A stretch of 64,000 bases of DNA from Minisyncoccota bacterium (lineage in GTDB: Bacteria; Patescibacteriota; Minisyncoccia; UBA6257; 1-14-0-10-44-23), in the NCBI GenBank assembly GCA_041389085.1, contig JAWKSL010000002.1, forward strand, positions 14,556 to 78,555, in the 5' to 3' direction. Positions 1-64,000 of this stretch are shown piece by piece. The position numbers were made by a program, and so were the translations under genes. The notes under the pieces are model-generated. The model did no database searches. It worked only from the letters and a program-made list of their open reading frames with translations, and had not been told where the DNA came from. Numbering within the stretch: the first letter of the stretch is position 1; the number at the start of each line of letters is the position of its first letter.

Positions 1-1471
1 CATAGGGTTTAACCCCCTTGAGGTGACCAACCCAGAGCACAAGCACTTGGTAGCGAGTGGTTTGATGGGAATCTTTACCAAAATTTGGGCAAACGTATGG
101 TCTGCTCGAATGGAATACATCTTGAACAACGCTGTGCTCGCACTGCTTGATACTCCAGGATCAACACTTCTTGGTATAACGCGAATTTTGGTAGACAAAG
201 ACTACCGCCAAAAAGTTATAAACAACGTTAAAGACCCTGTTGTTCGTAGCTTTTGGGTAAACGAGTTTGAGGAGTGGCAGGACAAGTTTAGAAACGAAGC
301 TATCGCTCCTATTCAAAACAAGGTAGGGCAGTTTCTTTCTACTGCGCTGATTCGAAACGTTGTTGGCCAACCAACGAGCACTATCGACATATTCGATATG
401 ATGAACTCTAAGAAAATCTTTTTGGTAAACGTTTCTAAGGGGCGCATCGGAGAGGACAACAGCGCGCTGCTTGGAGCTATGCTTATCACTAAAATTCAGC
501 TTGCAGCGATGGAGCGCGTGCGCATCCTTGAAGAAGATAGAAAAGACTTCTATCTATATGTAGACGAGTTTCAAAACTTTGCTACCGATTCTTTCGCGAG
601 CGTACTTTCTGAGGCTCGTAAGTACCGACTTAACTTGATTATTGCTCACCAGTACGTTGGTCAGTTGGTTACTGATATGTCTACAAAAGTGCGCGACGCT
701 GTGTTTGGAAACGCGGGAACACTGATAACGTTTCGCGTTGGCGCAAGCGATGCAGAGTTTTTGGAAAAGGAATTTTCTCCAGAGTTTGATATTCAAGATA
801 TTGTAAACCTGCCAAACTACCACATTTATCTACGCCTTATGGTTGATGGAGTAAGTCGGCGCCCATTTTCAGCAAAGACTCTTCCGCCGTTTAAGCCTCC
901 TGTGCACGCTTTGACTGAACAGGAAATCATCGACCTTTCTCGCCAGCGCTATGCGCGAAACAGGCGTGATGTTGAAACTCTTATCAATAAATGGGCTGGG
1001 GGAGACGGAGCTGTTGAGGAAGGTGAATCTGGCAGCGCACCGGTAAAGCTGAAGAAAACAAAAGACGGTGAGTTCATAAAGGCGGCATGTAGCGTGCCAG
1101 GATGTGAGCGTGTGGCTAAACTGCGCTTTGCTCCAGACCCAAACAGGCCAGTTTACTGCTCTCCTCACCTTGAGGCTCTTGAAAACGGAGAGATAGAGCC
1201 GGTGAAAGTTCTTCGTGCTCCAAGTGAGGAGCGCCTAGAGCAGGCACTTGGTGGGTTGGCAGCACTTGGTATCGAATTTGAGCCAGGGAGTGGAAAGAGT
1301 AAGAAGAAAAAGAGAAAGCGAAGACGCGGTAAAAAGAAAGGAGGTGATAGACCGGCAGAAGTTTCTCTTTCAAGTCTTTCCTCGCCCGCAAATGAGAAGA
1401 AGGTAGCTGAGACAGATAAAAAAGAAGCTGTAGATAAAGAAGAGCTTCGAAAAATACTCTCAGGTGAATAA
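1..1471 (+). CDS. TraG/VirD4/TrwB-like (type IV secretion / conjugative coupling-protein-like) ATPase, C-terminal portion; 5'-partial at window edge; C-terminal Lys/Arg-rich tail and CxxC..C..H zinc-ribbon-like motif
   Basis: Open frame runs from nt 2 with no start codon. Motif block KDFYLYVDEFQNF...ARKYRLNLIIAHQYVGQL...FRVGA is nearly identical to the 808-aa ATPase at 39930..42356, its paralog in this window. Confidence 0.6.
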   Translation, partial: IGFNPLEVTNPEHKHLVASGLMGIFTKIWANVWSARMEYILNNAVLALLDTPGSTLLGITRILVDKDYRQKVINNVKDPVVRSFWVNEFEEWQDKFRNEAIAPIQNKVGQFLSTALIRNVVGQPTSTIDIFDMMNSKKIFLVNVSKGRIGEDNSALLGAMLITKIQLAAMERVRILEEDRKDFYLYVDEFQNFATDSFASVLSEARKYRLNLIIAHQYVGQLVTDMSTKVRDAVFGNAGTLITFRVGASDAEFLEKEFSPEFDIQDIVNLPNYHIYLRLMVDGVSRRPFSAKTLPPFKPPVHALTEQEIIDLSRQRYARNRRDVETLINKWAGGDGAVEEGESGSAPVKLKKTKDGEFIKAACSVPGCERVAKLRFAPDPNRPVYCSPHLEALENGEIEPVKVLRAPSEERLEQALGGLAALGIEFEPGSGKSKKKKRKRRRGKKKGGDRPAEVSLSSLSSPANEKKVAETDKKEAVDKEELRKILSGE

Positions 1472-1500
1472 AAATACCGCCCACTGGGCGGTATTTTACT
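1472..1500. terminator. bidirectional rho-independent terminator hairpin (ataccgcccactgggcggtat + T-run) between convergent genes
   Basis: Perfect inverted repeat followed by TTTT, located between the stop codons of the + ORF and the - strand efp. Confidence 0.5.
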
Positions 1501-2083
1501 AGATTGCTTCTTTGCCTTTTTCTACTCGAGTATCGTATTCACCAGTTTGAGTGTTCACGCGGATTATGTCTCCTACGTTTATGTGGAGCGGTACGTTTAC
1601 CTTTGCTCCTGTTTCAAGCATTGCTACTTTGTTTCCTCCACTTACGGTGTTTCCTTTTATGCTTGGCGGAGTTTCGGTTACCTTTAGGTCCATCTTTACT
1701 GGCACTTCAACAGAGATAACTTCACCGTTGAATTTAAGCGCAGTGATCATTTCGTTTTGCTTGATAAAGCGCACTTGTTCTTCTACTGACTCGGCTGGGA
1801 GTTCGAAGCGCTTTGATGGGTCGTCTTTTTTACAGAACCAGAACTGCCCACGGTTGTTGTAGAGGTATTTTATTTCCTCCTTCTCCATATCGGCTTCCTC
1901 AAAGGTTTCGTTCATGTGGAAGTTTCTCTGAAGCACCTTTCCGCTGATAAGGTTTTTCATTTCGGTCTGCATAACAGGCTTTCTTTGCTGCTTTCTCAAG
2001 AAAGCTGCGTTGATAACGAGGTATGGCTGACCTTCGTATACAAACACAACTCCTGGTTTTAGTTCTGAATATGATAGTGACAT
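1499..2083 (-). CDS. efp: elongation factor P
   Basis: Translation MSLSYSELKPGVVFVYEGQPYLV...GDIIRVNTQTGEYDTRV matches EF-P over its full length (195 aa). Start reassigned to the internal ATG at 2083; the ORF-track start at 2257 would give a non-homologous extension. Confidence 0.9.
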   Translation of the reverse strand: MSLSYSELKPGVVFVYEGQPYLVINAAFLRKQQRKPVMQTEMKNLISGKVLQRNFHMNETFEEADMEKEEIKYLYNNRGQFWFCKKDDPSKRFELPAESVEEQVRFIKQNEMITALKFNGEVISVEVPVKMDLKVTETPPSIKGNTVSGGNKVAMLETGAKVNVPLHINVGDIIRVNTQTGEYDTRVEKGKEAI

Positions 2084-2149
2084 ATTGTTATTTAGCTTAT
2101 AGCATATAGTAAATGAGTCGCTGGCATGTTGTAAATAGGCTCTCTTTTT

Positions 2150-3196
2150 ATGAAAAAAAGTTCTAAAACAGTTTTCGTTGGTCTTTCTGGAGGCGTAGAC
2201 TCTTCTGTGGCGGCTTTTTTGTTGCAAAAAGAAGGCTACAACGTAGTGGGGGTACACATTCGCTGCTTCAACGTAGACGGCTGCGCTGAAGACGACGCTG
2301 AAGATGCGCGGCGCGTTGCAGAAACGCTTGGGATACCGTTTTATGTTTTCGATTTTGAAAAGGAGTATAAGGAGATGGTGGTTGAATACATGGTGGCAGG
2401 CTACAAGCAGGGTATAACGCCAAATCCAGATGTGATGTGCAACTTAGAAATAAAGTTTGGGCTTTTTTACCGACGTGCTTTGCGTATGGGTGCTGACTAT
2501 GTAGCAACTGGGCACTATGCGCGCACTGATGGTGCACACCTTCTTTCAGGGCTTGATAAAGAGAAGGACCAGACATACTTCCTCTGGCGCGTTGGTGCTT
2601 CTCAACTGCCGCACATTCTTTTCCCACTTGGTGGTTTGCAGAAAGGAAAGGTTCGCGAGATAGCGAAAAAAGCGAGGCTTCATACTGCGACTAAGAAAGA
2701 CTCTCAGGGTGTGTGTTTTCTTGGAGAAATAAGTTTGCCAGAATTTTTGGCAACATTTATCCCGCAGAAAAAAGGGAGAGTGCTTGGCGCAGATGGAAGC
2801 GTGCTTGGCTCGCACAAAGGGGTACACAATTTTACGATAGGGCAAAGACACGGGCTTGGTATCGGTGGGTTTGCAAGCGCACAGTACGTGCTTCAGAAAG
2901 ATTTGGAAAACAACACTGTCGTGATCGGTGGGGCAGACGATGAACGAGCGTTTCGCAAAGAAATTTTTCTTATCGATATAAATGAGCTTACTGCTTTTAA
3001 AAACAATCAGGCAGTTTTAGTACGCTTTCGCTACCGCCAGCCTTTGATTAAAGCGCGAATAAAAAAAGCGAATGGGCACACTTCGATTGTTTTCGATACA
3101 CCGCAGCGGTTTATCGCTGAGGGACAGAGCGCTGTTTTGTATGACTTAAAGGGGAATAAGGTTTTTGGGGGAGGGATAATTGCGAGAACAGAATAA
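2150..3196 (+). CDS. mnmA: tRNA-specific 2-thiouridylase MnmA
   Basis: N-terminal PP-loop VFVGLSGGVDSSVAA, catalytic Cys region and 348-aa length fit MnmA. Confidence 0.9.
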   Translation: MKKSSKTVFVGLSGGVDSSVAAFLLQKEGYNVVGVHIRCFNVDGCAEDDAEDARRVAETLGIPFYVFDFEKEYKEMVVEYMVAGYKQGITPNPDVMCNLEIKFGLFYRRALRMGADYVATGHYARTDGAHLLSGLDKEKDQTYFLWRVGASQLPHILFPLGGLQKGKVREIAKKARLHTATKKDSQGVCFLGEISLPEFLATFIPQKKGRVLGADGSVLGSHKGVHNFTIGQRHGLGIGGFASAQYVLQKDLENNTVVIGGADDERAFRKEIFLIDINELTAFKNNQAVLVRFRYRQPLIKARIKKANGHTSIVFDTPQRFIAEGQSAVLYDLKGNKVFGGGIIARTE

Positions 3197-3634
3197 TGAA
3201 TTAAGAATACAGAATCAGGAATGATTTTAGATGTTAGATTTTGGATTTTAGAATATAGTCCTAGAGTAAGAATAATGAATAAAGAATAACCACGTCACCG
3301 CTTCAAACATAAATATAAACGCGATTTCCTACAAGTTTACCTCTATGATCGATCATAGAGGTAAGAGGGGGCTTTCGAGCGTAAAACTACGCGAAGAGGA
3401 AGAGGTGATTTTTTTGAAGATAAAAAGAAGAAACCCCGCACTCTGCCGTTGGCAAAGCGCGGGGCTCGAACTAGTGAAGGTGGGGGAAACCTCTTGGAGA
3501 AAAGGGGAAATTCGTGTGGAATGAGAAGGAGGTTTGACGCTATTGAGCAACCCCCACCTTCTCTATCATTATAACATATACGCTATATTTGTCAATAGGT
3601 AGGGATTTGGGGTGGTTTTGGTATGATTTAGATA

Positions 3635-5032
3635 GTGAATTTGGCTCATAGGTTTTTTGTAGCCTTAGTTTTGTTTTTGTGCGGAGTTTTTGTTGCTAGT
3701 TTTCTATCTCAATGGGGCAGTGCCCCTCTTTTTATATTAATTTTGAGTATTCTTCTTGCAGCGCTTTGCTATTTCTTTTCGTTGAGGTGGATGGCTATTC
3801 TGTTTATATTCTTCCTTCTCGGTGGTCAGTACTACCTTTTTGACGATAGGGCGTATCGGGCAAAGGAAATTGATTTTTCTAGTACTGAGTTTTCTGGCGA
3901 AGTTGTGCGGTATGAATATAAGCTTCGCAGCCAGGAGTTTGATGTTGTTTTAGATAGTGGCGCTAAGGTGCGTGTATATAGTGGCGTGGCTCCAAAGGTT
4001 TTTTATAAAGATAGAGTTTCTTTGTTTGGAGAAGCCTTGCCCCTTTCTTCTAATAGTGTGCGGTACTTTGAAAAGGAGGGAGTGAGTGCGACTATGGCTT
4101 TCCCTGAAGTGTCCATTTTAGGCTCCTCAGATTCTTTCCTTGGCGGTTTGTACAAATTTTCTGATCTCGTTTCTGCCCGCTTTGATCGATTTATTGGCGG
4201 GCAGGCTGGTGCGTTTATGGCTGGTATAACCTTAGGGACTGACTCTCGATTTTCTTCTGATCTTAAGCGTAAACTTTCTCTTACGGGTACTACGCATATC
4301 GTTGCTCTTTCGGGATACAACATTAGCATTATCGCCCTTTCTATTTCTTTATTAGCTTCTCGCTTTCTAAGATTGCGCGGAGCGTTTATTGCAAGCGTGG
4401 TTGCTATCTGTTTGTTTGTGCTTATGACTGGGGCGAGTGCAAGTGTGGTGAGGGCGGGGATAATGGGCATGCTAGTACTTTTGGCAAACCAGTTGGGTCG
4501 AGTTTACTCACTTCGAAACGCAATCGCCTTTAGCGCATTTTTGATGGTGCTTGTTAACCCTAAAGTTCTTGTGTTTGACCTTGGGTTTCAGCTCTCATTT
4601 TTAGCACTTATTGGAATAGTGTATTTTTCTCCGGTGATTAAAGGAGTGCTTGGGTTTGCTTCCGACAAAATTTCTATTGTGAAGGAAAGCTTAGCTATGA
4701 CTCTTGCTGCTCAGCTTGCGGTGATGCCACTGATTCTTTTCCAGTTTGGCTTTGTTCCAGTTTTTTCTATCTTTGCCAACGTACTCATTCTTACTTTTAT
4801 CCCACTTACTATGCTTTTGGGGCTTTTTATCTTTCTATTTAGTTTTCTGTCTGCATATTTGGCAGAATTTTTTGGATTACTTAGCCGAATAATTATAGGC
4901 TATATATTTTTCGTGATCGATTTCTTTTCTCGCTTCAGCGTGCAACTTGAGCTTGGATTTTTCTCTATCGTGTTTATGATTGCTTCATTCACCGGGCTAT
5001 TTATGGTTTTATATAAACAACGCAGTATATGA
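3635..5032 (+). CDS. comEC: ComEC/Rec2 family DNA-uptake channel, membrane (competence) domain
   Basis: Polytopic membrane protein carrying the LSLTGTTHIVALSGYNISI competence-domain motif. GTG start. Confidence 0.8.
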   Translation: MNLAHRFFVALVLFLCGVFVASFLSQWGSAPLFILILSILLAALCYFFSLRWMAILFIFFLLGGQYYLFDDRAYRAKEIDFSSTEFSGEVVRYEYKLRSQEFDVVLDSGAKVRVYSGVAPKVFYKDRVSLFGEALPLSSNSVRYFEKEGVSATMAFPEVSILGSSDSFLGGLYKFSDLVSARFDRFIGGQAGAFMAGITLGTDSRFSSDLKRKLSLTGTTHIVALSGYNISIIALSISLLASRFLRLRGAFIASVVAICLFVLMTGASASVVRAGIMGMLVLLANQLGRVYSLRNAIAFSAFLMVLVNPKVLVFDLGFQLSFLALIGIVYFSPVIKGVLGFASDKISIVKESLAMTLAAQLAVMPLILFQFGFVPVFSIFANVLILTFIPLTMLLGLFIFLFSFLSAYLAEFFGLLSRIIIGYIFFVIDFFSRFSVQLELGFFSIVFMIASFTGLFMVLYKQRSI

Positions 5033-5883
5033 GCGAACGAGGGAAGAAAATTGTATTTTTTAGCATTCTAGCTATAGCGCTTCTTTTTGACTTTTTCTTG
5101 TGGAAGAAAATATTTACTCTGCATGGAGCTTCGTCGCTTGAGGTTTATTTTCTCAATGTTGGGCAAGGGGATAGCACGCTTGTGCGGTTTCCTTCGGGCG
5201 CAACTATGCTTGTAGACGCTGGTCGGCCTGGCTCTTTAAACTTGGGTGAGCTCAATTCTTTTCTTTCCGGTGGCTATATTGACCTTATTGTTATGAGTCA
5301 TCCTGACTTAGACCATTTTGGAGGTATTGTAGACGTCATTAATACTTTCAAGGTTGGGGCTTTTGTGAGCTCTGGTCGAAAGTCTGATGGGGCTGAGTTT
5401 TTGGAGCTTCAGGATGCTCTCGAGGAGTCTGGCGTTGCTTCTATTGTTGTGAATGAAGGAGATGCTTTCCGTATTGATAACAATACGGTTGCAGTTTTGG
5501 CCCCTTCTTTTTCTGAAGCCTTGTCTGGAGAACAAAACGACTCTTCGGTGGTTTTGTATGTCGATACTGAAGGTTTGGACGTTTTGATTATGGGCGATGC
5601 GAGTACCGCAGTTGAAGAGCGGCTTGTAAGTGAATACGACGTAAAGGTAGACGTGCTTCGCGTTGGGCACCACGGATCCGATACAAGTTCTTCTGAGAAG
5701 TTTCTTCTTGAAGCCTTTCCTGCCTTTTCTATTATCTCGGTTGGCGAAAATTCTTATGGACACCCAACGAGTGAGGTGCTTAGAAGACTTATGTCGGTAA
5801 GCCGTGTATTTCGTACTGATGAGAGGGGTACGTTGCTTGTACGCGAGGCGCATGGAGAGGTTGAAGTGCTTAAGGCACGCTAG
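5029..5883 (+). CDS. MBL-fold metallo-hydrolase, ComEC C-terminal lactamase-like domain, encoded as a separate ORF with an N-terminal TM anchor
   Basis: Motifs HPDLDHFGG and VGHHGS (metallo-beta-lactamase fold). Overlaps the upstream ComEC ORF by 4 bp (ATGA). Confidence 0.75.
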   Translation: MSERGKKIVFFSILAIALLFDFFLWKKIFTLHGASSLEVYFLNVGQGDSTLVRFPSGATMLVDAGRPGSLNLGELNSFLSGGYIDLIVMSHPDLDHFGGIVDVINTFKVGAFVSSGRKSDGAEFLELQDALEESGVASIVVNEGDAFRIDNNTVAVLAPSFSEALSGEQNDSSVVLYVDTEGLDVLIMGDASTAVEERLVSEYDVKVDVLRVGHHGSDTSSSEKFLLEAFPAFSIISVGENSYGHPTSEVLRRLMSVSRVFRTDERGTLLVREAHGEVEVLKAR

Positions 5884-5924
5884 CTCTTCACGAGAAGGGG
5901 CTTTCTTGATACTCTAGGGCTTAT

Positions 5925-7316
5925 ATGAGAACTCTTATAAAAGAGACTGTTTCAAAGGTAGGCGAGACTGTGGAGCTTCAAGGCTGGATCGACAGTAGGC
6001 GAGACCACGGAAAGCTTATCTTTTTAGATATCCGCGACCGCAGCGGGGTAATTCAGGCCGTAGTAACTCCGAAAAGCGCTGCTTACGATAGCGCTCAAGC
6101 ACTGCGCGATGAATGGGTAGTGTCTGTAAAAGCTGAGATAAAGGAGCGCCCTGAGAAAATGGTAAACAAAGACCTTGCGACTGGTACGGTAGAGGCTTCT
6201 ATTGTTGAACTTACTATTTTAAATGAAAGCGAGACTCCACCAATTCCTGTACACGGAAGCGGACACGACATTGGAGAAGAGGCACGCCTCAAGTACCGCT
6301 ACATAGACCTTCGCCGTGAAAGAATGCAGCGGAACATTCGTTTGCGATCTGAACTCATCGATCGATGCCGACAATTTTTGTTTAAGCGCGACTTTGTGGA
6401 AATCGAAACTCCTATGCTTACTAAGAGCACTGCAGAGGGGAGTCGAGACTTTGTAGTCCCAAGCCGACTTCACCAAGGAAAGTTTTTTGCACTTCCTCAG
6501 AGCCCTCAGCAGTACAAGCAGCTTTTGATGACTGCTGGATTTGAGCGCTACTTCCAAATAGCTCGTTGTATTCGCGATGAAGACTTGCGCGCAGACCGTG
6601 GATTTGAACACACACAGCTCGACATGGAGGTGAGCTTTGTTGATCGCGAAGACGTACTCAACCTTGATGAGGAAATGATAACTACCGTAGTAGAGGCTAT
6701 GGGCTACACTATAAAGGAGAAGCCGTTTCCTCGCATAAGCTACAAGGAGGCGATGGAGAAATATGGGGCCGACAAGTTCGATATGCGTAGCGAGGAGGAC
6801 AAGAAAAATGGAGTACTCGCGTTTGCATGGGTTGTTGACTTCCCATTCTTTGAGAAGAATGAAGAAGGAGGGTGGACGTTTTCTCACAACCCGTTTTCTG
6901 CAGTACTTCCTGAGAGCCTTGATGATTTGATGGCAGGGAAGAATATAGAAAACATTATTTCTTCTCAATACGACCTTGTATGCAACGGGTTTGAAGTAGG
7001 AGGAGGAAGTGTGCGTGCTCACAAGCCAGAGTGGCTTACTGCAGCGCTTAAGATAATGGGATTTTCAGATGAAAAGATAGAAGCTGAGTACGGACACATG
7101 CTTCAAGCGTTTCGGCTTGGAACTCCGCCACACGGAGGGCTTGCTCACGGTATCGAGCGACTCGCTATGATACTTGCTGGTGAGGAATACTTGAGAGAAG
7201 TGCAGGCGTTTCCTCAAAGCAGTAGTGGGCGCACTGCAGTTATGGACGCTCCAACTGAGCTTGACGCTAAGCAGTTAAAGGAATTAGGTTTAGAAATAAA
7301 AAAACAAAAGAAATAG
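5925..7316 (+). CDS. aspS: aspartate--tRNA ligase, compact bacterial type lacking the GAD insertion
   Basis: Class II aaRS motifs LPQSPQQYKQLLM, FQIARCIRDEDLRADRGFEHTQLDME and GGGSVR; 463 aa. Confidence 0.85.
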   Translation: MRTLIKETVSKVGETVELQGWIDSRRDHGKLIFLDIRDRSGVIQAVVTPKSAAYDSAQALRDEWVVSVKAEIKERPEKMVNKDLATGTVEASIVELTILNESETPPIPVHGSGHDIGEEARLKYRYIDLRRERMQRNIRLRSELIDRCRQFLFKRDFVEIETPMLTKSTAEGSRDFVVPSRLHQGKFFALPQSPQQYKQLLMTAGFERYFQIARCIRDEDLRADRGFEHTQLDMEVSFVDREDVLNLDEEMITTVVEAMGYTIKEKPFPRISYKEAMEKYGADKFDMRSEEDKKNGVLAFAWVVDFPFFEKNEEGGWTFSHNPFSAVLPESLDDLMAGKNIENIISSQYDLVCNGFEVGGGSVRAHKPEWLTAALKIMGFSDEKIEAEYGHMLQAFRLGTPPHGGLAHGIERLAMILAGEEYLREVQAFPQSSSGRTAVMDAPTELDAKQLKELGLEIKKQKK

Positions 7317-7317
7317 T

Positions 7318-7797
7318 ATGAATCACCCAAAAGAAGAGAGAACACTAGTGCTTATAAAGCCTGACGCTATGCAGCGTGCTTTGCTCGGAGAAATTGTACA
7401 CCGCTTTGAGCGCAAGGGGCTTAAGATAATCGGTATGAAAATGGTTAGTATGAGCGACGCTCTTACTAAGAGCCACTACGAAAAGCTTGCTGATAAGCCA
7501 TTTTTTGAAGGACTTAAGAACTTTATGCAATCAAGCCCAGTAGTGGCTATGGTGCTTTCTGGAATTAACGCGGTTACCATTACCCGCACTCTTCTTGGGC
7601 CAACTAAGGGGTATGAAGCTCCAGCTGGCACAATCCGTGGAGACTTCGCTATGAGCATGCAGAGCAACCTTTGCCACGCAAGCGACCCAGAGGAAGATCC
7701 AGAGGCTGAGGTGAAGCGATTTTTCACTGATGAGGAGCTTTTCTCATATAAAAAGATCAACTTCGACATTCTTCACAGCCCAGACGAGCGAGAGTAG
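7318..7797 (+). CDS. ndk: nucleoside diphosphate kinase with a C-terminal extension
   Basis: ERTLVLIKPDAMQRALLGEIVHRFERKGLKIIGMKM and the active-site region HASD. Confidence 0.9.
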   Translation: MNHPKEERTLVLIKPDAMQRALLGEIVHRFERKGLKIIGMKMVSMSDALTKSHYEKLADKPFFEGLKNFMQSSPVVAMVLSGINAVTITRTLLGPTKGYEAPAGTIRGDFAMSMQSNLCHASDPEEDPEAEVKRFFTDEELFSYKKINFDILHSPDERE

Positions 7798-8312
7798 TAA
7801 GAATTTTTACTCCTCAACGTCTAATGATATACTGAGAGTAATCCCGCTCTGAAGTTTTTCTACAACTTTTGGCATCGGGATGGCAAATTGCTGCAAACCG
7901 TGGTTTGCTAGCTGAGCTAACCCACCTAGTTCTTACTAGGATTGCTGATGAGCGGGGTTCTTTTAGTTCTAGCCCCTTCTTAATGCAAAGTTCCTATACA
8001 TTCAAAATTGCTTCGATTTGCATTTCTTTCGCTCACTGTAGCTTTTCAGCCACTATCTCGCTCAAGAAATACAAATCTAAACAATTTTGCTAGCGAATAG
8101 CATTTCTTGCTCAAGAAGGAGCTAGAACTTCTTCGGGGAGTAGGCGCCAGCTGGCAGTTTTTCTTTTTATTGCTTTGTTCTCGCTTTTAACTTAGATTTT
8201 ATATACATGAATAGCGATTTATCTCGTATTCGAAATTTCAGTATCATAGCTCACCCCGATATACTCGCGCCAAGTCAAGCTTGGCTCGCCACGGGGCAGG
8301 CATAGACCATTT

Positions 8313-10109
8313 ATGAGTAACATTAGGAACTTCTCAATAATTGCCCATATCGATCATGGTAAGTCGACTTTAGCCGATAGAATGCTTGAGCTTACGAAGA
8401 CTGTTGAGGCGCGCAAAATGCAGGCGCAGCTTTTGGATAGTATGGATTTGGAGCGTGAGCGTGGAATTACCATCAAAATGGCTCCGGTCCGCATGGATTT
8501 TGAACACAAGGGCGACAACTTTATACTCAATCTTATCGATACTCCAGGGCACAGCGACTTTGGCTACGAAGTAAGCCGCGCTATGGCTGCTGTTGAGGGA
8601 GCGATTCTCTTAGTAGATGCGACGCAGGGAATACAGGCGCAAACTTTGGCGAACTTTGAAAACGCCAAAAAAGCAGGACTCACTATGATAGGAGTGGTAA
8701 ATAAAGTAGACGTTGCAAGCGAGACTCAGGTTGATAGTGCAATTCTTGACCTTGCAGACCTTCTTGGCCAGGACACAGACGACATAATTAAAGCGAGTGG
8801 AAAGACGGGGCTTGGAGTTATGGAACTTCTTGAGCGTATCGTTGCTGTTGTGCCAGCTCCAAAAGAGCAAGAATTTCCAAAGAAAGCAGGCCGCGCCCTT
8901 ATTTTCGATTCTCAGTACGATGAGCACCGCGGCATCATCGCTTTTGTGCGCGTATTTTCAGGCAGTTTTAATTTGAACGGTGACTACGGGTTTGTGGCTA
9001 CTGGCGCAAAGTTTAAGGCAAAAGATATAGGATATTTGCGCCCTGACTTTGTGACTGCTGAAACTTTGCATAATGGAGAAATAGGGTACATAGCGACTGG
9101 CATAAAAGACCCAGACGCTCTTTCTATCGGAGACACAGTATCTGAGGTGCTTGAGCCTGAAGTTGCTCTTCCTGGCTACAAGCCGATAAAGCCAGTAGTG
9201 TTTGTAAGCTTTTATCCTGAGGATGCGAGCTACTACGACGACTTTGTAAAAGCGCTTTCAAAGCTGCGCCTTTCTGACAGCGCGCTTACTTTCGAGCCAG
9301 ACAAGAGCGAAGTTTTAGGCCGTGGGTTTAAGGGTGGTTTTCTTGGGCGGCTTCACTTTGAAATTGTGAGCGAGCGTATCGAGCGCGAGTTCGATATCGA
9401 AACTATTTCTTCTTTCCCTTCTGTAGCGTATCGCGTGCGCGTAAAGGGAGACGATGATTGGATGGTGGTAAACAATCCAAAAGATTTTCCAGACGAGTAT
9501 CTAGAGGTAGAAGAGCCTATAACTGCCATTGAGGTGCTCACTAAGCCTGAGTACATGGGAGCAATTTTAGGACTTTCTGATTTGTATAGACTCAGCGATA
9601 TAGAAACGGTAAACGTTGGTTTTGATAGAGTGAAAATTTCAGCTAAGCTGCCACTCGCTGACCTTATTTCTGACTTTGATGACAAACTTAAGAGCGTATC
9701 TGCTGGGTTTGGATCTTTGTCTTACGAAGTTGTTGGCTATGCGAAGGGCAAGCTCGATAAGATGGAAATACTGCTTGCTGAAAACGTCGTTCCTGGGCTT
9801 ACGCGCATACTTCCTGTAGAAGACATTCCTTATGAAGCTCGTAAGACTACGGAGAAGCTTAAAGACCTGCTTCCTAAGCTTCAGTTTAAGCAGGCTATTC
9901 AAGCGCGCTACCGCGGGCGCATTATTGCACGCGAAACTTTGCCTGCGCTTAAGAAAGACGTAACCGGATATTTGTATGGAGGAGACAGAACTCGAAAGAT
10001 GAAACTTTGGAAGAAGCAGCAAAGAGGAAAGGAGAAGCTCAAGGAGCGCGGTGTTGGCAGTGGGGTGAGTGTACCAGCCGATGTGTTTAAGGAGCTGCTT
10101 AAAAAGTAG
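8313..10109 (+). CDS. lepA: translation elongation factor 4 (LepA)
   Basis: IRNFSIIAHIDHGKSTLADR G-domain, 598 aa and characteristic C-terminal domain. Confidence 0.95.
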   Translation: MSNIRNFSIIAHIDHGKSTLADRMLELTKTVEARKMQAQLLDSMDLERERGITIKMAPVRMDFEHKGDNFILNLIDTPGHSDFGYEVSRAMAAVEGAILLVDATQGIQAQTLANFENAKKAGLTMIGVVNKVDVASETQVDSAILDLADLLGQDTDDIIKASGKTGLGVMELLERIVAVVPAPKEQEFPKKAGRALIFDSQYDEHRGIIAFVRVFSGSFNLNGDYGFVATGAKFKAKDIGYLRPDFVTAETLHNGEIGYIATGIKDPDALSIGDTVSEVLEPEVALPGYKPIKPVVFVSFYPEDASYYDDFVKALSKLRLSDSALTFEPDKSEVLGRGFKGGFLGRLHFEIVSERIEREFDIETISSFPSVAYRVRVKGDDDWMVVNNPKDFPDEYLEVEEPITAIEVLTKPEYMGAILGLSDLYRLSDIETVNVGFDRVKISAKLPLADLISDFDDKLKSVSAGFGSLSYEVVGYAKGKLDKMEILLAENVVPGLTRILPVEDIPYEARKTTEKLKDLLPKLQFKQAIQARYRGRIIARETLPALKKDVTGYLYGGDRTRKMKLWKKQQRGKEKLKERGVGSGVSVPADVFKELLKK

Positions 10110-10170
10110 ACTAGAACCCCTCTAGAGTTATCTCTAGAGATAACTCTAGAAGATTGCTACGTAATTTAAT

Positions 10171-10206
10171 AAGCCAACAGTCATGCATGACTGTTGGCTT
10201 ATTCGG
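10171..10206. terminator. perfect palindrome aagccaacagtcatg/catgactgttggctt followed by a T-rich run; probable lepA terminator. A second palindrome lies at 10113..10145.
   Basis: 15-bp perfect inverted repeat. Confidence 0.5.
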
Positions 10207-10348
10207 TTGGGGCGCCTGAGTGCAGCCTCGGTTGCCCCGCAGGTGTCGCACTTCCAGCAGGCGCCGCAGCGTTGCACGGATCTTGCGCCACAGCTCAGGC
10301 GCTTTTTCACGGGTTTTGGTCTTCCGGCATGATTGCCTCCTTCTGAAT

Positions 10349-10582
10349 CTAGATATACCAGCTTGGCGGGCTCTTTTCAAGCTTAAAAAGCAATTGAGCC
10401 ACTACTGAGAATAGTGGCTCAAGCTGGTGGCTACCCATGGTACCGATGGGCTTCCTTCTTCTGGTGGGGGAGGTAAGGCGTTGCACTTTTCCCCTGACCT
10501 TCTTGTACCTCTTGCGAGCGTCTTGAATGATTCTTTTCACCTTGTCTTTCTTGCGAGGGCGGCGATTTTTCTTCTGTGCCAT
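10349..10582 (-). CDS. small, highly basic hypothetical protein (Lys/Arg-rich N-terminus)
   Basis: Strong RBS AAGGAGG 4 nt upstream of the ATG; 77 aa; no family recognised. Confidence 0.4.
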   Translation of the reverse strand: MAQKKNRRPRKKDKVKRIIQDARKRYKKVRGKVQRLTSPTRRRKPIGTMGSHQLEPLFSVVAQLLFKLEKSPPSWYI

Positions 10583-10811
10583 CGGGCCTCCTTCTTTTTC
10601 CTTTATCTATTTACTCTTTGTATTTCAAGTTGTGCTATACTGTGAGTGTAATGAGTACAGCAGTTACTTGCGGGATATCGACAATGTAACTTCTAAACAA
10701 TTTGTGGCAGAGGAGGCGCTCATCGCGCCTTTTCTGTTTTTTTGACTACCTTTTTACAAAGTGGTATTCATATTAGGTACTTCAACTAACCCACTTGAAA
10801 GGAGGTGGTTC

Positions 10812-10976
10812 ATGCTTCGCTTCTGCGATGCTTGTTGCACCCCCAAACGGTGGGTGTTAAAGAGACAGTCTGGTCAACAGACTTGTCGGGATTGCTCCGA
10901 GAAGGCAGTAGCGCCCCCTCCGACAGCAATCTGCTGCCGTTGTGGTGAAAACAAGCCAGTTCATCGCCACACCTGA
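10812..10976 (+). CDS. small Cys-rich protein (54 aa; CDACC, CRDC, CCRCGE motifs) that reads into a tandem repeat
   Basis: RBS AAGGAGGTG before the ATG. The ORF terminates inside the first repeat unit, and later units are open in other frames. Confidence 0.35.
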   Translation: MLRFCDACCTPKRWVLKRQSGQQTCRDCSEKAVAPPPTAICCRCGENKPVHRHT

Positions 10977-11370
10977 CAATGACAGTGTCAAAGTGCTACC
11001 AACCCCGACAGCGACCTGTTGCCGTTGCGGCGAACAAGGCGGTTGCACGCCACACGCCTGACGGTCCGGAGTGTCAAAAGTGCTGCCAACCCCCGACAGC
11101 GACCTGTTGCCATTGCGGTGAAAACAAACCGGTTGCACGCCACACGCCTGACGGTCGGGTGCAAAAGTGCTACCAGCGTCCGACAGCGACCTGTTGCCGC
11201 TGTGGTGAGAAAAAGCCGGTTCATCGGCGCACGCCAGACGGACCGGAGTGTGCGAGTGTTGCCGGCTAGACTACCAGCGTCCGACAGCGACCTGTTGCCG
11301 CTGTGGTGAAAAGCCGGTTCATCGGCGCGCATGAACGGCCCGGAGTGCAAAAAGTGCTACCAGCGGCTAA
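10890..11370. repeat. tandem direct repeat of about 5-6 units of 80-81 bp (consensus ccgacagcgacctgttgccgNtgNggNgaaaacaaRccggttSaNcgccacacgcctgacggtccggagtgNcaaaagtgctRccaRc); each unit encodes about 27 aa ..TATCCxCGENKPVxRHTPDGPECQKC..
   Basis: Direct reading of the sequence. The region is GC-rich relative to its flanks. Confidence 0.7.
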
Positions 11371-11385
11371 GGCGCGCGAGTTAGC

Positions 11386-11421
11386 GCACTGGGAAGGTAA
11401 TTCTTGCCAGTGCGTTTTTTT
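11386..11421 (+). terminator. rho-independent terminator (gcactggg...ccagtgc + TTTTTTT) closing the repeat locus
   Basis: 7-bp stem followed by a 7-T run. Confidence 0.55.
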
Positions 11422-11542
11422 ATTGCCGTTTTTTTTGATGATATAATTTTGTTGTGGTGTTGTGCATTCGAAGGGTTATCGTGACGTATACTCATTAAAC
11501 ACAAATTGGCATTGGGTCTATACTACAGTAACCACTTTGAGT

Positions 11543-12608
11543 GCGTAACTATTCGTGTGGTATATAATGAGGCTATATGGACTTCAGAAGAATGTTTCTT
11601 TAGTTGAATATACTTCTTTTTTAAGGTTGGAGGGCGGGCTGAAAACTTTGCTCTTGTTGAAAACTCGCTTGAGCTTGAGCGAGCGCTTTCTTCATATGCA
11701 GGAATGCTCCGATTACGTTTCTTGGGTATGGAACAAACACACTTATTTCTGACAAAGGGATTGAGGGGCTTGTAGTTATTCGCGAGGCGATGTGAAGCGC
11801 GATGGAAACGTGCTTATGGCCGATGCGGGAGTAGAGTGGGGTAGCTTTAGTAAAGACTTCGATTGAATCGAATTTGTGGGGGATGGAGCTTTTGAGCGGT
11901 ATTCCTGGCAGCGTTGGGGCTGCTATTTTTATAAACATTAGCGCTTACGGCCAGAGTGCTTCTGACACGGTGCTTTGGGTAGACGTTTTTGATAGGAGAG
12001 AAGATTGTGCGTCGGATGATTCGCGAGCATTTGCAGTGGGTTATAAGCAGTCTGTTTTTCAAGCGAAAGAAAAGGGGAATGTAATTCTGCGCGCTGCCTT
12101 CGAGCTTTCTCATGAGAACTACACCGCCGAGTATCAAGGGGCTCTCGATGTTGCCGCTGAGCTTTCTTTAGATACGAATAGTCTTGGTTCTCGAAGAAAT
12201 AATCCTTGAGGCGAGAAGCAGAGCAGGCTCTATATTTGAATATGGTAAAAGATGTCGTACCGCTGGCTCCTTTTTTAGAAACCCGCTTGTCACTGCGGAG
12301 CGAAGCAGAAAAGATTATCCAAGCTGACGAGTCGGGGAAGAGCACAGAGGCAATACGGAAAATGAATGCTGTTCATGGAGAGGGAGTGATCTACGCGTTT
12401 CTGCAGCACGTTATGCTTGCTGCTGGCTTTTCCAGGGGGCAGTGTTTGGCCTGTTTGTTTAAATGAAAAGAATTTGTTGAAGATGAGAATAAGGGCGAGG
12501 CTACAGCGCAGCAAATATACGATACGGCAAAGCAGATTGTGGCTACCTGCCAAGAAAAGCAGGGTGACTCTTGAACCTGAGGCTAGCCTTTTGGGTAAGT
12601 TTGACTAG
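11543..12608 (+). pseudogene. murB: UDP-N-acetylenolpyruvoylglucosamine reductase (MurB) reading frame broken by at least 4 frameshifts and in-frame stops
   Basis: MurB segments found in three different frames: NVSLVEYTSFLRLEGG; GTNTLISDKGIEGLVVI; DVKRDGNVLMADAGVEWGSF; VKTSIESNLWGMELLSGIPGSVGAAIFINISAYG; AFAVGYKQSVFQ...NVILRAAFEL; AGSFFRNPLV; VTLEPEASLLGKFD. They are colinear with E. coli MurB. Confidence 0.6.
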
Positions 12609-12687
12609 GAATTGGTAATTTTCCCTTTGGTGGCTCGTCTTGTATAATAGATAGTAAGAGGTCTATTATTCACCAATTTTGAAAACT

Positions 12688-13026
12688 ATGAAGCTAAACA
12701 TAAAGGCTACTGATTTGGAACTAAATGATGCGATGCGAACTTATATCGATGAGAAAATTGCATCGATCTCAAAATGGGTGAAACGCTACGACGGAGGGAA
12801 CGATTTGCTTTTAAACTTAGAGATAGCTCGCACTACTAAGCACCACCACAAGGGCGATGTGTTCTATGCAGAGGCTACCTTGCAGCTTCCTGACCGCGTT
12901 TTAAGGGCTGAGGTGACCGACTCTGATGTGAAGAAGGCACTTTTAAAAGTGCGTAGCATGCTCAAGCGCGATTTGCGTAAATACAAAACTGCGCGTATTT
13001 TCAAGATACGAAGGAAGGGGCGATAA
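12688..13026 (+). CDS. hpf: ribosome hibernation promoting factor / RaiA (S30AE family)
   Basis: MKLNIKATDLELNDAMRTYIDEKI... is typical of HPF. ATG at 12688 is preferred over the upstream TTG. Confidence 0.8.
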   Translation: MKLNIKATDLELNDAMRTYIDEKIASISKWVKRYDGGNDLLLNLEIARTTKHHHKGDVFYAEATLQLPDRVLRAEVTDSDVKKALLKVRSMLKRDLRKYKTARIFKIRRKGR

Positions 13027-13053
13027 AGAAGCCTGCCTTCCAACGGCTAATTT

Positions 13054-15426
13054 ATGTTGAACTTATTTAAGAAGAATTCTGGCTCTGCACAAATTCCGAG
13101 CCAGTTTAAACGATTTGTAGAACGAGTAAATGCACTCGAACCTGAAATATCTGCTCTCTCTGATGAGCAGCTTTTTGCTTCAACAGAAGCTTTCCGAAAG
13201 GAGCTTGCTGAGGGGAAGACTTTAGACAGTATACGAGACAGGGCCTTTGCGGTTGTGCGTGAGGTGGCAAAGCGTAGCCTTTCTCAGCGACACTTCGATG
13301 TGCAGCTTGTTGGAGGCGCGGTACTTGCTGATGGCGCTATCGCTGAAATGCGTACCGGAGAAGGAAAGACTTTGATGAGCACCCTGGCTATTTATCTTGC
13401 AGCGCTTGAAGGTAAGGGAGTGCACGTAGTTACGGTAAACGAATACCTGGCAAAGCGTGACACAGCCTGGATGGGCGAGATTTACCAGAAACTTGGGCTG
13501 AGCGTAAGTTGTTTGGTCCACGGAGGGGCTCTCCAGTTTGATCCTGCCTTTAAGGCAAGCGAGCAGGAGCAGCTTGCTATCGATGCGCAGCATGACTTGA
13601 CTGGTAGCTTTAAAATTCAGGAAGACTTTATGAAGCCAGTATCTCGTAAAGAGGCATACAACTGTGACATTACTCACGGCACAAACCATGAGTTTGGCTT
13701 TGACTACCTGCGCGACAACCTTGCAGTGAGTGTTGAAGCTCAAGTGCAGCGCGGTCAGCACTTTGCCGTAATAGACGAGGTAGACAGCATCCTTATCGAC
13801 GAGGCGCGCACGCCACTTATTATTTCTGCTCCAGACACAAAGAGCAGCGATCTATACAAAACATTTTCAAAAGTGGTTTCACGTTTGATTAAAGGAGAAG
13901 ACTACGAAGTAGATGAAAAGCTTCGCGCTGTTTCTATAACCGAGTCTGGAATTGCAAAGGTAGAGAAGGCGCTTGGTATAACCAACCTATATGAAGGACA
14001 GAACCTTACTTTGACTCACTACCTGCAAGAGTCGCTTAAAGCGCACGGAGTGTTTGAGCGCGACCGAGAATATGTAGTTCGCGATGGAGCTATCGTTATT
14101 GTCGACCAGTTTACTGGGCGTATGATGCCAGGGCGCCGATACTCTGGAGGGCTTCACCAGGCTATCGAAGCAAAAGAGGGGGTAGTAGTACAACAGGAAA
14201 GTAAGACATATGCCAGCGTTTCAATTCAGAACTATTTCCGCCTTTATACAAAGATTGCTGGTATGACAGGGACTGCTCAGACAAGCGCTGAAGAGTTTCA
14301 TAAAGTATACGGACTTGAGGTAGTGAGCATTCCAACAAACAAGCCAGTAGCTCGCGACGACAAGGGAGACGCTGTTTACAAGAGCATTGACGCAAAATAT
14401 AAGGCGATTGCTGCTGAGGTAAAGGAGCGAAGCGAAAAGGGGCAGCCGGTGCTTATCGGTACTGTTTCTATCGATAAAAATGAGCAGCTTTCTAGTTACC
14501 TAAGCCGTGCTGGTGTAGTGCACGAAGTTTTGAATGCGAAAAACAATGAAAAAGAAGGAGAAATTGTAGCTCAGGCTGGAAGAAAGGGTGCAGTAACAGT
14601 AGCTACCAATATGGCAGGGCGAGGAGTGGACATTAAGCTTGGAGGAAACCCAGGAACAAAGGAACTTTATGAAGAGGTGAAGGGGCTTGGAGGGCTCCAC
14701 GTTATCGGTACTGAGCGACACGAGAGTAGGCGTATAGACAACCAGCTTCGTGGACGCAGTGGCCGTCAGGGCGACCCAGGATCAAGCCAATTCTTCCTTT
14801 CAATGGAAGACGACCTTATGCGTATCTTCGGTGGTGGGCGTATGCAGTCGCTTATGGAGAAGCTTAACTTGCCAGACGATCAGCCTATTCAGGCTAAGAT
14901 GCTTTCTCGCGCTATAGAAAGTGCACAGACACGCGTAGAGGGGCACCACTTCGATTCTCGTAAACATCTTCTTGAGTACGACGATGTGCTCAACAATCAG
15001 CGCCTTGCTATCTACAAGAAGAGGCAGGAGCTTTTAGAGACTAAGGCTCCACTTCCTGTGCTTGGAACGCTCGACACATTCTGGATGGAGCACCTTGAGC
15101 AAATGGAGGCTTTGCGCGAAAGCGTGCGTCTTCGTGCTGTTGGTCAAAAAGATCCACTTGTTGAATACCGACGTGATGGACAGCAAATGTTCCACCAACT
15201 TGTTGAGGACTTCGACGGTTGGTATGCAGTAAATGCAGACAAATTTAAAAAGGCTGAAGGGGAGGCTCCGGCTGCTGCTATCGAAACTGAAAAGCTCGAA
15301 TTTAAGCATGAAGGCGGTATGCACGGCGGTTCCGAAAAGCCAGCAGATGGTGGCGATAAAGTAGGGCGCAACGATCCATGCCCATGTGGAAGTGGGAAGA
15401 AATATAAGAAGTGTCATGGAGCATAG
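13054..15426 (+). CDS. secA: preprotein translocase ATPase SecA
   Basis: DEAD-like motor motifs, 790 aa and the C-terminal zinc-binding [14 protein letters not shown]. Confidence 0.95.
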
Positions 15427-15598
15427 CTCTTTGGACATGAAGAAGTTCAAGATCAAAAATAGGTCTGTTGAGAAACTTCACCATTTTCGCTGTCAAGATT
15501 GCAATAAGTGGTGGACGGTAAATGATGCTCCGGCTTCAAAAAAGAGCTGGTTTTGCCCTTGGTGTGGGGCTAATCGTAGCTATAAGGTTGAAAAATAG
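15416..15598 (+). CDS. small zinc-ribbon protein (CxxC..CxxC), hypothetical
   Basis: [11 protein letters not shown]...WFCPWCG. Overlaps the secA stop; the start could alternatively be the ATG near 15437. Confidence 0.4.
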
Positions 15599-15640
15599 GC
15601 CTGTGCTACACTAGCAGTAAGTACAAGTAAGACTACTACT

Positions 15641-16033
15641 ATGGAAATACTATTTCTTATTGGGCGAATAATTTTGGGAGGGTTTTTTATTAAAAATGGT
15701 ATAGACCACTTTGGTAAGTTTGAGAAGAAAGTGGGCTATGCGCGCGTGCGCAACTTGCCGCTTCCGGTGCTTTCAGTAGCTGCCTCAGGGGTAGTTCTTC
15801 TTCTTTCTGGGATTGGCATTGTGCTCGGTGTATATACCTCGCTTGCTATCAGCGCGATGATAGCGCTTCTACTCTTGATTGCATTTCTTCTTCACCCATT
15901 TTGGCGCATGAGCGGAAGTGAGAGAGTAGGTGAATACCACTCATTTATGAACGTTATGGCTATCGTTGGAGCACTCCTCATGGTGCTTTACATGAGTGCT
16001 GGGCTTTACTGGCCATACGTAGTTAACCTCTAG
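15641..16033 (+). CDS. DoxX family membrane protein
   Basis: Four-TM small protein whose N-terminus RIILGGFFIKNGIDHF is DoxX-like. Confidence 0.65.
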   Translation: MEILFLIGRIILGGFFIKNGIDHFGKFEKKVGYARVRNLPLPVLSVAASGVVLLLSGIGIVLGVYTSLAISAMIALLLLIAFLLHPFWRMSGSERVGEYHSFMNVMAIVGALLMVLYMSAGLYWPYVVNL

Positions 16034-16037
16034 GTCT

Positions 16038-16247
16038 ATGGAGCGAACACGAGTAAAATCTTCAGACATCGCCAGCGTTGGCTACGACAAGGAAGCGCGC
16101 ATTCTTGAAGTTGAGTTTGTGCGTGGAAGCGTATACCAGTATGTAAATGTTGGTGAAAATGTTTACAACGAACTTATGGGTGCTGACTCTGCTGGCAACT
16201 ACTTCAATACCCACATCCGCGACCAGTATCAGAATACGAAAGTATAA
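16038..16247 (+). CDS. KTSC domain protein
   Basis: SSDIASVGYDKEARILEVEFVRGSVYQYVNV..YNELMGADSAGNYFNTHIRDQY matches the KTSC fold signature. Confidence 0.65.
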   Translation: MERTRVKSSDIASVGYDKEARILEVEFVRGSVYQYVNVGENVYNELMGADSAGNYFNTHIRDQYQNTKV

Positions 16248-16723
16248 TGAGTCCAGGACTTTACTACAGCAGGCCGCGAAAGCTCGTAGGTGTTTCTGTT
16301 ATTTTCCGAAATGGCAAAGGGGATTTTTTGATTGCAAAGCCGACATACCGAGAGGATTGGCTTTTTATTGGTGGGATTGTTGATGAAGAAGAGTCGCCCT
16401 TTGCAGCTGCTCTGCGGGAAGTAAAAGAGGAGATAGGGCTCGAATTCTCTTCACTTCCTTTGCTTTCAATTTGCCACGCCTCTGGCGATGAGCTTGTGCC
16501 TGACCACCTAAAGTTTTCTTTTGATGGAGGAGTGCTTACCGATGAGCAGATAAACTCAATCGTCTTACAAGAGAGTGAGCTTTCGGAGTATAAGTTTTTG
16601 CCGCTTGAGAAACTTGAGGGCTTAGTTACTCAAAGAAGTTTTGAGGTTGCTCAGCTTGCTCTCAAGAGCCAAGAAACTGGCAAGGCTTATTTTCTTGATT
16701 CGAGTGGAGTTGTGGAAATTTAA
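16247..16723 (+). CDS. NUDIX hydrolase
   Basis: Nudix box GGIVDEEESPFAAALREVKEEIGLE. Confidence 0.8.
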   Translation: MSPGLYYSRPRKLVGVSVIFRNGKGDFLIAKPTYREDWLFIGGIVDEEESPFAAALREVKEEIGLEFSSLPLLSICHASGDELVPDHLKFSFDGGVLTDEQINSIVLQESELSEYKFLPLEKLEGLVTQRSFEVAQLALKSQETGKAYFLDSSGVVEI

Positions 16724-16730
16724 ATAAAAC

Positions 16731-16756
16731 AAAAAAGGCCCTTAGGGCCTTTTTTG
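16731..16756. terminator. bidirectional terminator aaaaaaggcccttagggcctttttt
   Basis: Perfect hairpin flanked by an A-run and a T-run between convergent genes. Confidence 0.6.
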
Positions 16757-16765
16757 TTTTGTAAG

Positions 16766-17035
16766 CTATTCAGCTTGGGTGGTAGTCTCTGCTCCTTCGT
16801 CTGCTGGAAGGGTAAGGTCGATGTTTACATCGCTCTCTTCTTCCATCATTGTTTCGTCTTCCTCCATGGCTTCATCTTTGTCGCCGCTGAAGTAGAAGTA
16901 GAGTCCACCTACTACAAGGATCAGAATAAGGATTACCATCCACATCTTTCCCTTTCCACCTTCGTGGTGCATATCTCCGTTCATTGGAGTCTGCTGTGGG
17001 GCTTGCTGTGGAGCCTGTTGGTTTTGATCTTCCAT
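16766..17035 (-). CDS. small single-TM protein with Gln/Pro-rich N-terminus and acidic C-terminus, hypothetical
   Basis: ORF with a central hydrophobic helix; no recognised family. Confidence 0.4.
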   Translation of the reverse strand: MEDQNQQAPQQAPQQTPMNGDMHHEGGKGKMWMVILILILVVGGLYFYFSGDKDEAMEEDETMMEEESDVNIDLTLPADEGAETTTQAE

Positions 17036-17070
17036 AGGTTTGTCTTATTTGTAATGCCTTTATTCTAGCA

Positions 17071-17559
17071 CTATTGGCTTAAAGGCGCGACCGTTGTTCT
17101 CAGGGTTTGAGTCCCTGCTTGAGCAGGGTCTGGAGTGTCTTTTGAAAGGGTTATTTCTATCTCTACGGCATATATAGAGCCCTGACTTAACTCATTGAAG
17201 TTTAGGCTGTCTACTATAGTTTCTTCGCTATGGATACGCTCGGGTGTTTCCTCGCTATCCTTGCGAGTTAGCACGCCGTTGGTAAGCAGGTAGCCTACAT
17301 CAGTGTTTATTCCTGTGATGGTGAGTGAGCTTGTACCGACGTTGATACTGCTTGCCTGACGAATGTCGGTTTTAAGTGAGTTCATAATAAAGAGGAGCTC
17401 TCTATTTACTTCGGTGCTGGCTCTTTGCTGGCTCTCTACGCGGACTATAGTCATCAGTACGGCAGCAAGGAGGCCAAGGAGTACAACGAAGATGCCGAGG
17501 TATACAATGAGCTCTATGAGGGTGAGCCCGGCGGTCTTTGAAAGGCGGTTTTTAGCCAT
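17071..17559 (-). CDS. prepilin-type N-terminal cleavage/methylation domain protein (type IV pilin / pseudopilin)
   Basis: N-terminus MAKNRLSKTAGLTLIELIVYLGIFVV carries the class III signal with the conserved Glu. Confidence 0.75.
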   Translation of the reverse strand: MAKNRLSKTAGLTLIELIVYLGIFVVLLGLLAAVLMTIVRVESQQRASTEVNRELLFIMNSLKTDIRQASSINVGTSSLTITGINTDVGYLLTNGVLTRKDSEETPERIHSEETIVDSLNFNELSQGSIYAVEIEITLSKDTPDPAQAGTQTLRTTVAPLSQ

Positions 17560-17675
17560 ATTCTATATTGTAGCAAAGAGTCTGGACAAAATTGGCATAT
17601 CTTGTATACTTGTGGGCAAGTCAATATTTGGGCTAGTCAGATAGGCATCTGGCTAGGCTCTATTTTATTCAAAAC

Positions 17676-18377
17676 ATGACAACAGAAACAAAGAACAGTG
17701 TGAAAGTAGACGAAGTGCTTCTGGAGCAAATGGCTCAGGAAGGGCTCGTTTTTGGTCGTCGTAAGGCTCGTACCAACCCAAAGATGAAGGGATACATCTT
17801 CGCAACTCGCGCTGGATTCGAATTTTTCGATCTTGAAAAGACCGCTACAAAGCTTGAAGAGGCAAAGACTTTCCTCGCTTCTGTAGCAAAGACTGGCAAA
17901 CCAATCCTTTTCGTAGGAAGCACTCCAGCTGCTGCGGCTGCTGTAAAGGCTACTGCTGAAAAGTTTAAGGCTCCATTTGTAGTTCACCGATGGCTTGGAG
18001 GAACTCTTACCAACTTCGACACTATTCAGACTCGTCTTAAGTACTACCTAACGCTTAAGGCTGACAAAGCTTCAGGGCGTCTTGATAAGTACACTAAAAA
18101 GGAGCGAACTCAGTTTGATAAGGAGCTTGAGAGACTTTCAACTCTCTTTGGAGGCCTTGAAGGACTTAACTCAATGCCAGGAGCTGTTGTAGTAATGAAC
18201 GCAAAGGCTCACGACATCGCAGTAAAGGAAGCTGTCATCGCAGGAGTTCCTGTAGTAGCTTTGGTAAACACCGACACCAACCCAGCTGGAATTGATTACG
18301 TAATTCCAGGAAACGACAACTCAGTTGCAAGTATTGGTTGGGTAATGAAGCAGCTTGAAGGAGCTATTAGTAAGTAA
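17676..18377 (+). CDS. rpsB: 30S ribosomal protein S2
   Basis: FGRRKARTNPKMKGYIFATRAGFEFFDLEKT and VPVVALVNTDTNP. Confidence 0.9.
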   Translation: MTTETKNSVKVDEVLLEQMAQEGLVFGRRKARTNPKMKGYIFATRAGFEFFDLEKTATKLEEAKTFLASVAKTGKPILFVGSTPAAAAAVKATAEKFKAPFVVHRWLGGTLTNFDTIQTRLKYYLTLKADKASGRLDKYTKKERTQFDKELERLSTLFGGLEGLNSMPGAVVVMNAKAHDIAVKEAVIAGVPVVALVNTDTNPAGIDYVIPGNDNSVASIGWVMKQLEGAISK

Positions 18378-18486
18378 GTTTAGAGAAGATAAATTTGAAT
18401 CGTCGCTAAAGCGACGTACCCGTTTATGAGATGATTTTCATCTCATAAACCTAAAGGTTCATAAACGAAAATCATACAAACGAGCA

Positions 18487-18936
18487 ATGTCAGCATCAGC
18501 ACAAGACGTAGCAAAGCTACGAGAGCAAACTGGAGCAGGAATCATGGTTTGTAAAGAAGCGCTTTCTGAGGCAGGAGGTGACTTTGATAAAGCACTTGAA
18601 ATAATTAAGGCAAAGGGAATAGCGAAGGCAGATAAGAAGAGCGACCGCGAAGCGGGAGCTGGATATCTTGAAAGCTACATTCACCAAGGACGAGTAGGTG
18701 TTCTTTTGCAGGTAAATGCTGAAACTGACTTTGTAATCAGAAACCAAGACTTCCAGGACATGGCGAAGAACCTTACTCTTCACATCAGCGCTATGCTTCC
18801 TGAAACTGTTGAAGACCTTTTGGCGCAGCAGTATGTAAAAGACCCAAGTCTGACCGTACAAGAGTACGTAAAGAGCGTGATCGCAAAGGTGGGGGAGAAC
18901 ATAACTATCGTAAAGTTCACCCACTACAGCGTGTAG
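18487..18936 (+). CDS. tsf: elongation factor Ts, short form
   Basis: N-terminal UBA-like VAKLREQTGAGIMVCKEAL and the GVLLQVNAETDFV block; 149 aa. Confidence 0.85.
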   Translation: MSASAQDVAKLREQTGAGIMVCKEALSEAGGDFDKALEIIKAKGIAKADKKSDREAGAGYLESYIHQGRVGVLLQVNAETDFVIRNQDFQDMAKNLTLHISAMLPETVEDLLAQQYVKDPSLTVQEYVKSVIAKVGENITIVKFTHYSV

Positions 18937-18948
18937 CGCCTGCTATTT

Positions 18949-19308
18949 GTGAGTATAAATCTTATTCTTGAACTCATACTCCTTATCACTGGAGTAGCTT
19001 CTATACTTATAATTGTTCGGGCATTGCCTCGCACTTCTGAGCTTACCTCTGAAGAGCTTGCTCGATACGCTTTGAGGCCTCGCCTTAAAAAGCTCTGGGC
19101 CTGGACATTAAGCATTTCGCACGATATTTCTACGAGTGCATACAAATACTTTATGCGCGTTGTGGCCTACTTTTCAAAGCACACCCACCGCATAAGTACA
19201 TACTCTATTGCTCGTGTAGAAAAGATGAAAAGCGATAAGCGCGAAGCTATAGCGAGCGAAAAGGAGAAAGAGGAAAGTTCTGAGGTAGCCCTTGAAGATA
19301 GGGGGTAG
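18949..19308 (+). CDS. hypothetical protein with an N-terminal TM helix
   Basis: ORF only. Confidence 0.35.
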   Translation: MSINLILELILLITGVASILIIVRALPRTSELTSEELARYALRPRLKKLWAWTLSISHDISTSAYKYFMRVVAYFSKHTHRISTYSIARVEKMKSDKREAIASEKEKEESSEVALEDRG

Positions 19309-19417
19309 TTGATATACTATTTGCCATATATCTAAATGCGTAGGTAGCGCAACGTGTTCGAACGGGCTGCCAGCGAGAGTCCTTTGAACTGAATTTGCTC
19401 CTTGTACAAAACAAAAT

Positions 19418-19501
19418 GCGTAGGTACCGAAGTGGTCAAACGGGACTGGCTGTAGACCAGTTGGCTTTATGCCTTCGGGGGTTCGAATCCCTCCCTGCGC
19501 A
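19418..19501 (+). tRNA. tRNA-Tyr (anticodon GTA), type II with long variable arm
   Basis: Manual fold: acceptor GCGTAGG/CCTGCGC, 3-bp D stem, anticodon stem ACTGG/CCAGT with loop CTGTAGA, T arm GGGGGTTCGAATCCCTC. CCA not encoded. Confidence 0.85.
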
Positions 19502-19633
19502 CTGCTTCGCAAAATAAATAGCAACTCTTGAAAGAGTTGCTATTTATTTTAGCTTCGCAGTGCTTTGCACAAGAGCGTCGCGAACAGTGTACTGCGTAGC
19601 CTTGGCGAAGCAGTAGTCTGTTAAAGTAGTTGT

Positions 19634-19876
19634 ATGTACTATGTTTACATTATCGAAAGCCTAAAAGATCAGACTCGATACGTCGGTCATACATCTCATA
19701 CACCCAGCAAGAGACTTGATGAGCATAATCGTGGCTTAAATGCTTACACTAAGGCTCGTGCTCCTTACAAAATTGTTTGGTATGGTGCTTTTTTAGAGAA
19801 ACAAAAAGCTAAGGCTTTCGAAGAGTACTTAAAGCATGGCTCTGGCCATGCTTTTGCGAAGAAGAGACTTGTATAG
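19634..19876 (+). CDS. GIY-YIG nuclease superfamily protein (stand-alone domain)
   Basis: MYYVYIIESLKDQTRYVGHTSHTPSKRLDEHN is the canonical GIY..YIG..R..EH signature. Confidence 0.7.
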   Translation: MYYVYIIESLKDQTRYVGHTSHTPSKRLDEHNRGLNAYTKARAPYKIVWYGAFLEKQKAKAFEEYLKHGSGHAFAKKRLV

Positions 19877-19988
19877 GTAAATCCCTACCTACCGGCAGGC
19901 CTCCTTCTGCGCACTATAAAAATGAAAGTGACCCACGACGATCTCCAGAACACCTGGAGTTTTTCTCGTCGCGGGTCGTGCCCCAACC

Positions 19989-20264
19989 TTACGCGCATGG
20001 ATCTCCTCCTCGTTGGAAGTGCGCGATGTAGTAGTCGACAACCGTGTCGCAGTGGGCCTTGCGCTGACCCGCCTTTTCGCGCCCTGCAAGGTTCATGTCT
20101 GCGAGCTGCCTATCTACCACGTCTTGGCCGTAACCCTTCACATCGTTGACAAGGATCCAGACCACAACGCTCATGCGGTCTAGACCCATCGCAATCATCT
20201 CCTGAATGCGGTCAAGGATGAGCTTAGGGTCGATGTTCTCCCTCCCGTTTAGGTGTTGTGCCAA
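19989..20264 (-). CDS. hypothetical protein encoded in a short GC-rich island; TTG start after GGAGG
   Basis: ORF preceded by an RBS. Local GC content is clearly higher than in neighbouring genes. No family recognised. Confidence 0.3.
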   Translation of the reverse strand: MAQHLNGRENIDPKLILDRIQEMIAMGLDRMSVVVWILVNDVKGYGQDVVDRQLADMNLAGREKAGQRKAHCDTVVDYYIAHFQRGGDPCA

Positions 20265-20391
20265 TTGGCACCTCCTTTCACGGGGGTCCTATTTATAGAA
20301 ATAGCATAAATTCACGAATGTGCAAATCCTGAGCCGACTAACTGACTTGAGCATTGTATCTTTCGTTTATCCTTGTTACCATTCTTCCTAT

Positions 20392-20462
20392 GCCTGGGTA
20401 GCTTAGTGGTAAAGCAACGGTTTTGTAAACCGTGGACGGGAGTCCGATTCTCCCCCTAGGCT
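20392..20462 (+). tRNA. tRNA-Thr (anticodon TGT)
   Basis: Acceptor GCCTGGG/CCTAGGC, D arm GCTTAGTGGTAAAGC, anticodon stem ACGGT/ACCGT with loop TTTGTAA, T arm GGGAGTCCGATTCTCCC. Confidence 0.85.
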
Positions 20463-20465
20463 CAT

Positions 20466-21254
20466 ATGTCAAAAACTTTTTACGATATGCCCGAATATCG
20501 CAAGAAGCAGAGTGCTATTACTCGATCTAGGTGGCAGTCTGGAAAGTTTGATTTTCTCCGTAAACAAGAGAAGCGCCTTTGTGTACGCAAGGATTGCTCA
20601 CAGAGCTTCGATGTAGCTCCATCTGATTTGAAAAAGTACTGTTCTTCTTCATGTGCGGCTTCGGTGAGCAATGCTCAGCGCAAAATTTCTCGTTCTACAA
20701 AGGAGAAGATCGCAAAATCTGTAAGGAAAGCGTTTTCTGGCAGGAATCACCCGCTTAAGGGGAAGCAGCTTGTTGCGCGCAAACAAGCTCAGTGCGCTAA
20801 TGAGCTTTGTGGTAAAATATTCAAGTTTGAACGCTGGAAAAAGCGTCAGTTTTGTAGCGCAGATTGCGCTATACGTGCAGTTGGCTCTCGACCAACCTCT
20901 CCTCGCGCTGCTCGTGCTAAAGCGGGCGTTCGCAAGGACTTGGGCGACGTATACTTTTTTAGTAGGTGGGAGGCAAACTATGCACGTGCTTTAAATCTTC
21001 TCGGTATAAAATGGGTTCACCAACCTAAGACCTTTTCTCTTAAGACTCAAAAATATACTCCTGACTTTTATCTACCGGAAAGTGATGAGTATGTAGAGAT
21101 TAAAAACTTTTTATCTGATTATTCGCGCAAGAGGGATAGTGAGTTTCGAGAGTTATATCCTGATCTTAAATTGACATTAATTCTTAAGGAGGATTATTTG
21201 AAGTTGCAGGACAAGCTTGCATCAAAAATTAAAACATGGGAATATAGTCGCTAA
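20466..21254 (+). CDS. hypothetical protein with two N-terminal Cys4 zinc-ribbon-like repeats and a C-terminal Vsr/DUF559-like (PD-(D/E)xK-type) endonuclease-like region
   Basis: Repeated C-x3-C...YCSSSC and C-x3-C...FCSADC; C-terminus YFFSRWEANYARALNLLGIKWVHQP...YTPDFYLPESDEYVEIK. The family call is pattern-based. Confidence 0.45.
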   Translation: MSKTFYDMPEYRKKQSAITRSRWQSGKFDFLRKQEKRLCVRKDCSQSFDVAPSDLKKYCSSSCAASVSNAQRKISRSTKEKIAKSVRKAFSGRNHPLKGKQLVARKQAQCANELCGKIFKFERWKKRQFCSADCAIRAVGSRPTSPRAARAKAGVRKDLGDVYFFSRWEANYARALNLLGIKWVHQPKTFSLKTQKYTPDFYLPESDEYVEIKNFLSDYSRKRDSEFRELYPDLKLTLILKEDYLKLQDKLASKIKTWEYSR

Positions 21255-21277
21255 GCTTTGACACTGTCAGAGTTTAT

Positions 21278-21541
21278 GCCGACGTAGCTCAGGGGTAGAG
21301 CACTTCCATGGTAACTCGCTTGAGTTTGCCCATTGGTGTCGCAAGGCACCTCTTGTATCCCGAATAACGGTTAAAGACCCATGGAGGGTTCAGACCGTGG
21401 CCTCTAATGAGGCCCGAACGACTGACAAGGGATTCCTTATTTTAATAAGGAAAAGATACAGTCTAGCCTCCCGATATTCCATGATTTAAGCGGGAGTGTA
21501 AGCGAAGGAAGGGGTCGCGAGTTCAATTCTCGCCGTCGGCT
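21278..21541 (+). tRNA. tRNA-Thr (anticodon GGT) interrupted in the anticodon loop (between positions 36 and 37) by a 192-nt insertion
   Basis: Exons fold into a canonical tRNA: acceptor GCCGACG/CGTCGGC, D arm GCTCAGGGGTAGAGC, anticodon stem CTTCC/GGAAG with loop AUGGU|AA, T arm GCGAGTTCAATTCTCGC. Confidence 0.75.
21313..21504 (+). ncRNA. candidate small group I intron inside tRNA-Thr(GGT)
   Basis: Insertion follows U36 and ends in G (omega-G). It contains R-like GGTTCAGACC and S-like AAGATACAGTCTAGCC core elements. At 192 nt it is comparable to the Azoarcus tRNA-Ile intron, which sits at the same loop position. Confidence 0.55.
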
Positions 21542-21626
21542 CAGCTATTGCGTTTTCTAGGGCTTTTTGGTATTGTTTGTGGCATTCAACTAGAGCCCCT
21601 CAGCGGGGCGCAATAGACCAAAGTTT

Positions 21627-21803
21627 ATGGCAGATTCAAAATTTTCAAAGAATATAGTAAAGCTACGTTGCGTAGAGTGCAATAAAACAAACTATTTCAC
21701 CCGCAAGAACAAAAAGACTGTGGAGCGCAAGCTCGAGTACAGCAAGTTTTGCAATCATAAAGACTGCAGAAAGCACACTACCCACAAAGAAGCGAAGAAA
21801 TAG
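21627..21803 (+). CDS. rpmG: 50S ribosomal protein L33 (zinc-ribbon type)
   Basis: 58-aa ORF below the track cutoff: MADSKFSKNIVKLRCVECNKTNYFTRKNKKTVERKLEYSKFCNHKDCRKHTTHKEAKK. Confidence 0.85.
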   Translation: MADSKFSKNIVKLRCVECNKTNYFTRKNKKTVERKLEYSKFCNHKDCRKHTTHKEAKK

Positions 21804-21828
21804 AGCCCTTGAAGGGCTTATTTCTTTA
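21804..21828 (+). terminator. terminator hairpin agcccttgaagggct + T-run after rpmG
   Basis: Inverted repeat followed by a T-run. Confidence 0.5.
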
Positions 21829-21831
21829 GGT

Positions 21832-21865
21832 TTCAACGGCTCACACATACGTGTGAGCCGTTGAA
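21832..21865. repeat. 34-bp perfect palindrome ttcaacggctcacacATACgtgtgagccgttgaa; member of a dispersed element family (second copy at 50818..50853)
   Basis: Near-identical palindrome is present at both loci, each adjacent to a tRNA gene. Confidence 0.7.
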
Positions 21866-21881
21866 ATTAGGGGCAATTTCT

Positions 21882-21956
21882 GCGATAGTAGGTGAGTTCT
21901 CTGGGCGCATCGGTTAACTGGTAAACCAGCGGTCTCCAAAACCGCGACTGGGGGTT
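21882..21956 (+). tRNA. tRNA-Trp (anticodon CCA), CCA encoded
   Basis: Acceptor GGGCGCA/TGCGCCT (G1-U72), D arm GGTTAACTGGTAAACC, anticodon stem GCGGT/ACCGC with loop CTCCAAA, T arm. Confidence 0.9.
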
Positions 21957-22040
21957 CGAGTCCCTCTGCGCCTGCCATTTGATTTTTTATTTTCGTATCG
22001 CTACTCTGCCTGTAGGCCCTAACCATTGAAAGGAGGGAAT

Positions 22041-22412
22041 ATGGAGCAGGATCTTGATCTGGCCGCTGTCAGTGACTTCCTTCTGGGTTTCGACAATTTC
22101 GAGAGGTTGTCGCAGGGGAGCTACGCTCTTGTTCGCCAAGATGGCAAGGTGGGGCTGGTTTGCATCTCTCGTTTGCAAATCATCGTTCCTGTCGAGTTCG
22201 ATTCGGTGTCTCTCCTCTTCGAGGGGCCGTACGCCCTTGTTGGCTCTGGCCGCAATCACGGCCTGTACTTTCTTGAAGCTCCCGATCTCTTGCTTGAGCT
22301 CGAGTACAGCTTTATCCGCCACGTGGTGGGCCCGCTCTTTCGCGTTCAGCAAGGGTCCTCACGGTGGGGACTCTTCAACGCAGAAGACGGAACCCTTCGG
22401 TGGAAGGAGTAG
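22041..22412 (+). CDS. hypothetical protein with WG-type repeats, in a GC-rich segment
   Basis: RBS AAAGGAGGG before the ATG. Repeats occur at SYALVRQDGKVGLV, PYALVGSGRNHGLYF and RWGLFNAEDGTLRW. A hairpin plus T-run terminator follows at about 22425..22460. Confidence 0.45.
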   Translation: MEQDLDLAAVSDFLLGFDNFERLSQGSYALVRQDGKVGLVCISRLQIIVPVEFDSVSLLFEGPYALVGSGRNHGLYFLEAPDLLLELEYSFIRHVVGPLFRVQQGSSRWGLFNAEDGTLRWKE

Positions 22413-22471
22413 CGCGCATGCCCCCCGCTAGACTATGTTTGGCGGGGGTTTGATTTTTTATATCGGAATTC

Positions 22472-22494
22472 GCGTCCCTCTGCGCCTGCCATTT
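22472..22494 (+). repeat. direct repeat of the 3' end of tRNA-Trp (gtccctctgcgcctgccattt; about 22 nt identical to 21938..21959), candidate attR-like scar
   Basis: Exact duplication of the tRNA 3' terminus about 535 bp downstream of the intact gene. Confidence 0.7.
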
Positions 22495-23303
22495 TTGAAA
22501 AGTGCTATAGTCTTTGATTTTTATTGACAGGAATTTACATGTATTGTTGACTTATTAAGTCGGCGTTTTGCTGGCTTGGAGGCGGCTTTGCCGTGTAGGC
22601 TATGAAACCCAAGGAAACAGAGACCGAGATTGTCCAGGATGACGAGGAAGAGAGGAGTAAGGGTGCAGATACTGCACTCGATGAGCTTGGTGAGAAGCTG
22701 ATCGAAGCTGCTCGTCGCAGCGGTATCCCGATGATCTTCAACCGCGACGGCCGTAGCTTCAGCTTCTAGTGCCTCTTGCACCATCGACGGAGACGCACTG
22801 TTCACTAGCTATTGGCTTCGCACAGCATGGCGTTGAGTTCAGGATGAACTTCGATGGCTAGCTGTAAGAGGGCCTTTGCGCTTTGCGCTGAGGCCCTTCA
22901 TATTTGACAATTTTTTCATATTAAATAGACTGTGTTTCGTAAGTTTCGGAATAAAGAAACATCGATTGCCGCTATAATGCTTGAGGATTCACTCCTTAGG
23001 CAAGGCAGGAGCCCAAACCAGACGAGTGCCAAACACGCAGGTGTTGCTCTGTCTGGGGTTAAAGGAATGGCATATGACTGGCTGCGTACTGGTCGAGGAG
23101 TAGACTCTCGTGAGAGAGGTTGCGCCTTCTGCCATCTCCTGAGTAGGGAGATTCCTCCCGAAATTGGAGGTTTCTAACCTCCAAGGCTAAACCAAGACTT
23201 ACACCATTGGCCACCGATCCCTTAGGGGTGAGGTGGCCGCTTTATTTATAAACAAGCTCTTTGACTTTTTGGGGGGCGAAAGATAGAGTGAGTGGGTTCT
23301 TGT

Positions 23304-23627
23304 ATGGACAGTACGCAGGATAAAGCAGGACTTGAAAAAGAGCTTTTAGAACTAAAAAGGAAGCGAGACGCTCAAGTTCATAGGATTTTCTATCTTATGT
23401 TTGAGTTTGTTTTTATTTTCGGCATTCCTGGCTTTTTAGGGCTTTACCTCGGGAAGCTGCTCGATGAGCGTTTTTCTACTGGCAGAATCCTTACCCTTTC
23501 GCTCATAGCACTGGCGTTTGTACTAAGCTGGGCGATGATAATTCTCCGCTATAAGCGCGTTATGGCAGGGGTTCGTGCTACTGAAACAAGGATTGAGGAT
23601 ATAAAAAAGAAACTCGGAAATGTTTAA
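23304..23627 (+). CDS. AtpZ/AtpI-like small membrane protein preceding the ATP synthase operon
   Basis: Two-TM protein (FIFGIPGFLGLYLGKLLDERF) immediately upstream of and overlapping atpB. Confidence 0.55.
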   Translation: MDSTQDKAGLEKELLELKRKRDAQVHRIFYLMFEFVFIFGIPGFLGLYLGKLLDERFSTGRILTLSLIALAFVLSWAMIILRYKRVMAGVRATETRIEDIKKKLGNV

Positions 23628-24420
23628 GGAGCTTTTTACAAAAACTGAAACCATTCCAAGCGTTTCACCAGACGTAGTTTTTAAGATTGCAGGCTGGCCA
23701 ATTTCAAACAGTGCGCTCCAGATATTTTTCATACTGATACTCGTTATTCTCTTTAACTACTTCGTTGTTCGAAGATTTAGCCTTATCCCTAAAACAAAAC
23801 TTCAACATGCTGTAGAGGGGCTTTACGAATCGATGGTCACCTTCGTAAAGCAGATCACAGGTAGCGAGCAGAAGGCAAAAGAGGTTATGCCTCTCATATT
23901 GAGCCTTTTTGTGTTTGTGGGGCTTTCAAACCTTATAAACTTCATCCCTGGGCTTACCAGCTTTACCTATAACGGGGTGCCAATATTTAGGACTCCAACG
24001 AGCGATTTTAACACTACCTTTAGTATGGCTTTGGCAGTGATTGTTTACATTCAAATCGCCGCAATTCGAAAGAGCGGGATATTTACCTATATTGGAAAAT
24101 TTGTGCAGATCAAGGAAGTATATCAAAGCTTTAAAAAGGGTATTGGAGAGGGGTTTACCTCTCTTATTGGCTTCTTTGTGGGGCTTTTGGACATCATTAG
24201 CGAGGTAGCTAAAGTTTTCTCGCTTTCTTTGCGTTTATTTGGTAATATCTACGCGGGTGAGGTGCTTCTGGTAATGATCTTTGGAGCCCTCGCTTTTGCA
24301 TTACCGAGCGTGTGGATGGGGCTTTCGCTCTTCTTTGGAGTGATACAGGCTATCGTTTTCGGAGCACTTGCTGCCGCTTACTATGCTTCTTCAGTCGATG
24401 AGACTGAGCCTGAGGCATAG
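23620..24420 (+). CDS. atpB: F0F1 ATP synthase subunit a
   Basis: Conserved LSLRLFGNIYAGEVLL with the essential Arg. Confidence 0.9.
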   Translation: MFKELFTKTETIPSVSPDVVFKIAGWPISNSALQIFFILILVILFNYFVVRRFSLIPKTKLQHAVEGLYESMVTFVKQITGSEQKAKEVMPLILSLFVFVGLSNLINFIPGLTSFTYNGVPIFRTPTSDFNTTFSMALAVIVYIQIAAIRKSGIFTYIGKFVQIKEVYQSFKKGIGEGFTSLIGFFVGLLDIISEVAKVFSLSLRLFGNIYAGEVLLVMIFGALAFALPSVWMGLSLFFGVIQAIVFGALAAAYYASSVDETEPEA

Positions 24421-24494
24421 CTGGCGTTTGCAATTGATTGCAGACCCTTTTTATTTCAAAAAAACGAAACAATTAAAAAAATAATTACAAACAT

Positions 24495-24710
24495 ATGGAA
24501 GTAGAAGCAGCACGACTTATTGCAAAAGGAATGATCGCACTTGCAATGCTTGCAACCGCGATCGGAGAAGGGTACATCGTAGGAAAGGCTTTGGAAGCTA
24601 TCGGACGAAACCCAGACGCTGGAAGTTCTATCTTTTCAAAGATGATTATCGGAGTTGCGATGGCGGAAAGTACCGCTATTTACGCAATGGTTCTCTTCTT
24701 TGTTATTTAG
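24495..24710 (+). CDS. atpE: F0F1 ATP synthase subunit c
   Basis: Hairpin proteolipid with GRNPD loop and MAESTAIYAMV helix 2. Confidence 0.9.
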   Translation: MEVEAARLIAKGMIALAMLATAIGEGYIVGKALEAIGRNPDAGSSIFSKMIIGVAMAESTAIYAMVLFFVI

Positions 24711-24734
24711 TCTTAATTCACACGATCAAACGCT

Positions 24735-25232
24735 ATGAACGAAGTACTTGGGAAAATCGGATTTGATTGGCACTTAGCTATCATAAACTTTGTCAACATT
24801 TTCATTATCTTTTTAGTACTTAAAAAATGGGCGTTTGGTCCTATTGGCAAGCTCATCGAGGAGCGACGCAGTCGCGTGGAAGTGAGCCTGAGAAACGCTG
24901 AAGACGCAAAGCGAGCAAGCGAGCTTGCTGAAAAGGAGCGCGAAGACATACTTCTTGGCGCTAAAAAAGAGGCAACTTCAATTATTGAGAGAGCTTCAAA
25001 AGAAGGTGAAGGTATACTTGAGCACTCACGCGGGAAAGCCTTGCATGAGCGCGATGACATTCTTCACAAAGCATCTCTTGAGATAGCTGAAGGAAAGCGT
25101 AAAGCAGAAGGAGAGCTCAAGGAACACGCAGCAGAGCTTATATCAGCTTCAGTAAAGAAAATTCTTCGCTCTGAGGTTGATAACGATATGAACGAGAGAA
25201 TTATAAAGAAGAGTAAGCGAATCAATGCTTAA
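24735..25232 (+). CDS. atpF: F0F1 ATP synthase subunit b
   Basis: N-terminal TM helix followed by a long charged helix; operon position. Confidence 0.85.
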   Translation: MNEVLGKIGFDWHLAIINFVNIFIIFLVLKKWAFGPIGKLIEERRSRVEVSLRNAEDAKRASELAEKEREDILLGAKKEATSIIERASKEGEGILEHSRGKALHERDDILHKASLEIAEGKRKAEGELKEHAAELISASVKKILRSEVDNDMNERIIKKSKRINA

Positions 25233-25605
25233 GGGAGCTGACATAGCAAAGAGCCTTAAGGCTTCTCTTGATGAGGGGCAAGATGTAAAGGCGGTATCAA
25301 AAAACTTTTTCTCTTTTGTGGAGAAGTTTAACTTGTGGCACACACTTCCTGCTGTTGTTGAGGCGCTTTCTGCAAAGACTGCTAGCGATGAAGCTGAGGT
25401 TGTAGTGGTACGGGCTTCTCATCCGCTTACTAAGACTTCAGAGTCTGATATTCGCCGTATTACCGGCGCAGGTTCTTCTACTCCAGTAGAGTACGTAAAA
25501 GACGATGAAGTTGTAGGGGGCTTTATTGCTCGCTACAAAGGGAGAGAGTTTGAGGGAAGCTTTGGTCGCGTTATTGGTTCACTTAAAAAAATGATTCAAG
25601 AATAA
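25225..25605 (+). CDS. atpH: F0F1 ATP synthase subunit delta, truncated form (126 aa)
   Basis: C-terminal OSCP/delta motif [20 protein letters not shown]; operon position. Confidence 0.7.
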
Positions 25606-25606
25606 T

Positions 25607-27100
25607 ATGAGCGTAGAGAAACTCGTTGCTGAGATTAAAAAGAAAATTGAAAGTGTAGATGTAGACCTTACAAACCAGGAGGTTGGTCGCGTTGTTGAGA
25701 GCTCTGACGGAATAGCGGTTATTGCAGGACTTAGCGGATGTCAGGCGAGCGAAATGCTTGAGTTTGAGGGCGGAGCAATGGGAATTGCGCTTAACTTGGA
25801 AAGTGAAAGCGTGGGAGCAATTATTCTTGGTGAGTTTAGTGCTATCAAAGAAGGCGCAAGCGTAAAACGCACAGGAAAGGTTTTGCAGGTTGGTGTTGGC
25901 GAGGGAGTACTTTCTCGCATAGTAGACCCTCTTATGAACCCGCTTGATGGAAAGGGAGGTATCGATACTGATGCTGACATGTACATTGAGAGGAAAGCTG
26001 CCGGTGTTATGGCTCGAGAAGGAGTAAATCAGCCTCTTCAGACAGGAATTAAGGCTATCGATGCTCTTACTCCAATTGGGCGAGGACAGCGTGAGCTTAT
26101 TATTGGTGACAGGCAGACAGGAAAGACTACTGTTGCTATCGACACTATCATTAACCAAAAGGGTAAGGGGATTAAATGTGTATACGTAGCTATCGGTCAA
26201 AAGAAGAGTAAGGTAGCCCGTATCGTGCGCACACTCGAAGACGCTGGTGCTATGGAATACACCACTGTTGTATTTGCGGGAAGCAGTGAGAGTGCTGCGC
26301 TTTCATATCTTGCGCCGTACACGGGGGCTGCTATCGCTGAGTACTTTATGGATAAGGGGCAGGACACCCTTGTTGTGTACGACGACTTGAGTAAGCACGC
26401 TGTGGCTTATCGAGAAATTTCTCTTCTTCTTCGCCGCCCACCAGGACGTGAAGCATATCCTGGAGACGTTTTCTACCTTCACAGCAGACTTTTGGAGCGT
26501 GCATGTCGCCGAAACTCTAACCACGGTGGTGGTTCTATGACAGCACTTCCAATTATTGAAACTCAGGCAGGAGATATTAGTGCATACATTCCAACAAACG
26601 TTATTTCTATCACTGACGGGCAAATCTTCCTTAAGACTGATTTGTTCTACAAAGGAATTCGCCCTGCTATCGACGTAGGAAACTCAGTTTCTCGTGTGGG
26701 AGGAAGCGCACAAATTAAGTCTATGAAAAAAGTTGCTGGTCCGGTAAAGCTTGGACTTGCGCAATTCCGCGAGCTTGAAAGCTTTTCTCAGTTTGCCAGC
26801 GATCTTGATGCTGACACTAAGGCAAAGCTTGATCGTGGAGTTCGTATGACTGAAGCCCTTAAGCAAGACCAGAACAAGCCGATCAACGTATCTGAGCAGG
26901 TTGCTTGGATTTACTATGTAACAAAAGGACACACTGATGCACTTGATGTTGCTGATATCGTTGCAACTGAGCAGGCGTTTTATGAATACCTTGATGCTTC
27001 TAAGAAAGACCTTCTTGCAGCTATCGCTACTGGATGGGATGAAGAGGTAGAAGGAAAGCTTGCGAAGGCTATTGAAGAATTTAAGAGTATGCGTGTTTAA
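25607..27100 (+). CDS. atpA: F0F1 ATP synthase subunit alpha
   Basis: Walker [10 protein letters not shown]; 497 aa. Confidence 0.95.
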
Positions 27101-27108
27101 ACAGGGGT

Positions 27109-29419
<2,311 letters not shown>

Positions 29420-29423
29420 GCTC

Positions 29424-29660
29424 ATGAAACTAACTATCGTAAGCGTTCAAGGAGTTCAGTTTACGGGAGATGTAGAGAAATTTAGCATTTCTACAAGCTC
29501 TGGCGTCATTACAGTACTTCCGCACCACATTCCGCTCATATCTGAGCTTGTTGCTGGTACGGTACACATAACTGAGAATAAAGAAGAGAAAACTTTTGAA
29601 ATTGGAGGGGGAGTGCTTGAAATTCGCAAGGACAATAGCGCTGTAGTGCTCGCTTCGTAG
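29424..29660 (+). CDS. atpC: F0F1 ATP synthase subunit epsilon, short form (beta-sandwich only)
   Basis: MKLTIVSVQGVQFTGDVEKFSISTSSGVITVLPHHIPLIS. Confidence 0.75.
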   Translation: MKLTIVSVQGVQFTGDVEKFSISTSSGVITVLPHHIPLISELVAGTVHITENKEEKTFEIGGGVLEIRKDNSAVVLAS

Positions 29661-29698
29661 TCTGTGGTACAATAGTGGAAAAGTTAATAGGCTATTTT

Positions 29699-31060
29699 AT
29701 GTTTAAAAAACTCTTCTTTTTCGTTTTTGTGGCTCTATTGTTTAGCTTCTCTTTCAGCGCTCATGCAGCCGACCGCTACTGGGTTGGTGGTACTGCAAGT
29801 TGGGATGGCACCGCCGGCACAAAGTGGGCTGCAACCTCAGGTGGGGGTGGTGGGCAGGCTATACCTACTACTAGTGATACTTGCTATTTTGATGCGAGTT
29901 CGAGTGGGGTCGTTACTGTTGCTGCTGGAAACACGGGTTGCGGCGACATAGATTTTACAGGATTTACCGGTACGCTTGCTGGCTCAGCGAGTTTAACTAT
30001 CGCTGGAAGTCTTACTCTTGATGACACTATGACCAATAGTTACACCGGTGCTTTAACTTTTTCTTCTACTGGAAGTGAAACAATAACCTCTGATGGTGTT
30101 GCCTTGGATAGTAACGTTACGTTTAACGGAGTGAGCGGAGTTTTTGCTCTTGCAGATGCATTTGAAACTGGTAGTACGCGCACAGTGACGCTCACAAATG
30201 GTACTTTCGATGCTAACGATCAAAACTTTACTGCTGGCTTTTTTAACTCCTCAAACTCAAATACGCGCACTGTTACAATGGGCGATGGTGTTTGGAGTTT
30301 GAGTGCAGTTGATGGAAATCTTTTAAACCTTAGCACTGATACAAACCTTACATTTACTGCTGGGGCAAACCCGATTCTTTTTACTGGAGACTCAGCTTCA
30401 GGACAAAACCGCTATTGGCTTGTGACTTTAGAGGAAGACTCTCCAGCACTAAGCGTTATGGATGGTGCTGGCAATATTCGCATTAATGGTGGTTCGACGG
30501 TGGGCGACCTGTATTTCGATCCTGAGTTTGCAGGTGCTTTTGCTTTTACTTCTTCGGCTGGTGCGCACATTTATGGTGACCTTACCCTTTCTCCAAACAT
30601 GTCAATGTTTTGGGGAACGAACTGTGTATGTGTATTTGGTAGTGGTGCTACTACTACCATTACTACCAATGGGGTAGATATGCACTCATACTTCCAAATT
30701 GGTCAGCCGGGGGAAAGTGATCGAGTGTTTGTGCTCCAAGACGATATTTATAGCTCAGGCTGGCTGTATATGGGCTTTGTGGCAGGAACATTTGATGCGA
30801 ATGGAAACGATATAACTATTGATGAAACACAGTGGGGTCCTGACTATTCAGGAGCCTTTCAATCAAATGCTGGACTTATTTCTCTTGGTGCGCTTGAAAA
30901 TGATAGCCGTACTATACTAATGGGTGAGGGGACATGGAATGTTCCAGCTTTTCTTACCACGACTGGATTTGTTGAGGTGAATCCAGAAACGTCAACGCTG
31001 ATACTGAACGGCACTACTCCACTTATCGAGGGTCAAACACCTTCTATAACTTCACCGTAG
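29699..31060 (+). CDS. secreted beta-helix-like repeat protein (Thr/Gly/Ser-rich, signal peptide); probably the N-terminal part of a longer gene interrupted downstream
   Basis: Signal peptide MFKKLFFFVFVALLFSFSFSAHA. Repetitive T/G/S/N-rich beta-solenoid-like sequence. The reading frame continues, in shifted frames, through 31066..31330 into the next ORF. Confidence 0.5.
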   Translation: MFKKLFFFVFVALLFSFSFSAHAADRYWVGGTASWDGTAGTKWAATSGGGGGQAIPTTSDTCYFDASSSGVVTVAAGNTGCGDIDFTGFTGTLAGSASLTIAGSLTLDDTMTNSYTGALTFSSTGSETITSDGVALDSNVTFNGVSGVFALADAFETGSTRTVTLTNGTFDANDQNFTAGFFNSSNSNTRTVTMGDGVWSLSAVDGNLLNLSTDTNLTFTAGANPILFTGDSASGQNRYWLVTLEEDSPALSVMDGAGNIRINGGSTVGDLYFDPEFAGAFAFTSSAGAHIYGDLTLSPNMSMFWGTNCVCVFGSGATTTITTNGVDMHSYFQIGQPGESDRVFVLQDDIYSSGWLYMGFVAGTFDANGNDITIDETQWGPDYSGAFQSNAGLISLGALENDSRTILMGEGTWNVPAFLTTTGFVEVNPETSTLILNGTTPLIEGQTPSITSP

Positions 31061-31332
31061 AAGCTTTGGCCTCAACTACTCCGTATGCTAATGAAGGATA
31101 TGGAAATCGCGATACTCTTACCACGCTTACCTTTGGCTCGAACTCTCAACAAACTATTCAAGGCACTTTAACGCTTAAGGGGTGGATGCAAATGAGCGTC
31201 TTGAGCTTCGTTCTGATGCCAGTGGAACACAGTGGCAAATTAATCCTCAAGGGCGTAGGGTTATTGACTACGTAGATTTTAAGGATTCGTACAACGTAAA
31301 TTACGAAGGAGATTCTCTACGATGACGATAGC

Positions 31333-31812
31333 TTGGATTCAGGGAATAATCGAGGTTGGAGATATGATCAAGTTACTGAAGCGGGTCCTTCTGGGAGTGC
31401 GGGAGGTGGTGGATTAAGCTCATCATCAAAATCACGCCAAAGCAGCAACTCTAGTCCATCGAATATAATTCAACAAATTCAGGATAGAATAGCGGAATTG
31501 CGGCGACAACTTCATGAGCTTCAGGGTGAGGGCGCTAGTGATTTTGCTCTATACCGTACGCTCTTGCGTGGTATGCAGGGTGAGGATGTGCGTTACTTGC
31601 AGACGCTTTTGAATAAGCTAGGTTTCCCAGTTGCAAGTAGCGGCCCTGGATCGACTGGAAATGAAACAAGCCTCTTTGGACAACTTACACACGACGCTGT
31701 GGTGAAGTTGCAGGCGGCTCATATTGCGGAAATTCTTACTCCGGCTGGACTTTCTGCTCCAACTGGAATTGTTGGTCCTGCCACACGAGCTTGGTTACAA
31801 AACAATCAGTAG
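31333..31812 (+). CDS. peptidoglycan-binding domain (PG_binding_1-like) protein; likely the C-terminal part of the disrupted surface protein upstream (TTG start as drawn)
   Basis: MQGEDVRYLQTLLNKLGF...FGQLTHDAVVKLQAAH matches the PGBD signature. The translatable segment SDASGTQWQINPQGRRVIDYVDFKDSYNVNYEGDSL in a third frame links the two ORFs. Confidence 0.5.
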   Translation: MDSGNNRGWRYDQVTEAGPSGSAGGGGLSSSSKSRQSSNSSPSNIIQQIQDRIAELRRQLHELQGEGASDFALYRTLLRGMQGEDVRYLQTLLNKLGFPVASSGPGSTGNETSLFGQLTHDAVVKLQAAHIAEILTPAGLSAPTGIVGPATRAWLQNNQ

Positions 31813-32022
31813 CTCTTTATCCGCATAGGTGAACCTGCTACTATTCAGGGGTTATTTGCCTTTGTAGCTTCCTCCTACTCCTCCAACTGGCGGATTCGGA
31901 GGACTATGCAATGGACCCCCGCGTGGCTTTGCCATGCTGCAGTAGAGCCTTCTTGTCTTACGCAAAGGCTCACTGCGGGGCACAGTAGAACAATCCGTCC
32001 TACCGCGCCCGACTTGCCTGAC

Positions 32023-32097
32023 GCCCTCATAGTTCAATGGATAGAACAACTCCGTCCTAAGGAGGAAATCTGGGTTCGATTCCTGGTGAGGGCACCA
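32023..32097 (+). tRNA. tRNA-Arg (anticodon CCT), CCA encoded
   Basis: Acceptor GCCCTCA/TGAGGGC, D arm GTTCAATGGATAGAAC, anticodon loop GTCCTAA, T arm CTGGGTTCGATTCCTGG. Confidence 0.85.
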
Positions 32098-32433
32098 TAT
32101 CCTCGTATTTACACCTTTACTCTAGAATTAACACAGGATATTTTCCTTATTTTCTTTGTCGCTCACTTTTAACGGTTACCTAGCCTATTAAAAGCTTGCT
32201 TCTTGAAAATAAAGAAAATACCCTCGTTAAACTCTAAATAAAAGTGTAAACACGGGGATTTTTAATTAAGAGCAGCAGCTACTACTCAGAGATAGGGAAA
32301 GTGCTCTTACACAGGCACGATTTGTGTTTTATGCGTAAATTTGCCTATAATTAGCTTAGATTTGATTTGGTCGAATCTCTTTAGCTGCTCCCCAGGCGTT
32401 AAAGATTACAAATTAAACGTTTAAACATATCGA

Positions 32434-32607
32434 TATGGCAAAAGAGCCACTAGAATTTTACGACGTTAAGAGTAAGTCAAAGTTTACTACCGCTGAATAC
32501 CGCATCGAGGTAAAGGGGGGACGAAACTTTGCAGTGACCAAGAGCCAAGCAGGTCCACACGAATGCTGGCGCGTAGTATCAAAGGATTTCGCGGAAGCGA
32601 ACAAGTA
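32434..32607 (+). CDS. small hypothetical protein (57 aa); weak RBS
   Basis: ORF MAKEPLEFYDVKSKSKFTTAEYRIEVKGGRNFAVTKSQAGPHECWRVVSKDFAEANK, followed by a strong terminator (aaaagcccctcaggggtttttg). Confidence 0.3.
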
Positions 32608-32686
32608 GAAGTCACTTTCACTAGTGAAAAAACAAAAGCCCCTCAGGGGTTTTTGTTTTACCCTTGAATTGACTATATTTATCTAC

Positions 32687-32775
32687 GGAGAGGTGGCTGA
32701 GTGGTTGAAGGCGGCGCTCTCGAAAAGCGTTGTGCGGCTTATACCGTACCGAGGGTTCAAATCCCTCCCTCTCCG
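32687..32775 (+). tRNA. tRNA-Ser (anticodon CGA), type II
   Basis: Acceptor GGAGAGG/CCTCTCC, anticodon stem GCGCT/AGCGT with loop CTCGAAA, long variable arm, T arm GAGGGTTCAAATCCCTC. Confidence 0.85.
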
Positions 32776-32867
32776 CTTGCTATGGCGAACTACGGCGGGC
32801 AAGGCTTCTAAGTTTAGGGGTTCGTAGTGTGTTAATCTTTTTATATACAATTAATCTCTAAATACTT

Positions 32868-33215
32868 ATGTCTCGTACCGAACCAACAAAGGTGCCTGCA
32901 AAAGGTTTTTACCGCCACTATAAGCATGACCCAAACGGATCTTTTGGAAATTTTACCTATGAGCTTGTAGCTCTTGGCTACCACACTGAGGAGGATGGTG
33001 TGCATTTCATTGTCTACCGTCCTCTTTATAAGGAGGCTCAGGTTTATCAAGCCTCTCAGCGATTTGGTCTTCTTTGCGCTGACGTGCGTCCGCTTTCAAT
33101 GTGGATGGAAACTGTTGAGAAAGATGGAAAGGTTATGCCACGCTTCGAACTCATTACCGATGAGGTAGAGATAGCTAAGCTTGAGGGTTTGCGCGACCAA
33201 ATGTATTCGTCTTAG
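32868..33215 (+). CDS. DUF1653 family protein
   Basis: GFYRHYKHDPNGSFGNFTYELVALGYHTEEDGVHFIVYRPLY matches the DUF1653 core. Confidence 0.6.
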   Translation: MSRTEPTKVPAKGFYRHYKHDPNGSFGNFTYELVALGYHTEEDGVHFIVYRPLYKEAQVYQASQRFGLLCADVRPLSMWMETVEKDGKVMPRFELITDEVEIAKLEGLRDQMYSS

Positions 33216-33253
33216 CTACTGCCCCGGAAGGATTTCCGGGGCTTCACATTTCT

Positions 33254-33594
33254 ATGTCTAAAAAATTTCTTCTGGAATTGCACACAAAGTTCCCGCTGAT
33301 TTTAAAAGGGCTCTTGCTTTCGACAAGCGCGCTTTAAAAGCATGGGAAGATATTACTCCTTTAGCGCGCAACGAGTGGATATGCTGGGCGATTTCCGTGA
33401 AAAGTATCGAAAAGCGCAAAGAACATATCGGTAGGGTTGTTTCAGAGCTTAAAGAGGGAAAGCGCCGCCCGTGCTGCTGGTATGGATGTGTGCATAGGAA
33501 GGACAAAGAGCTTAGTCCTTCACAGCGATTTATCTTAAAGAAAGTCTTAGCTAAAAGACTTGTGGTTATCAGTAATTTTTGCGGTATAATTTAA
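33254..33594 (+). pseudogene. YdeI/OmpD-associated family protein; apparent -1 frameshift in an A6 homopolymer near 33260
   Basis: Family motif ...VPADFKRALAFDKRALKAWEDITPLARNEWICWAISVKSIEKRKEHIGRVVSELKEGKR lies in frame +2 relative to the only ATG (MSKKFLLE...). One extra A in the AAAAAA run would give a continuous 109-aa protein. Confidence 0.5.
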
Positions 33595-33600
33595 GTATCT

Positions 33601-36600
33601 GTGAAACGATTAACGTACTCAATTTTAGCGATAGCGCTTGTTAGCGTTTTTGCTGTTTCTTATACGGCTTCGGGGCAGTCGCTTCTTCCATCAGGTAGTG
33701 GGTTTGTAGACCCCCGCACTACAGGGGGCATTCAAACTCCAAGTGCTGGAAGTTTTGATAGTGGAGGTACTGGAGGCGTACTAGACCCTGTTATTGGTCC
33801 GATTCAGAGCATAGTTCCGACAGCTCCAACGACTGGTGGAATTTCTCCAACCCCGGTAAGTCCAACGCCAAGCAGCCCAACAAGTCCAACTCGCACTACA
33901 ACTCCAGTAGACACTGTTTACATACCGATCGACATAAATCCAACCCCGGTAAGTCCAACGCCAAGCAGCCCAACAAGTCCAACAACGCCGACTGGTGGAA
34001 CTTTTGTGCCGACAGTGCCAACTACTCCTACCGCACCAATAGCACCGACGACTCCGGTGGATGAGACTCCTACCACTGGCGGAACTTTTGTAGACCCTGT
34101 TGATGTAACCCCTGAGCCTGAAACTAGAGACGAAGTTTTTGTAGACCCGGTAGATATTGATGAAACTTTCAATGGCGGAGTTGTTGATCTTGGTGGCGAC
34201 GGAGAACAGAGCGCTAAAGAAAGAGATGAAAATATTGTTCGTATTTGCACAGAGAAAGATTCGAGTGCTGATTGTCGTGAATGCTGTGACGCAATTTATA
34301 CGCCAATAATTCGCGCGTGTTCAAGTTATTCAAATGATACTGAGCGCAACAGCTGTGTTCGGAACAATCAAAATTCTCAAGCAAGCTGCAATGCTTCCTG
34401 CAATGCACTTTCGGCTAGTTTTGGAGGAGGGAGCTCTCCAGTAAGTAGCGGAGGCTCATCTGGAGGTGGCTCAAGCTCTGCTGGTAGAGTTTATATCCCT
34501 AAAGATACTCCGATAAAAGTTACCGAAGAGATAACTACCGTACCGGAAACTTCCCAGAAAGTTCGTACTGTTCGAACATACATCGATACAAACACGCAGG
34601 TTAGTCTTACGCCGCAGAAGGATTTCATCGAGGTTGCTGTTCGAAAAGACATTCCTGTAGTTTCAAGCGTAGATTTTGTTTCGTTTGAAAACGTGCCTAC
34701 CGCTGGCTCACTCCTTGCGGCTATTACTCGAAGCGAGGTGGGTGTAGATGCAAACGGAGACGTTCTACTTATGAGCGACGCTGATAGTGTGGCTGAAGTT
34801 CTTGAGCGGCGAGCGACTGTTGGTGATTTTTTTGCTGGACTTGGTAGCGCTGTGACAAATGCATTTGATTCAATTTTTGATGCTATTGGCTCACTCTTTG
34901 TATCTGCCGATGATGACATTGAAACAGTGGCGCTCGTGGAAGATAGTTCAAGCACTTTTGAGTCTGGATGTGAGTTAAAAAACCAATGTACTGGAAGCTG
35001 TACCGTTGCTTCTGGTCAAGCGGGGATTTGTGTAAGTAGCGCACGCGAGGTCTCTGGATGGGGAAGTGGAATCGATTCTTCTGGGAAAATTATTCCAGCA
35101 AAGCCTGGTGAGAGCGCCGCATTTTTGACTGGCACTGAGTCTGTTTGTTCGTGCGAAGAAGCAGAGGATTTGCCACTTCCTTTACCAAAGGAAGACGGGC
35201 CAATGTGTGCCGGGGAGCTTGCTGATAGCGGCTCGATACCAAGTATCGAGCCTGGGTTTAGCTACACTATTCCAGAAGAAGGATTTGATTTTTCTGCCGA
35301 TGCAGGTGGGACTACTTGTGAAGAAAAGCTCGTATGTGTTGGCGAGGCAAAGCAATGCGACACTATAACTCAGAATGGCCGAGAAGTTGAAGTTTGCTGG
35401 ACTGAGTGTGTAAACGAGAAAGTGCAAAATGTCTGTGAAACGACAGGGCGGCAGAGTGGAGATAGTTTTGAGTCAGACATAATAGCTAAGCTTGAGCTTA
35501 CTGCTCAGCTTGCTTGTGAGGCACAGGCTGGTGCGCAGGTTGCTGAAAGTAACGAAGTAAAAAGCCTTGCTGTTTGTGGGGCACAAGGATTCACTTGTGA
35601 TCCAGATGCAGAAAATTGTGATTGCAGTGTTACTGTCGATATAGAATTTACCTGTACTGTAGATACAGAAAGTGTAAAGGCACTTGCTGCTACGTATAAG
35701 ACACAGGAGAGCAACTCAGAGCAAAGCGGCACCGTCGACTCTGCAAGTAGTGGTGGTTCGGCAAAACAGGGAAGTACAAAGTCTGCTTCAAATGTTCATG
35801 TTTCTGGAGGAGGAACTATTGAGGTTGATCTTTCTGCTACATGGGATCGCTTACAGGTATGTAGCCTAGAGTCTGGCTCTACCGTTAATGTAAAAAGTGC
35901 AGGAGGAGCTTCTACTGATGATGGAGGGGGAGACGATGGTGGCGGTGATAGTGATGGTGGTGGTGGAGGCGGTGGTCAAGCTGGCGATTCTGAAGACTCT
36001 CTTCTTGATGAGATTGCAAAGCTGCTTGGTGGTATTTTTGGAGGCGGTTCAAATAGTGCAGAAACTCCTGCCCAAAAAGAAACGACTACAGAGGAAGATA
36101 CGACTCAAAAAGATGACGATACACAAGATAGTGAGCCAGGATTTTTGGAGCGTCTCGCTGGCAATTTGGGAGAATTTCTTGACGGACTTTTTGGTGGTAA
36201 CGAGGAAGACTTGCGCGATGGCCTTACTGGAAATGAGGATGATATAGCATTTGAAGATGGAAACTCCGTAGCACCAACTCCTACTTTTGAAGACGAAGAT
36301 GAAGACGTTGCTATTGAAGATGGCGGCGAAGATGATACGAGCTTACCAGAGAATGACTCTGACAATACTGACAACGTAGACGTAGAAGACCTTAGTGGCC
36401 CTACTGAAAACCCAACTGCTGTTGTGCCTGGAAACTCTGTAGCTCCAACTCCTGAAGAAGAAGAAGAAGAAGACGTAGTAGTAGAAGAACCTACTGATAC
36501 TGACGAGGGCGATGAGGCTGGCGACAACGTTCCTGAGCGCGACAGTGGCCACCCAGGTATTGATGATGTAGTACGTGATTTGTTTGACGACGGCACCGAT

Positions 36601-37974
36601 ACTGTTGAAGTTCCAGTAGAAGATGCTGAGCCTATAGAGGAAGATGAGCCAATAGCTGAGAATATCGAGAAAGAGCACCCGCCAATTTGGGATCTTGGTC
36701 GTTATGACACCCCTCCTCCGGTAATCGGTGATCAAAAGGAGGAAAAGCCTCCTGTTTACGGACAATGTACGCCGCCAATGCTTGGTAATTCGCTAAAGAG
36801 TGGGTATAGCTACAATACACTTGAGGCTAGCGACGTAGTTAGCCCTGCAGCATTGAAAGAGAAGGTGGGAATTCTACTCTCTGCTATGACAGCTCAAGGC
36901 GATGCAACCCAAAAGGCTGCTTTATTGAATGAAGTGGCAAGTATTGCAAGTTGTCAGCCGATTCAATGTTCTGCAAATAGCTGGTGTGGTGTTGAAGTAG
37001 TGCTCGATGGAAGCAAGAAAGGAGCTCCACACCCTGATTTCCCTGAAATTCAATGTGTTTGTGGTGCTGGCGGCCCATCTGTCGGAACTAACACCGTAGA
37101 GACTCTAAAGACTGAAGAGAAAAAGGAGGACGTAAAAGAGGAAGAGCAAACTGGCCCTGTATCATGTGTGGCAAAAGAAGCGCCACAGTGTGGTGGTGCA
37201 TGTACTGCTGAAGAAGGAGGTGGTACTTGTGGTGCTGCGCAGTTTGGTCCATTTAGTAGCTGTGATGCTGTAGATCCAAAAGATCAATTTCCAGGGGAAG
37301 CGGCAAGTGGAATGACTAAGGAGCAGTGGGATGCGGAAGTAGATAGGCTTAGCGGAGCGAACGATCTTTTGGGAGGCGGATTGGCAGGTGGCTCTCATGA
37401 GGAGGGTGGAGAGTGCCACAGCTTTACCATTCAAGCCAAGGCATGTAGCTGCTCTGGCGTTCCGAAGAAAGAAGAAACCCCAGCCCCGACAGGTGAAGTA
37501 CCTGCGAACTCTGTAGTTCCTCCAGTTCCTACTCCGAATGAAACCAAGGATAGGCAACCAGAAGTTTCTCCTGAGAAGAGGCAATGCAAAGTTCGATATG
37601 CTGTTTTGAAGTATGGTGACTGTACTCGCTGTCACACATTCGCAAATGCTGTGCAGGGAGAGCTTTCGAATCTCGGTGCTTCATCCGAGGGGCGCATTAG
37701 TTACAACCTTAGCCTTGGTAAGGGGGCGGTTGGTTACGCTGAAGCAGTTTCAGTGGCAAACCCACGCCAGATTCCAGTAGTTGTTCTTCTGGCAGACACT
37801 GACTGCGATGGCGTTTATGATCGGTACCAAGTTTTTGCCGATGGGCCTGCGAGTGGATCTTCTCCATCGAGCCTTACTTCTCGCGTGAGTGCTGCTATTC
37901 GAACTTCAGGCAGAGGTACTGGATGGTATGGAGATGCTGGGCGATTATCAAAGTTTAACTCTGTAGCACGATAA
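33601..37974 (+). CDS. giant secreted/surface protein (1457 aa) with signal peptide, Pro/Thr-rich linker, several Cys-rich modules and a long Asp/Glu-rich region
   Basis: GTG start and N-terminal signal peptide. NPTPVSPTPSSPTSPT repeated exactly twice. Multiple Cys clusters; acidic low-complexity region between aa 780 and 1000. The frame is uninterrupted. Confidence 0.7.
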   Translation: MKRLTYSILAIALVSVFAVSYTASGQSLLPSGSGFVDPRTTGGIQTPSAGSFDSGGTGGVLDPVIGPIQSIVPTAPTTGGISPTPVSPTPSSPTSPTRTTTPVDTVYIPIDINPTPVSPTPSSPTSPTTPTGGTFVPTVPTTPTAPIAPTTPVDETPTTGGTFVDPVDVTPEPETRDEVFVDPVDIDETFNGGVVDLGGDGEQSAKERDENIVRICTEKDSSADCRECCDAIYTPIIRACSSYSNDTERNSCVRNNQNSQASCNASCNALSASFGGGSSPVSSGGSSGGGSSSAGRVYIPKDTPIKVTEEITTVPETSQKVRTVRTYIDTNTQVSLTPQKDFIEVAVRKDIPVVSSVDFVSFENVPTAGSLLAAITRSEVGVDANGDVLLMSDADSVAEVLERRATVGDFFAGLGSAVTNAFDSIFDAIGSLFVSADDDIETVALVEDSSSTFESGCELKNQCTGSCTVASGQAGICVSSAREVSGWGSGIDSSGKIIPAKPGESAAFLTGTESVCSCEEAEDLPLPLPKEDGPMCAGELADSGSIPSIEPGFSYTIPEEGFDFSADAGGTTCEEKLVCVGEAKQCDTITQNGREVEVCWTECVNEKVQNVCETTGRQSGDSFESDIIAKLELTAQLACEAQAGAQVAESNEVKSLAVCGAQGFTCDPDAENCDCSVTVDIEFTCTVDTESVKALAATYKTQESNSEQSGTVDSASSGGSAKQGSTKSASNVHVSGGGTIEVDLSATWDRLQVCSLESGSTVNVKSAGGASTDDGGGDDGGGDSDGGGGGGGQAGDSEDSLLDEIAKLLGGIFGGGSNSAETPAQKETTTEEDTTQKDDDTQDSEPGFLERLAGNLGEFLDGLFGGNEEDLRDGLTGNEDDIAFEDGNSVAPTPTFEDEDEDVAIEDGGEDDTSLPENDSDNTDNVDVEDLSGPTENPTAVVPGNSVAPTPEEEEEEDVVVEEPTDTDEGDEAGDNVPERDSGHPGIDDVVRDLFDDGTDTVEVPVEDAEPIEEDEPIAENIEKEHPPIWDLGRYDTPPPVIGDQKEEKPPVYGQCTPPMLGNSLKSGYSYNTLEASDVVSPAALKEKVGILLSAMTAQGDATQKAALLNEVASIASCQPIQCSANSWCGVEVVLDGSKKGAPHPDFPEIQCVCGAGGPSVGTNTVETLKTEEKKEDVKEEEQTGPVSCVAKEAPQCGGACTAEEGGGTCGAAQFGPFSSCDAVDPKDQFPGEAASGMTKEQWDAEVDRLSGANDLLGGGLAGGSHEEGGECHSFTIQAKACSCSGVPKKEETPAPTGEVPANSVVPPVPTPNETKDRQPEVSPEKRQCKVRYAVLKYGDCTRCHTFANAVQGELSNLGASSEGRISYNLSLGKGAVGYAEAVSVANPRQIPVVVLLADTDCDGVYDRYQVFADGPASGSSPSSLTSRVSAAIRTSGRGTGWYGDAGRLSKFNSVAR

Positions 37975-37978
37975 GAAT

Positions 37979-38239
37979 ATGAAAAAAGCTATAATCATTT
38001 CTTTGATAGCAATAGTTCTTGGAGCAGCGGGCTATTTTGGATTTACCTATCTACAAAATGCTGCACCAGCTGCAGATGATCTGGAGGTCAGTGCTGTAAG
38101 TGAGGAGTTCGAGGCAGCCCTTCGTGAATGTGTGGGTGGCCGCATATCTGATGAGAGGCTCGTCGAGATTCGTAACATTAGTATCGATGAGCTCACTGAT
38201 GCTGAGTATGAGATAGTGTTTGTGGAGTGCGCTCAATAA
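37979..38239 (+). CDS. small membrane-anchored hypothetical protein
   Basis: N-terminal TM helix; acidic ectodomain with two Cys. Confidence 0.4.
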   Translation: MKKAIIISLIAIVLGAAGYFGFTYLQNAAPAADDLEVSAVSEEFEAALRECVGGRISDERLVEIRNISIDELTDAEYEIVFVECAQ

Positions 38240-38327
38240 TTTCTAAATTGTAAAAAGGCTTCAAAAAGGCATATTGACAAATATGCCTTTTTGATATATA
38301 CTTATAGATAGTGAAAGGAGGCCCATC

Positions 38328-38723
38328 ATGAAGACGATGCTGTTTCTCCTGCTCTGCGTGTTGTCTCTCATGGTGGGAGGCCCCGCAGCTGGACAGGAAG
38401 TGCTTCTTCAGAGCACCAAGACTCTTGACCACCGGGCCGTGGTGCGAGTCTACAACCCCAGTCAGTCTCACGCTGCGAAGGTGAGCTGGGAGGGGGAGCT
38501 TCAGGGAGTTGTCGCTCCTCAGAGCTCGCGAACGATTACGATCATTCGCGAGCACCTCGACAGTTTGGCAATGCTTCGCCTGGAAGCGCGCTACTACGAG
38601 GAAGGTTGCGACATTCCGTGCGACATGTGCGAGACGAGCTTCACCTTGTTCCTCATGGACAAGGAAGTGAGCGAAGCTCTCACCTGGCGCCTCGATGCTC
38701 CCTATGCGCGGTTGGGTCAATGA
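38328..38723 (+). CDS. small secreted hypothetical protein in a GC-rich island
   Basis: RBS GAAAGGAGG; signal peptide MKTMLFLLLCVLSLMVGGPAAG; four Cys near the C-terminus. GC content is well above the local average. Confidence 0.5.
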   Translation: MKTMLFLLLCVLSLMVGGPAAGQEVLLQSTKTLDHRAVVRVYNPSQSHAAKVSWEGELQGVVAPQSSRTITIIREHLDSLAMLRLEARYYEEGCDIPCDMCETSFTLFLMDKEVSEALTWRLDAPYARLGQ

Positions 38724-38740
38724 CTCAGCCGCCAATCGCG

Positions 38741-38774
38741 AACCCGCCTTTTTACCGAGGCGGGTTTGTCGTTT
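38741..38774 (+). terminator. rho-independent terminator aacccgcctttttaccgaggcgggtttgtcgttt
   Basis: GC stem followed by a T-run. Confidence 0.6.
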
Positions 38775-39179
38775 ATAAAAGTTTGGAAAAGTTTTTAGAA
38801 AATTTTAAAGGCCCCCGTGCAGATTGGAGCCTGCGGTCGAGGGCCTTGTGCGGCGCGATCTCAGTGATGAGTGTTTCGCATTCGCGAAGGTGTCTCGCTA
38901 TTTTCGCCGAGACTTAGGAGCGAGTGTTCGCGAGGTTTGAACCGAGAGGAGAGTTGGTTCGTTTCGCTACTTGCTCGTCACTTTTTTCGCGCGGTGTGTG
39001 AAGCTTAGGACGTGCGGGGATCGCTCAGGAATCGAGGATATCGAAGCTGGGGGTTAGCCCTTTCGACTCTGTACGATGACTGCGTCTTTCAACTCACACT
39101 TCAAGGATCTGAATATAGTTTAGCAGAAATTTTACTTGCTTTCATCTGGCGGCACGCTAGAATTGTGAATATCTTTTTA

Positions 39180-39250
39180 GGGCTTATAGTGAAGCGGTAT
39201 CACGCATCCATGGCATGGATGAGTTCGGGGTTCGACTCCCCGTAAGTCCA
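39180..39250 (+). tRNA. tRNA-Ala (anticodon GGC) with G3:U70
   Basis: Acceptor GGGCTTA/TAAGTCC including the G3-U70 Ala identity pair, D arm GTGAAGCGGTATCAC, anticodon stem CATCC/GGATG with loop ATGGCAT, T arm CGGGGTTCGACTCCCCG. Confidence 0.8.
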
Positions 39251-39432
39251 CCCTAGCGACCCCTGCCTGCCGGCAGGCAGGGGTTCATAAGTCCGGTACG
39301 GTCCACACAAATAGGTTTTCGGGAGTTAGTGCTTACTACGCAAAAGCCAGATTGCTGTTTGTAGATAAATCAAAGATTTATACAAACAGGGAAGACTCTC
39401 CCTAGGTCCACCAATTGCGTTAGAATAACGAT

Positions 39433-39933
39433 ATGAAGAAGGTTTGCGTGAACGATAAATGGCAGAGTGATTATTGCTATACACCTACTGAGCCGGTAGG
39501 GAAGAATTTTGATCCAGATTTTAAGCCGCAGCTTACTCCAGCTGAAATGCTTGAGCTTGGAGTTTTTGACGGCGTGTATTTTAACGATAAGCCAGGAGAG
39601 TTTCCAAAGAGTTGGTTTACGAAAGCAAAGCTTTCTTTAGATAGAGACCCGAGGATAAACTTTTTTAAAGTAAATGCATCGAAGCCACTTTCGTACTGGC
39701 GAGAGAAAGGATGGATTTATAAAGATGATCCGCGCGGTTGGTTTCAGTGGTACGCGCGCTACTACATGGGACGAAGAATTCCAAAAGAAGATGCTCGGCA
39801 AATTCGCAGATGGAAAGCTTTTACTCGACACATTTCTCAACTAACTAAACACTGCAGACCGGGAGATTTTTCTTGTAGAAAAAAGCAGCGACAAGCGCTG
39901 CTTCATTGGGCTTACGATAGTAGGAAATTTTAG
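39433..39933 (+). CDS. conserved hypothetical protein (motifs GWFQWYARYYMGRR and RRWKAF)
   Basis: 166-aa ORF with a distinctive Trp/Arg-rich motif; the family looks familiar but I cannot name it with confidence. Confidence 0.5.
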   Translation: MKKVCVNDKWQSDYCYTPTEPVGKNFDPDFKPQLTPAEMLELGVFDGVYFNDKPGEFPKSWFTKAKLSLDRDPRINFFKVNASKPLSYWREKGWIYKDDPRGWFQWYARYYMGRRIPKEDARQIRRWKAFTRHISQLTKHCRPGDFSCRKKQRQALLHWAYDSRKF

Positions 39934-42356
39934 ATCTCAGGGAAGGGGACTTTTGGTTCTGGTTTCTTTTCAACGACTTCAAACTTTTTCATAATTTCCG
40001 CTACCACTACTTCTTTGTCGCGTCCGTAGGTGAGGCGAGAAAATTCTACTGCTTGGTCTTTTACTGCTTGGTCTCCTGGGGTTGGTGGGAGTGTAGCGAT
40101 ACTAAATGGCTGAGAGGTTTGTCCGTTGATAAGGAGCTTGAGGTAGCAGTGGTAGTTGTCGATGTTGATAAGATCTTTTTGAGTGAAGGTTGGGCCGAAT
40201 TGTTTTTCTAAAAACTCTCCATCTTCTGCTCCAACTCTAAAGCTTGCTATCGAGCCAACGTTTCCAAACACAGACTTTTTAATCTCGTCGCTGAGCTGTC
40301 CGATAAACTGGTGGGCGATAGTAAGGTTGAGCTTATACTTTCGCGCTTCAGAAAGAATAGTTTGAATTGAGTCGGTGGTAACGTTTTGAAACTCGTCGAT
40401 GTAGAGGTAAAAAGGCTTTCGATCTTTCTCTGCTGTGTCGGTGCGAGAGAAGGAAGCCATAAGAATTTTTCCTACTATGAGCAGACCGATGAGGTTTGAG
40501 TTTAGAGCTCCGAGGCGGCCCTTTGAAAGGTTTATGAGCAGTATCTTTCCTTCGTCCATAACCTGGCGCATGTTGATCGAGCTTTTCTCTTGGGTAACTA
40601 TCGGACGCATTATTTCGTTTGAAAGGAAGGTGTCGAACTTTGAAGACACATACGGAACTATGTTTTGCAGGCTTGCTTCTCCTCCGGCTTTTTCAGCTAC
40701 TTCTTTCCAGAAGGTTTTTACGAGTGGGTTGGTTGTTTTTGAGAGCTTGTAGTTTCTAAACTCCTTATCGACAAAGACGCGGTTTATCTCAAGCAGGGTG
40801 TTGCCACTTTCTGGGTCGTCCATCACCAGCGCAGTCGCGTTTCTAAAGTACTGCTCAAACATAGGGCCACCAGCAGTCTTCATGTCGTAGAGCTTGTTAA
40901 ATATCTCAAGCAGTTCGTTGATAATGAAGGTTTTTTGTTCTGGGAAGGCTGGATCGTACTCAAGCAGGTTTAGTCCGAGTGGGCGAGATACGTCGCCTGG
41001 GTTGAAGTAGATAACGTCTTTTATGCGTTCTTTCGGAATGTGGGTGAGGAGCGTTTCACAGGCATCTCCGTGTGGATCGATAAAACAAACACCCTTTCCG
41101 TTTTGAATGTCTTGGATAGCCATGTTTTCAAGAAATACAGATTTACCAGTTCCTGTTTGACCAATTACGTAGAAGTGGCGCTCGCGGTCTTTGTCTGAGC
41201 TGCGCACTGGAATTGTTTCTGAGCGGTAAATGTTGTTTCCAAGAAGAAGGCCTTCGCGCGGAATGTTGTTTGGCACTGGAGCGTACTTTGCTTTGGTGCT
41301 AGCGAGGTTTGAAATGCCAAGCTCAGTGTTTGGTAAGTGGACTATGCTTGCGAGCTCTTCAGTTGAAAGGTAGGAAACAAAAGCCTTGTCGGGAAGGCGG
41401 AAAGAAAAGTTGTAGATAAGGCGCTGCAAGTTTCGCCCCTTTTGCCTTGCTCCTTTCCACTCGTTTACTTCTGGTTGGGTGAATTGTTGAAGCGGGTTTT
41501 CTATTTCTGAAAGGAGGGCGTCTGCTCTTTCTTGCGTTTGTGCGCTGGCTACGAGCCGAAGGTTTGTCGTGAAAAGCACTTTTTGGCTTTTGCGTTCGAT
41601 AAGGTCGATAAGGCTTTGGTTGAGTACTGGCTGGATTTGAGGAGTGTCTTCTTTCTTTTGTGCAGTGCTAGACTTTTTCATTTCTTGGCGAGCCTGAGAA
41701 ACAGTCTTTCCTTGCCTAAGGTGTTTTGAAAGGCCAAAGAGGTGTTGGTGGGCTGATGATGGAGCTTTCTCGAGTACGAGCTGAAGAACGAGCCCTTCGT
41801 TTTGCTCTGCGGCTCGAGAGAAGGCGCTTAAAATGCTTCCCAGTGGATCTGACTCTATAGACTGGTATGTTTTGAGCGGGAGGTATTTATCTTTCACCTT
41901 TAGGCTGCTGGCACTGACCGCGCTTTGTGGGTGGAAGATTGTGTAGTCTGAACTTTCCTCGATATGTGCTTGAGGATAGACTCCTTCGATAGCTTTTTGG
42001 GTACTTGCTGCATAATTCTTCGGCACTGCAAGATACATTGCTAGTTCTTTGCTGGTGCTTGGCATGGCAATTTCGAAGCTGAAGAAAACCGGGCCCTTTA
42101 GTAGGGTAGTGAGCTTGCCAACGCGGATGTTTGAGAGCTGGCTAAAAAGCTGCTCCATCATCGCTATTTTTTCTTTAAGGTTTTGGCTGCCTTGAGGTCT
42201 ATCTTCTTTGTTGAGCTCGCGCGGGAGTTGGATTTTTAGAAGTTTGAGTTGAAGGGAACGCTTGATAGCGTTTTTCTTCTGGAGACGCTGAAGAAGCCAA
42301 AATATGAGAACGGCGAGTACGACTAGGATTATAAGTATTGAAACAACAAGCTTCAT
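39930..42356 (-). CDS. TraG/VirD4/TrwB-like membrane-anchored ATPase (type IV secretion / DNA-transfer coupling-protein-like), full length
   Basis: N-terminal TM helix, Walker A VIGQTGTGKS, Walker B/arginine-finger block KPFYLYIDEFQNV...ARKYKLNLTIAHQ. Paralog of the partial ORF at 1..1471. Confidence 0.7.
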   Translation of the reverse strand: MKLVVSILIILVVLAVLIFWLLQRLQKKNAIKRSLQLKLLKIQLPRELNKEDRPQGSQNLKEKIAMMEQLFSQLSNIRVGKLTTLLKGPVFFSFEIAMPSTSKELAMYLAVPKNYAASTQKAIEGVYPQAHIEESSDYTIFHPQSAVSASSLKVKDKYLPLKTYQSIESDPLGSILSAFSRAAEQNEGLVLQLVLEKAPSSAHQHLFGLSKHLRQGKTVSQARQEMKKSSTAQKKEDTPQIQPVLNQSLIDLIERKSQKVLFTTNLRLVASAQTQERADALLSEIENPLQQFTQPEVNEWKGARQKGRNLQRLIYNFSFRLPDKAFVSYLSTEELASIVHLPNTELGISNLASTKAKYAPVPNNIPREGLLLGNNIYRSETIPVRSSDKDRERHFYVIGQTGTGKSVFLENMAIQDIQNGKGVCFIDPHGDACETLLTHIPKERIKDVIYFNPGDVSRPLGLNLLEYDPAFPEQKTFIINELLEIFNKLYDMKTAGGPMFEQYFRNATALVMDDPESGNTLLEINRVFVDKEFRNYKLSKTTNPLVKTFWKEVAEKAGGEASLQNIVPYVSSKFDTFLSNEIMRPIVTQEKSSINMRQVMDEGKILLINLSKGRLGALNSNLIGLLIVGKILMASFSRTDTAEKDRKPFYLYIDEFQNVTTDSIQTILSEARKYKLNLTIAHQFIGQLSDEIKKSVFGNVGSIASFRVGAEDGEFLEKQFGPTFTQKDLINIDNYHCYLKLLINGQTSQPFSIATLPPTPGDQAVKDQAVEFSRLTYGRDKEVVVAEIMKKFEVVEKKPEPKVPFPEI

Positions 42357-42366
42357 TATTGAGCTT

Positions 42367-42768
42367 TTAGTTATCTATTTTTCTTGCTTGAAGAAGTTTT
42401 TCGTAATATTCGTCTACGAGTTTGTCGTGGAGCGAGTCTACTATGTAGGCGTCTCCAGTTTTTCGTGCATCTGCTACTGCTTTTGCTATTCCTTTAGTAA
42501 GTGACTCTTCGAGGAGGTGGTTGAGCGCCTGCTGCGCTTGGTCGGTAAGCTGTGTGTTTGGCGCGGTAGCTTGCACTTGCTGGGTTTGGTCGTGTGCTAC
42601 AAACTCGCTGGTGCTTTGAGCCTCTTCTTGAATGTGATCCTTGAGTACTTCAGAGAAGGCAGGCTTCTCTTCAAACGCCATGCCTTTTTCTGCCGCTTCC
42701 TTTTTCTTCTCTTGCAGTTTTTGTTCTAGACTTTCTATTTCTTTTTGGAAAATATCGCTTTCGTTCAT
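42367..42768 (-). CDS. hypothetical coiled-coil/acidic protein, immediately upstream of and co-oriented with the VirD4-like ATPase
   Basis: 10-bp spacing to the ATPase start suggests a probable operon; no recognised family. Confidence 0.45.
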   Translation of the reverse strand: MNESDIFQKEIESLEQKLQEKKKEAAEKGMAFEEKPAFSEVLKDHIQEEAQSTSEFVAHDQTQQVQATAPNTQLTDQAQQALNHLLEESLTKGIAKAVADARKTGDAYIVDSLHDKLVDEYYEKLLQARKIDN

Positions 42769-42818
42769 GGTAAAATCTATATGTAGTATTAGCTGAATTA
42801 TATCACGAGCTTTTCTAT

Positions 42819-43352
42819 ATGAAGCTGTTTGACGATGTAAATTTTCACATGCACGAGGAGGCCTCGCGGCTGCTGTTTAATGTACTCGCAGCTTTTATTG
42901 TGACCTTCGTTTTGGCCCACGTATATTCGCTTCTTGTGCCTTGGTACGTCTTTATTGCTGGATACCACATACACCACTTCTACCACGGTATGGTCTTACT
43001 CGCGATCTCCGCTATCGTTGGTATCGTAACTATTAACGACAAAGTTCGTCATTTCTTTAGTTATGTGGTTGGTATCGGAATAGGGCTGATTATTGATGAG
43101 CTTGGACTGCTACTAAGCTGTACGGGGGAAAGGATCGACATTAGTTGTAGATACTTTTTTCCGAGTCGGTTTGACGCTGTGGCTATAGTCTCTGCGATAC
43201 TTCTCATTTTTATATTCTTTGGGGATAAGCCGATACATTGGTTTTTGCCGAAAAGTTGGCACGTACATCCGGCTATGGATAAGAGTGTGGGGCAGCACGT
43301 AACCGATCTTGGAAAGGCGATTGGTAAGAAAATAACAAACACGAACAGTTAG
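42819..43352 (+). CDS. hypothetical polytopic membrane protein
   Basis: Four predicted TM helices; His-rich loop YHIHHFYHG. Confidence 0.45.
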   Translation: MKLFDDVNFHMHEEASRLLFNVLAAFIVTFVLAHVYSLLVPWYVFIAGYHIHHFYHGMVLLAISAIVGIVTINDKVRHFFSYVVGIGIGLIIDELGLLLSCTGERIDISCRYFFPSRFDAVAIVSAILLIFIFFGDKPIHWFLPKSWHVHPAMDKSVGQHVTDLGKAIGKKITNTNS

Positions 43353-43468
43353 ATATGAAAAAGCACAAAAAACACACAAGCGAGGCAGCTCACCATGATG
43401 CCTCAATGATTCACCTTCCGAAGGTGAAAAAGCGAAAGATTAGTGGCGCTGGGTAGCACTAGGCGCTT

Positions 43469-44926
43469 TTGGGCTTTATCGTATTTTCAATTGTTCGTGC
43501 GGCCTTAGCTCCCGTTGAATACGAAACTGAAATGGTAAGTCGTGCTGATCTTGAAAAAACTATCAGTGTGACGGGGCAGATTCACTCAAAGCAGACTGCG
43601 GTGGTGAGCTTCCCGGTAACTGGTACGCTTTCAGAGCTCAATTTTGAAGTAGGTGAATATGTAGAGGAGGGGCAGGTGCTCGCTCGCCTTCGTGCAAGCG
43701 ACATAGTGCGCTCACTTACTCAGGCTCAAGCAGAGTACAACGCTGCTCTTACTGCACTAAGCAACGAGTCGCTTCAGCGCGATGACCGCGTGAGCGAAAA
43801 CAACCAAGACCTTCGCGATACTTATGCGAGCGCGCCTTCAGTATTTTCTGATATTTATGTGTACGCACAGCAGGCTCAAAACACCTTTGAGAGCTTTATC
43901 GATTCAGATGGAGATAGAGTGCAGGACGATCTTGATGACTCAATTCAGGGAGATAAGTGGATCGATGGGATAAATAACAGCGTGTGGCCAAACAGAAAGG
44001 CACTCAAAAAGCTCACTACGCTTCTTGCAAACTTCCCAATCGGGGCTAGCGATGAAACCGTAGATGAAACTTTGGCGCAGGTGCGTCCAGAGCTTCTAAC
44101 GATTCGAACCGGGCTCGTAGCTCTGCAATCAGCTCTCTACCAGGTAGATGAAGACGATATTGCAGCTGCTACGCTTTCAGCCTACCGAAGCGATGTGACT
44201 GACGCAATATCCGACATAAACGCAGCACTTAGTGCCGAGTTCGAGCTTGGAAACGACATTGCCAACCAGGGAGAGACAAACTCGTTTAACTTCAACGACA
44301 CTCAAGCAAACTACAACAGTCAGCTTGCGACAGTAAACGTAAAAGAGGCTGCTCTTTCTCGTGCACAGGGAGACTTGAGCGATACGGTGCTTAGAGCGCC
44401 AATCAGTGGAATTATCGCTCGAAAGAGCTTTGAGATAGGAGAGCGTGTAAGTGCTGGCTCTGAGGTTTATTACATTATCGATGCTGATAATCTTGAGATT
44501 CGTGCAAACGTGCCAGAAGTAGACATTGGCGACCTATCAAGTGCTCAGTCTATCTTTGCTATCTTCGACGCGCTGAGCTTCGATGAAGAGTTTGGACTTA
44601 GCCTTGAGCGCATCGATCCAGACCAGACAAACATAGACGGAGTTGTTTACTACCGCAGTATTTTTACCATCAACGACTTAGATGAGCGCTTTAAGCCAGG
44701 AATGAGCGCTGACGTAACTGTCGTGGTAGATAGTAAGGAAAATGTGCTTTCTATACCGCGCCGAGTTGTTGCTGGCCAAAATGGTACTGCAACGGTGCGT
44801 GTGCTTACTGAAAACAACGAAGTAGAGGAGCGTGAAGTAAAGCTTGGGCTTAGAGGAGACTTCTTGGTTGAAGTTTTGTCTGGCCTCTCAGAGGGAGAAA
44901 ACATAATTTTATCGGAGCGTGAATAA
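43469..44926 (+). CDS. HlyD-family periplasmic adaptor (membrane fusion protein) of an ABC exporter
   Basis: Biotinyl/lipoyl-like hairpin VTGTLSELNFEVGEYVEEGQVLARL, coiled-coil middle section, and C-terminal beta-barrel ending ...[13 protein letters not shown] start as drawn; an internal ATG is an alternative. Confidence 0.7.
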   Translation: MGFIVFSIVRAALAPVEYETEMVSRADLEKTISVTGQIHSKQTAVVSFPVTGTLSELNFEVGEYVEEGQVLARLRASDIVRSLTQAQAEYNAALTALSNESLQRDDRVSENNQDLRDTYASAPSVFSDIYVYAQQAQNTFESFIDSDGDRVQDDLDDSIQGDKWIDGINNSVWPNRKALKKLTTLLANFPIGASDETVDETLAQVRPELLTIRTGLVALQSALYQVDEDDIAAATLSAYRSDVTDAISDINAALSAEFELGNDIANQGETNSFNFNDTQANYNSQLATVNVKEAALSRAQGDLSDTVLRAPISGIIARKSFEIGERVSAGSEVYYIIDADNLEIRANVPEVDIGDLSSAQSIFAIFDALSFDEEFGLSLERIDPDQTNIDGVVYYRSIFTINDLDERFKPGMSADVTVVVDSKENVLSIPRRVVAGQNGTATVRVLTENNEVEEREVKLGLRGDFLVEVLSGLSEGENIILSERE

Positions 44927-45647
44927 ACCACTTGTTGAGCTTAAAGGTATTGAGAAAGTGTATGGGAATGGAGAAACAGTAACTCGTGCACTTGCTGGTA
45001 TAGACCTTGAAATACAGGAAGGGGAGTTTGTATCGATTATGGGGCCAAGCGGTAGCGGAAAAAGCACGCTCATGCACATCCTTGGTTTCTTAGATAAGCC
45101 TTCAAAGGGGAGCTACCACTTCAGTGGAAAGCTTATTCACTTTTCTGACGACGACTACCTTGCTGCTCTACGCAACAAGACTACCGGCTTTATCTTCCAG
45201 GCTTTCAACCTGCTTCCGCGAACAACTGTGCTTGATAACGTGATTTTGCCATTGCTTTATGCTGGCGAGCACTCAAAGGAACATATGCGTGAGCGTGGGC
45301 TTGCTGTGCTTGATGCTGTTGGTATGAGCCACCGAGTTGGGCACTTCTCAAATCAGCTTTCTGGAGGAGAGAAGCAGCGCGTTGCTATCGCTCGCTCGCT
45401 TATCAACGATCCGAAAGTTATCTTTGCTGACGAGCCAACAGGAAACTTGGATAGTAAGAGCGGAAGCCAGATTATGGAAATCCTTCAAGATTTAAACGAA
45501 GAGGGGCGCACCATTATTCTTGTAACTCACGAAAGTTTTGCCGCAGAGGCAGCTAAGCGCATTGTGCACATCAAAGACGGCTCCATCCTCAACGATAGTG
45601 TTGTGAAGAAGCGCCGCATCGCAAAGAAGGGAGAGTTTCTTAAGTAG
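44919..45647 (+). CDS. ABC transporter ATP-binding protein (MacB/LolD-like)
   Basis: [35 protein letters not shown]. Confidence 0.9.
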
Positions 45648-45653
45648 GTATTT

Positions 45654-46889
45654 ATGGACTTTATTGAGAATTTTAACACAGCGCTTCGAGCATTGCGCGT
45701 TAATAAAGGACGAAGTTTTTTGACTATGCTTGGCATAATCATCGGGATTTCATCCTTTATTTTGGTGAACTCTTTGGGAGCTGGTGCTCAGAGTCTTATT
45801 CTTGATCAGGTCCGTCGCATTGGTTCTAACCTTGTTGCTGTACTTCCGGGAGCTAGTGAGGAAAACGGCCCTCCTGCTGGAGTGTTTGGAATTCAGATAA
45901 CTACACTTAAGCGCGAAGATATAGAAGTGTTGGCAAAGAATATTCCTGCTGTTGAAGCGAGCACCGGCTATGTACAAGGGGCGGAGATAATGACGTTTGA
46001 AAACGAAAGCCGTGCGTATAGCTACTTTGGAACTATGGCTACCTATCCATTGGTGCAAAACAGTAGCGTTGAGAAGGGGAGGTTTTTTTCTGAAGAAGAA
46101 GAGCGAAGCGGTGCGCGCGTAGTGGTGCTTGGAAGCGAAGTGGCTGAGGAAATGTTTCCAAACGTAGACCCGATTGGGAAGCGCGTGAAGCTTCAAACAG
46201 GGAGCTTTCGCGTGATTGGTGTGCTTAAAGAGCGTGGGGCGACTGCTTTTCAAAACTTTGATACGGTATTTTTCGTGCCGCTTACAACAGCGCAAAACCA
46301 GATGCTTGGTATTCGCTACTTAAACCTTGCTCACTTAAAAATCTCAGATGAAAGTGCCCTTCCTGCGGCTATGGAGCAGGCGAGAGAAATACTGCGTGAG
46401 CGACATAAAATTTCAAACCCTGAGGCTGATGACTTTCGCGTAAGCTCTACGGCAGAAATCTTGAGCTTGCTTACTACAGTAACTAACGCCTTGAAATTCT
46501 TCCTTGTTGGTATTGCTGCTATGAGTTTGATTGTAGGAGGGGTTGGGATTATGAACATTATGTATGTCAGCGTGTCTGAGAGAAGCTACGAAGTAGGCCT
46601 TCGAAAGGCAGTTGGCGCTCCATACATGCGCATACTTTCGCAGTTTTTAACTGAGGCGATCATTGTGACTTTGATCGGAGGAATTGTTGGTATACTGCTT
46701 GGCGTACTTTTAAGCTTTTTGATCGCTACGGTTGTTACGCTCCTTGGGTTTACCTGGGAGTTTGTAGTTCCTGTAAGCTCGGTCGTACTTTCATTTGTAA
46801 TTTCCAGCGCTGTAGGGCTTTTCTTTGGCGTGTATCCCGCCAAGAAAGCGGCCGATATGACGCCGATCGAAGCATTGAGGTCAAACTAA
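45654..46889 (+). CDS. ABC transporter permease (FtsX/MacB-like)
   Basis: N-terminal TM, large periplasmic domain, and C-terminal FtsX 3-TM bundle with the conserved GVGIMNIM. Confidence 0.85.
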   Translation: MDFIENFNTALRALRVNKGRSFLTMLGIIIGISSFILVNSLGAGAQSLILDQVRRIGSNLVAVLPGASEENGPPAGVFGIQITTLKREDIEVLAKNIPAVEASTGYVQGAEIMTFENESRAYSYFGTMATYPLVQNSSVEKGRFFSEEEERSGARVVVLGSEVAEEMFPNVDPIGKRVKLQTGSFRVIGVLKERGATAFQNFDTVFFVPLTTAQNQMLGIRYLNLAHLKISDESALPAAMEQAREILRERHKISNPEADDFRVSSTAEILSLLTTVTNALKFFLVGIAAMSLIVGGVGIMNIMYVSVSERSYEVGLRKAVGAPYMRILSQFLTEAIIVTLIGGIVGILLGVLLSFLIATVVTLLGFTWEFVVPVSSVVLSFVISSAVGLFFGVYPAKKAADMTPIEALRSN

Positions 46890-46890
46890 T

Positions 46891-48117
46891 ATGAAGCCCT
46901 TTCTAAGAATGTTTTCTATAGCTATGAGTGCCATTCGCTCGCAAATGAGTCGAAGCGTTTTGACGATGCTTGGGATAGTTATCGGCATTATGCTGGTGAC
47001 TATTGTTATGAGCGTTGGTGCAGCTGTAGAAGCCTTTATTATTGGCCAGGTAGAAAGCTTTGGAAGCGACGTTATATCTGTAGAGGTGCGCGCTCCCGGG
47101 CTTGGAAACGCTGGCGTGGGGATAGTCGTCACTACGATGAAGATAGCGGATGCTACGGCTATCGCTAAGCTTCCCGATGTGGACGAAACATATGCTGGCT
47201 ACTTAAGCCAAGCTGCTGTATCGGTAGATGGGCGTATAAAGAAGGCAAATCTTTTTGGTGTGAGCGAGGCGTACGTGAGAATAGACGATGCGCCTATAGC
47301 TCAGGGGCGATTTTTCTCTGAAGATGAAGACCGTTCGCTATCGCGCGTTGTTGTTTTGGGTAGCGAGATAGCGGAAACATTTTTCCCTTCCGGAAACGCG
47401 GTTTCAAACTCGATTAAAATAGACGGAAGCAACTATCGAATTATTGGTGTGTTTGAGCCACGTGGGGCTGCTGGTTTTTTTGATCGCGACAATATAGTAG
47501 TTATGCCAGTGCAGACTTTGCAGAGCCAAATAGCTGGAGTGGACTACGTATCGTTCATCGTGGCGAACTTGAACGATGCTGATAAGGCACTTCGGGCAAA
47601 AGCTGACATAGAGGAGCTGATGCGTGTGCGCCACAAGATATCTTCACCTGATAGAGACGACTTTGCAGTGTTTACTATTCAGGAAGCCAGGGAGCTCACC
47701 GGAACTATTTTGTTTGGTTTGCAAATTTTGCTTCTCGCCTTGGCGAGTATATCGCTTGTAGTAGGAGGGGTGGGAATTATGAACATTATGTACGTCAGTG
47801 TTTCGGAGCGTACGTTTGAAATAGGGCTTAGAAAGGCTATTGGAGCTCGGTATAAAGACGTGCTTTTGCAGTTTCTTATCGAGGCGAGTGTTTTGACTCT
47901 TTTGGGCGGAATAATTGGCATAGCGCTTGGAATAGGGGTTTCTTACTTGGCTTCAGTCTTTGCTCAGAAAGCAGGCTTTGACTGGCAGTTTATCGTTGGA
48001 TTTGGATCTATATTTGTAGCCCTTGGGTTTTCTATGGCCGTTGGCATTATCTTCGGACTCGCCCCTGCTAAAAAAGCTGCGAAACTTGAGCCTATAACGG
48101 CTTTGCGCTACGAATAG
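46891..48117 (+). CDS. ABC transporter permease (FtsX/MacB-like), second paralog
   Basis: Same architecture; GVGIMNIMYVSVSERT. Confidence 0.85.
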   Translation: MKPFLRMFSIAMSAIRSQMSRSVLTMLGIVIGIMLVTIVMSVGAAVEAFIIGQVESFGSDVISVEVRAPGLGNAGVGIVVTTMKIADATAIAKLPDVDETYAGYLSQAAVSVDGRIKKANLFGVSEAYVRIDDAPIAQGRFFSEDEDRSLSRVVVLGSEIAETFFPSGNAVSNSIKIDGSNYRIIGVFEPRGAAGFFDRDNIVVMPVQTLQSQIAGVDYVSFIVANLNDADKALRAKADIEELMRVRHKISSPDRDDFAVFTIQEARELTGTILFGLQILLLALASISLVVGGVGIMNIMYVSVSERTFEIGLRKAIGARYKDVLLQFLIEASVLTLLGGIIGIALGIGVSYLASVFAQKAGFDWQFIVGFGSIFVALGFSMAVGIIFGLAPAKKAAKLEPITALRYE

Positions 48118-48140
48118 CCGCTCTGATATACTGAGGGCAT

Positions 48141-49106
48141 ATGAAAAATATCAATACCGCAAGAGATTTCTTTTTGTATCTTTTTGCGACTGTGGCTGCT
48201 ATCTTTAGCGCCGTAAACATTATCGTATTGCTCTGGCAATACATAAATTATTTCTTCCCAGCTCCGTTTAGCTACTATTACGACGGGGTGAGTGGAGCTA
48301 TGAGATTTTCCATCTCAAGCTTAATCATCATCTTCCCACTCTACGTGTGGGTGATGTGGAGTCTTGGAAAAGACATCGATAGGCACCCTGAAAAGAAAGA
48401 CTTCTGGGTGCGCAAGTGGCTTATCTACATAACGCTTTTTGTAGCAGCGATGACCATGATTGTAGACTTGGTTGTTGTACTTAACACTTTCCTTGGCGGA
48501 GACTTTGCCGCTCGCTTTGTATTGAAGGCGCTTGCAGTGCTTGTTGTAGCGGCTGCGGTGTTTTCTTACTACACCTTCAACTTGAAGCGTGAGAGTGGGA
48601 AAGGACTTTCTACTCGAAAGACAATTGCTTGGGTGTCTTCAACAGTGCTTCTTGCTTTGATCGTTGGTGCATTCTTCATCGTAGGTAGCCCTGCGACAAG
48701 CCAAGACAAGCAGCTTGATAGCGAGCGTGTAGCCCACTTGAGCCAAATACAGTGGCAGGTGCTCGACCACTGGCGCCAGTCTGACGTACTTCCAGAAACT
48801 CTCGATGAGCTTAACGATCCTATAATTGGATTTGAAACTCCACGCGATCCAGAGACTCGCGAAGACTACGAATACACTAAGACTTCTGACCTTAGCTTCG
48901 AGCTCTGCGCTACCTTTGCAAGCGAGAGCCGAGACTTCGATCCTGAAGCCACCGATAGCTACGACGAGCGCGCAGCTATCGATTCTGGTGCCTACTATGG
49001 TGGGTATGAAGATTCTCGCTTCTGGCAACACGGAGAAGGAAGAACTTGCTTCGAGAGAACGATAGACCCTGAGAAGCACGCAGCTCCAAAGCCAGTTTAC
49101 TACTAG
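48141..49106 (+). CDS. DUF5671-like membrane protein
   Basis: Four N-terminal TM helices plus an acidic C-terminal extracytoplasmic region. The family call is tentative. Confidence 0.45.
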   Translation: MKNINTARDFFLYLFATVAAIFSAVNIIVLLWQYINYFFPAPFSYYYDGVSGAMRFSISSLIIIFPLYVWVMWSLGKDIDRHPEKKDFWVRKWLIYITLFVAAMTMIVDLVVVLNTFLGGDFAARFVLKALAVLVVAAAVFSYYTFNLKRESGKGLSTRKTIAWVSSTVLLALIVGAFFIVGSPATSQDKQLDSERVAHLSQIQWQVLDHWRQSDVLPETLDELNDPIIGFETPRDPETREDYEYTKTSDLSFELCATFASESRDFDPEATDSYDERAAIDSGAYYGGYEDSRFWQHGEGRTCFERTIDPEKHAAPKPVYY

Positions 49107-49157
49107 TATAAAAATGCTGAGAGCCGCCAACCCTAACGGGATGGCGGCTCTTTGCGT

Positions 49158-50042
49158 TCAGGCGAGCTCTCGTACAGGCGCGGCGGTGAGCCGAATCTGC
49201 ATGCGCTTGCTGCGCATCTTGATGTTTTTGGTGATGCCGAACCACTGGAGGGTCCAGATGAGGTAGCCTGTTGTGTCTACCTGCCACCATTTTTCGCCTT
49301 GGAACATCCACCACTTCTCATGGTGATGGTTGTTGTGCCAGCCCTCGCCACCCACAAGGAGCGCGAGGAGGAAGCTGTTGCGACTGGTGTCTTTCGTCTG
49401 GTAGGGACGCTTGCCCCAGAGGTGTGCCAGAGTGTTGATGGTGCTGGTAGCCTCTCCGAGCACTGCGGTGCTCAGGAAGAAAGAAATCAGCAAGCAACTC
49501 CACCCTCCGTAGAGGTAGCACGCTAGGCCCAGAAGGGCGAAGGGTACTATCTGTAGCCTCTCGAGCCACATGAGCTCGGGGAACTTGGCGAAGTCGGGGA
49601 TCTTCTTCTTGTAGTCGAGCTTGGGCCACCTGCTCAAGAACCAGCCCCACTGAGCGTAGGCAAAGCCGTGCTGAGTCGGGGAGTGCTTGTCGATGGGCTC
49701 GTCGCTGTTCCTGTGGTGGTCGCGATGTTCAGCTGCCCACCAAAGCGGGCCCTTTTGCATCGCGGTGCAACAGATCGCTCCCAGAACGAATTGAGAGAAG
49801 CGCTGGAAGCGCAACTCGTAGGTTCGGTGTGAGAAGTAGCGATGAAGACCGCCGGCTACCGCAAGCGCGCGTACGCGCCAGAGGATGAAGCCAAGCAGGT
49901 AGTCGCGCCAGCTTGCGTCGATGACGCCAGTAGCGTGAAGGACGATGCCCAGAACACCGAGAGTCTTCACGAGGAGGAACCCGATGGTGGTAGGGCTGAG
50001 CCAGTCGACCTTGGGCCGAGCAGCGTTTGTCGCCGTAGTCAT
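49158..50042 (-). CDS. acyl-lipid/acyl-CoA delta-9-type fatty acid desaturase
   Basis: Three His boxes HRYFSH, HRDHHRNSDEP and HNNHHHEKW. Strongly GC-rich relative to the rest of the window. Confidence 0.85.
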   Translation of the reverse strand: MTTATNAARPKVDWLSPTTIGFLLVKTLGVLGIVLHATGVIDASWRDYLLGFILWRVRALAVAGGLHRYFSHRTYELRFQRFSQFVLGAICCTAMQKGPLWWAAEHRDHHRNSDEPIDKHSPTQHGFAYAQWGWFLSRWPKLDYKKKIPDFAKFPELMWLERLQIVPFALLGLACYLYGGWSCLLISFFLSTAVLGEATSTINTLAHLWGKRPYQTKDTSRNSFLLALLVGGEGWHNNHHHEKWWMFQGEKWWQVDTTGYLIWTLQWFGITKNIKMRSKRMQIRLTAAPVRELA

Positions 50043-50111
50043 TTACTGACCTCTCTTTCGGCCTTTGGCCAGTGGTGCAAGGGGAATTCCTTACCCCTCT
50101 AGATTAGCACG

Positions 50112-50739
50112 TTAGCGTTTTCGAATGTAAGGCTTGACTGGTATGAGGAAACAAGACCCTATAAGGGAGATAGCGACTACTGCACCGATCAGGATTGGGA
50201 AGCCTTGGTTTGTCGCTATATACCCTCCGACTGCTGCAAAGGCTGCGCTGGTGATGTCGGTAAGAGTAAAGTAAACGCCCCACTCAACTCCTTCTTTTGC
50301 TCTGTCGATATGGCGGGTAAACATAGCCATGTAGGTAGGGAAGGTGAAGGCAGTGAAAATTCCGTAGATAAACTGCACGAGGTAAAGCTCTCCTGGGGTG
50401 TCGACGATGAGGTAGGTGAGTGGCATAAGGGAAATAAGGAAGGTAAAAACTATCATGAGCCAGAAGTCGTCTTTCTCGCCACGAATTTTGTCGATGATGT
50501 GAGCTATCGGAATTTGTAAAATGCTTTTGGTGAATAGGAAGATGGCAGCGGAAATTCCGGCTACTTCCGCGCTTCCGCCAACGATAAAGTCTTCAACAAA
50601 GAGTGCGAAGATAGGGCCTTAGGAGTCCTGAGGCACCGATGAGGATGGTGTCGGACATAATAAGGAAGCGCACTACGGGGTTTATATCGGCAAGGAAGTA
50701 GTGCATTTTTGATACTGCACGCTTTGTATGGTGGTTCAT
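50112..50739 (-). pseudogene. MFS transporter remnant: only about half a transporter, with a +1 frameshift
   Basis: MNHH...IMSDTILIGASGLL in one frame continues as GPIFALFVEDFIVGG...LIPVKPYIRKR in another. About 215 aa across 6 TM, against roughly 400 aa expected. Confidence 0.5.
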
Positions 50740-50776
50740 ATAGCTTCATTATAGGGCAGGTTTTACCCTGCCTAAA

Positions 50777-50980
50777 TTTAACGGCTCACAAACTCCAAGG
50801 AAGTACCGAATCGCGAAGTTTAACGGCTCACACGTACGTGTGAGCCGTTAAACTGGCTAGGCATCCCCAGTCTTGGCTGTCTTTCGCCCTTGCGGGCTCA
50901 AGACGAAGACTGAGAAGCCGTTAAAAGGATTGCCTAGAATGCAGTATTTATGCCTATTCTGTCCGTGTGAGCCGTTTAAC
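50777..50980. repeat. MITE-like element of about 205 bp bounded by 14-bp terminal inverted repeats (tttaacggctcaca / tgtgagccgtttaa). It contains the 36-bp palindrome gtttaacggctcacacgtacgtgtgagccgttaaac (50818..50853), also seen at 21832..21865.
   Basis: Direct sequence comparison; lies immediately upstream of tRNA-Ser(TGA). Confidence 0.55.
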
Positions 50981-51016
50981 TTGATTCTTATCTCTTAATT
51001 CTATATTCTAGTCCTA

Positions 51017-51107
51017 TTGGAGAGGTGGCTGAGTGGTCGAAGGCGGCTGTCTTGAAAACAGTTGGGGGTTCATAGCCTCCCGTGGGTTCGAATCCCACCC
51101 TCTCCGC
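51017..51107 (+). tRNA. tRNA-Ser (anticodon TGA), type II, CCA encoded
   Basis: Acceptor GGAGAGG/CCTCTCC, anticodon stem GCTGT/ACAGT with loop CTTGAAA, long variable arm, T arm GTGGGTTCGAATCCCAC. Confidence 0.9.
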
Positions 51108-51685
51108 CAAAGTCGAGATCCGAGCGCCCCTTGGGATCTGTTTTCTGTGGATAACTCATCTTGTATTAGCTTTTACTTTTTGTATAATATATATGAACGG
51201 TATGTTCTTTGAAATCAATTGTGTAGAAGTGGTTATTGCTTCGGAGATATAGATAGCTTAGCTTTAAGCTATTTGACGCCTCCTAGATTTGGGAGGGGAT
51301 TTCGCTCCTGGCATCCTTACTAGAGTCTCTCTAGAGTAGTAAGAGATGTCGAAGAGGGGCGATTTTAGGCAACAGAAGCATTTAAAAAAAATGATTGTTT
51401 GTCGGGACTACCCATAACTGCGGTTATTGGTACTACCGGAAGGTTGATCGAACTAATAACCGCGCGAATGGGTGTGTCCAAATATTATTATAAATATAAC
51501 CGTTCACCTTAATATAGAACTATCATGAAACACCTGATTAAAAGAACTGCACAACTGTACCTTCCGTATGACGGGGCGGCTGAATTAAAGCATGAAATTT
51601 TTCAGGGCTTTGTGAATACTACTTCAAGTAGTACGTATCCTGCGAGATTTGCTTTGCTAGCCGCCTCGTAGTTGTTTTTTATATT

Positions 51686-52012
51686 ATGTATTCTTTCCCA
51701 GAGTTGATTAAGAGAATTAGAAATGAGGCCAACCTTACACAGGTTGAATTTGCGAAGGCTCTAAATGTCTCAACTATCCTTGTTTCAATGGTCGAGACTG
51801 GCCAAAAGGAGGTTTCAAAGAAATTTCTTCTTCGACTTGCTGAGAGTTTAAATGTTCATCCGTCGTCTATTACCCCTTTTCTTTTTACTGAAGAAGGTGC
51901 TTCTATTGACCAACTTTCTACTATAGAAAGAAAATTTGTTGTGTGGGGTGAGAGAATGCAGGATTATTTAATACGAGATCGAGCACATCTTTTGCGCCAG
52001 TATGCGAATTAG
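51686..52012 (+). CDS. XRE-family helix-turn-helix protein
   Basis: ELIKRIRNEANLTQVEFAKALNVSTILVSMVETGQKEVS is the canonical Cro/C1-type HTH. Overlaps the RT gene by 11 nt. Confidence 0.7.
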   Translation: MYSFPELIKRIRNEANLTQVEFAKALNVSTILVSMVETGQKEVSKKFLLRLAESLNVHPSSITPFLFTEEGASIDQLSTIERKFVVWGERMQDYLIRDRAHLLRQYAN

Positions 52013-53003
52013 ACGGTACCCTAAGCTGGGGATAAGAAGCAAAAATGAGCTCGCAAAGCGCTTAAGTCACAAAAATTTTTCTACAAAAAATTCTCTTGCC
52101 CTTGTGAATGACGTTATTTCTAATTTCGATTTTTATTGGCATGACAATAAAAAGGAGTCAAATCCTCAAAAAAAGAAATATGTGCGCAGTGCAAAGTATA
52201 GCCCACTAGGAAAATTACTTACTAAAATTAACTCTAGAATTCTTGCTCCTTACGACAAGCTATTGCCAGGATTTATCTTTGGAGGCGTTCAGGGATTAAA
52301 CCATAAAGCGGCAGTGGCTTATCTCCTTGGGCAAAAAAGAAAGCGAGTTCTTTTGAAGGTGGATATCTCTAGGTTTTTTGAACAGATTAAAGATGAGAGG
52401 GTTTTCGATTTTTTTAAGCATAAGTGTGAATGTGGGGTGAGAGGGGCCAAGCTTTTAGCTAGTTTGTGTACCGTTCCCATTGGTCCTAAAAACTTTCCTA
52501 CGTCACATATCAGGACTATTGCTCGTGGCTTTGCTACGTCTCCTCGTCTCGCAATCTGGTGCAATTTAGACACTTTTATTAAACTTGACCGTCTTATTCG
52601 CACTGAATTGCGTGGTAAGGATCCGAGAATTGCAATTTATGTTGATGATATAGGCGTGACTGCAAGCAGAGTTTCAGTTGAGCAAATGGCTCTTCTTTAC
52701 AAAAAAATCGAAAAATTACTCCAGGAGGATAGAAATCAGGGCCTGCCACTTAATGCAGAGAAAACAAGAATAATAGAGCATACTGGGAAAACTTTTGACG
52801 GAAATGGTGTATTAATAACTAGTGAGTGGGGCTATGAGCACTTAGGGGCGCAAATGAAAAGAAATTCCTTAACGATTGGGAAAAAGACAAAAGCAAAATT
52901 AATTGATGTGACACAGAAGTGGGAGCGTGGTGAAGGTGGTATGCTGGTTAAGCTTCGTCGCAAAGCTTTATTGCGTCATAAGAGGTACATGGAGTCGGCT
53001 TAA
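52002..53003 (+). CDS. reverse transcriptase, 333 aa, RT domain only; retron-/Abi-/defence-associated type
   Basis: RT motifs in order: motif 1/2 YVRSAKYSPLGKLLTKINSRIL and PGFIFGGVQGLNHKAAVAY; motif A LLKVDISRFFEQI; motif B ARGFATSPRLAIWCN; motif C IAIYVDDIGV; motif D/E GLPLNAEKTRII. No maturase or endonuclease extension. Confidence 0.75.
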   Translation: MRIRRYPKLGIRSKNELAKRLSHKNFSTKNSLALVNDVISNFDFYWHDNKKESNPQKKKYVRSAKYSPLGKLLTKINSRILAPYDKLLPGFIFGGVQGLNHKAAVAYLLGQKRKRVLLKVDISRFFEQIKDERVFDFFKHKCECGVRGAKLLASLCTVPIGPKNFPTSHIRTIARGFATSPRLAIWCNLDTFIKLDRLIRTELRGKDPRIAIYVDDIGVTASRVSVEQMALLYKKIEKLLQEDRNQGLPLNAEKTRIIEHTGKTFDGNGVLITSEWGYEHLGAQMKRNSLTIGKKTKAKLIDVTQKWERGEGGMLVKLRRKALLRHKRYMESA

Positions 53004-53012
53004 TCAATACAA

Positions 53013-53040
53013 AAAAGGCCCTTGCGGGCCTTTTTAGTTT
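53013..53040. terminator. bidirectional terminator aaaaaaggcccttgcgggccttttt; the same hairpin recurs at 54475 and 55927
   Basis: Perfect hairpin with flanking A- and T-runs. Confidence 0.6.
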
Positions 53041-53162
53041 TCTTAGAGGTACTCGTTGATGGGACTTTGATTTTATTGTCAGTTTTAATAGCTGTGGTAG
53101 GATCTTTTTAGTTCATTTCACCCCGAAATTAGTTTCGGGTCAAACCACGAAAGTGAGGCACT

Positions 53163-54417
53163 ATGCGTACTGCACTTGCAGCTTTCCTTGTAGTTCTGTG
53201 TAGCCTTTGGGCTGCCGCAGCGGCTGTTGCCGATCCGGTGACGGTGCGTGTGAAGAGCAACGATGGCTCCTACTCATACGTGACGCGAGACCTTCCAGCT
53301 TCGAGCTGTGAGGTTTGGACCATCGATTTTCGGCGCGATGACGGAACGATTTGGGGCAGTGAATCTGCCCGGCCCGATCGCGCTGGCGTCGAAGATCGGG
53401 CAGCGAAGTACAACAACTTCCTGAGTTGGATCGGACAATCTCGGGAAGTCGAAGTCGAAGGAGCACTACAACAACCCCTCTCCTGCGTACTGTTCGGTTT
53501 TCAGTAGTGATACTGCAATGCTGGACAAGTTGCGTGGAGACGGGGAGGTGAATTTTCCATTCAAGACGTTGGCAAAAGCTCAGAATGAGGTCTTGGAAAG
53601 GATCCGAAACTATGTGGCAGGGGCAAGGACCTACTACGAGCAGTTCAAAGCTGCTCCCGGGCGGTCTTTCATGGAGTACGGGCGAGTCTTGGCTGACGGA
53701 ATGGCTAAGACGCAGAAGATTGAGCAGGAGCTGCTCACGCCCGCTCTGAGGTTGCCATTTGAGGTGATGAATCCCGATGGTTTTGCTCCTTTCCTAACTG
53801 GCATCGACGAGGAGGGTGTCACTTGGATGCGCTCTTGGGCTCGCGCAGTGCGAGCTGAGGAGCCGAGAATTCAGCAAGGGATTCGGACTATTCAGCAAGT
53901 GATGCGCGATAATCAAAAAGATGCACGCGAGAACTCTCGTGAGTATGACGCTGCAGTTGCTAGGATTGAGCGTCTTCGGCGCGACATCCGCAACGCCCGT
54001 GATCCTCGTATGATCGACATCCTTGAGAGGGATTTGGCGCGAGCCGAAGAGAAGCGTGACTACGCCATGGAAAGGCAATGGAGTTTTGATGAGCAGAGGG
54101 AGGCAAATGAAGAGCGAATCCGCAATCTGCGTGAGCGTGAGCTCGAGGTTCCCGAGAAGCTTTCGTTCATTCTTCAATTTTCCTACAGCTGTGGTTGCGC
54201 ACTGGAAGTGAGCGAGGTGTTTGAAGATGGCGATAGGGAGGGGGATGGTGTGGAGCGACTTAGCGATCGTTGCTCTGTATGTGGCGGTAGCGGTAAGGTT
54301 GATGTCATGGAGAACGGTGAGCTTTGGCGAGACTACATCAAGCGAATCCCAATCTCCGCGCGACCTCCGGCGCGGCGGATTACCTGCCCTGAGTGCGGTG
54401 GCACTGGCAAGCGGTGA
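53163..54417 (+). pseudogene. secreted protein with charged coiled-coil region and C-terminal DnaJ-type CxxCxGxG zinc-finger motifs, copy 1; frameshifted (split 53163..53507 and 53518..54417)
   Basis: N-terminal 45 aa are identical to copy 2. An insertion/duplication around 53400..53480 (KYNNF... versus EHYNNPSP) shifts the frame. C-terminus CSVCGGSGKV...CPECGGTGKR. Confidence 0.5.
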
Positions 54418-54474
54418 CCCACCTTGTGAGGCCTGGCGTTCTACGGAACGCCAGGCCTTTCGTTTTTTAATATC

Positions 54475-54765
54475 AAAAAAGGCCCTTGCGGGCCTTTTTA
54501 GTTTTCTTAGAGGTACTCGTTGATGGGACTTTGATTTTATTGTCAGTTTTAATAGCTGTGGTAGGATCTTTTTAGTTCATTTCACCCCGAAATTAGTTTC
54601 GGGTCAAACCACGAAAGTGAGGGCACTATGCGTACTGCACTTGCAGCTTTCCTTGTAGTTCTGTGTAGCCTTTGGGCTGCCGCAGCGGCTGTTGCCGATC
54701 CGGTGACGGTGCGTGTGAAGAGCAACGATGGCTCCTACTCATACGTGACGCGAGACCTCCCGGTC
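54475..54765 (+). repeat. about 290-bp near-identical direct repeat of 53013..53300, covering the terminator, the promoter region and the first about 45 codons
   Basis: Direct comparison. Both repeats include a truncated '...INEYL*' 3' gene end on the minus strand; an intact copy of that gene lies at 55967..56782. Confidence 0.8.
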
Positions 54766-55869
54766 TCAAGCTGTGTTCTCTGGACTGTCGACTTCCGTCG
54801 AGATGATGGAACAGTTTGGGGTAGCGAGTCTGACTCTGACAAGGCTAGGGTTGAAAAGAGGGCGGCAGCATCTCGCGCGTTTGTTAGTTTGATAGACGCT
54901 CTTGCGAAGTCTTCTTCACAAGAACACTATAACAACCCCTCTCCTATGTATTGCTCGGTTTTTAGTAGTGATACTAAGATCTTGGGTAAATTGGGTGGAG
55001 ATGGTGAGGGAAATTTTCCATTCAAGGTCTTTAGCAATGCCCGGGCCGATGTTCGTTCAAGAATTGTAAATTTTTCAACTGGCGTGCGAACTTACTACGA
55101 ACAGTTCAAGTCTGCTCCCGGGCGGTCTTTCATGGAGTATGGGCGCGCCTTGGTTGATGGAATGGCAAAGGTGCAGAAAATTGAGCAACAAATGCTGTCC
55201 CCATCTCTCAGCTTGCCGTTTGAGCTTACGAGCTCGAATGGCTTTGAGCCGTTCTTTATTGGACTCGACCGTGAGGGTACTGCGCGGATGCGTTCTTGGG
55301 CTCGTTCTATCCAAGGAGAGGAGGCGATCATCCAAAAGGAGATTGAGACTGTCCGGTGGGCAATGCGTGAAAACAAAAAGCTCGCCGGCCTCTACTCACG
55401 TGAGCATGATGTTGCGGTTGCGAAGATTGAGCGCCTTAGGCGCAGGCTGCGCTCGGAGCGCGATCCTGAAAGGATTGATGCTTTGAAGCAGGATTTAGAT
55501 CTCGCAATTGAAAAGCGTGATCGCGCTCTTGAGCGGCGCTGGGAGTTTGAACAGATTGAAGATGACGATGAGGAGAAGCTTTTCGATCTCCGTGCGCGCG
55601 AAGGTAAAATTCCTGATAGGCTTTCATTTGTTTCTAGTTTTGCTCGTAGCTGCGGCTTCGAGTTAGATGCTGAGACGGTCTTTGGTAGTCCCGACCCAGG
55701 TCAAGAAGCGAGCGGGGATAGTTGTCCTACCTGCAAAGGCACTGGACGAATTCATCCTCAACGTCGTTCTTCTTCGGACGATGCTCCTCCTGGCTCTAGT
55801 ACAGCCAGTCCTGCACTTTCGGAGTCTGGAGAAACTTGCCCCACATGCGGTGGCACTGGCAAGCGGTGA
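54628..55869 (+). CDS. secreted protein with charged coiled-coil region and two C-terminal CxxCxGxG zinc-finger motifs, copy 2, intact (413 aa)
   Basis: Signal peptide MRTALAAFLVVLCSLWAAAAAVA; ER/K-rich helical region; CPTCKGTGRI...CPTCGGTGKR. GC-rich. Confidence 0.55.
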   Translation: MRTALAAFLVVLCSLWAAAAAVADPVTVRVKSNDGSYSYVTRDLPVSSCVLWTVDFRRDDGTVWGSESDSDKARVEKRAAASRAFVSLIDALAKSSSQEHYNNPSPMYCSVFSSDTKILGKLGGDGEGNFPFKVFSNARADVRSRIVNFSTGVRTYYEQFKSAPGRSFMEYGRALVDGMAKVQKIEQQMLSPSLSLPFELTSSNGFEPFFIGLDREGTARMRSWARSIQGEEAIIQKEIETVRWAMRENKKLAGLYSREHDVAVAKIERLRRRLRSERDPERIDALKQDLDLAIEKRDRALERRWEFEQIEDDDEEKLFDLRAREGKIPDRLSFVSSFARSCGFELDAETVFGSPDPGQEASGDSCPTCKGTGRIHPQRRSSSDDAPPGSSTASPALSESGETCPTCGGTGKR

Positions 55870-55966
55870 CCCACCTTGTGAGGCCTGGCGTTCTACGGAA
55901 CGCCAGGCCTTTCGTTTTTTAATATCAAAAAAGGCCCTTGCGGGCCTTTTTAGTTTTCTTAGATTC

Positions 55967-56782
55967 TTAGAGGTACTCGTTGATGAGTTCTTCTATTGCT
56001 TCATTGAGGTAGTCGATTACGTCTTCTACTTCGTTGAAAGCTTGTGAGTAGTCGTTGTCGTCGAGCTCGTCCTCAGCATCGTCGAGTGCATCTTCTGCAT
56101 CTTCAAGTGAGTCTTCTGCATCGCGTACGTCTAGTCCGTAGTTGTCTGCATCATTTATCGCATCGTCTACGAAGTCGAGCATTTCTTCTGCAAAGTCGAT
56201 AGCGTCTTCAACAGCTGCTTCGTTTTTGCTGGTGCGTCCCTCTGTGTCTTCGATGTAGTCTTGAGTTAGCTCAGCTGCATCGCGAGCAAAGGTTGCTACA
56301 ACTTCTGCTTGGTAGTAGTCAGCGTCTCTGCGAGCGTCGTCTGCTTCATCTACCCAGTCCTGCGCGAAGTCCATTTGGTCTTCTGCAAGGTTGATCGCGT
56401 CGTTGAAGGTGTTCTCATCGTCTGCATCGTCTATCGCGTCTTCAAGGTCGTCGATAGCGTCTTCTGCATCTTCGATTGCATCTTCAGCAACTGCGTTGCT
56501 TGAGTTGTTGTATCCTGGCCCTACTGGAGTTACTACTGGTGGGTAGTAAGTAGGGTAGGTAGGATAGGTTGGATAATAGTTTTGGCTTTGAAGCGCTTGA
56601 ATTTGCGCCAAAAGCTGGTTGATCAACGCTTGAAGCTGTTGGATCTGCTCCTGCTCGTTTGAGTAGGTGTTGTAGGTAGGTGGGTATGCAACTATTGAAA
56701 GGGCTTGAGCTTTCCCTGCTGGAAGAGCAATAGAAAGAGCTGCCACTACCATCGCTGCAAACACTGATACTTTCTTAAACAT
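55967..56782 (-). CDS. secreted, extremely acidic repeat protein (EDAIDDAEDA-type repeats; PTY repeats)
   Basis: Signal peptide MFKKVSVFAAMVVAALSIALPAGKAQA, then YPTYPTY and a D/E/A-rich repetitive region. The 3' end lies inside the third copy of the repeat/terminator module. Confidence 0.5.
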   Translation of the reverse strand: MFKKVSVFAAMVVAALSIALPAGKAQALSIVAYPPTYNTYSNEQEQIQQLQALINQLLAQIQALQSQNYYPTYPTYPTYYPPVVTPVGPGYNNSSNAVAEDAIEDAEDAIDDLEDAIDDADDENTFNDAINLAEDQMDFAQDWVDEADDARRDADYYQAEVVATFARDAAELTQDYIEDTEGRTSKNEAAVEDAIDFAEEMLDFVDDAINDADNYGLDVRDAEDSLEDAEDALDDAEDELDDNDYSQAFNEVEDVIDYLNEAIEELINEYL

Positions 56783-56855
56783 TTTTATAAAATTAGTACT
56801 AATTTGTATTGGCCCCGATAATAACAGATATGCCCTCTTTTGGCAAGAAAAGGGC

Positions 56856-57863
56856 CTAATTTTGAGCAAAGTGTGGATTTACCATCTCAAACCTATTGTC
56901 GAGGCTAAATCGGCCGCCACGGGTGATAAATAGGGCTGAGAGCACGCCAAAGAGGGTAACGTGGCTGCTGACTTCTTCCCCAAAGTAGAAGAATGAGAGG
57001 GTAAGAACTATAAAGGTAACAGCGGTGACAAGCCGGGTGCGAAGCCCAAGGATAAGTGCTGTGCCAAGAACTACTTCGATAATGCCGGTAGCGAAGACCC
57101 ACATGTGTACGTCTACTGGAACTACATTCATAAGGCCGAAGTTTTTGATTACCATTTCGGTAACGTGTGGGTTGAGCATCTTTTCATAGATACCAAGAAA
57201 GACCATTGCTCCTCCAATGCCGACACGAAGAATAAGTGGGATGATTGAGCGGAAGCGCTGGAGGGCGGTAGTGATGTTTGGAATGTTGAGCAAGTCATCT
57301 ACGCCTGGTCGCTTGTGGTTGAGGAAAAGTAGTGCAACTGCCGCTGCGAGAACCTCAAAATTTCCAATTGCGTAGAAGTCTTTGGTGAGGGCAAATACGT
57401 AGAGCAAGATCGTGATTAAAATGACTGGTGCTATAAGTAGTCCGGCAAGCATAAAGAAGCCAAGAAGAATTTGGATAAGACCTAAGTACGTGTAGCCAGG
57501 AAAGGCAGGAGAAATAAGCCAGCCTCCGGTGCCTGCGCCGATAAGGGCGATACCAAGAGAGAGGCGCAAAATCCAGGGAATAAACTCTACGTAGTTGTCT
57601 GCTTTCTCACGGATAGTGGAAATTTCTTGCTTACAGAAGGGGATAACTTGCGCGATGATGAACAGGAGCGCTGCGACTGCTACCGTAGAGAGGATAAGCA
57701 CCATGTTGTGCGGCGAGTTGAACACTTCCATGAGAAACTGCTTGTCGCCTCCGAGCTGGCCGGTAAAATCGTTTTCTTCTACGAGGTAGCGGATGTGGGC
57801 AAAGGCCTTGAGGGGTAAAAATGCCGTAAAAATAGAGAGGAGTGTAAGGAACTTTTTGCGCAT
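56856..57863 (-). CDS. polytopic membrane protein, DoxX-like C-terminal half
   Basis: About 8 predicted TM helices; C-terminal part resembles the DoxX family. Confidence 0.45.
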   Translation of the reverse strand: MRKKFLTLLSIFTAFLPLKAFAHIRYLVEENDFTGQLGGDKQFLMEVFNSPHNMVLILSTVAVAALLFIIAQVIPFCKQEISTIREKADNYVEFIPWILRLSLGIALIGAGTGGWLISPAFPGYTYLGLIQILLGFFMLAGLLIAPVILITILLYVFALTKDFYAIGNFEVLAAAVALLFLNHKRPGVDDLLNIPNITTALQRFRSIIPLILRVGIGGAMVFLGIYEKMLNPHVTEMVIKNFGLMNVVPVDVHMWVFATGIIEVVLGTALILGLRTRLVTAVTFIVLTLSFFYFGEEVSSHVTLFGVLSALFITRGGRFSLDNRFEMVNPHFAQN

Positions 57864-57904
57864 ATAGTTTTTGTTTTTGGATTTGCTATTATTATCTCAC
57901 CTAT

Positions 57905-59164
57905 ATGGCAAAAAATACACCGTTTGAGAACTATCTTAAAAACTTAAAAAAAGCAGGAGCGCTTCTTTCTCTGACAGATGGGCAGTTTAAGGCGTTTCAG
58001 GAGAGCGAAAACATTTTTGAAAAAGAAATTGAGTTTGAGCTCGACAGTGGTGAGAAGAAAAAAGTGAATGCATACCGCGTACAACACAATAGTGCACGTG
58101 GTCCGTACAAAGGTGGAATTCGTTTTCACCAAGATGCGAATTTGGATGAAGTAAAAAGCCTTGCAAGTCTTATGAGTTTGAAGTGCGATGTTGTAGACAT
58201 TACACTTGGAGGTGGAAAGGGTGGTGTAGAAATTGACCCGAAAGGATTGAGTGCTTCTGAAATAGAGCGACTTTCACGCGCGTACTTTAGAGCAGGTGCA
58301 GAGGCGGGAATATTTGGCGTAGACAGAGACATTCCAGCTCCAGACGTAAACACGACGCCGCAGATAATGGGGTACATGCTCGATGAGTATGAAAAAGTCA
58401 TTGGTAAGAAAGAGCCAGGGGTAATAACGGGAAAGCCGCTTGAAATTGGTGGAAGTCGCGGACGCAGCTACTCTACCAGCCAGGGAGGATTTTATGTATT
58501 TGAATACTTAGCCAAGGAATACTTCGCCGGGAAAGTGCCTGCGGACATAACTGTTGCTATACAAGGATTTGGAAACGCAGGAGCAGAGTTTGCTCGTGTG
58601 CTTCACAGCCACGGCTACCGCGTAGTCGCTGTATCTGACTCTCGTGGTGGAGCGCACTGTGAAAACATGTGCGACATTTCTGCGCTTGAAAACACGAAGC
58701 GTGAAAAGGGCTCAGTAGCAGTAGAGAGTGCAGGAATTAGTATTATTACAAACGAGGAACTCCTTGCACTTGAAGTTGACGTGCTTGTACTCGCTGCTTT
58801 AGATGGTGTGGTACACGCTGACAATGCAGGTGCGGTACGCGCGAAAATGATACTTGAACTTGCGAATGGTCCGGTAACTGTGGAAGCTGACGACATTCTT
58901 CAGAAGAAGGGGATTGTGGTTGTGCCTGACATATTGGCAAACGCTGGGGGAGTAAGTGTGTCTTACTTTGAGTGGGTGCAAAACCGCAGTGGCGACCAGT
59001 GGGAAGAAGACTACGTAAACAACCGTTTGCAGAAGATGATGGAGAAGAGCGCTCAGGACGTTGTTGACTTAGCAAAGAAACACGCAAGCTCACTTCGAAT
59101 GGGTGCATTTGTTTTGGGAATGAGCAGAATAATGCGAGCGATGGAGCTTCGCGGAAGGAAATAG
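57905..59164 (+). CDS. gdhA: Glu/Leu/Phe/Val-family amino-acid dehydrogenase, most likely glutamate dehydrogenase
   Basis: Catalytic Lys block KCDVVDITLGGGKGG and the GFGNAG Rossmann motif; 419 aa. Confidence 0.85.
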   Translation: MAKNTPFENYLKNLKKAGALLSLTDGQFKAFQESENIFEKEIEFELDSGEKKKVNAYRVQHNSARGPYKGGIRFHQDANLDEVKSLASLMSLKCDVVDITLGGGKGGVEIDPKGLSASEIERLSRAYFRAGAEAGIFGVDRDIPAPDVNTTPQIMGYMLDEYEKVIGKKEPGVITGKPLEIGGSRGRSYSTSQGGFYVFEYLAKEYFAGKVPADITVAIQGFGNAGAEFARVLHSHGYRVVAVSDSRGGAHCENMCDISALENTKREKGSVAVESAGISIITNEELLALEVDVLVLAALDGVVHADNAGAVRAKMILELANGPVTVEADDILQKKGIVVVPDILANAGGVSVSYFEWVQNRSGDQWEEDYVNNRLQKMMEKSAQDVVDLAKKHASSLRMGAFVLGMSRIMRAMELRGRK

Positions 59165-59168
59165 TTTC

Positions 59169-60032
59169 GTGAAAATTTCTGAAAAATCCTTAGGAATTGT
59201 CGCTGGAGGTGGCGGAATGCGCTGCGCTTATAGTGCGGGTGTGCTTTACGCCTTAGCAAAGGAGCTTGAGCTTAAGGCGCCAAAATACCTGGTTGGAAGT
59301 AGCGGTACTGCAGCTACGGCTTTAATGTATGCGCTCAAGGAATATGAGCTTTTGAAGAGAGTGTGGATAAAAGACCTTTCTCTAGAAGAGCACCGCAGAC
59401 TTATTGCACGCTGGCGACTTTTAAAAATATTTGATGTGGACTATTTGGTAGATGAAATCATTAAGCCTTACGAGCGGCCAGCTCACGACAAAATTTTGCG
59501 TGAGAGCAGGACCAATCTTTTTCTCGCTGCTACCGGTGCGGACAATGGGCGTGTAGACTTTTTTGACGTACGAAAAGAGAAAAAGCACGCGGTGTATGAG
59601 ATACTTCGTGCCTCGAAAGCTATACCAGTAGCGTTTCGGCGCAAGGTCATGCTTGCTGGGCGGCGCTATGTAGACGGGGCTATTGGCGCACCGCTTGTAG
59701 ACAGTGTGCGTTTTCTTGAAGAGAAGGGGGCAAAGAACGTTTTAGTGATCAAAAATGAGTACGGTATACCGTTTACCAACAAAGTGATGTTTTGGATTTA
59801 CTCATGGCTCGTAAACAAGCGACTCGGGAAATCTATACGCCGCTACGTGCGACAAAATGATAGAGACATCCTTGCTCTTGAGGGAGTAAACGTTTTTATT
59901 CTTGAGCCAAGCCGTCGACTTAAGGCGAGCTCGCTCAGTTTGAAGCGAGAGAAGCTTGAAGACGCCTTTAACTTGGGAGTTTCAGACGTGAAAACGAGCG
60001 GGAGTTTGCACTCGTTTCTCGCGCATTTGTAG
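59169..60032 (+). CDS. patatin-like phospholipase
   Basis: Oxyanion motif GGGMRCAYSAGV and GSSGT nucleophile elbow (GxSxG). GTG start. Confidence 0.8.
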   Translation: MKISEKSLGIVAGGGGMRCAYSAGVLYALAKELELKAPKYLVGSSGTAATALMYALKEYELLKRVWIKDLSLEEHRRLIARWRLLKIFDVDYLVDEIIKPYERPAHDKILRESRTNLFLAATGADNGRVDFFDVRKEKKHAVYEILRASKAIPVAFRRKVMLAGRRYVDGAIGAPLVDSVRFLEEKGAKNVLVIKNEYGIPFTNKVMFWIYSWLVNKRLGKSIRRYVRQNDRDILALEGVNVFILEPSRRLKASSLSLKREKLEDAFNLGVSDVKTSGSLHSFLAHL

Positions 60033-60154
60033 TTGTGCCGGAGGTGGGACCCCGATGCTTCGAGCGGGGCATGCTTGAACTCTCACGCCGTTAGGCACAG
60101 GATTTTGCCCCGATGGGAATTTAAAAATTCCAACGGGGTAAAAATCCTAACTTT

Positions 60155-60238
60155 GGTGCCGGAGGTGGGACTTGAACCCACACACCTTGCGGTACGGGGT
60201 TTTGAATCCCGCGCGTCTACCAGTTCCGCCACTCCGGC
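60155..60238 (-). tRNA. tRNA-Leu (anticodon CAA), type II
   Basis: Reverse complement folds with acceptor GCCGGAG/CTCCGGC, D arm GCGGAACTGGTAGACGC, anticodon loop TTCAAAA, long variable arm and T arm GTGGGTTCAAGTCCCAC. CCA encoded. Confidence 0.85.
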
Positions 60239-60364
60239 ATATGCCTTGGATCTCGTGGTCGCCATAGGCGACTAAATCTACCAGTTTCCGCCACTTTACT
60301 CGCCTCTGGCAGTCCGGCATGTTTACTTATACATTTAAGGTCAGATGTCTGCTAAAATCAAGGT

Positions 60365-61574
60365 ATGAATCAGCAGCCACTTCCACAAGCAGAGCCTGTT
60401 TTTCTTGTTGAAACAGATAAGATTGTCGCAAACCCTTATCAGCCGCGACGACATTTTGATGAAGAAAAGCTTAAGGACTTGGCGAACTCTATTCGTGAGC
60501 TGGGAATTTTGCAGCCACTAGTAGTAACTAAAGTAGAAGAAGACAGTCCGCAGGGGCTTGCTATTCGCTACGAGCTTATCGCCGGAGAGCGACGACTTCC
60601 GTGCATCTCGCATGCTTGGGCTTGCTCGTGTGCCAGCTATTGTGAAGAACGTGAAACTCGATCAGCACCGCCTTGAAATGGCGATTGTTGAAAACGTGCA
60701 GCGCGCAGACCTTAACGCTATTGAAGCTGCAAAGGCTTACAATCGTTTGCAGGATGAGTTTAATCTCACGCAACGTGAGATAGCGAGCAGGGTAGGAAAG
60801 AGTAGAGCTTCGATTGCAAACACAATGCGCCTTTTGAGTTTGCCAAGCGAAGTGCAAGAGGCAGTTGGCTCTGGGAGGGTAAGCGAAAGCCAAGCGCGCC
60901 TTTTGATGACTATCGACGATGCGGCGAGTCAGAGCAGAATTTTTAAAGAAATATTGTTTAAGAACTTAAGTGTTCGTGAACTTAAGAATGAAATAGAGAA
61001 GTATCGTCGCGATGCTCGTGTACCACAAAAGCAATCTATGTTTAGCAGAGACCCTGTGGCTCTAAACCTGCAGAGAGCTCTTGAAGAGTTTTTGGGTGCT
61101 GATGTGCGCCTTGATTCGAGCGGAGAGAGCGGAAAGATAACAATTCGTTTTCAATCTAAGGAAGAGCTTCAGGCTATTGTAGAAAAGATGACCTCACACG
61201 AGAGTGTTGATACGCACCAGACTGTAAGCAATATGTATGAGCGCACTCAGCAGACCGATGTAAGCGGCATGATGGGACTTGATACCTCACTTTCAGAACC
61301 ATCCTCCTTCGCTAACCCTCCTTCGCACGAAGCTACGGAAGGGCAAGGAGCTATGGCGGACAAGGAGCCTGTGCGCGAAGAGCCTGTTCAAGTAGAAAAT
61401 AGTTTTGATATGAGCGACGTTGTTGCGCCACCAGCTGTACAGTCAGAAATAGAAGATACTTTCCACACTACTGAGCAAGCGCATGAAGATTCTTTGCCGA
61501 TGGAGCAGCCTGAGCACGACATACTTGCTAGCTACGGATTTGGAGGAGAGGATACGCAAAGCAACTCTTTTTAA
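60365..61574 (+). CDS. parB: ParB/Spo0J partition protein, apparent +1 frameshift near 60598 (split ORFs 60365..60676 and 60558..61574)
   Basis: ParB box YELIAGERRL...RASRMLGLARVPAIV is split between two frames at cttCCgtgc. HTH and C-terminal dimerisation regions follow. Confidence 0.7.
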
Positions 61575-61619
61575 AAATAAACACCCCATGCGCGTGAACG
61601 CATAGGGTGCAAGCTGCGC

Positions 61620-61889
61620 CTAGCAACCGTAGGGTTGAGGCGTCTGTGTTTGGAGTTGCTCGGTGCTTGATGCGACGGAGTGCACGCTGAGAGCGCAGTC
61701 GCTCAGGTCTTGCCCGGTGACTCCCTTGCACACTTCGGTGAAGAAGGCTCCCCACTGAGCCTTGGCTTCTTCAGCACAGATCTTGTCGTCGGCGATGAGG
61801 CCGGCGACGATCTTGATTGGCTCGCTGTTGAGTGGGAAGTCGACGATCTTGTCGCCGCAGCAGATGCGCAAACGAAGCTGCTTTTGCAT
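61620..61889 (-). CDS. small Cys-containing hypothetical protein in a GC-rich segment
   Basis: RBS GGAGGG 5 nt before the ATG; 89 aa; no family recognised. Confidence 0.35.
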   Translation of the reverse strand: MQKQLRLRICCGDKIVDFPLNSEPIKIVAGLIADDKICAEEAKAQWGAFFTEVCKGVTGQDLSDCALSVHSVASSTEQLQTQTPQPYGC

Positions 61890-62093
61890 GATTCCCTCCA
61901 GGGTTGTGACTTATGTCTTATATCGCTTTCCTTTTGTAGCGTCAAGCTACTTTTTCCCCTTTGCAGCTTTGGCGGCTTCTTTCTTCTTTCGCTTTTCAAG
62001 AGCCTCTTGCCCCCGCGTGCTTCACGCGCTGTAGTAAAGCCCAACAGTCAGGCTGGGGCTTACTACGGGGCTACGCTTGCTTCTTCTGGATTT

Positions 62094-64000
62094 CTACTTC
62101 TTTCCTTTCGCAGCTTTCGCGGCCTCTTTCTTCTTTCGCTTTTCAAGAGCCGCTTGCTTCTCTTCTGCGGTGCGTGCTACTGGTGGAACTTTGGTTGGGT
62201 CTTCCCAGGTGGCAAAGTCGCAGTCTGGGTAATTGTTGCAGCCATAAAAGAGGCGGCGGCCACGTCCTCGGGTACGCTTTGCTACGAGCTCGTCTCCACA
62301 TTCAGGGCACTTAACTCCTGTTTTTTGCGGCTCGTTTTCTTTGAGCGGCTTGGCATTTTTACAGTCAGGGAAGGCGGTGCAGGCAAGGAACTTTCCGAAG
62401 CGGCCAAACTTTATCGCCATTTGTGCTCCACACTTTTCACACTTTTCATCGACAACTTCTTCATTGTGCTCTTTGTTTACCTCAGCCATTTTCTCTTCGA
62501 GGTTTTTGTGGAATGGCCCGTAGAACTCTTTCATTATCTTTCGCCAGTCGGCTTTTCCGCTTGCTATTTTGTCGAACTCTTCTTCCATGTTTGCGGTAAA
62601 CTCGAGGTCTACTATTTGAGGGAAGTGTTCTACAAGGAGTTTGTTTACCATTTCTCCGATTTCGGTTGGCTTAAATTTGCCAGCATCTTTTTCTACATAG
62701 TTGCGGGCTTGGATGGTTGAAATAGTTGGCACGTAGGTTGATGGGCGGCCGATACCAAACTCTTCGAGGGTTTTGATAAGGCGTGCTTCACTGTAGCGTG
62801 GTGGTGGTTCGGTAAAGTGCTGTGTTGGGATTACTTGTGCGAGGGTGAGTTTTTCACCTTCGGTAACTTCTGGGATTTCGCGCTCTTCAAACTTTTGTGA
62901 AAATACTTTCAGGAACCCGTCGAACACGAGCTGGCTTCCACTAGTGGTGAGCTGGTAGGTTGAGTTTCCTTTTGCATCTACTTCGAGCTTGCGCGTTTTA
63001 AAACGTGCCTCTGGCATCTGTGAGGCCATAAAGCGCTGCCAGATAAGGCGGTAGAGCTTTCGCGCACCTTCTTCTTTTACGGTTATGTCTTCTGCTGTTG
63101 CTGTGCTTGTTGGGCGGATAGCTTCGTGAGCTTCTTGCGCAAGCTTTGATTTACCCTTAAAGGTTCGTGGGGTTTCAAGTGCGTACTCGTTTCCGAAGGT
63201 TTGGCTAAGATATTCTTTTGCAAACACGAGAGACTCTTTAGAAAGGTTTACTGAGTCGGTTCTCATGTAGGTGATGAGTCCGTTTTCGTACAGCATTTGC
63301 GCAAACATCATGGTGCGCTTTGCTGAATAGCCAAGGCGCGCACTTGCTGTTTGCTGGAGGGTGCTTGTCGTAAATGGAGGGAGGGGAGAGCGCTTCTTTT
63401 CTCCTTCGGTGAGTGAGGCGACGGTGTACTCTGCATTTTTCAAATCTTGCTCAATTTCATCTGCAGTTGTTTTGTTTGGAATCGCGAACTTATCGAGTGT
63501 TTTGTCGTCTTTCTTTTTTAGATCGATAAGGAAGGGCTCTGCCTTTTTGTTTTTCACCTCAGCTTGAATACTCCAGTACTCTTCTGGCTTGAAAGCTTTG
63601 ATTTCGTTTTCGCGATCGACAATAAGGCGCAGTGCTACTGATTGCACGCGACCAGCTGATAGGCCCTTTGCTACTTTTTCCCAGAGAAACGGTGAAAGCT
63701 CGTATCCTACGATGCGGTCGAGTACGCGGCGTGCTTGCTGGGCATCTACAAGCTCATCGATGATGTCGCGTGGGTTTTCGAGCGCGTGGTGAATAGCCGA
63801 CTTGGTGATTTCATGAAAAACAATACGTTTGATTGGAGGCTCTTTTCTTGGAGCTCTAAGTCAACTTTCATTGGGCGCTTACCATGTACCTTTCCTTTTA
63901 CTATTTGCTCAAGGTGCCAGGCAATTGCTTCTCCTTCGCGGTCTTCATCGCTTGCAAGAATAATGTTGGTGCTTTTGCTTGCGAGCTTCTTAATTTCGTT
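62094..64000 (-). CDS. topA: DNA topoisomerase I (3'-partial view: gene start lies beyond the window end); apparent frameshift near 63850..63870 between the Toprim domain and domain 2
   Basis: Toprim [16 protein letters not shown] in one frame upstream; [13 protein letters not shown]...[15 protein letters not shown] continues in another. C-terminal C4 zinc ribbons CEKCGAQM...CTAFPDC and CPECGDEL...CNNYPDC, plus a Lys-rich tail. Confidence 0.85.

Follow-up and report, generated by a model that had tools for sequence, protein, structure and literature searches.

A tandem array of genes for predicted exported CxxCxGxG proteins, probably old paralogues with recently homogenised ends

Introduction

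Two neighbouring genes that are identical in their first codons and diverged further on raise the question of whether the duplication itself is young or only the likeness of the ends. Such a pair lies in the 64,000-nucleotide stretch of DNA analysed here (the window). An initial annotation had described two genes with a common 5' end, C-terminal cysteine motifs and terminator, each unit preceded by a hairpin and a gene fossil, and all of these features are present. It had further read the locus as the product of recent unequal recombination in which copy 1 is already being inactivated, and on both of these points we arrive at a different view. The reading that we prefer, with a probability of roughly 0.55, is that of old tandem paralogues in an A-B1-A-B2-A arrangement, with recently homogenised ends and predicted exported products.

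Architecture of the array

The array consists of two head-to-tail units of 1.46 kb each (53010-54473 and 54474-55925, period 1464 nt), and a 52-nt segment, A, is found three times around two B units of 1.41 kb, giving the layout A-B1-A-B2-A (Table 1). Each unit contains a promoter-like site, a signal-peptide gene with two terminal CxxCxGxG motifs and an identical strong terminator. The 5' UTR of unit 1 has a small hairpin (approximately 53121-53140) followed by the RBS GTGAGG (fold z = -1.4, not significant). The GC content is 0.535 in unit 1 and 0.506 in unit 2 as compared to the window mean of 0.466, which corresponds to the 98th and 92nd percentile among 1464-nt windows; the region is GC-rich as previously stated, but the enrichment is modest.

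Table 1. Positions of the features of the tandem array and its borders in the window.
Feature	Position	Strand	Remark
A1, first 52-nt boundary repeat	53010..53061	.	begins 7 nt past the RT stop codon
Promoter-like site, unit 1	53076..53103	+	TTGTCA, 16-nt spacer, TG-TAGGAT
Copy 1 CDS, codons 1-90	53163..53432	+	signal peptide and N-terminal beta-rich domain
Copy 1 1-nt insertion	53433..53433	+	ATC-G-GAC vs ATA-GAC in copy 2
Copy 1 CDS, codons 91-417, shifted frame	53434..54417	+	open throughout; contains both CxxCxGxG motifs
Terminator T1	54428..54469	+	14-bp GC-rich stem, then T tract
A2, second boundary repeat	54474..54525	.	100% identical to A1
Promoter-like site, unit 2	54540..54567	+	identical to the unit 1 site
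Copy 2 CDS, intact, 413 aa	54628..55869	+	two CxxCxGxG motifs at the C-terminal end
Terminator T2	55880..55921	+	identical to T1
A3, third boundary repeat	55926..55985	.	live acidic-gene 3' end and terminator
Acidic-protein gene	55967..56782	-	convergent; secreted, very acidic (pI 4.05) repeat protein

At their 5' ends the two units are identical in two consecutive parts, 53010-53158 with 54474-54622 (149 nt exact) and 53159-53293 with 54624-54758 (135 nt exact); between them, in the region of the RBS, lies a single G indel. The 284-nt block runs from segment A across the promoter-like site and 5' UTR to codon 44. The 3' identity block (54394-54511 with 55846-55963, 118 nt exact) takes in the end of the CDS, the terminator and the A segment that follows. 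Breakpoints of the identity tracts are sharp, at 53294 and 54394, and the middles of the units are approximately 33% divergent. Because the middles differ to this extent, the complete lack of substitutions in 284 nt is not a matter of chance.

Divergence and age of the two copies

Outside the identical ends we found a pS of 0.73, which is saturated, a pN of 0.29 and an omega of approximately 0.13, whereas the first 44 codons together with the 150 nt upstream show 0-1 differences. As the synonymous sites of the diverged middle are saturated the paralogues appear to be old, and these values indicate a long-standing divergence with purifying selection acting on both coding regions. Since the 284-nt and 118-nt blocks are exact while the middle is saturated, the recent part would be the homogenisation of the unit ends by recombination, and the duplication itself appears not to be recent. 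The 290-nt identity that had been taken to mark recent unequal recombination would thus be a recombination product, and therefore gives no evidence for a young duplication. The locus illustrates clearly how a duplication may be mistaken for a young one when the ends of its repeats are identical.

The middles differ also in GC3, which is 0.593 in copy 1 vs. 0.462 in copy 2 (paired sign test p = 9e-4), with host genes at 0.458 +/- 0.05. This gap suggests different histories of the two copies; in paralogues long resident in one genome it would be unexpected, and it favours separate acquisition. The presence of three A copies, with A1 right after the stop codon of a reverse transcriptase (RT) gene, is also beyond what one simple duplication gives.

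The frame change in copy 1 was located by tblastn between 53432 and 53434; after the insertion the original frame stops at 53505-53507, and the frameshift-corrected protein has 417 aa. The frameshift is the sole lesion in copy 1, as the 327 downstream codons are open and conserved. Because topA, parB and a murB-like gene are also frameshifted in the same assembly, inactivation is no more likely than a consensus error, and the proposed ongoing loss of copy 1 is not borne out. Before a frameshift in a MAG is taken at face value, the condition of the housekeeping genes on its contig should be considered.

The boundary repeat

Segment A is built of a terminator hairpin together with the final five codons and the stop of the neighbouring acidic-protein gene. 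In A1 the bidirectional terminator hairpin lies at 53012-53035 (folding of the A hairpin, -15.8 kcal/mol, z = -3.7), and 53040-53061 is a fossil 3' end of the acidic gene, the reverse complement of which reads INEYL and a stop. The hairpin AAAAAGGCCCTTGCGGGCCTTTTT has exactly three occurrences, each followed by TTCTTAGAGGTACTCGTTGATG, the reverse complement of the same INEYL-stop ending, and the A1 and A2 fossils stem from the five terminal codons and the stop of the acidic gene. A3 differs by an 8-nt tandem duplication, TTCTTAGA, at 55956-55963 and 55964-55971. The terminator AGGCCTGGCGTTCTACGGAACGCCAGGCCT occurs exactly twice in the window and folds strongly (-30.2 kcal/mol, z = -7.3). No further copies of A or of the unit ends were found elsewhere in the window.

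Encoded proteins

The copy 2 protein begins with a signal peptide and a small beta-rich N-domain, followed by a helical region, a long antiparallel coiled-coil hairpin at aa 215-340 and lastly the CxxCxGxG motifs. In both proteins a Sec-type signal peptide can be read from the sequence, MRTALAAFLVVLCSLWAAAAAVA followed by DP (AVA/DP site). The coiled-coil hairpin was modelled with a pLDDT of approximately 90-96 in two models and is the sole confidently modelled part; beyond it the models are poor (mean pLDDT 54-57), with a pLDDT <50 at the C-terminus. Tandem paralogy, signal peptides and coiled coil, all proposed earlier, are thus supported by the sequence. The same is true of the two DnaJ-type motifs at each C-terminus, which are exact and conserved between the copies: CSVCGGSG (54271-54294) and CPECGGTG (54385-54408) in copy 1, CPTCKGTG (55723-55746) and CPTCGGTG (55837-55860) in copy 2. 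None of the eight Cys and Gly residues of the motifs differs between the paralogues, although the spacer between the motifs varies in both length and sequence.

From these features we infer a Sec-exported protein of approximately 390 aa, not counting the signal peptide, where the CxxCxGxG knuckles would form a putative single Cys4 metal site or, extracellularly, two disulfides. A structural or adhesive role at the cell surface or outside the cell is a putative one. The family joins predicted export with a DnaJ-style pair of Cys knuckles, which may be of use for research on surface proteins of CPR episymbionts.

The initial annotation had called the motifs a DnaJ zinc finger, and this stands in part. 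A C-terminal profile made from the two window modules and two from P0003 gave the cysteine-rich (CR) domain of E. coli DnaJ (1EXK) as its first match (E = 7e-7), and Pfam DnaJ_CXXCXGXG (PF00684) ranked first for each whole protein and for the C-terminal fragment of copy 2, and second for that of copy 1. However, with PF00684 the whole proteins score 18.9 and 18.3 bits and the C-terminal fragments 17.6-21.2 bits, all below the gathering threshold of 32.7, and no match to a J domain or DnaJ_C was found in the window proteins with Pfam or NCBIfam. As the scores are sub-threshold, the repeats number two rather than four and a J domain is lacking, membership in the DnaJ cysteine-rich domain was rejected, and at the level of profiles the resemblance appears limited to the motif. 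The CR domain of DnaJ/Hsp40 (PF00684, PDB 1EXK) has the same CxxCxGxG knuckle, but there four motifs form two zinc centres, whereas the two motifs of the window proteins are enough for one metal centre and are split by a non-conserved spacer of approximately 30 residues. The window proteins also differ from DnaJ by having neither J domain nor G/F region, and by carrying a signal peptide where DnaJ is cytoplasmic.

Stand-alone CxxCxGxG modules are likewise found in J-domain-less "DnaJ-like zinc finger" proteins, i.e. anti-TRAP (PF15777) and the plant proteins PSA2, LQY1, CYO1 and BSD2. PSA2 is located in the thylakoid lumen, an extracytoplasmic compartment, and protein-disulfide isomerase activity has been attributed to it (PMC4806229). 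Anti-TRAP was among the weak matches of the window proteins, and no significant sequence relationship to this group was seen (E >= 0.0009, below the cut-offs). These proteins are also small and have neither the N-domain nor the coiled coil of the window proteins. Proteins of the HP0958 / CT398 type are cytoplasmic. They likewise have an antiparallel coiled-coil hairpin followed by a terminal C4 zinc ribbon/Cys4 module (PDB 3NA7, 4ILO), and both structures were among the Foldseek matches, although not significantly (TM normalised to target 0.42-0.50, E = 0.17-0.3). This likeness is that of a generic coiled coil, without sequence similarity to the window proteins.

The protein family is a near-orphan, almost unique among approximately 15 billion predicted proteins: searches of billions of proteins turned up a single distant relative, in the N-domain, and a single match confined to the CxxC motifs. 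The distant homologue P0004 has a signal peptide (AQA/E) with a conserved VxVRVK immediately after it, and its gene has a DDE transposase gene on one side and a fragment of that same gene on the other, in a genome of 72% GC. No related locus was found in any collection searched. The array is a neat yet unremarkable pair of tandem paralogues from an almost unique family.

Origin of the array

According to the preferred reading the locus would be a two-member tandem array of old paralogues in which each B unit is a self-contained transcription unit, and the unit boundaries, from the 3' end of the CDS through the first 44 codons of the next, would have been made identical by gene conversion or unequal crossing-over between repeats. 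The adjacent acidic-protein gene would have supplied segment A in the form of its 3' end and terminator, and the array would thus have been assembled in its present genomic context. Tandem arrays under concerted evolution likewise show head-to-tail order, exact identity tracts, sharp breakpoints and old diverged interiors; here, in contrast, the boundary repeat includes a fossil of a neighbour gene's 3' end, in three copies, and the interiors differ in GC3.

A rival reading is cassette accretion, in which B1 and B2 would be diverged alleles or xenologues of a small mobilisable unit. Each would have inserted at one and the same site, where the acidic gene ends, through a Campbell-type single crossover with a circular A+B molecule or the action of a putative site-specific recombinase, and each insertion would have restored the gene end and left A as an att-like scar. 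An A-B1-A-B2-A order with A made of a gene's 3' end and terminator is a classical integration signature, and GC3 (0.59 in B1 vs. 0.46 in B2) fits with it, as does the fact that both units match host codon usage worse than host genes do. The transposase gene and fragment around the gene of P0004, the sole distant homologue, are in line with mobility, and a second gene-3'-end fossil adjoins a GC-rich small ORF at topA. However, no integrase or recombinase was seen among the ORFs scanned from 28 to 64 kb, A and the unit ends are confined to the array within the window, the units have promoter-like sites of their own, the boundary GTTGATG/G (GTTGATG/GGAC) does not match the integron core GTTRRRY, and a related cassette is absent from all collections searched. 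We hold cassette accretion to be unlikely. An integron cassette array was rejected: the ORFs scanned from 28 to 64 kb contain no integrase (IntI) or other recombinase domain, the junction lacks a GTTRRRY core, and the units have their own promoter-like sites and terminators. Possibly, but with still lower probability, the locus belongs to a so far undescribed kind of small, integrase-less CPR cassette that moves from strain to strain by recombination at the 52-nt repeat, restores the 3' end and terminator of its target gene and stacks in tandem. Its cargo would be the orphan family of exported coiled-coil proteins with Cys4 knuckles, serving at the cell surface of an episymbiont, and the fossil of the topA 3' end beside a GC-rich small ORF would be a second footprint. 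If the cassette reading is true, it would give ultra-small bacteria a recombinase-independent route for shuffling surface-protein genes.

The array might also be an artefact, in which the assembler threaded two strain alleles of a single-copy gene serially through a collapsed repeat. The sequence is a MAG, P0001 is named from a Candidatus Paceibacterota MAG and was seen once in approximately 15 billion proteins, the shared segments are exactly identical, as if from one graph node, and the topA and parB frameshifts speak of consensus problems elsewhere in the assembly. On the other hand, the junction (terminator, A, fossil, GGACTTTG) is distinct, and the sequence to its left and right departs from that around A1 and A3 just outside a 38-nt core; at k > ~40, or with any long read, real reads spanning it would have been necessary. 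The 1-nt indel between the 5' blocks and the 8-nt duplication private to A3 also argue against a single node, and 33% allele divergence with saturated synonymous sites far exceeds normal strain variation. We consider such an artefact improbable.

Recent tandem duplication followed by rapid divergence, with incipient pseudogenisation of copy 1, would account for the identical ends and the one frameshift. It is very improbable, as a pS of 0.73 in the middle against approximately 0 at the ends is impossible from one recent event, the low omega indicates long-term purifying selection, and, with topA, parB and the murB-like gene also frameshifted, a sequencing error competes strongly with a real lesion in copy 1. 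The model would hold only if foreign DNA had afterwards taken the place of one middle, which amounts to cassette accretion.

The neighbouring retron

The position of an RT gene with a YVDD motif immediately before the first repeat (it ends at 53003, 7 nt before A1) could hint at a DGR template/variable repeat pair or another RT-generated duplication, but this has next to no probability, since the substitutions are not confined to adenines (changed unit 1 bases: A 96/367, G 117, C 95, T 59), the repeats are 1.4 kb long with promoters and terminators included, and the RT classifies best as retron Type VI, paired with HTH_VI, in modules whose homologues have unrelated neighbours. A DGR was rejected, with all substitution classes present and an RT of the Type VI class; an accessory variability determinant (Avd-type gene) was not found beside the RT.

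PADLOC gave RT_VI (1.6e-24) as the best-scoring class for the RT, and HTH_VI (7.7e-13). A 108-aa Cro/C1-type HTH protein is encoded directly upstream and overlaps the start of the 333-aa RT; Type VI retron HTH proteins range from 91 to 110 aa (PMC7736814). The order of a putative structured non-coding region, 48-aa ORF, 108-aa HTH and 333-aa RT would be that of Type VI retrons, e.g. Retron-Vpa2, and a matching layout has been described (bioRxiv 10.1101/2025.10.22.683967 and PMC7736814); here the host is a CPR (Paceibacterota) bacterium. In other CPR genomes the genes downstream of homologous retron modules are unrelated. Judged from gene content and order, the RT appears to be part of a separate, complete Type VI retron with no role in the tandem genes. 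Folding of the candidate retron RNA (51230-51690) gave a z of -5.2. The 48-aa ORF lies at 51525-51671, upstream of the retron HTH, and ORFs of 48-50 aa occupy the same position in L003, L005 and L006, with the common motif (E/Q)L(Y/W)(L/H)PY.

Architecture of the tandem units

The locus consists of two head-to-tail units with a period of 1464 nt. In each of them a boundary segment (A) is followed by a promoter-like site, a short 5' UTR with a ribosome-binding site, the coding sequence and a terminator. Since A is present in three copies, the third behind unit 2, the overall layout is A-B1-A-B2-A, with B1 and B2 as the unit bodies, and the sole difference of A3 from A1 and A2 is an 8-nt tandem duplication. 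Exactly three hairpins and two terminators were found in the 64-kb window, with zero matches in shuffled controls. The initial annotation had described the sequence accurately, as tandem units sharing a hairpin and a terminator, with CxxCxGxG motifs at the protein ends.

Positions and properties of the features in and around the tandem locus
Feature	Position	Size	Remarks
Structured non-coding stretch	about 51230-51520		folding z = -5.2; upstream of small ORF
Small ORF	51525-51671	48 aa	candidate toxin, upstream of HTH gene
HTH gene	51686-52012	108 aa	overlaps RT from upstream; HTH_VI 7.7e-13
RT	52002-53003	333 aa	YVDD motif; ends 7 nt before A1; Pfam RVT_1 3.4e-10
Unit 1	53010-54473		
Unit 2	54474-55925		
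Segment A		52 nt	hairpin AAAAAGGCCCTTGCGGGCCTTTTT + TTCTTAGAGGTACTCGTTGATG
Promoter-like site, each unit			TTGTCA, 16-nt spacer, TG-TAGGAT
Ribosome-binding site, each unit			GTGAGG, after short 5' UTR
Copy 2 coding sequence	54628-55869	413 aa	intact ORF
Terminator, each unit		14-bp stem	GC-rich; -30.2 kcal/mol, z = -7.3
A3	55926-55985		after unit 2; live 3' end (…INEYL*) and terminator of convergent acidic gene
Acidic gene	55967-56782		minus strand
Copy of topA 3' end	61947-62010		89% copy of 62094-62157; within 61575-62160
Cys-rich small ORF	~61619-61888	roughly 89 aa	minus strand; GC-rich; own RBS
Most GC-rich stretch of window	48400-50200		GC up to 0.60
Fatty-acid desaturase gene	49158-50042		minus strand; within the most GC-rich stretch
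MFS transporter fragment	50112-50456		truncated; adjoins desaturase gene
GC-rich tandem repeat	10761-11361	about 4 copies	period 87-101 nt, 80% matches

At their 5' ends the units are exactly identical over 149 and 135 nt, with one G indel in between, and at their 3' ends over 118 nt; identity falls sharply at 53294 and climbs sharply at 54394. The region had also been called GC-rich, which is true but modest (0.535 and 0.506 in the units vs. 0.466 in the window), and in copy 2 the excess lies in first and second codon positions, i.e. in amino-acid composition. When island boundaries were sought, the tRNA-Ser 3' end was not found again as an att-like repeat, and Rfam gave no match over 50500-57000 other than the tRNA.

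The neighbouring acidic gene encodes a predicted secreted protein with 70 D+E vs. 6 K+R (pI 4.05), which has DAxEDAxDD helices repeated with a 21-nt periodicity and a YPTYPTYPTYYPP stretch; its Pfam matches are weak and sub-threshold (DUF4398, PMEI). A fossil 3' end is also seen for topA, beside a small Cys-rich ORF, a pattern that resembles the acidic-gene fossil of the tandem units.

Old middles and recently shared ends

Copy 1 is broken by one extra base at 53433 (ATC-G-GAC vs. ATA-GAC in copy 2), and tblastn places the frame switch between 53432 and 53434. When this base is removed, copy 1 encodes 417 aa and is open throughout with no other defect. The initial annotation regarded copy 1 as already being inactivated, yet the frameshift is its sole lesion and other genes in the same window are split as well. 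In parB (60365-61574) an extra C near 60598 divides the ParB_N domain at profile position 62 (positions 6-62 in ORF 60365-60673, 62-95 in ORF 60558-61571). In topA (62094-64000) the Toprim and Topoisom_bac domains are in different frames, with the shift within 63830-63860, and a murB-like gene (about 11400-12470), possibly a real pseudogene, has at least three frame changes. It is very unlikely that a streamlined genome has a truly disrupted topA. These splits thus point to assembly indels, and the frameshift in copy 1 is therefore at least as likely to be a consensus error as a genuine inactivating mutation. A codon-score scan of the whole window for frameshifts was too unspecific to yield a rate. 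Programmed frameshifting was set aside, as inspection of the overlap (53425-53507) revealed no slippery motif.

In a codon alignment of copy 2 and the corrected copy 1, the first 44 codons and the 150 nt upstream hold 0-1 differences. Between codon 45 and the start of the last motif, by contrast, pS reaches 0.73, which is saturation, against a pN of 0.29, and omega is roughly 0.13. Synonymous sites in the first 44 codons have not diverged like the rest, and selection alone would have left them diverged. The middles are therefore old paralogues under purifying selection, and the unit ends go back to a very recent common source, whether by gene conversion, by unequal crossing-over or by recombination at integration. 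These values contradict a recent duplication with divergence after it.

The likeliest reading, to which we assign a probability of about 0.55, is that the locus is a long-diverged tandem pair of orphan genes, each for a predicted secreted protein with a coiled coil and Cys4 knuckles, and that homologous recombination has recently homogenised the unit boundaries. The tandem phenomenon is itself of a known kind, while the protein family is new.

The main rival is accretion, in which two already diverged cassettes would have entered where the acidic gene ends (its 3' end). Copy 1 has a GC3 of 0.593 against 0.462 for copy 2 (98 vs. 56 in a paired sign test over 359 aligned codons, p = 9e-4), and thirteen host genes in the window average 0.458 +/- 0.05; all host genes tested match host synonymous codon usage better than either copy does. 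This GC3 gap speaks against the middles having shared one genome for all of their divergence time and keeps accretion alive, as does the A-B-A-B-A layout. Nevertheless, no recombinase was found among the ORFs scanned between 28 and 64 kb, nor was a second instance, and we consider this scenario unlikely. An integron was rejected, as IntI and attC are absent, and a DGR was excluded by a substitution spectrum between the units that is not adenine-specific.

That the tandem arrangement is an assembly artefact is highly improbable, since at the junction running from T1 (terminator of unit 1) through A2 and the fossil to GGACTTTG both flanks differ from the A1 and A3 contexts immediately beyond a 38-nt shared core, and since the 33% divergence of the middles far exceeds strain-level variation. 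From these contexts we infer that an assembler with k > ~40, or long reads, would have needed real reads across the unit junction.

The encoded proteins and their resemblance to DnaJ

Both proteins begin with MRTALAAFLVVLCSLWAAAAAVA/DP, which on inspection reads as a signal peptide of the Sec type, with AxA at the cleavage site, and both end with two exact CxxCxGxG motifs. In two AlphaFold models (mean pLDDT 54 and 57) the only confident part is an antiparallel helical hairpin at residues 215-340 (pLDDT about 90-96), a predicted elongated coiled coil, and both models are poor for the beta-rich domain at the N-terminus and for the C-terminal end. Foldseek against the PDB returned generic coiled coils only, with no match at E <= 1e-3. 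These included HP0958 and CT398, in which a helical hairpin is likewise joined to a Cys4 module, there a C4 zinc ribbon, but their Foldseek E-values are non-significant. Against PDB sequences, a full-length profile found nothing and a single C-terminal sequence nothing significant.

The best family for both proteins is Pfam DnaJ_CXXCXGXG, at a sub-threshold 17.6-21.2 bits vs. 32.7, and a four-row profile of the C-terminal module, aided by two rows from P0003 (a distant protein match), had the E. coli DnaJ cysteine-rich domain 1EXK as its first match (E = 7e-7). Unlike DnaJ, which has four motifs, these proteins have two, separated by a non-conserved spacer of ~30 residues, and they carry a signal peptide and lack a J domain. 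The DnaJ-type zinc finger of the initial annotation thus holds for the type of motif but not for family membership, and the proteins fall outside the DnaJ cysteine-rich domain family.

Two CxxCxGxG motifs are enough to build a single Cys4 centre. If the protein is exported, disulfide formation or thiol exchange could be an alternative use of these cysteines, as has been suggested for PSA2, a DnaJ-like zinc-finger protein of the lumen (PMC4806229). A metal or disulfide knot in a predicted exported protein is probable, and a structural or adhesive role at the surface or outside the cell is our best guess, held with low confidence.

Judged by database searches, the family appears close to unique. 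Among 5.8 billion proteins searched with a word index, the two genes of the window were the sole matches, named as hypothetical proteins from a Candidatus Paceibacterota MAG (locus tags R3B52_02215 and R3B52_02220), and exact-sequence look-ups of P0001, a protein named from that MAG, and of P0002 gave no other assembly. Only two further matches, both marginal, came from a full HMMER profile search over 1.84 billion representatives: P0003 (E = 4e-5, CxxC repeats) and P0004 (E = 4.9e-4, N-domain). P0003 is a protein of 133 aa with four CxxCxGxG motifs, and it has a GxV…W..WRDYI extension in common with copy 1. P0004 (485 aa, from the 72% GC MAG GCA_964570285.1) likewise starts with a signal peptide and is similar over its N-terminal 190 residues (5e-14 in pairwise BLASTP, 26% identity), and its C-terminus has a coiled coil without CxxC motifs; no relatives of P0004 itself were found. 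At its locus (L001, 9039-12974) its gene sits between a complete gene for a DDE transposase (11535-12974) and a piece of that same gene (9039-9413), a placement that suggests a mobile context. Related loci were absent from genome, metagenome, viral, plasmid and phage collections, a synteny search by the flanking DoxX-like gene gave a single locus (42% identity, zero shared neighbours), and PADLOC, NCBIfam and PHROGs gave no meaningful match to the CxxC proteins.

A putative neighbouring retron and other features

The low-GC module between tRNA-Ser(tga), which it directly follows, and the tandem units (51019-53003, GC 0.395, the lowest percentile of the window) has what appears to be a Type VI retron layout and to be complete, and its RT best matches PADLOC RT_VI (1.6e-24). 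Homologues of the RT number 433 at E <= 1e-10, hundreds of them at 53-60% identity, and the named sources are CPR bacteria (Patescibacteria, Saccharimonadales, Saccharibacteria or Paceibacterota). In other genomes the module of small ORF, HTH and RT sits amid unrelated genes (four loci checked), and the retron is therefore an element separate from the tandem genes. The idea that the units are retron cargo was rejected, as homologous retrons occur in variable contexts.

The fatty-acid desaturase gene has a GC3 of 0.77 vs. ~0.46 in the host and was therefore probably acquired horizontally. The GC-rich tandem repeat has no Pfam match and a frame broken across several ORFs; the units that it encodes are rich in Cys and follow the pattern …TATCC(R/H)CGE(N/K)KPV.R.TPDG…(K/S)C….
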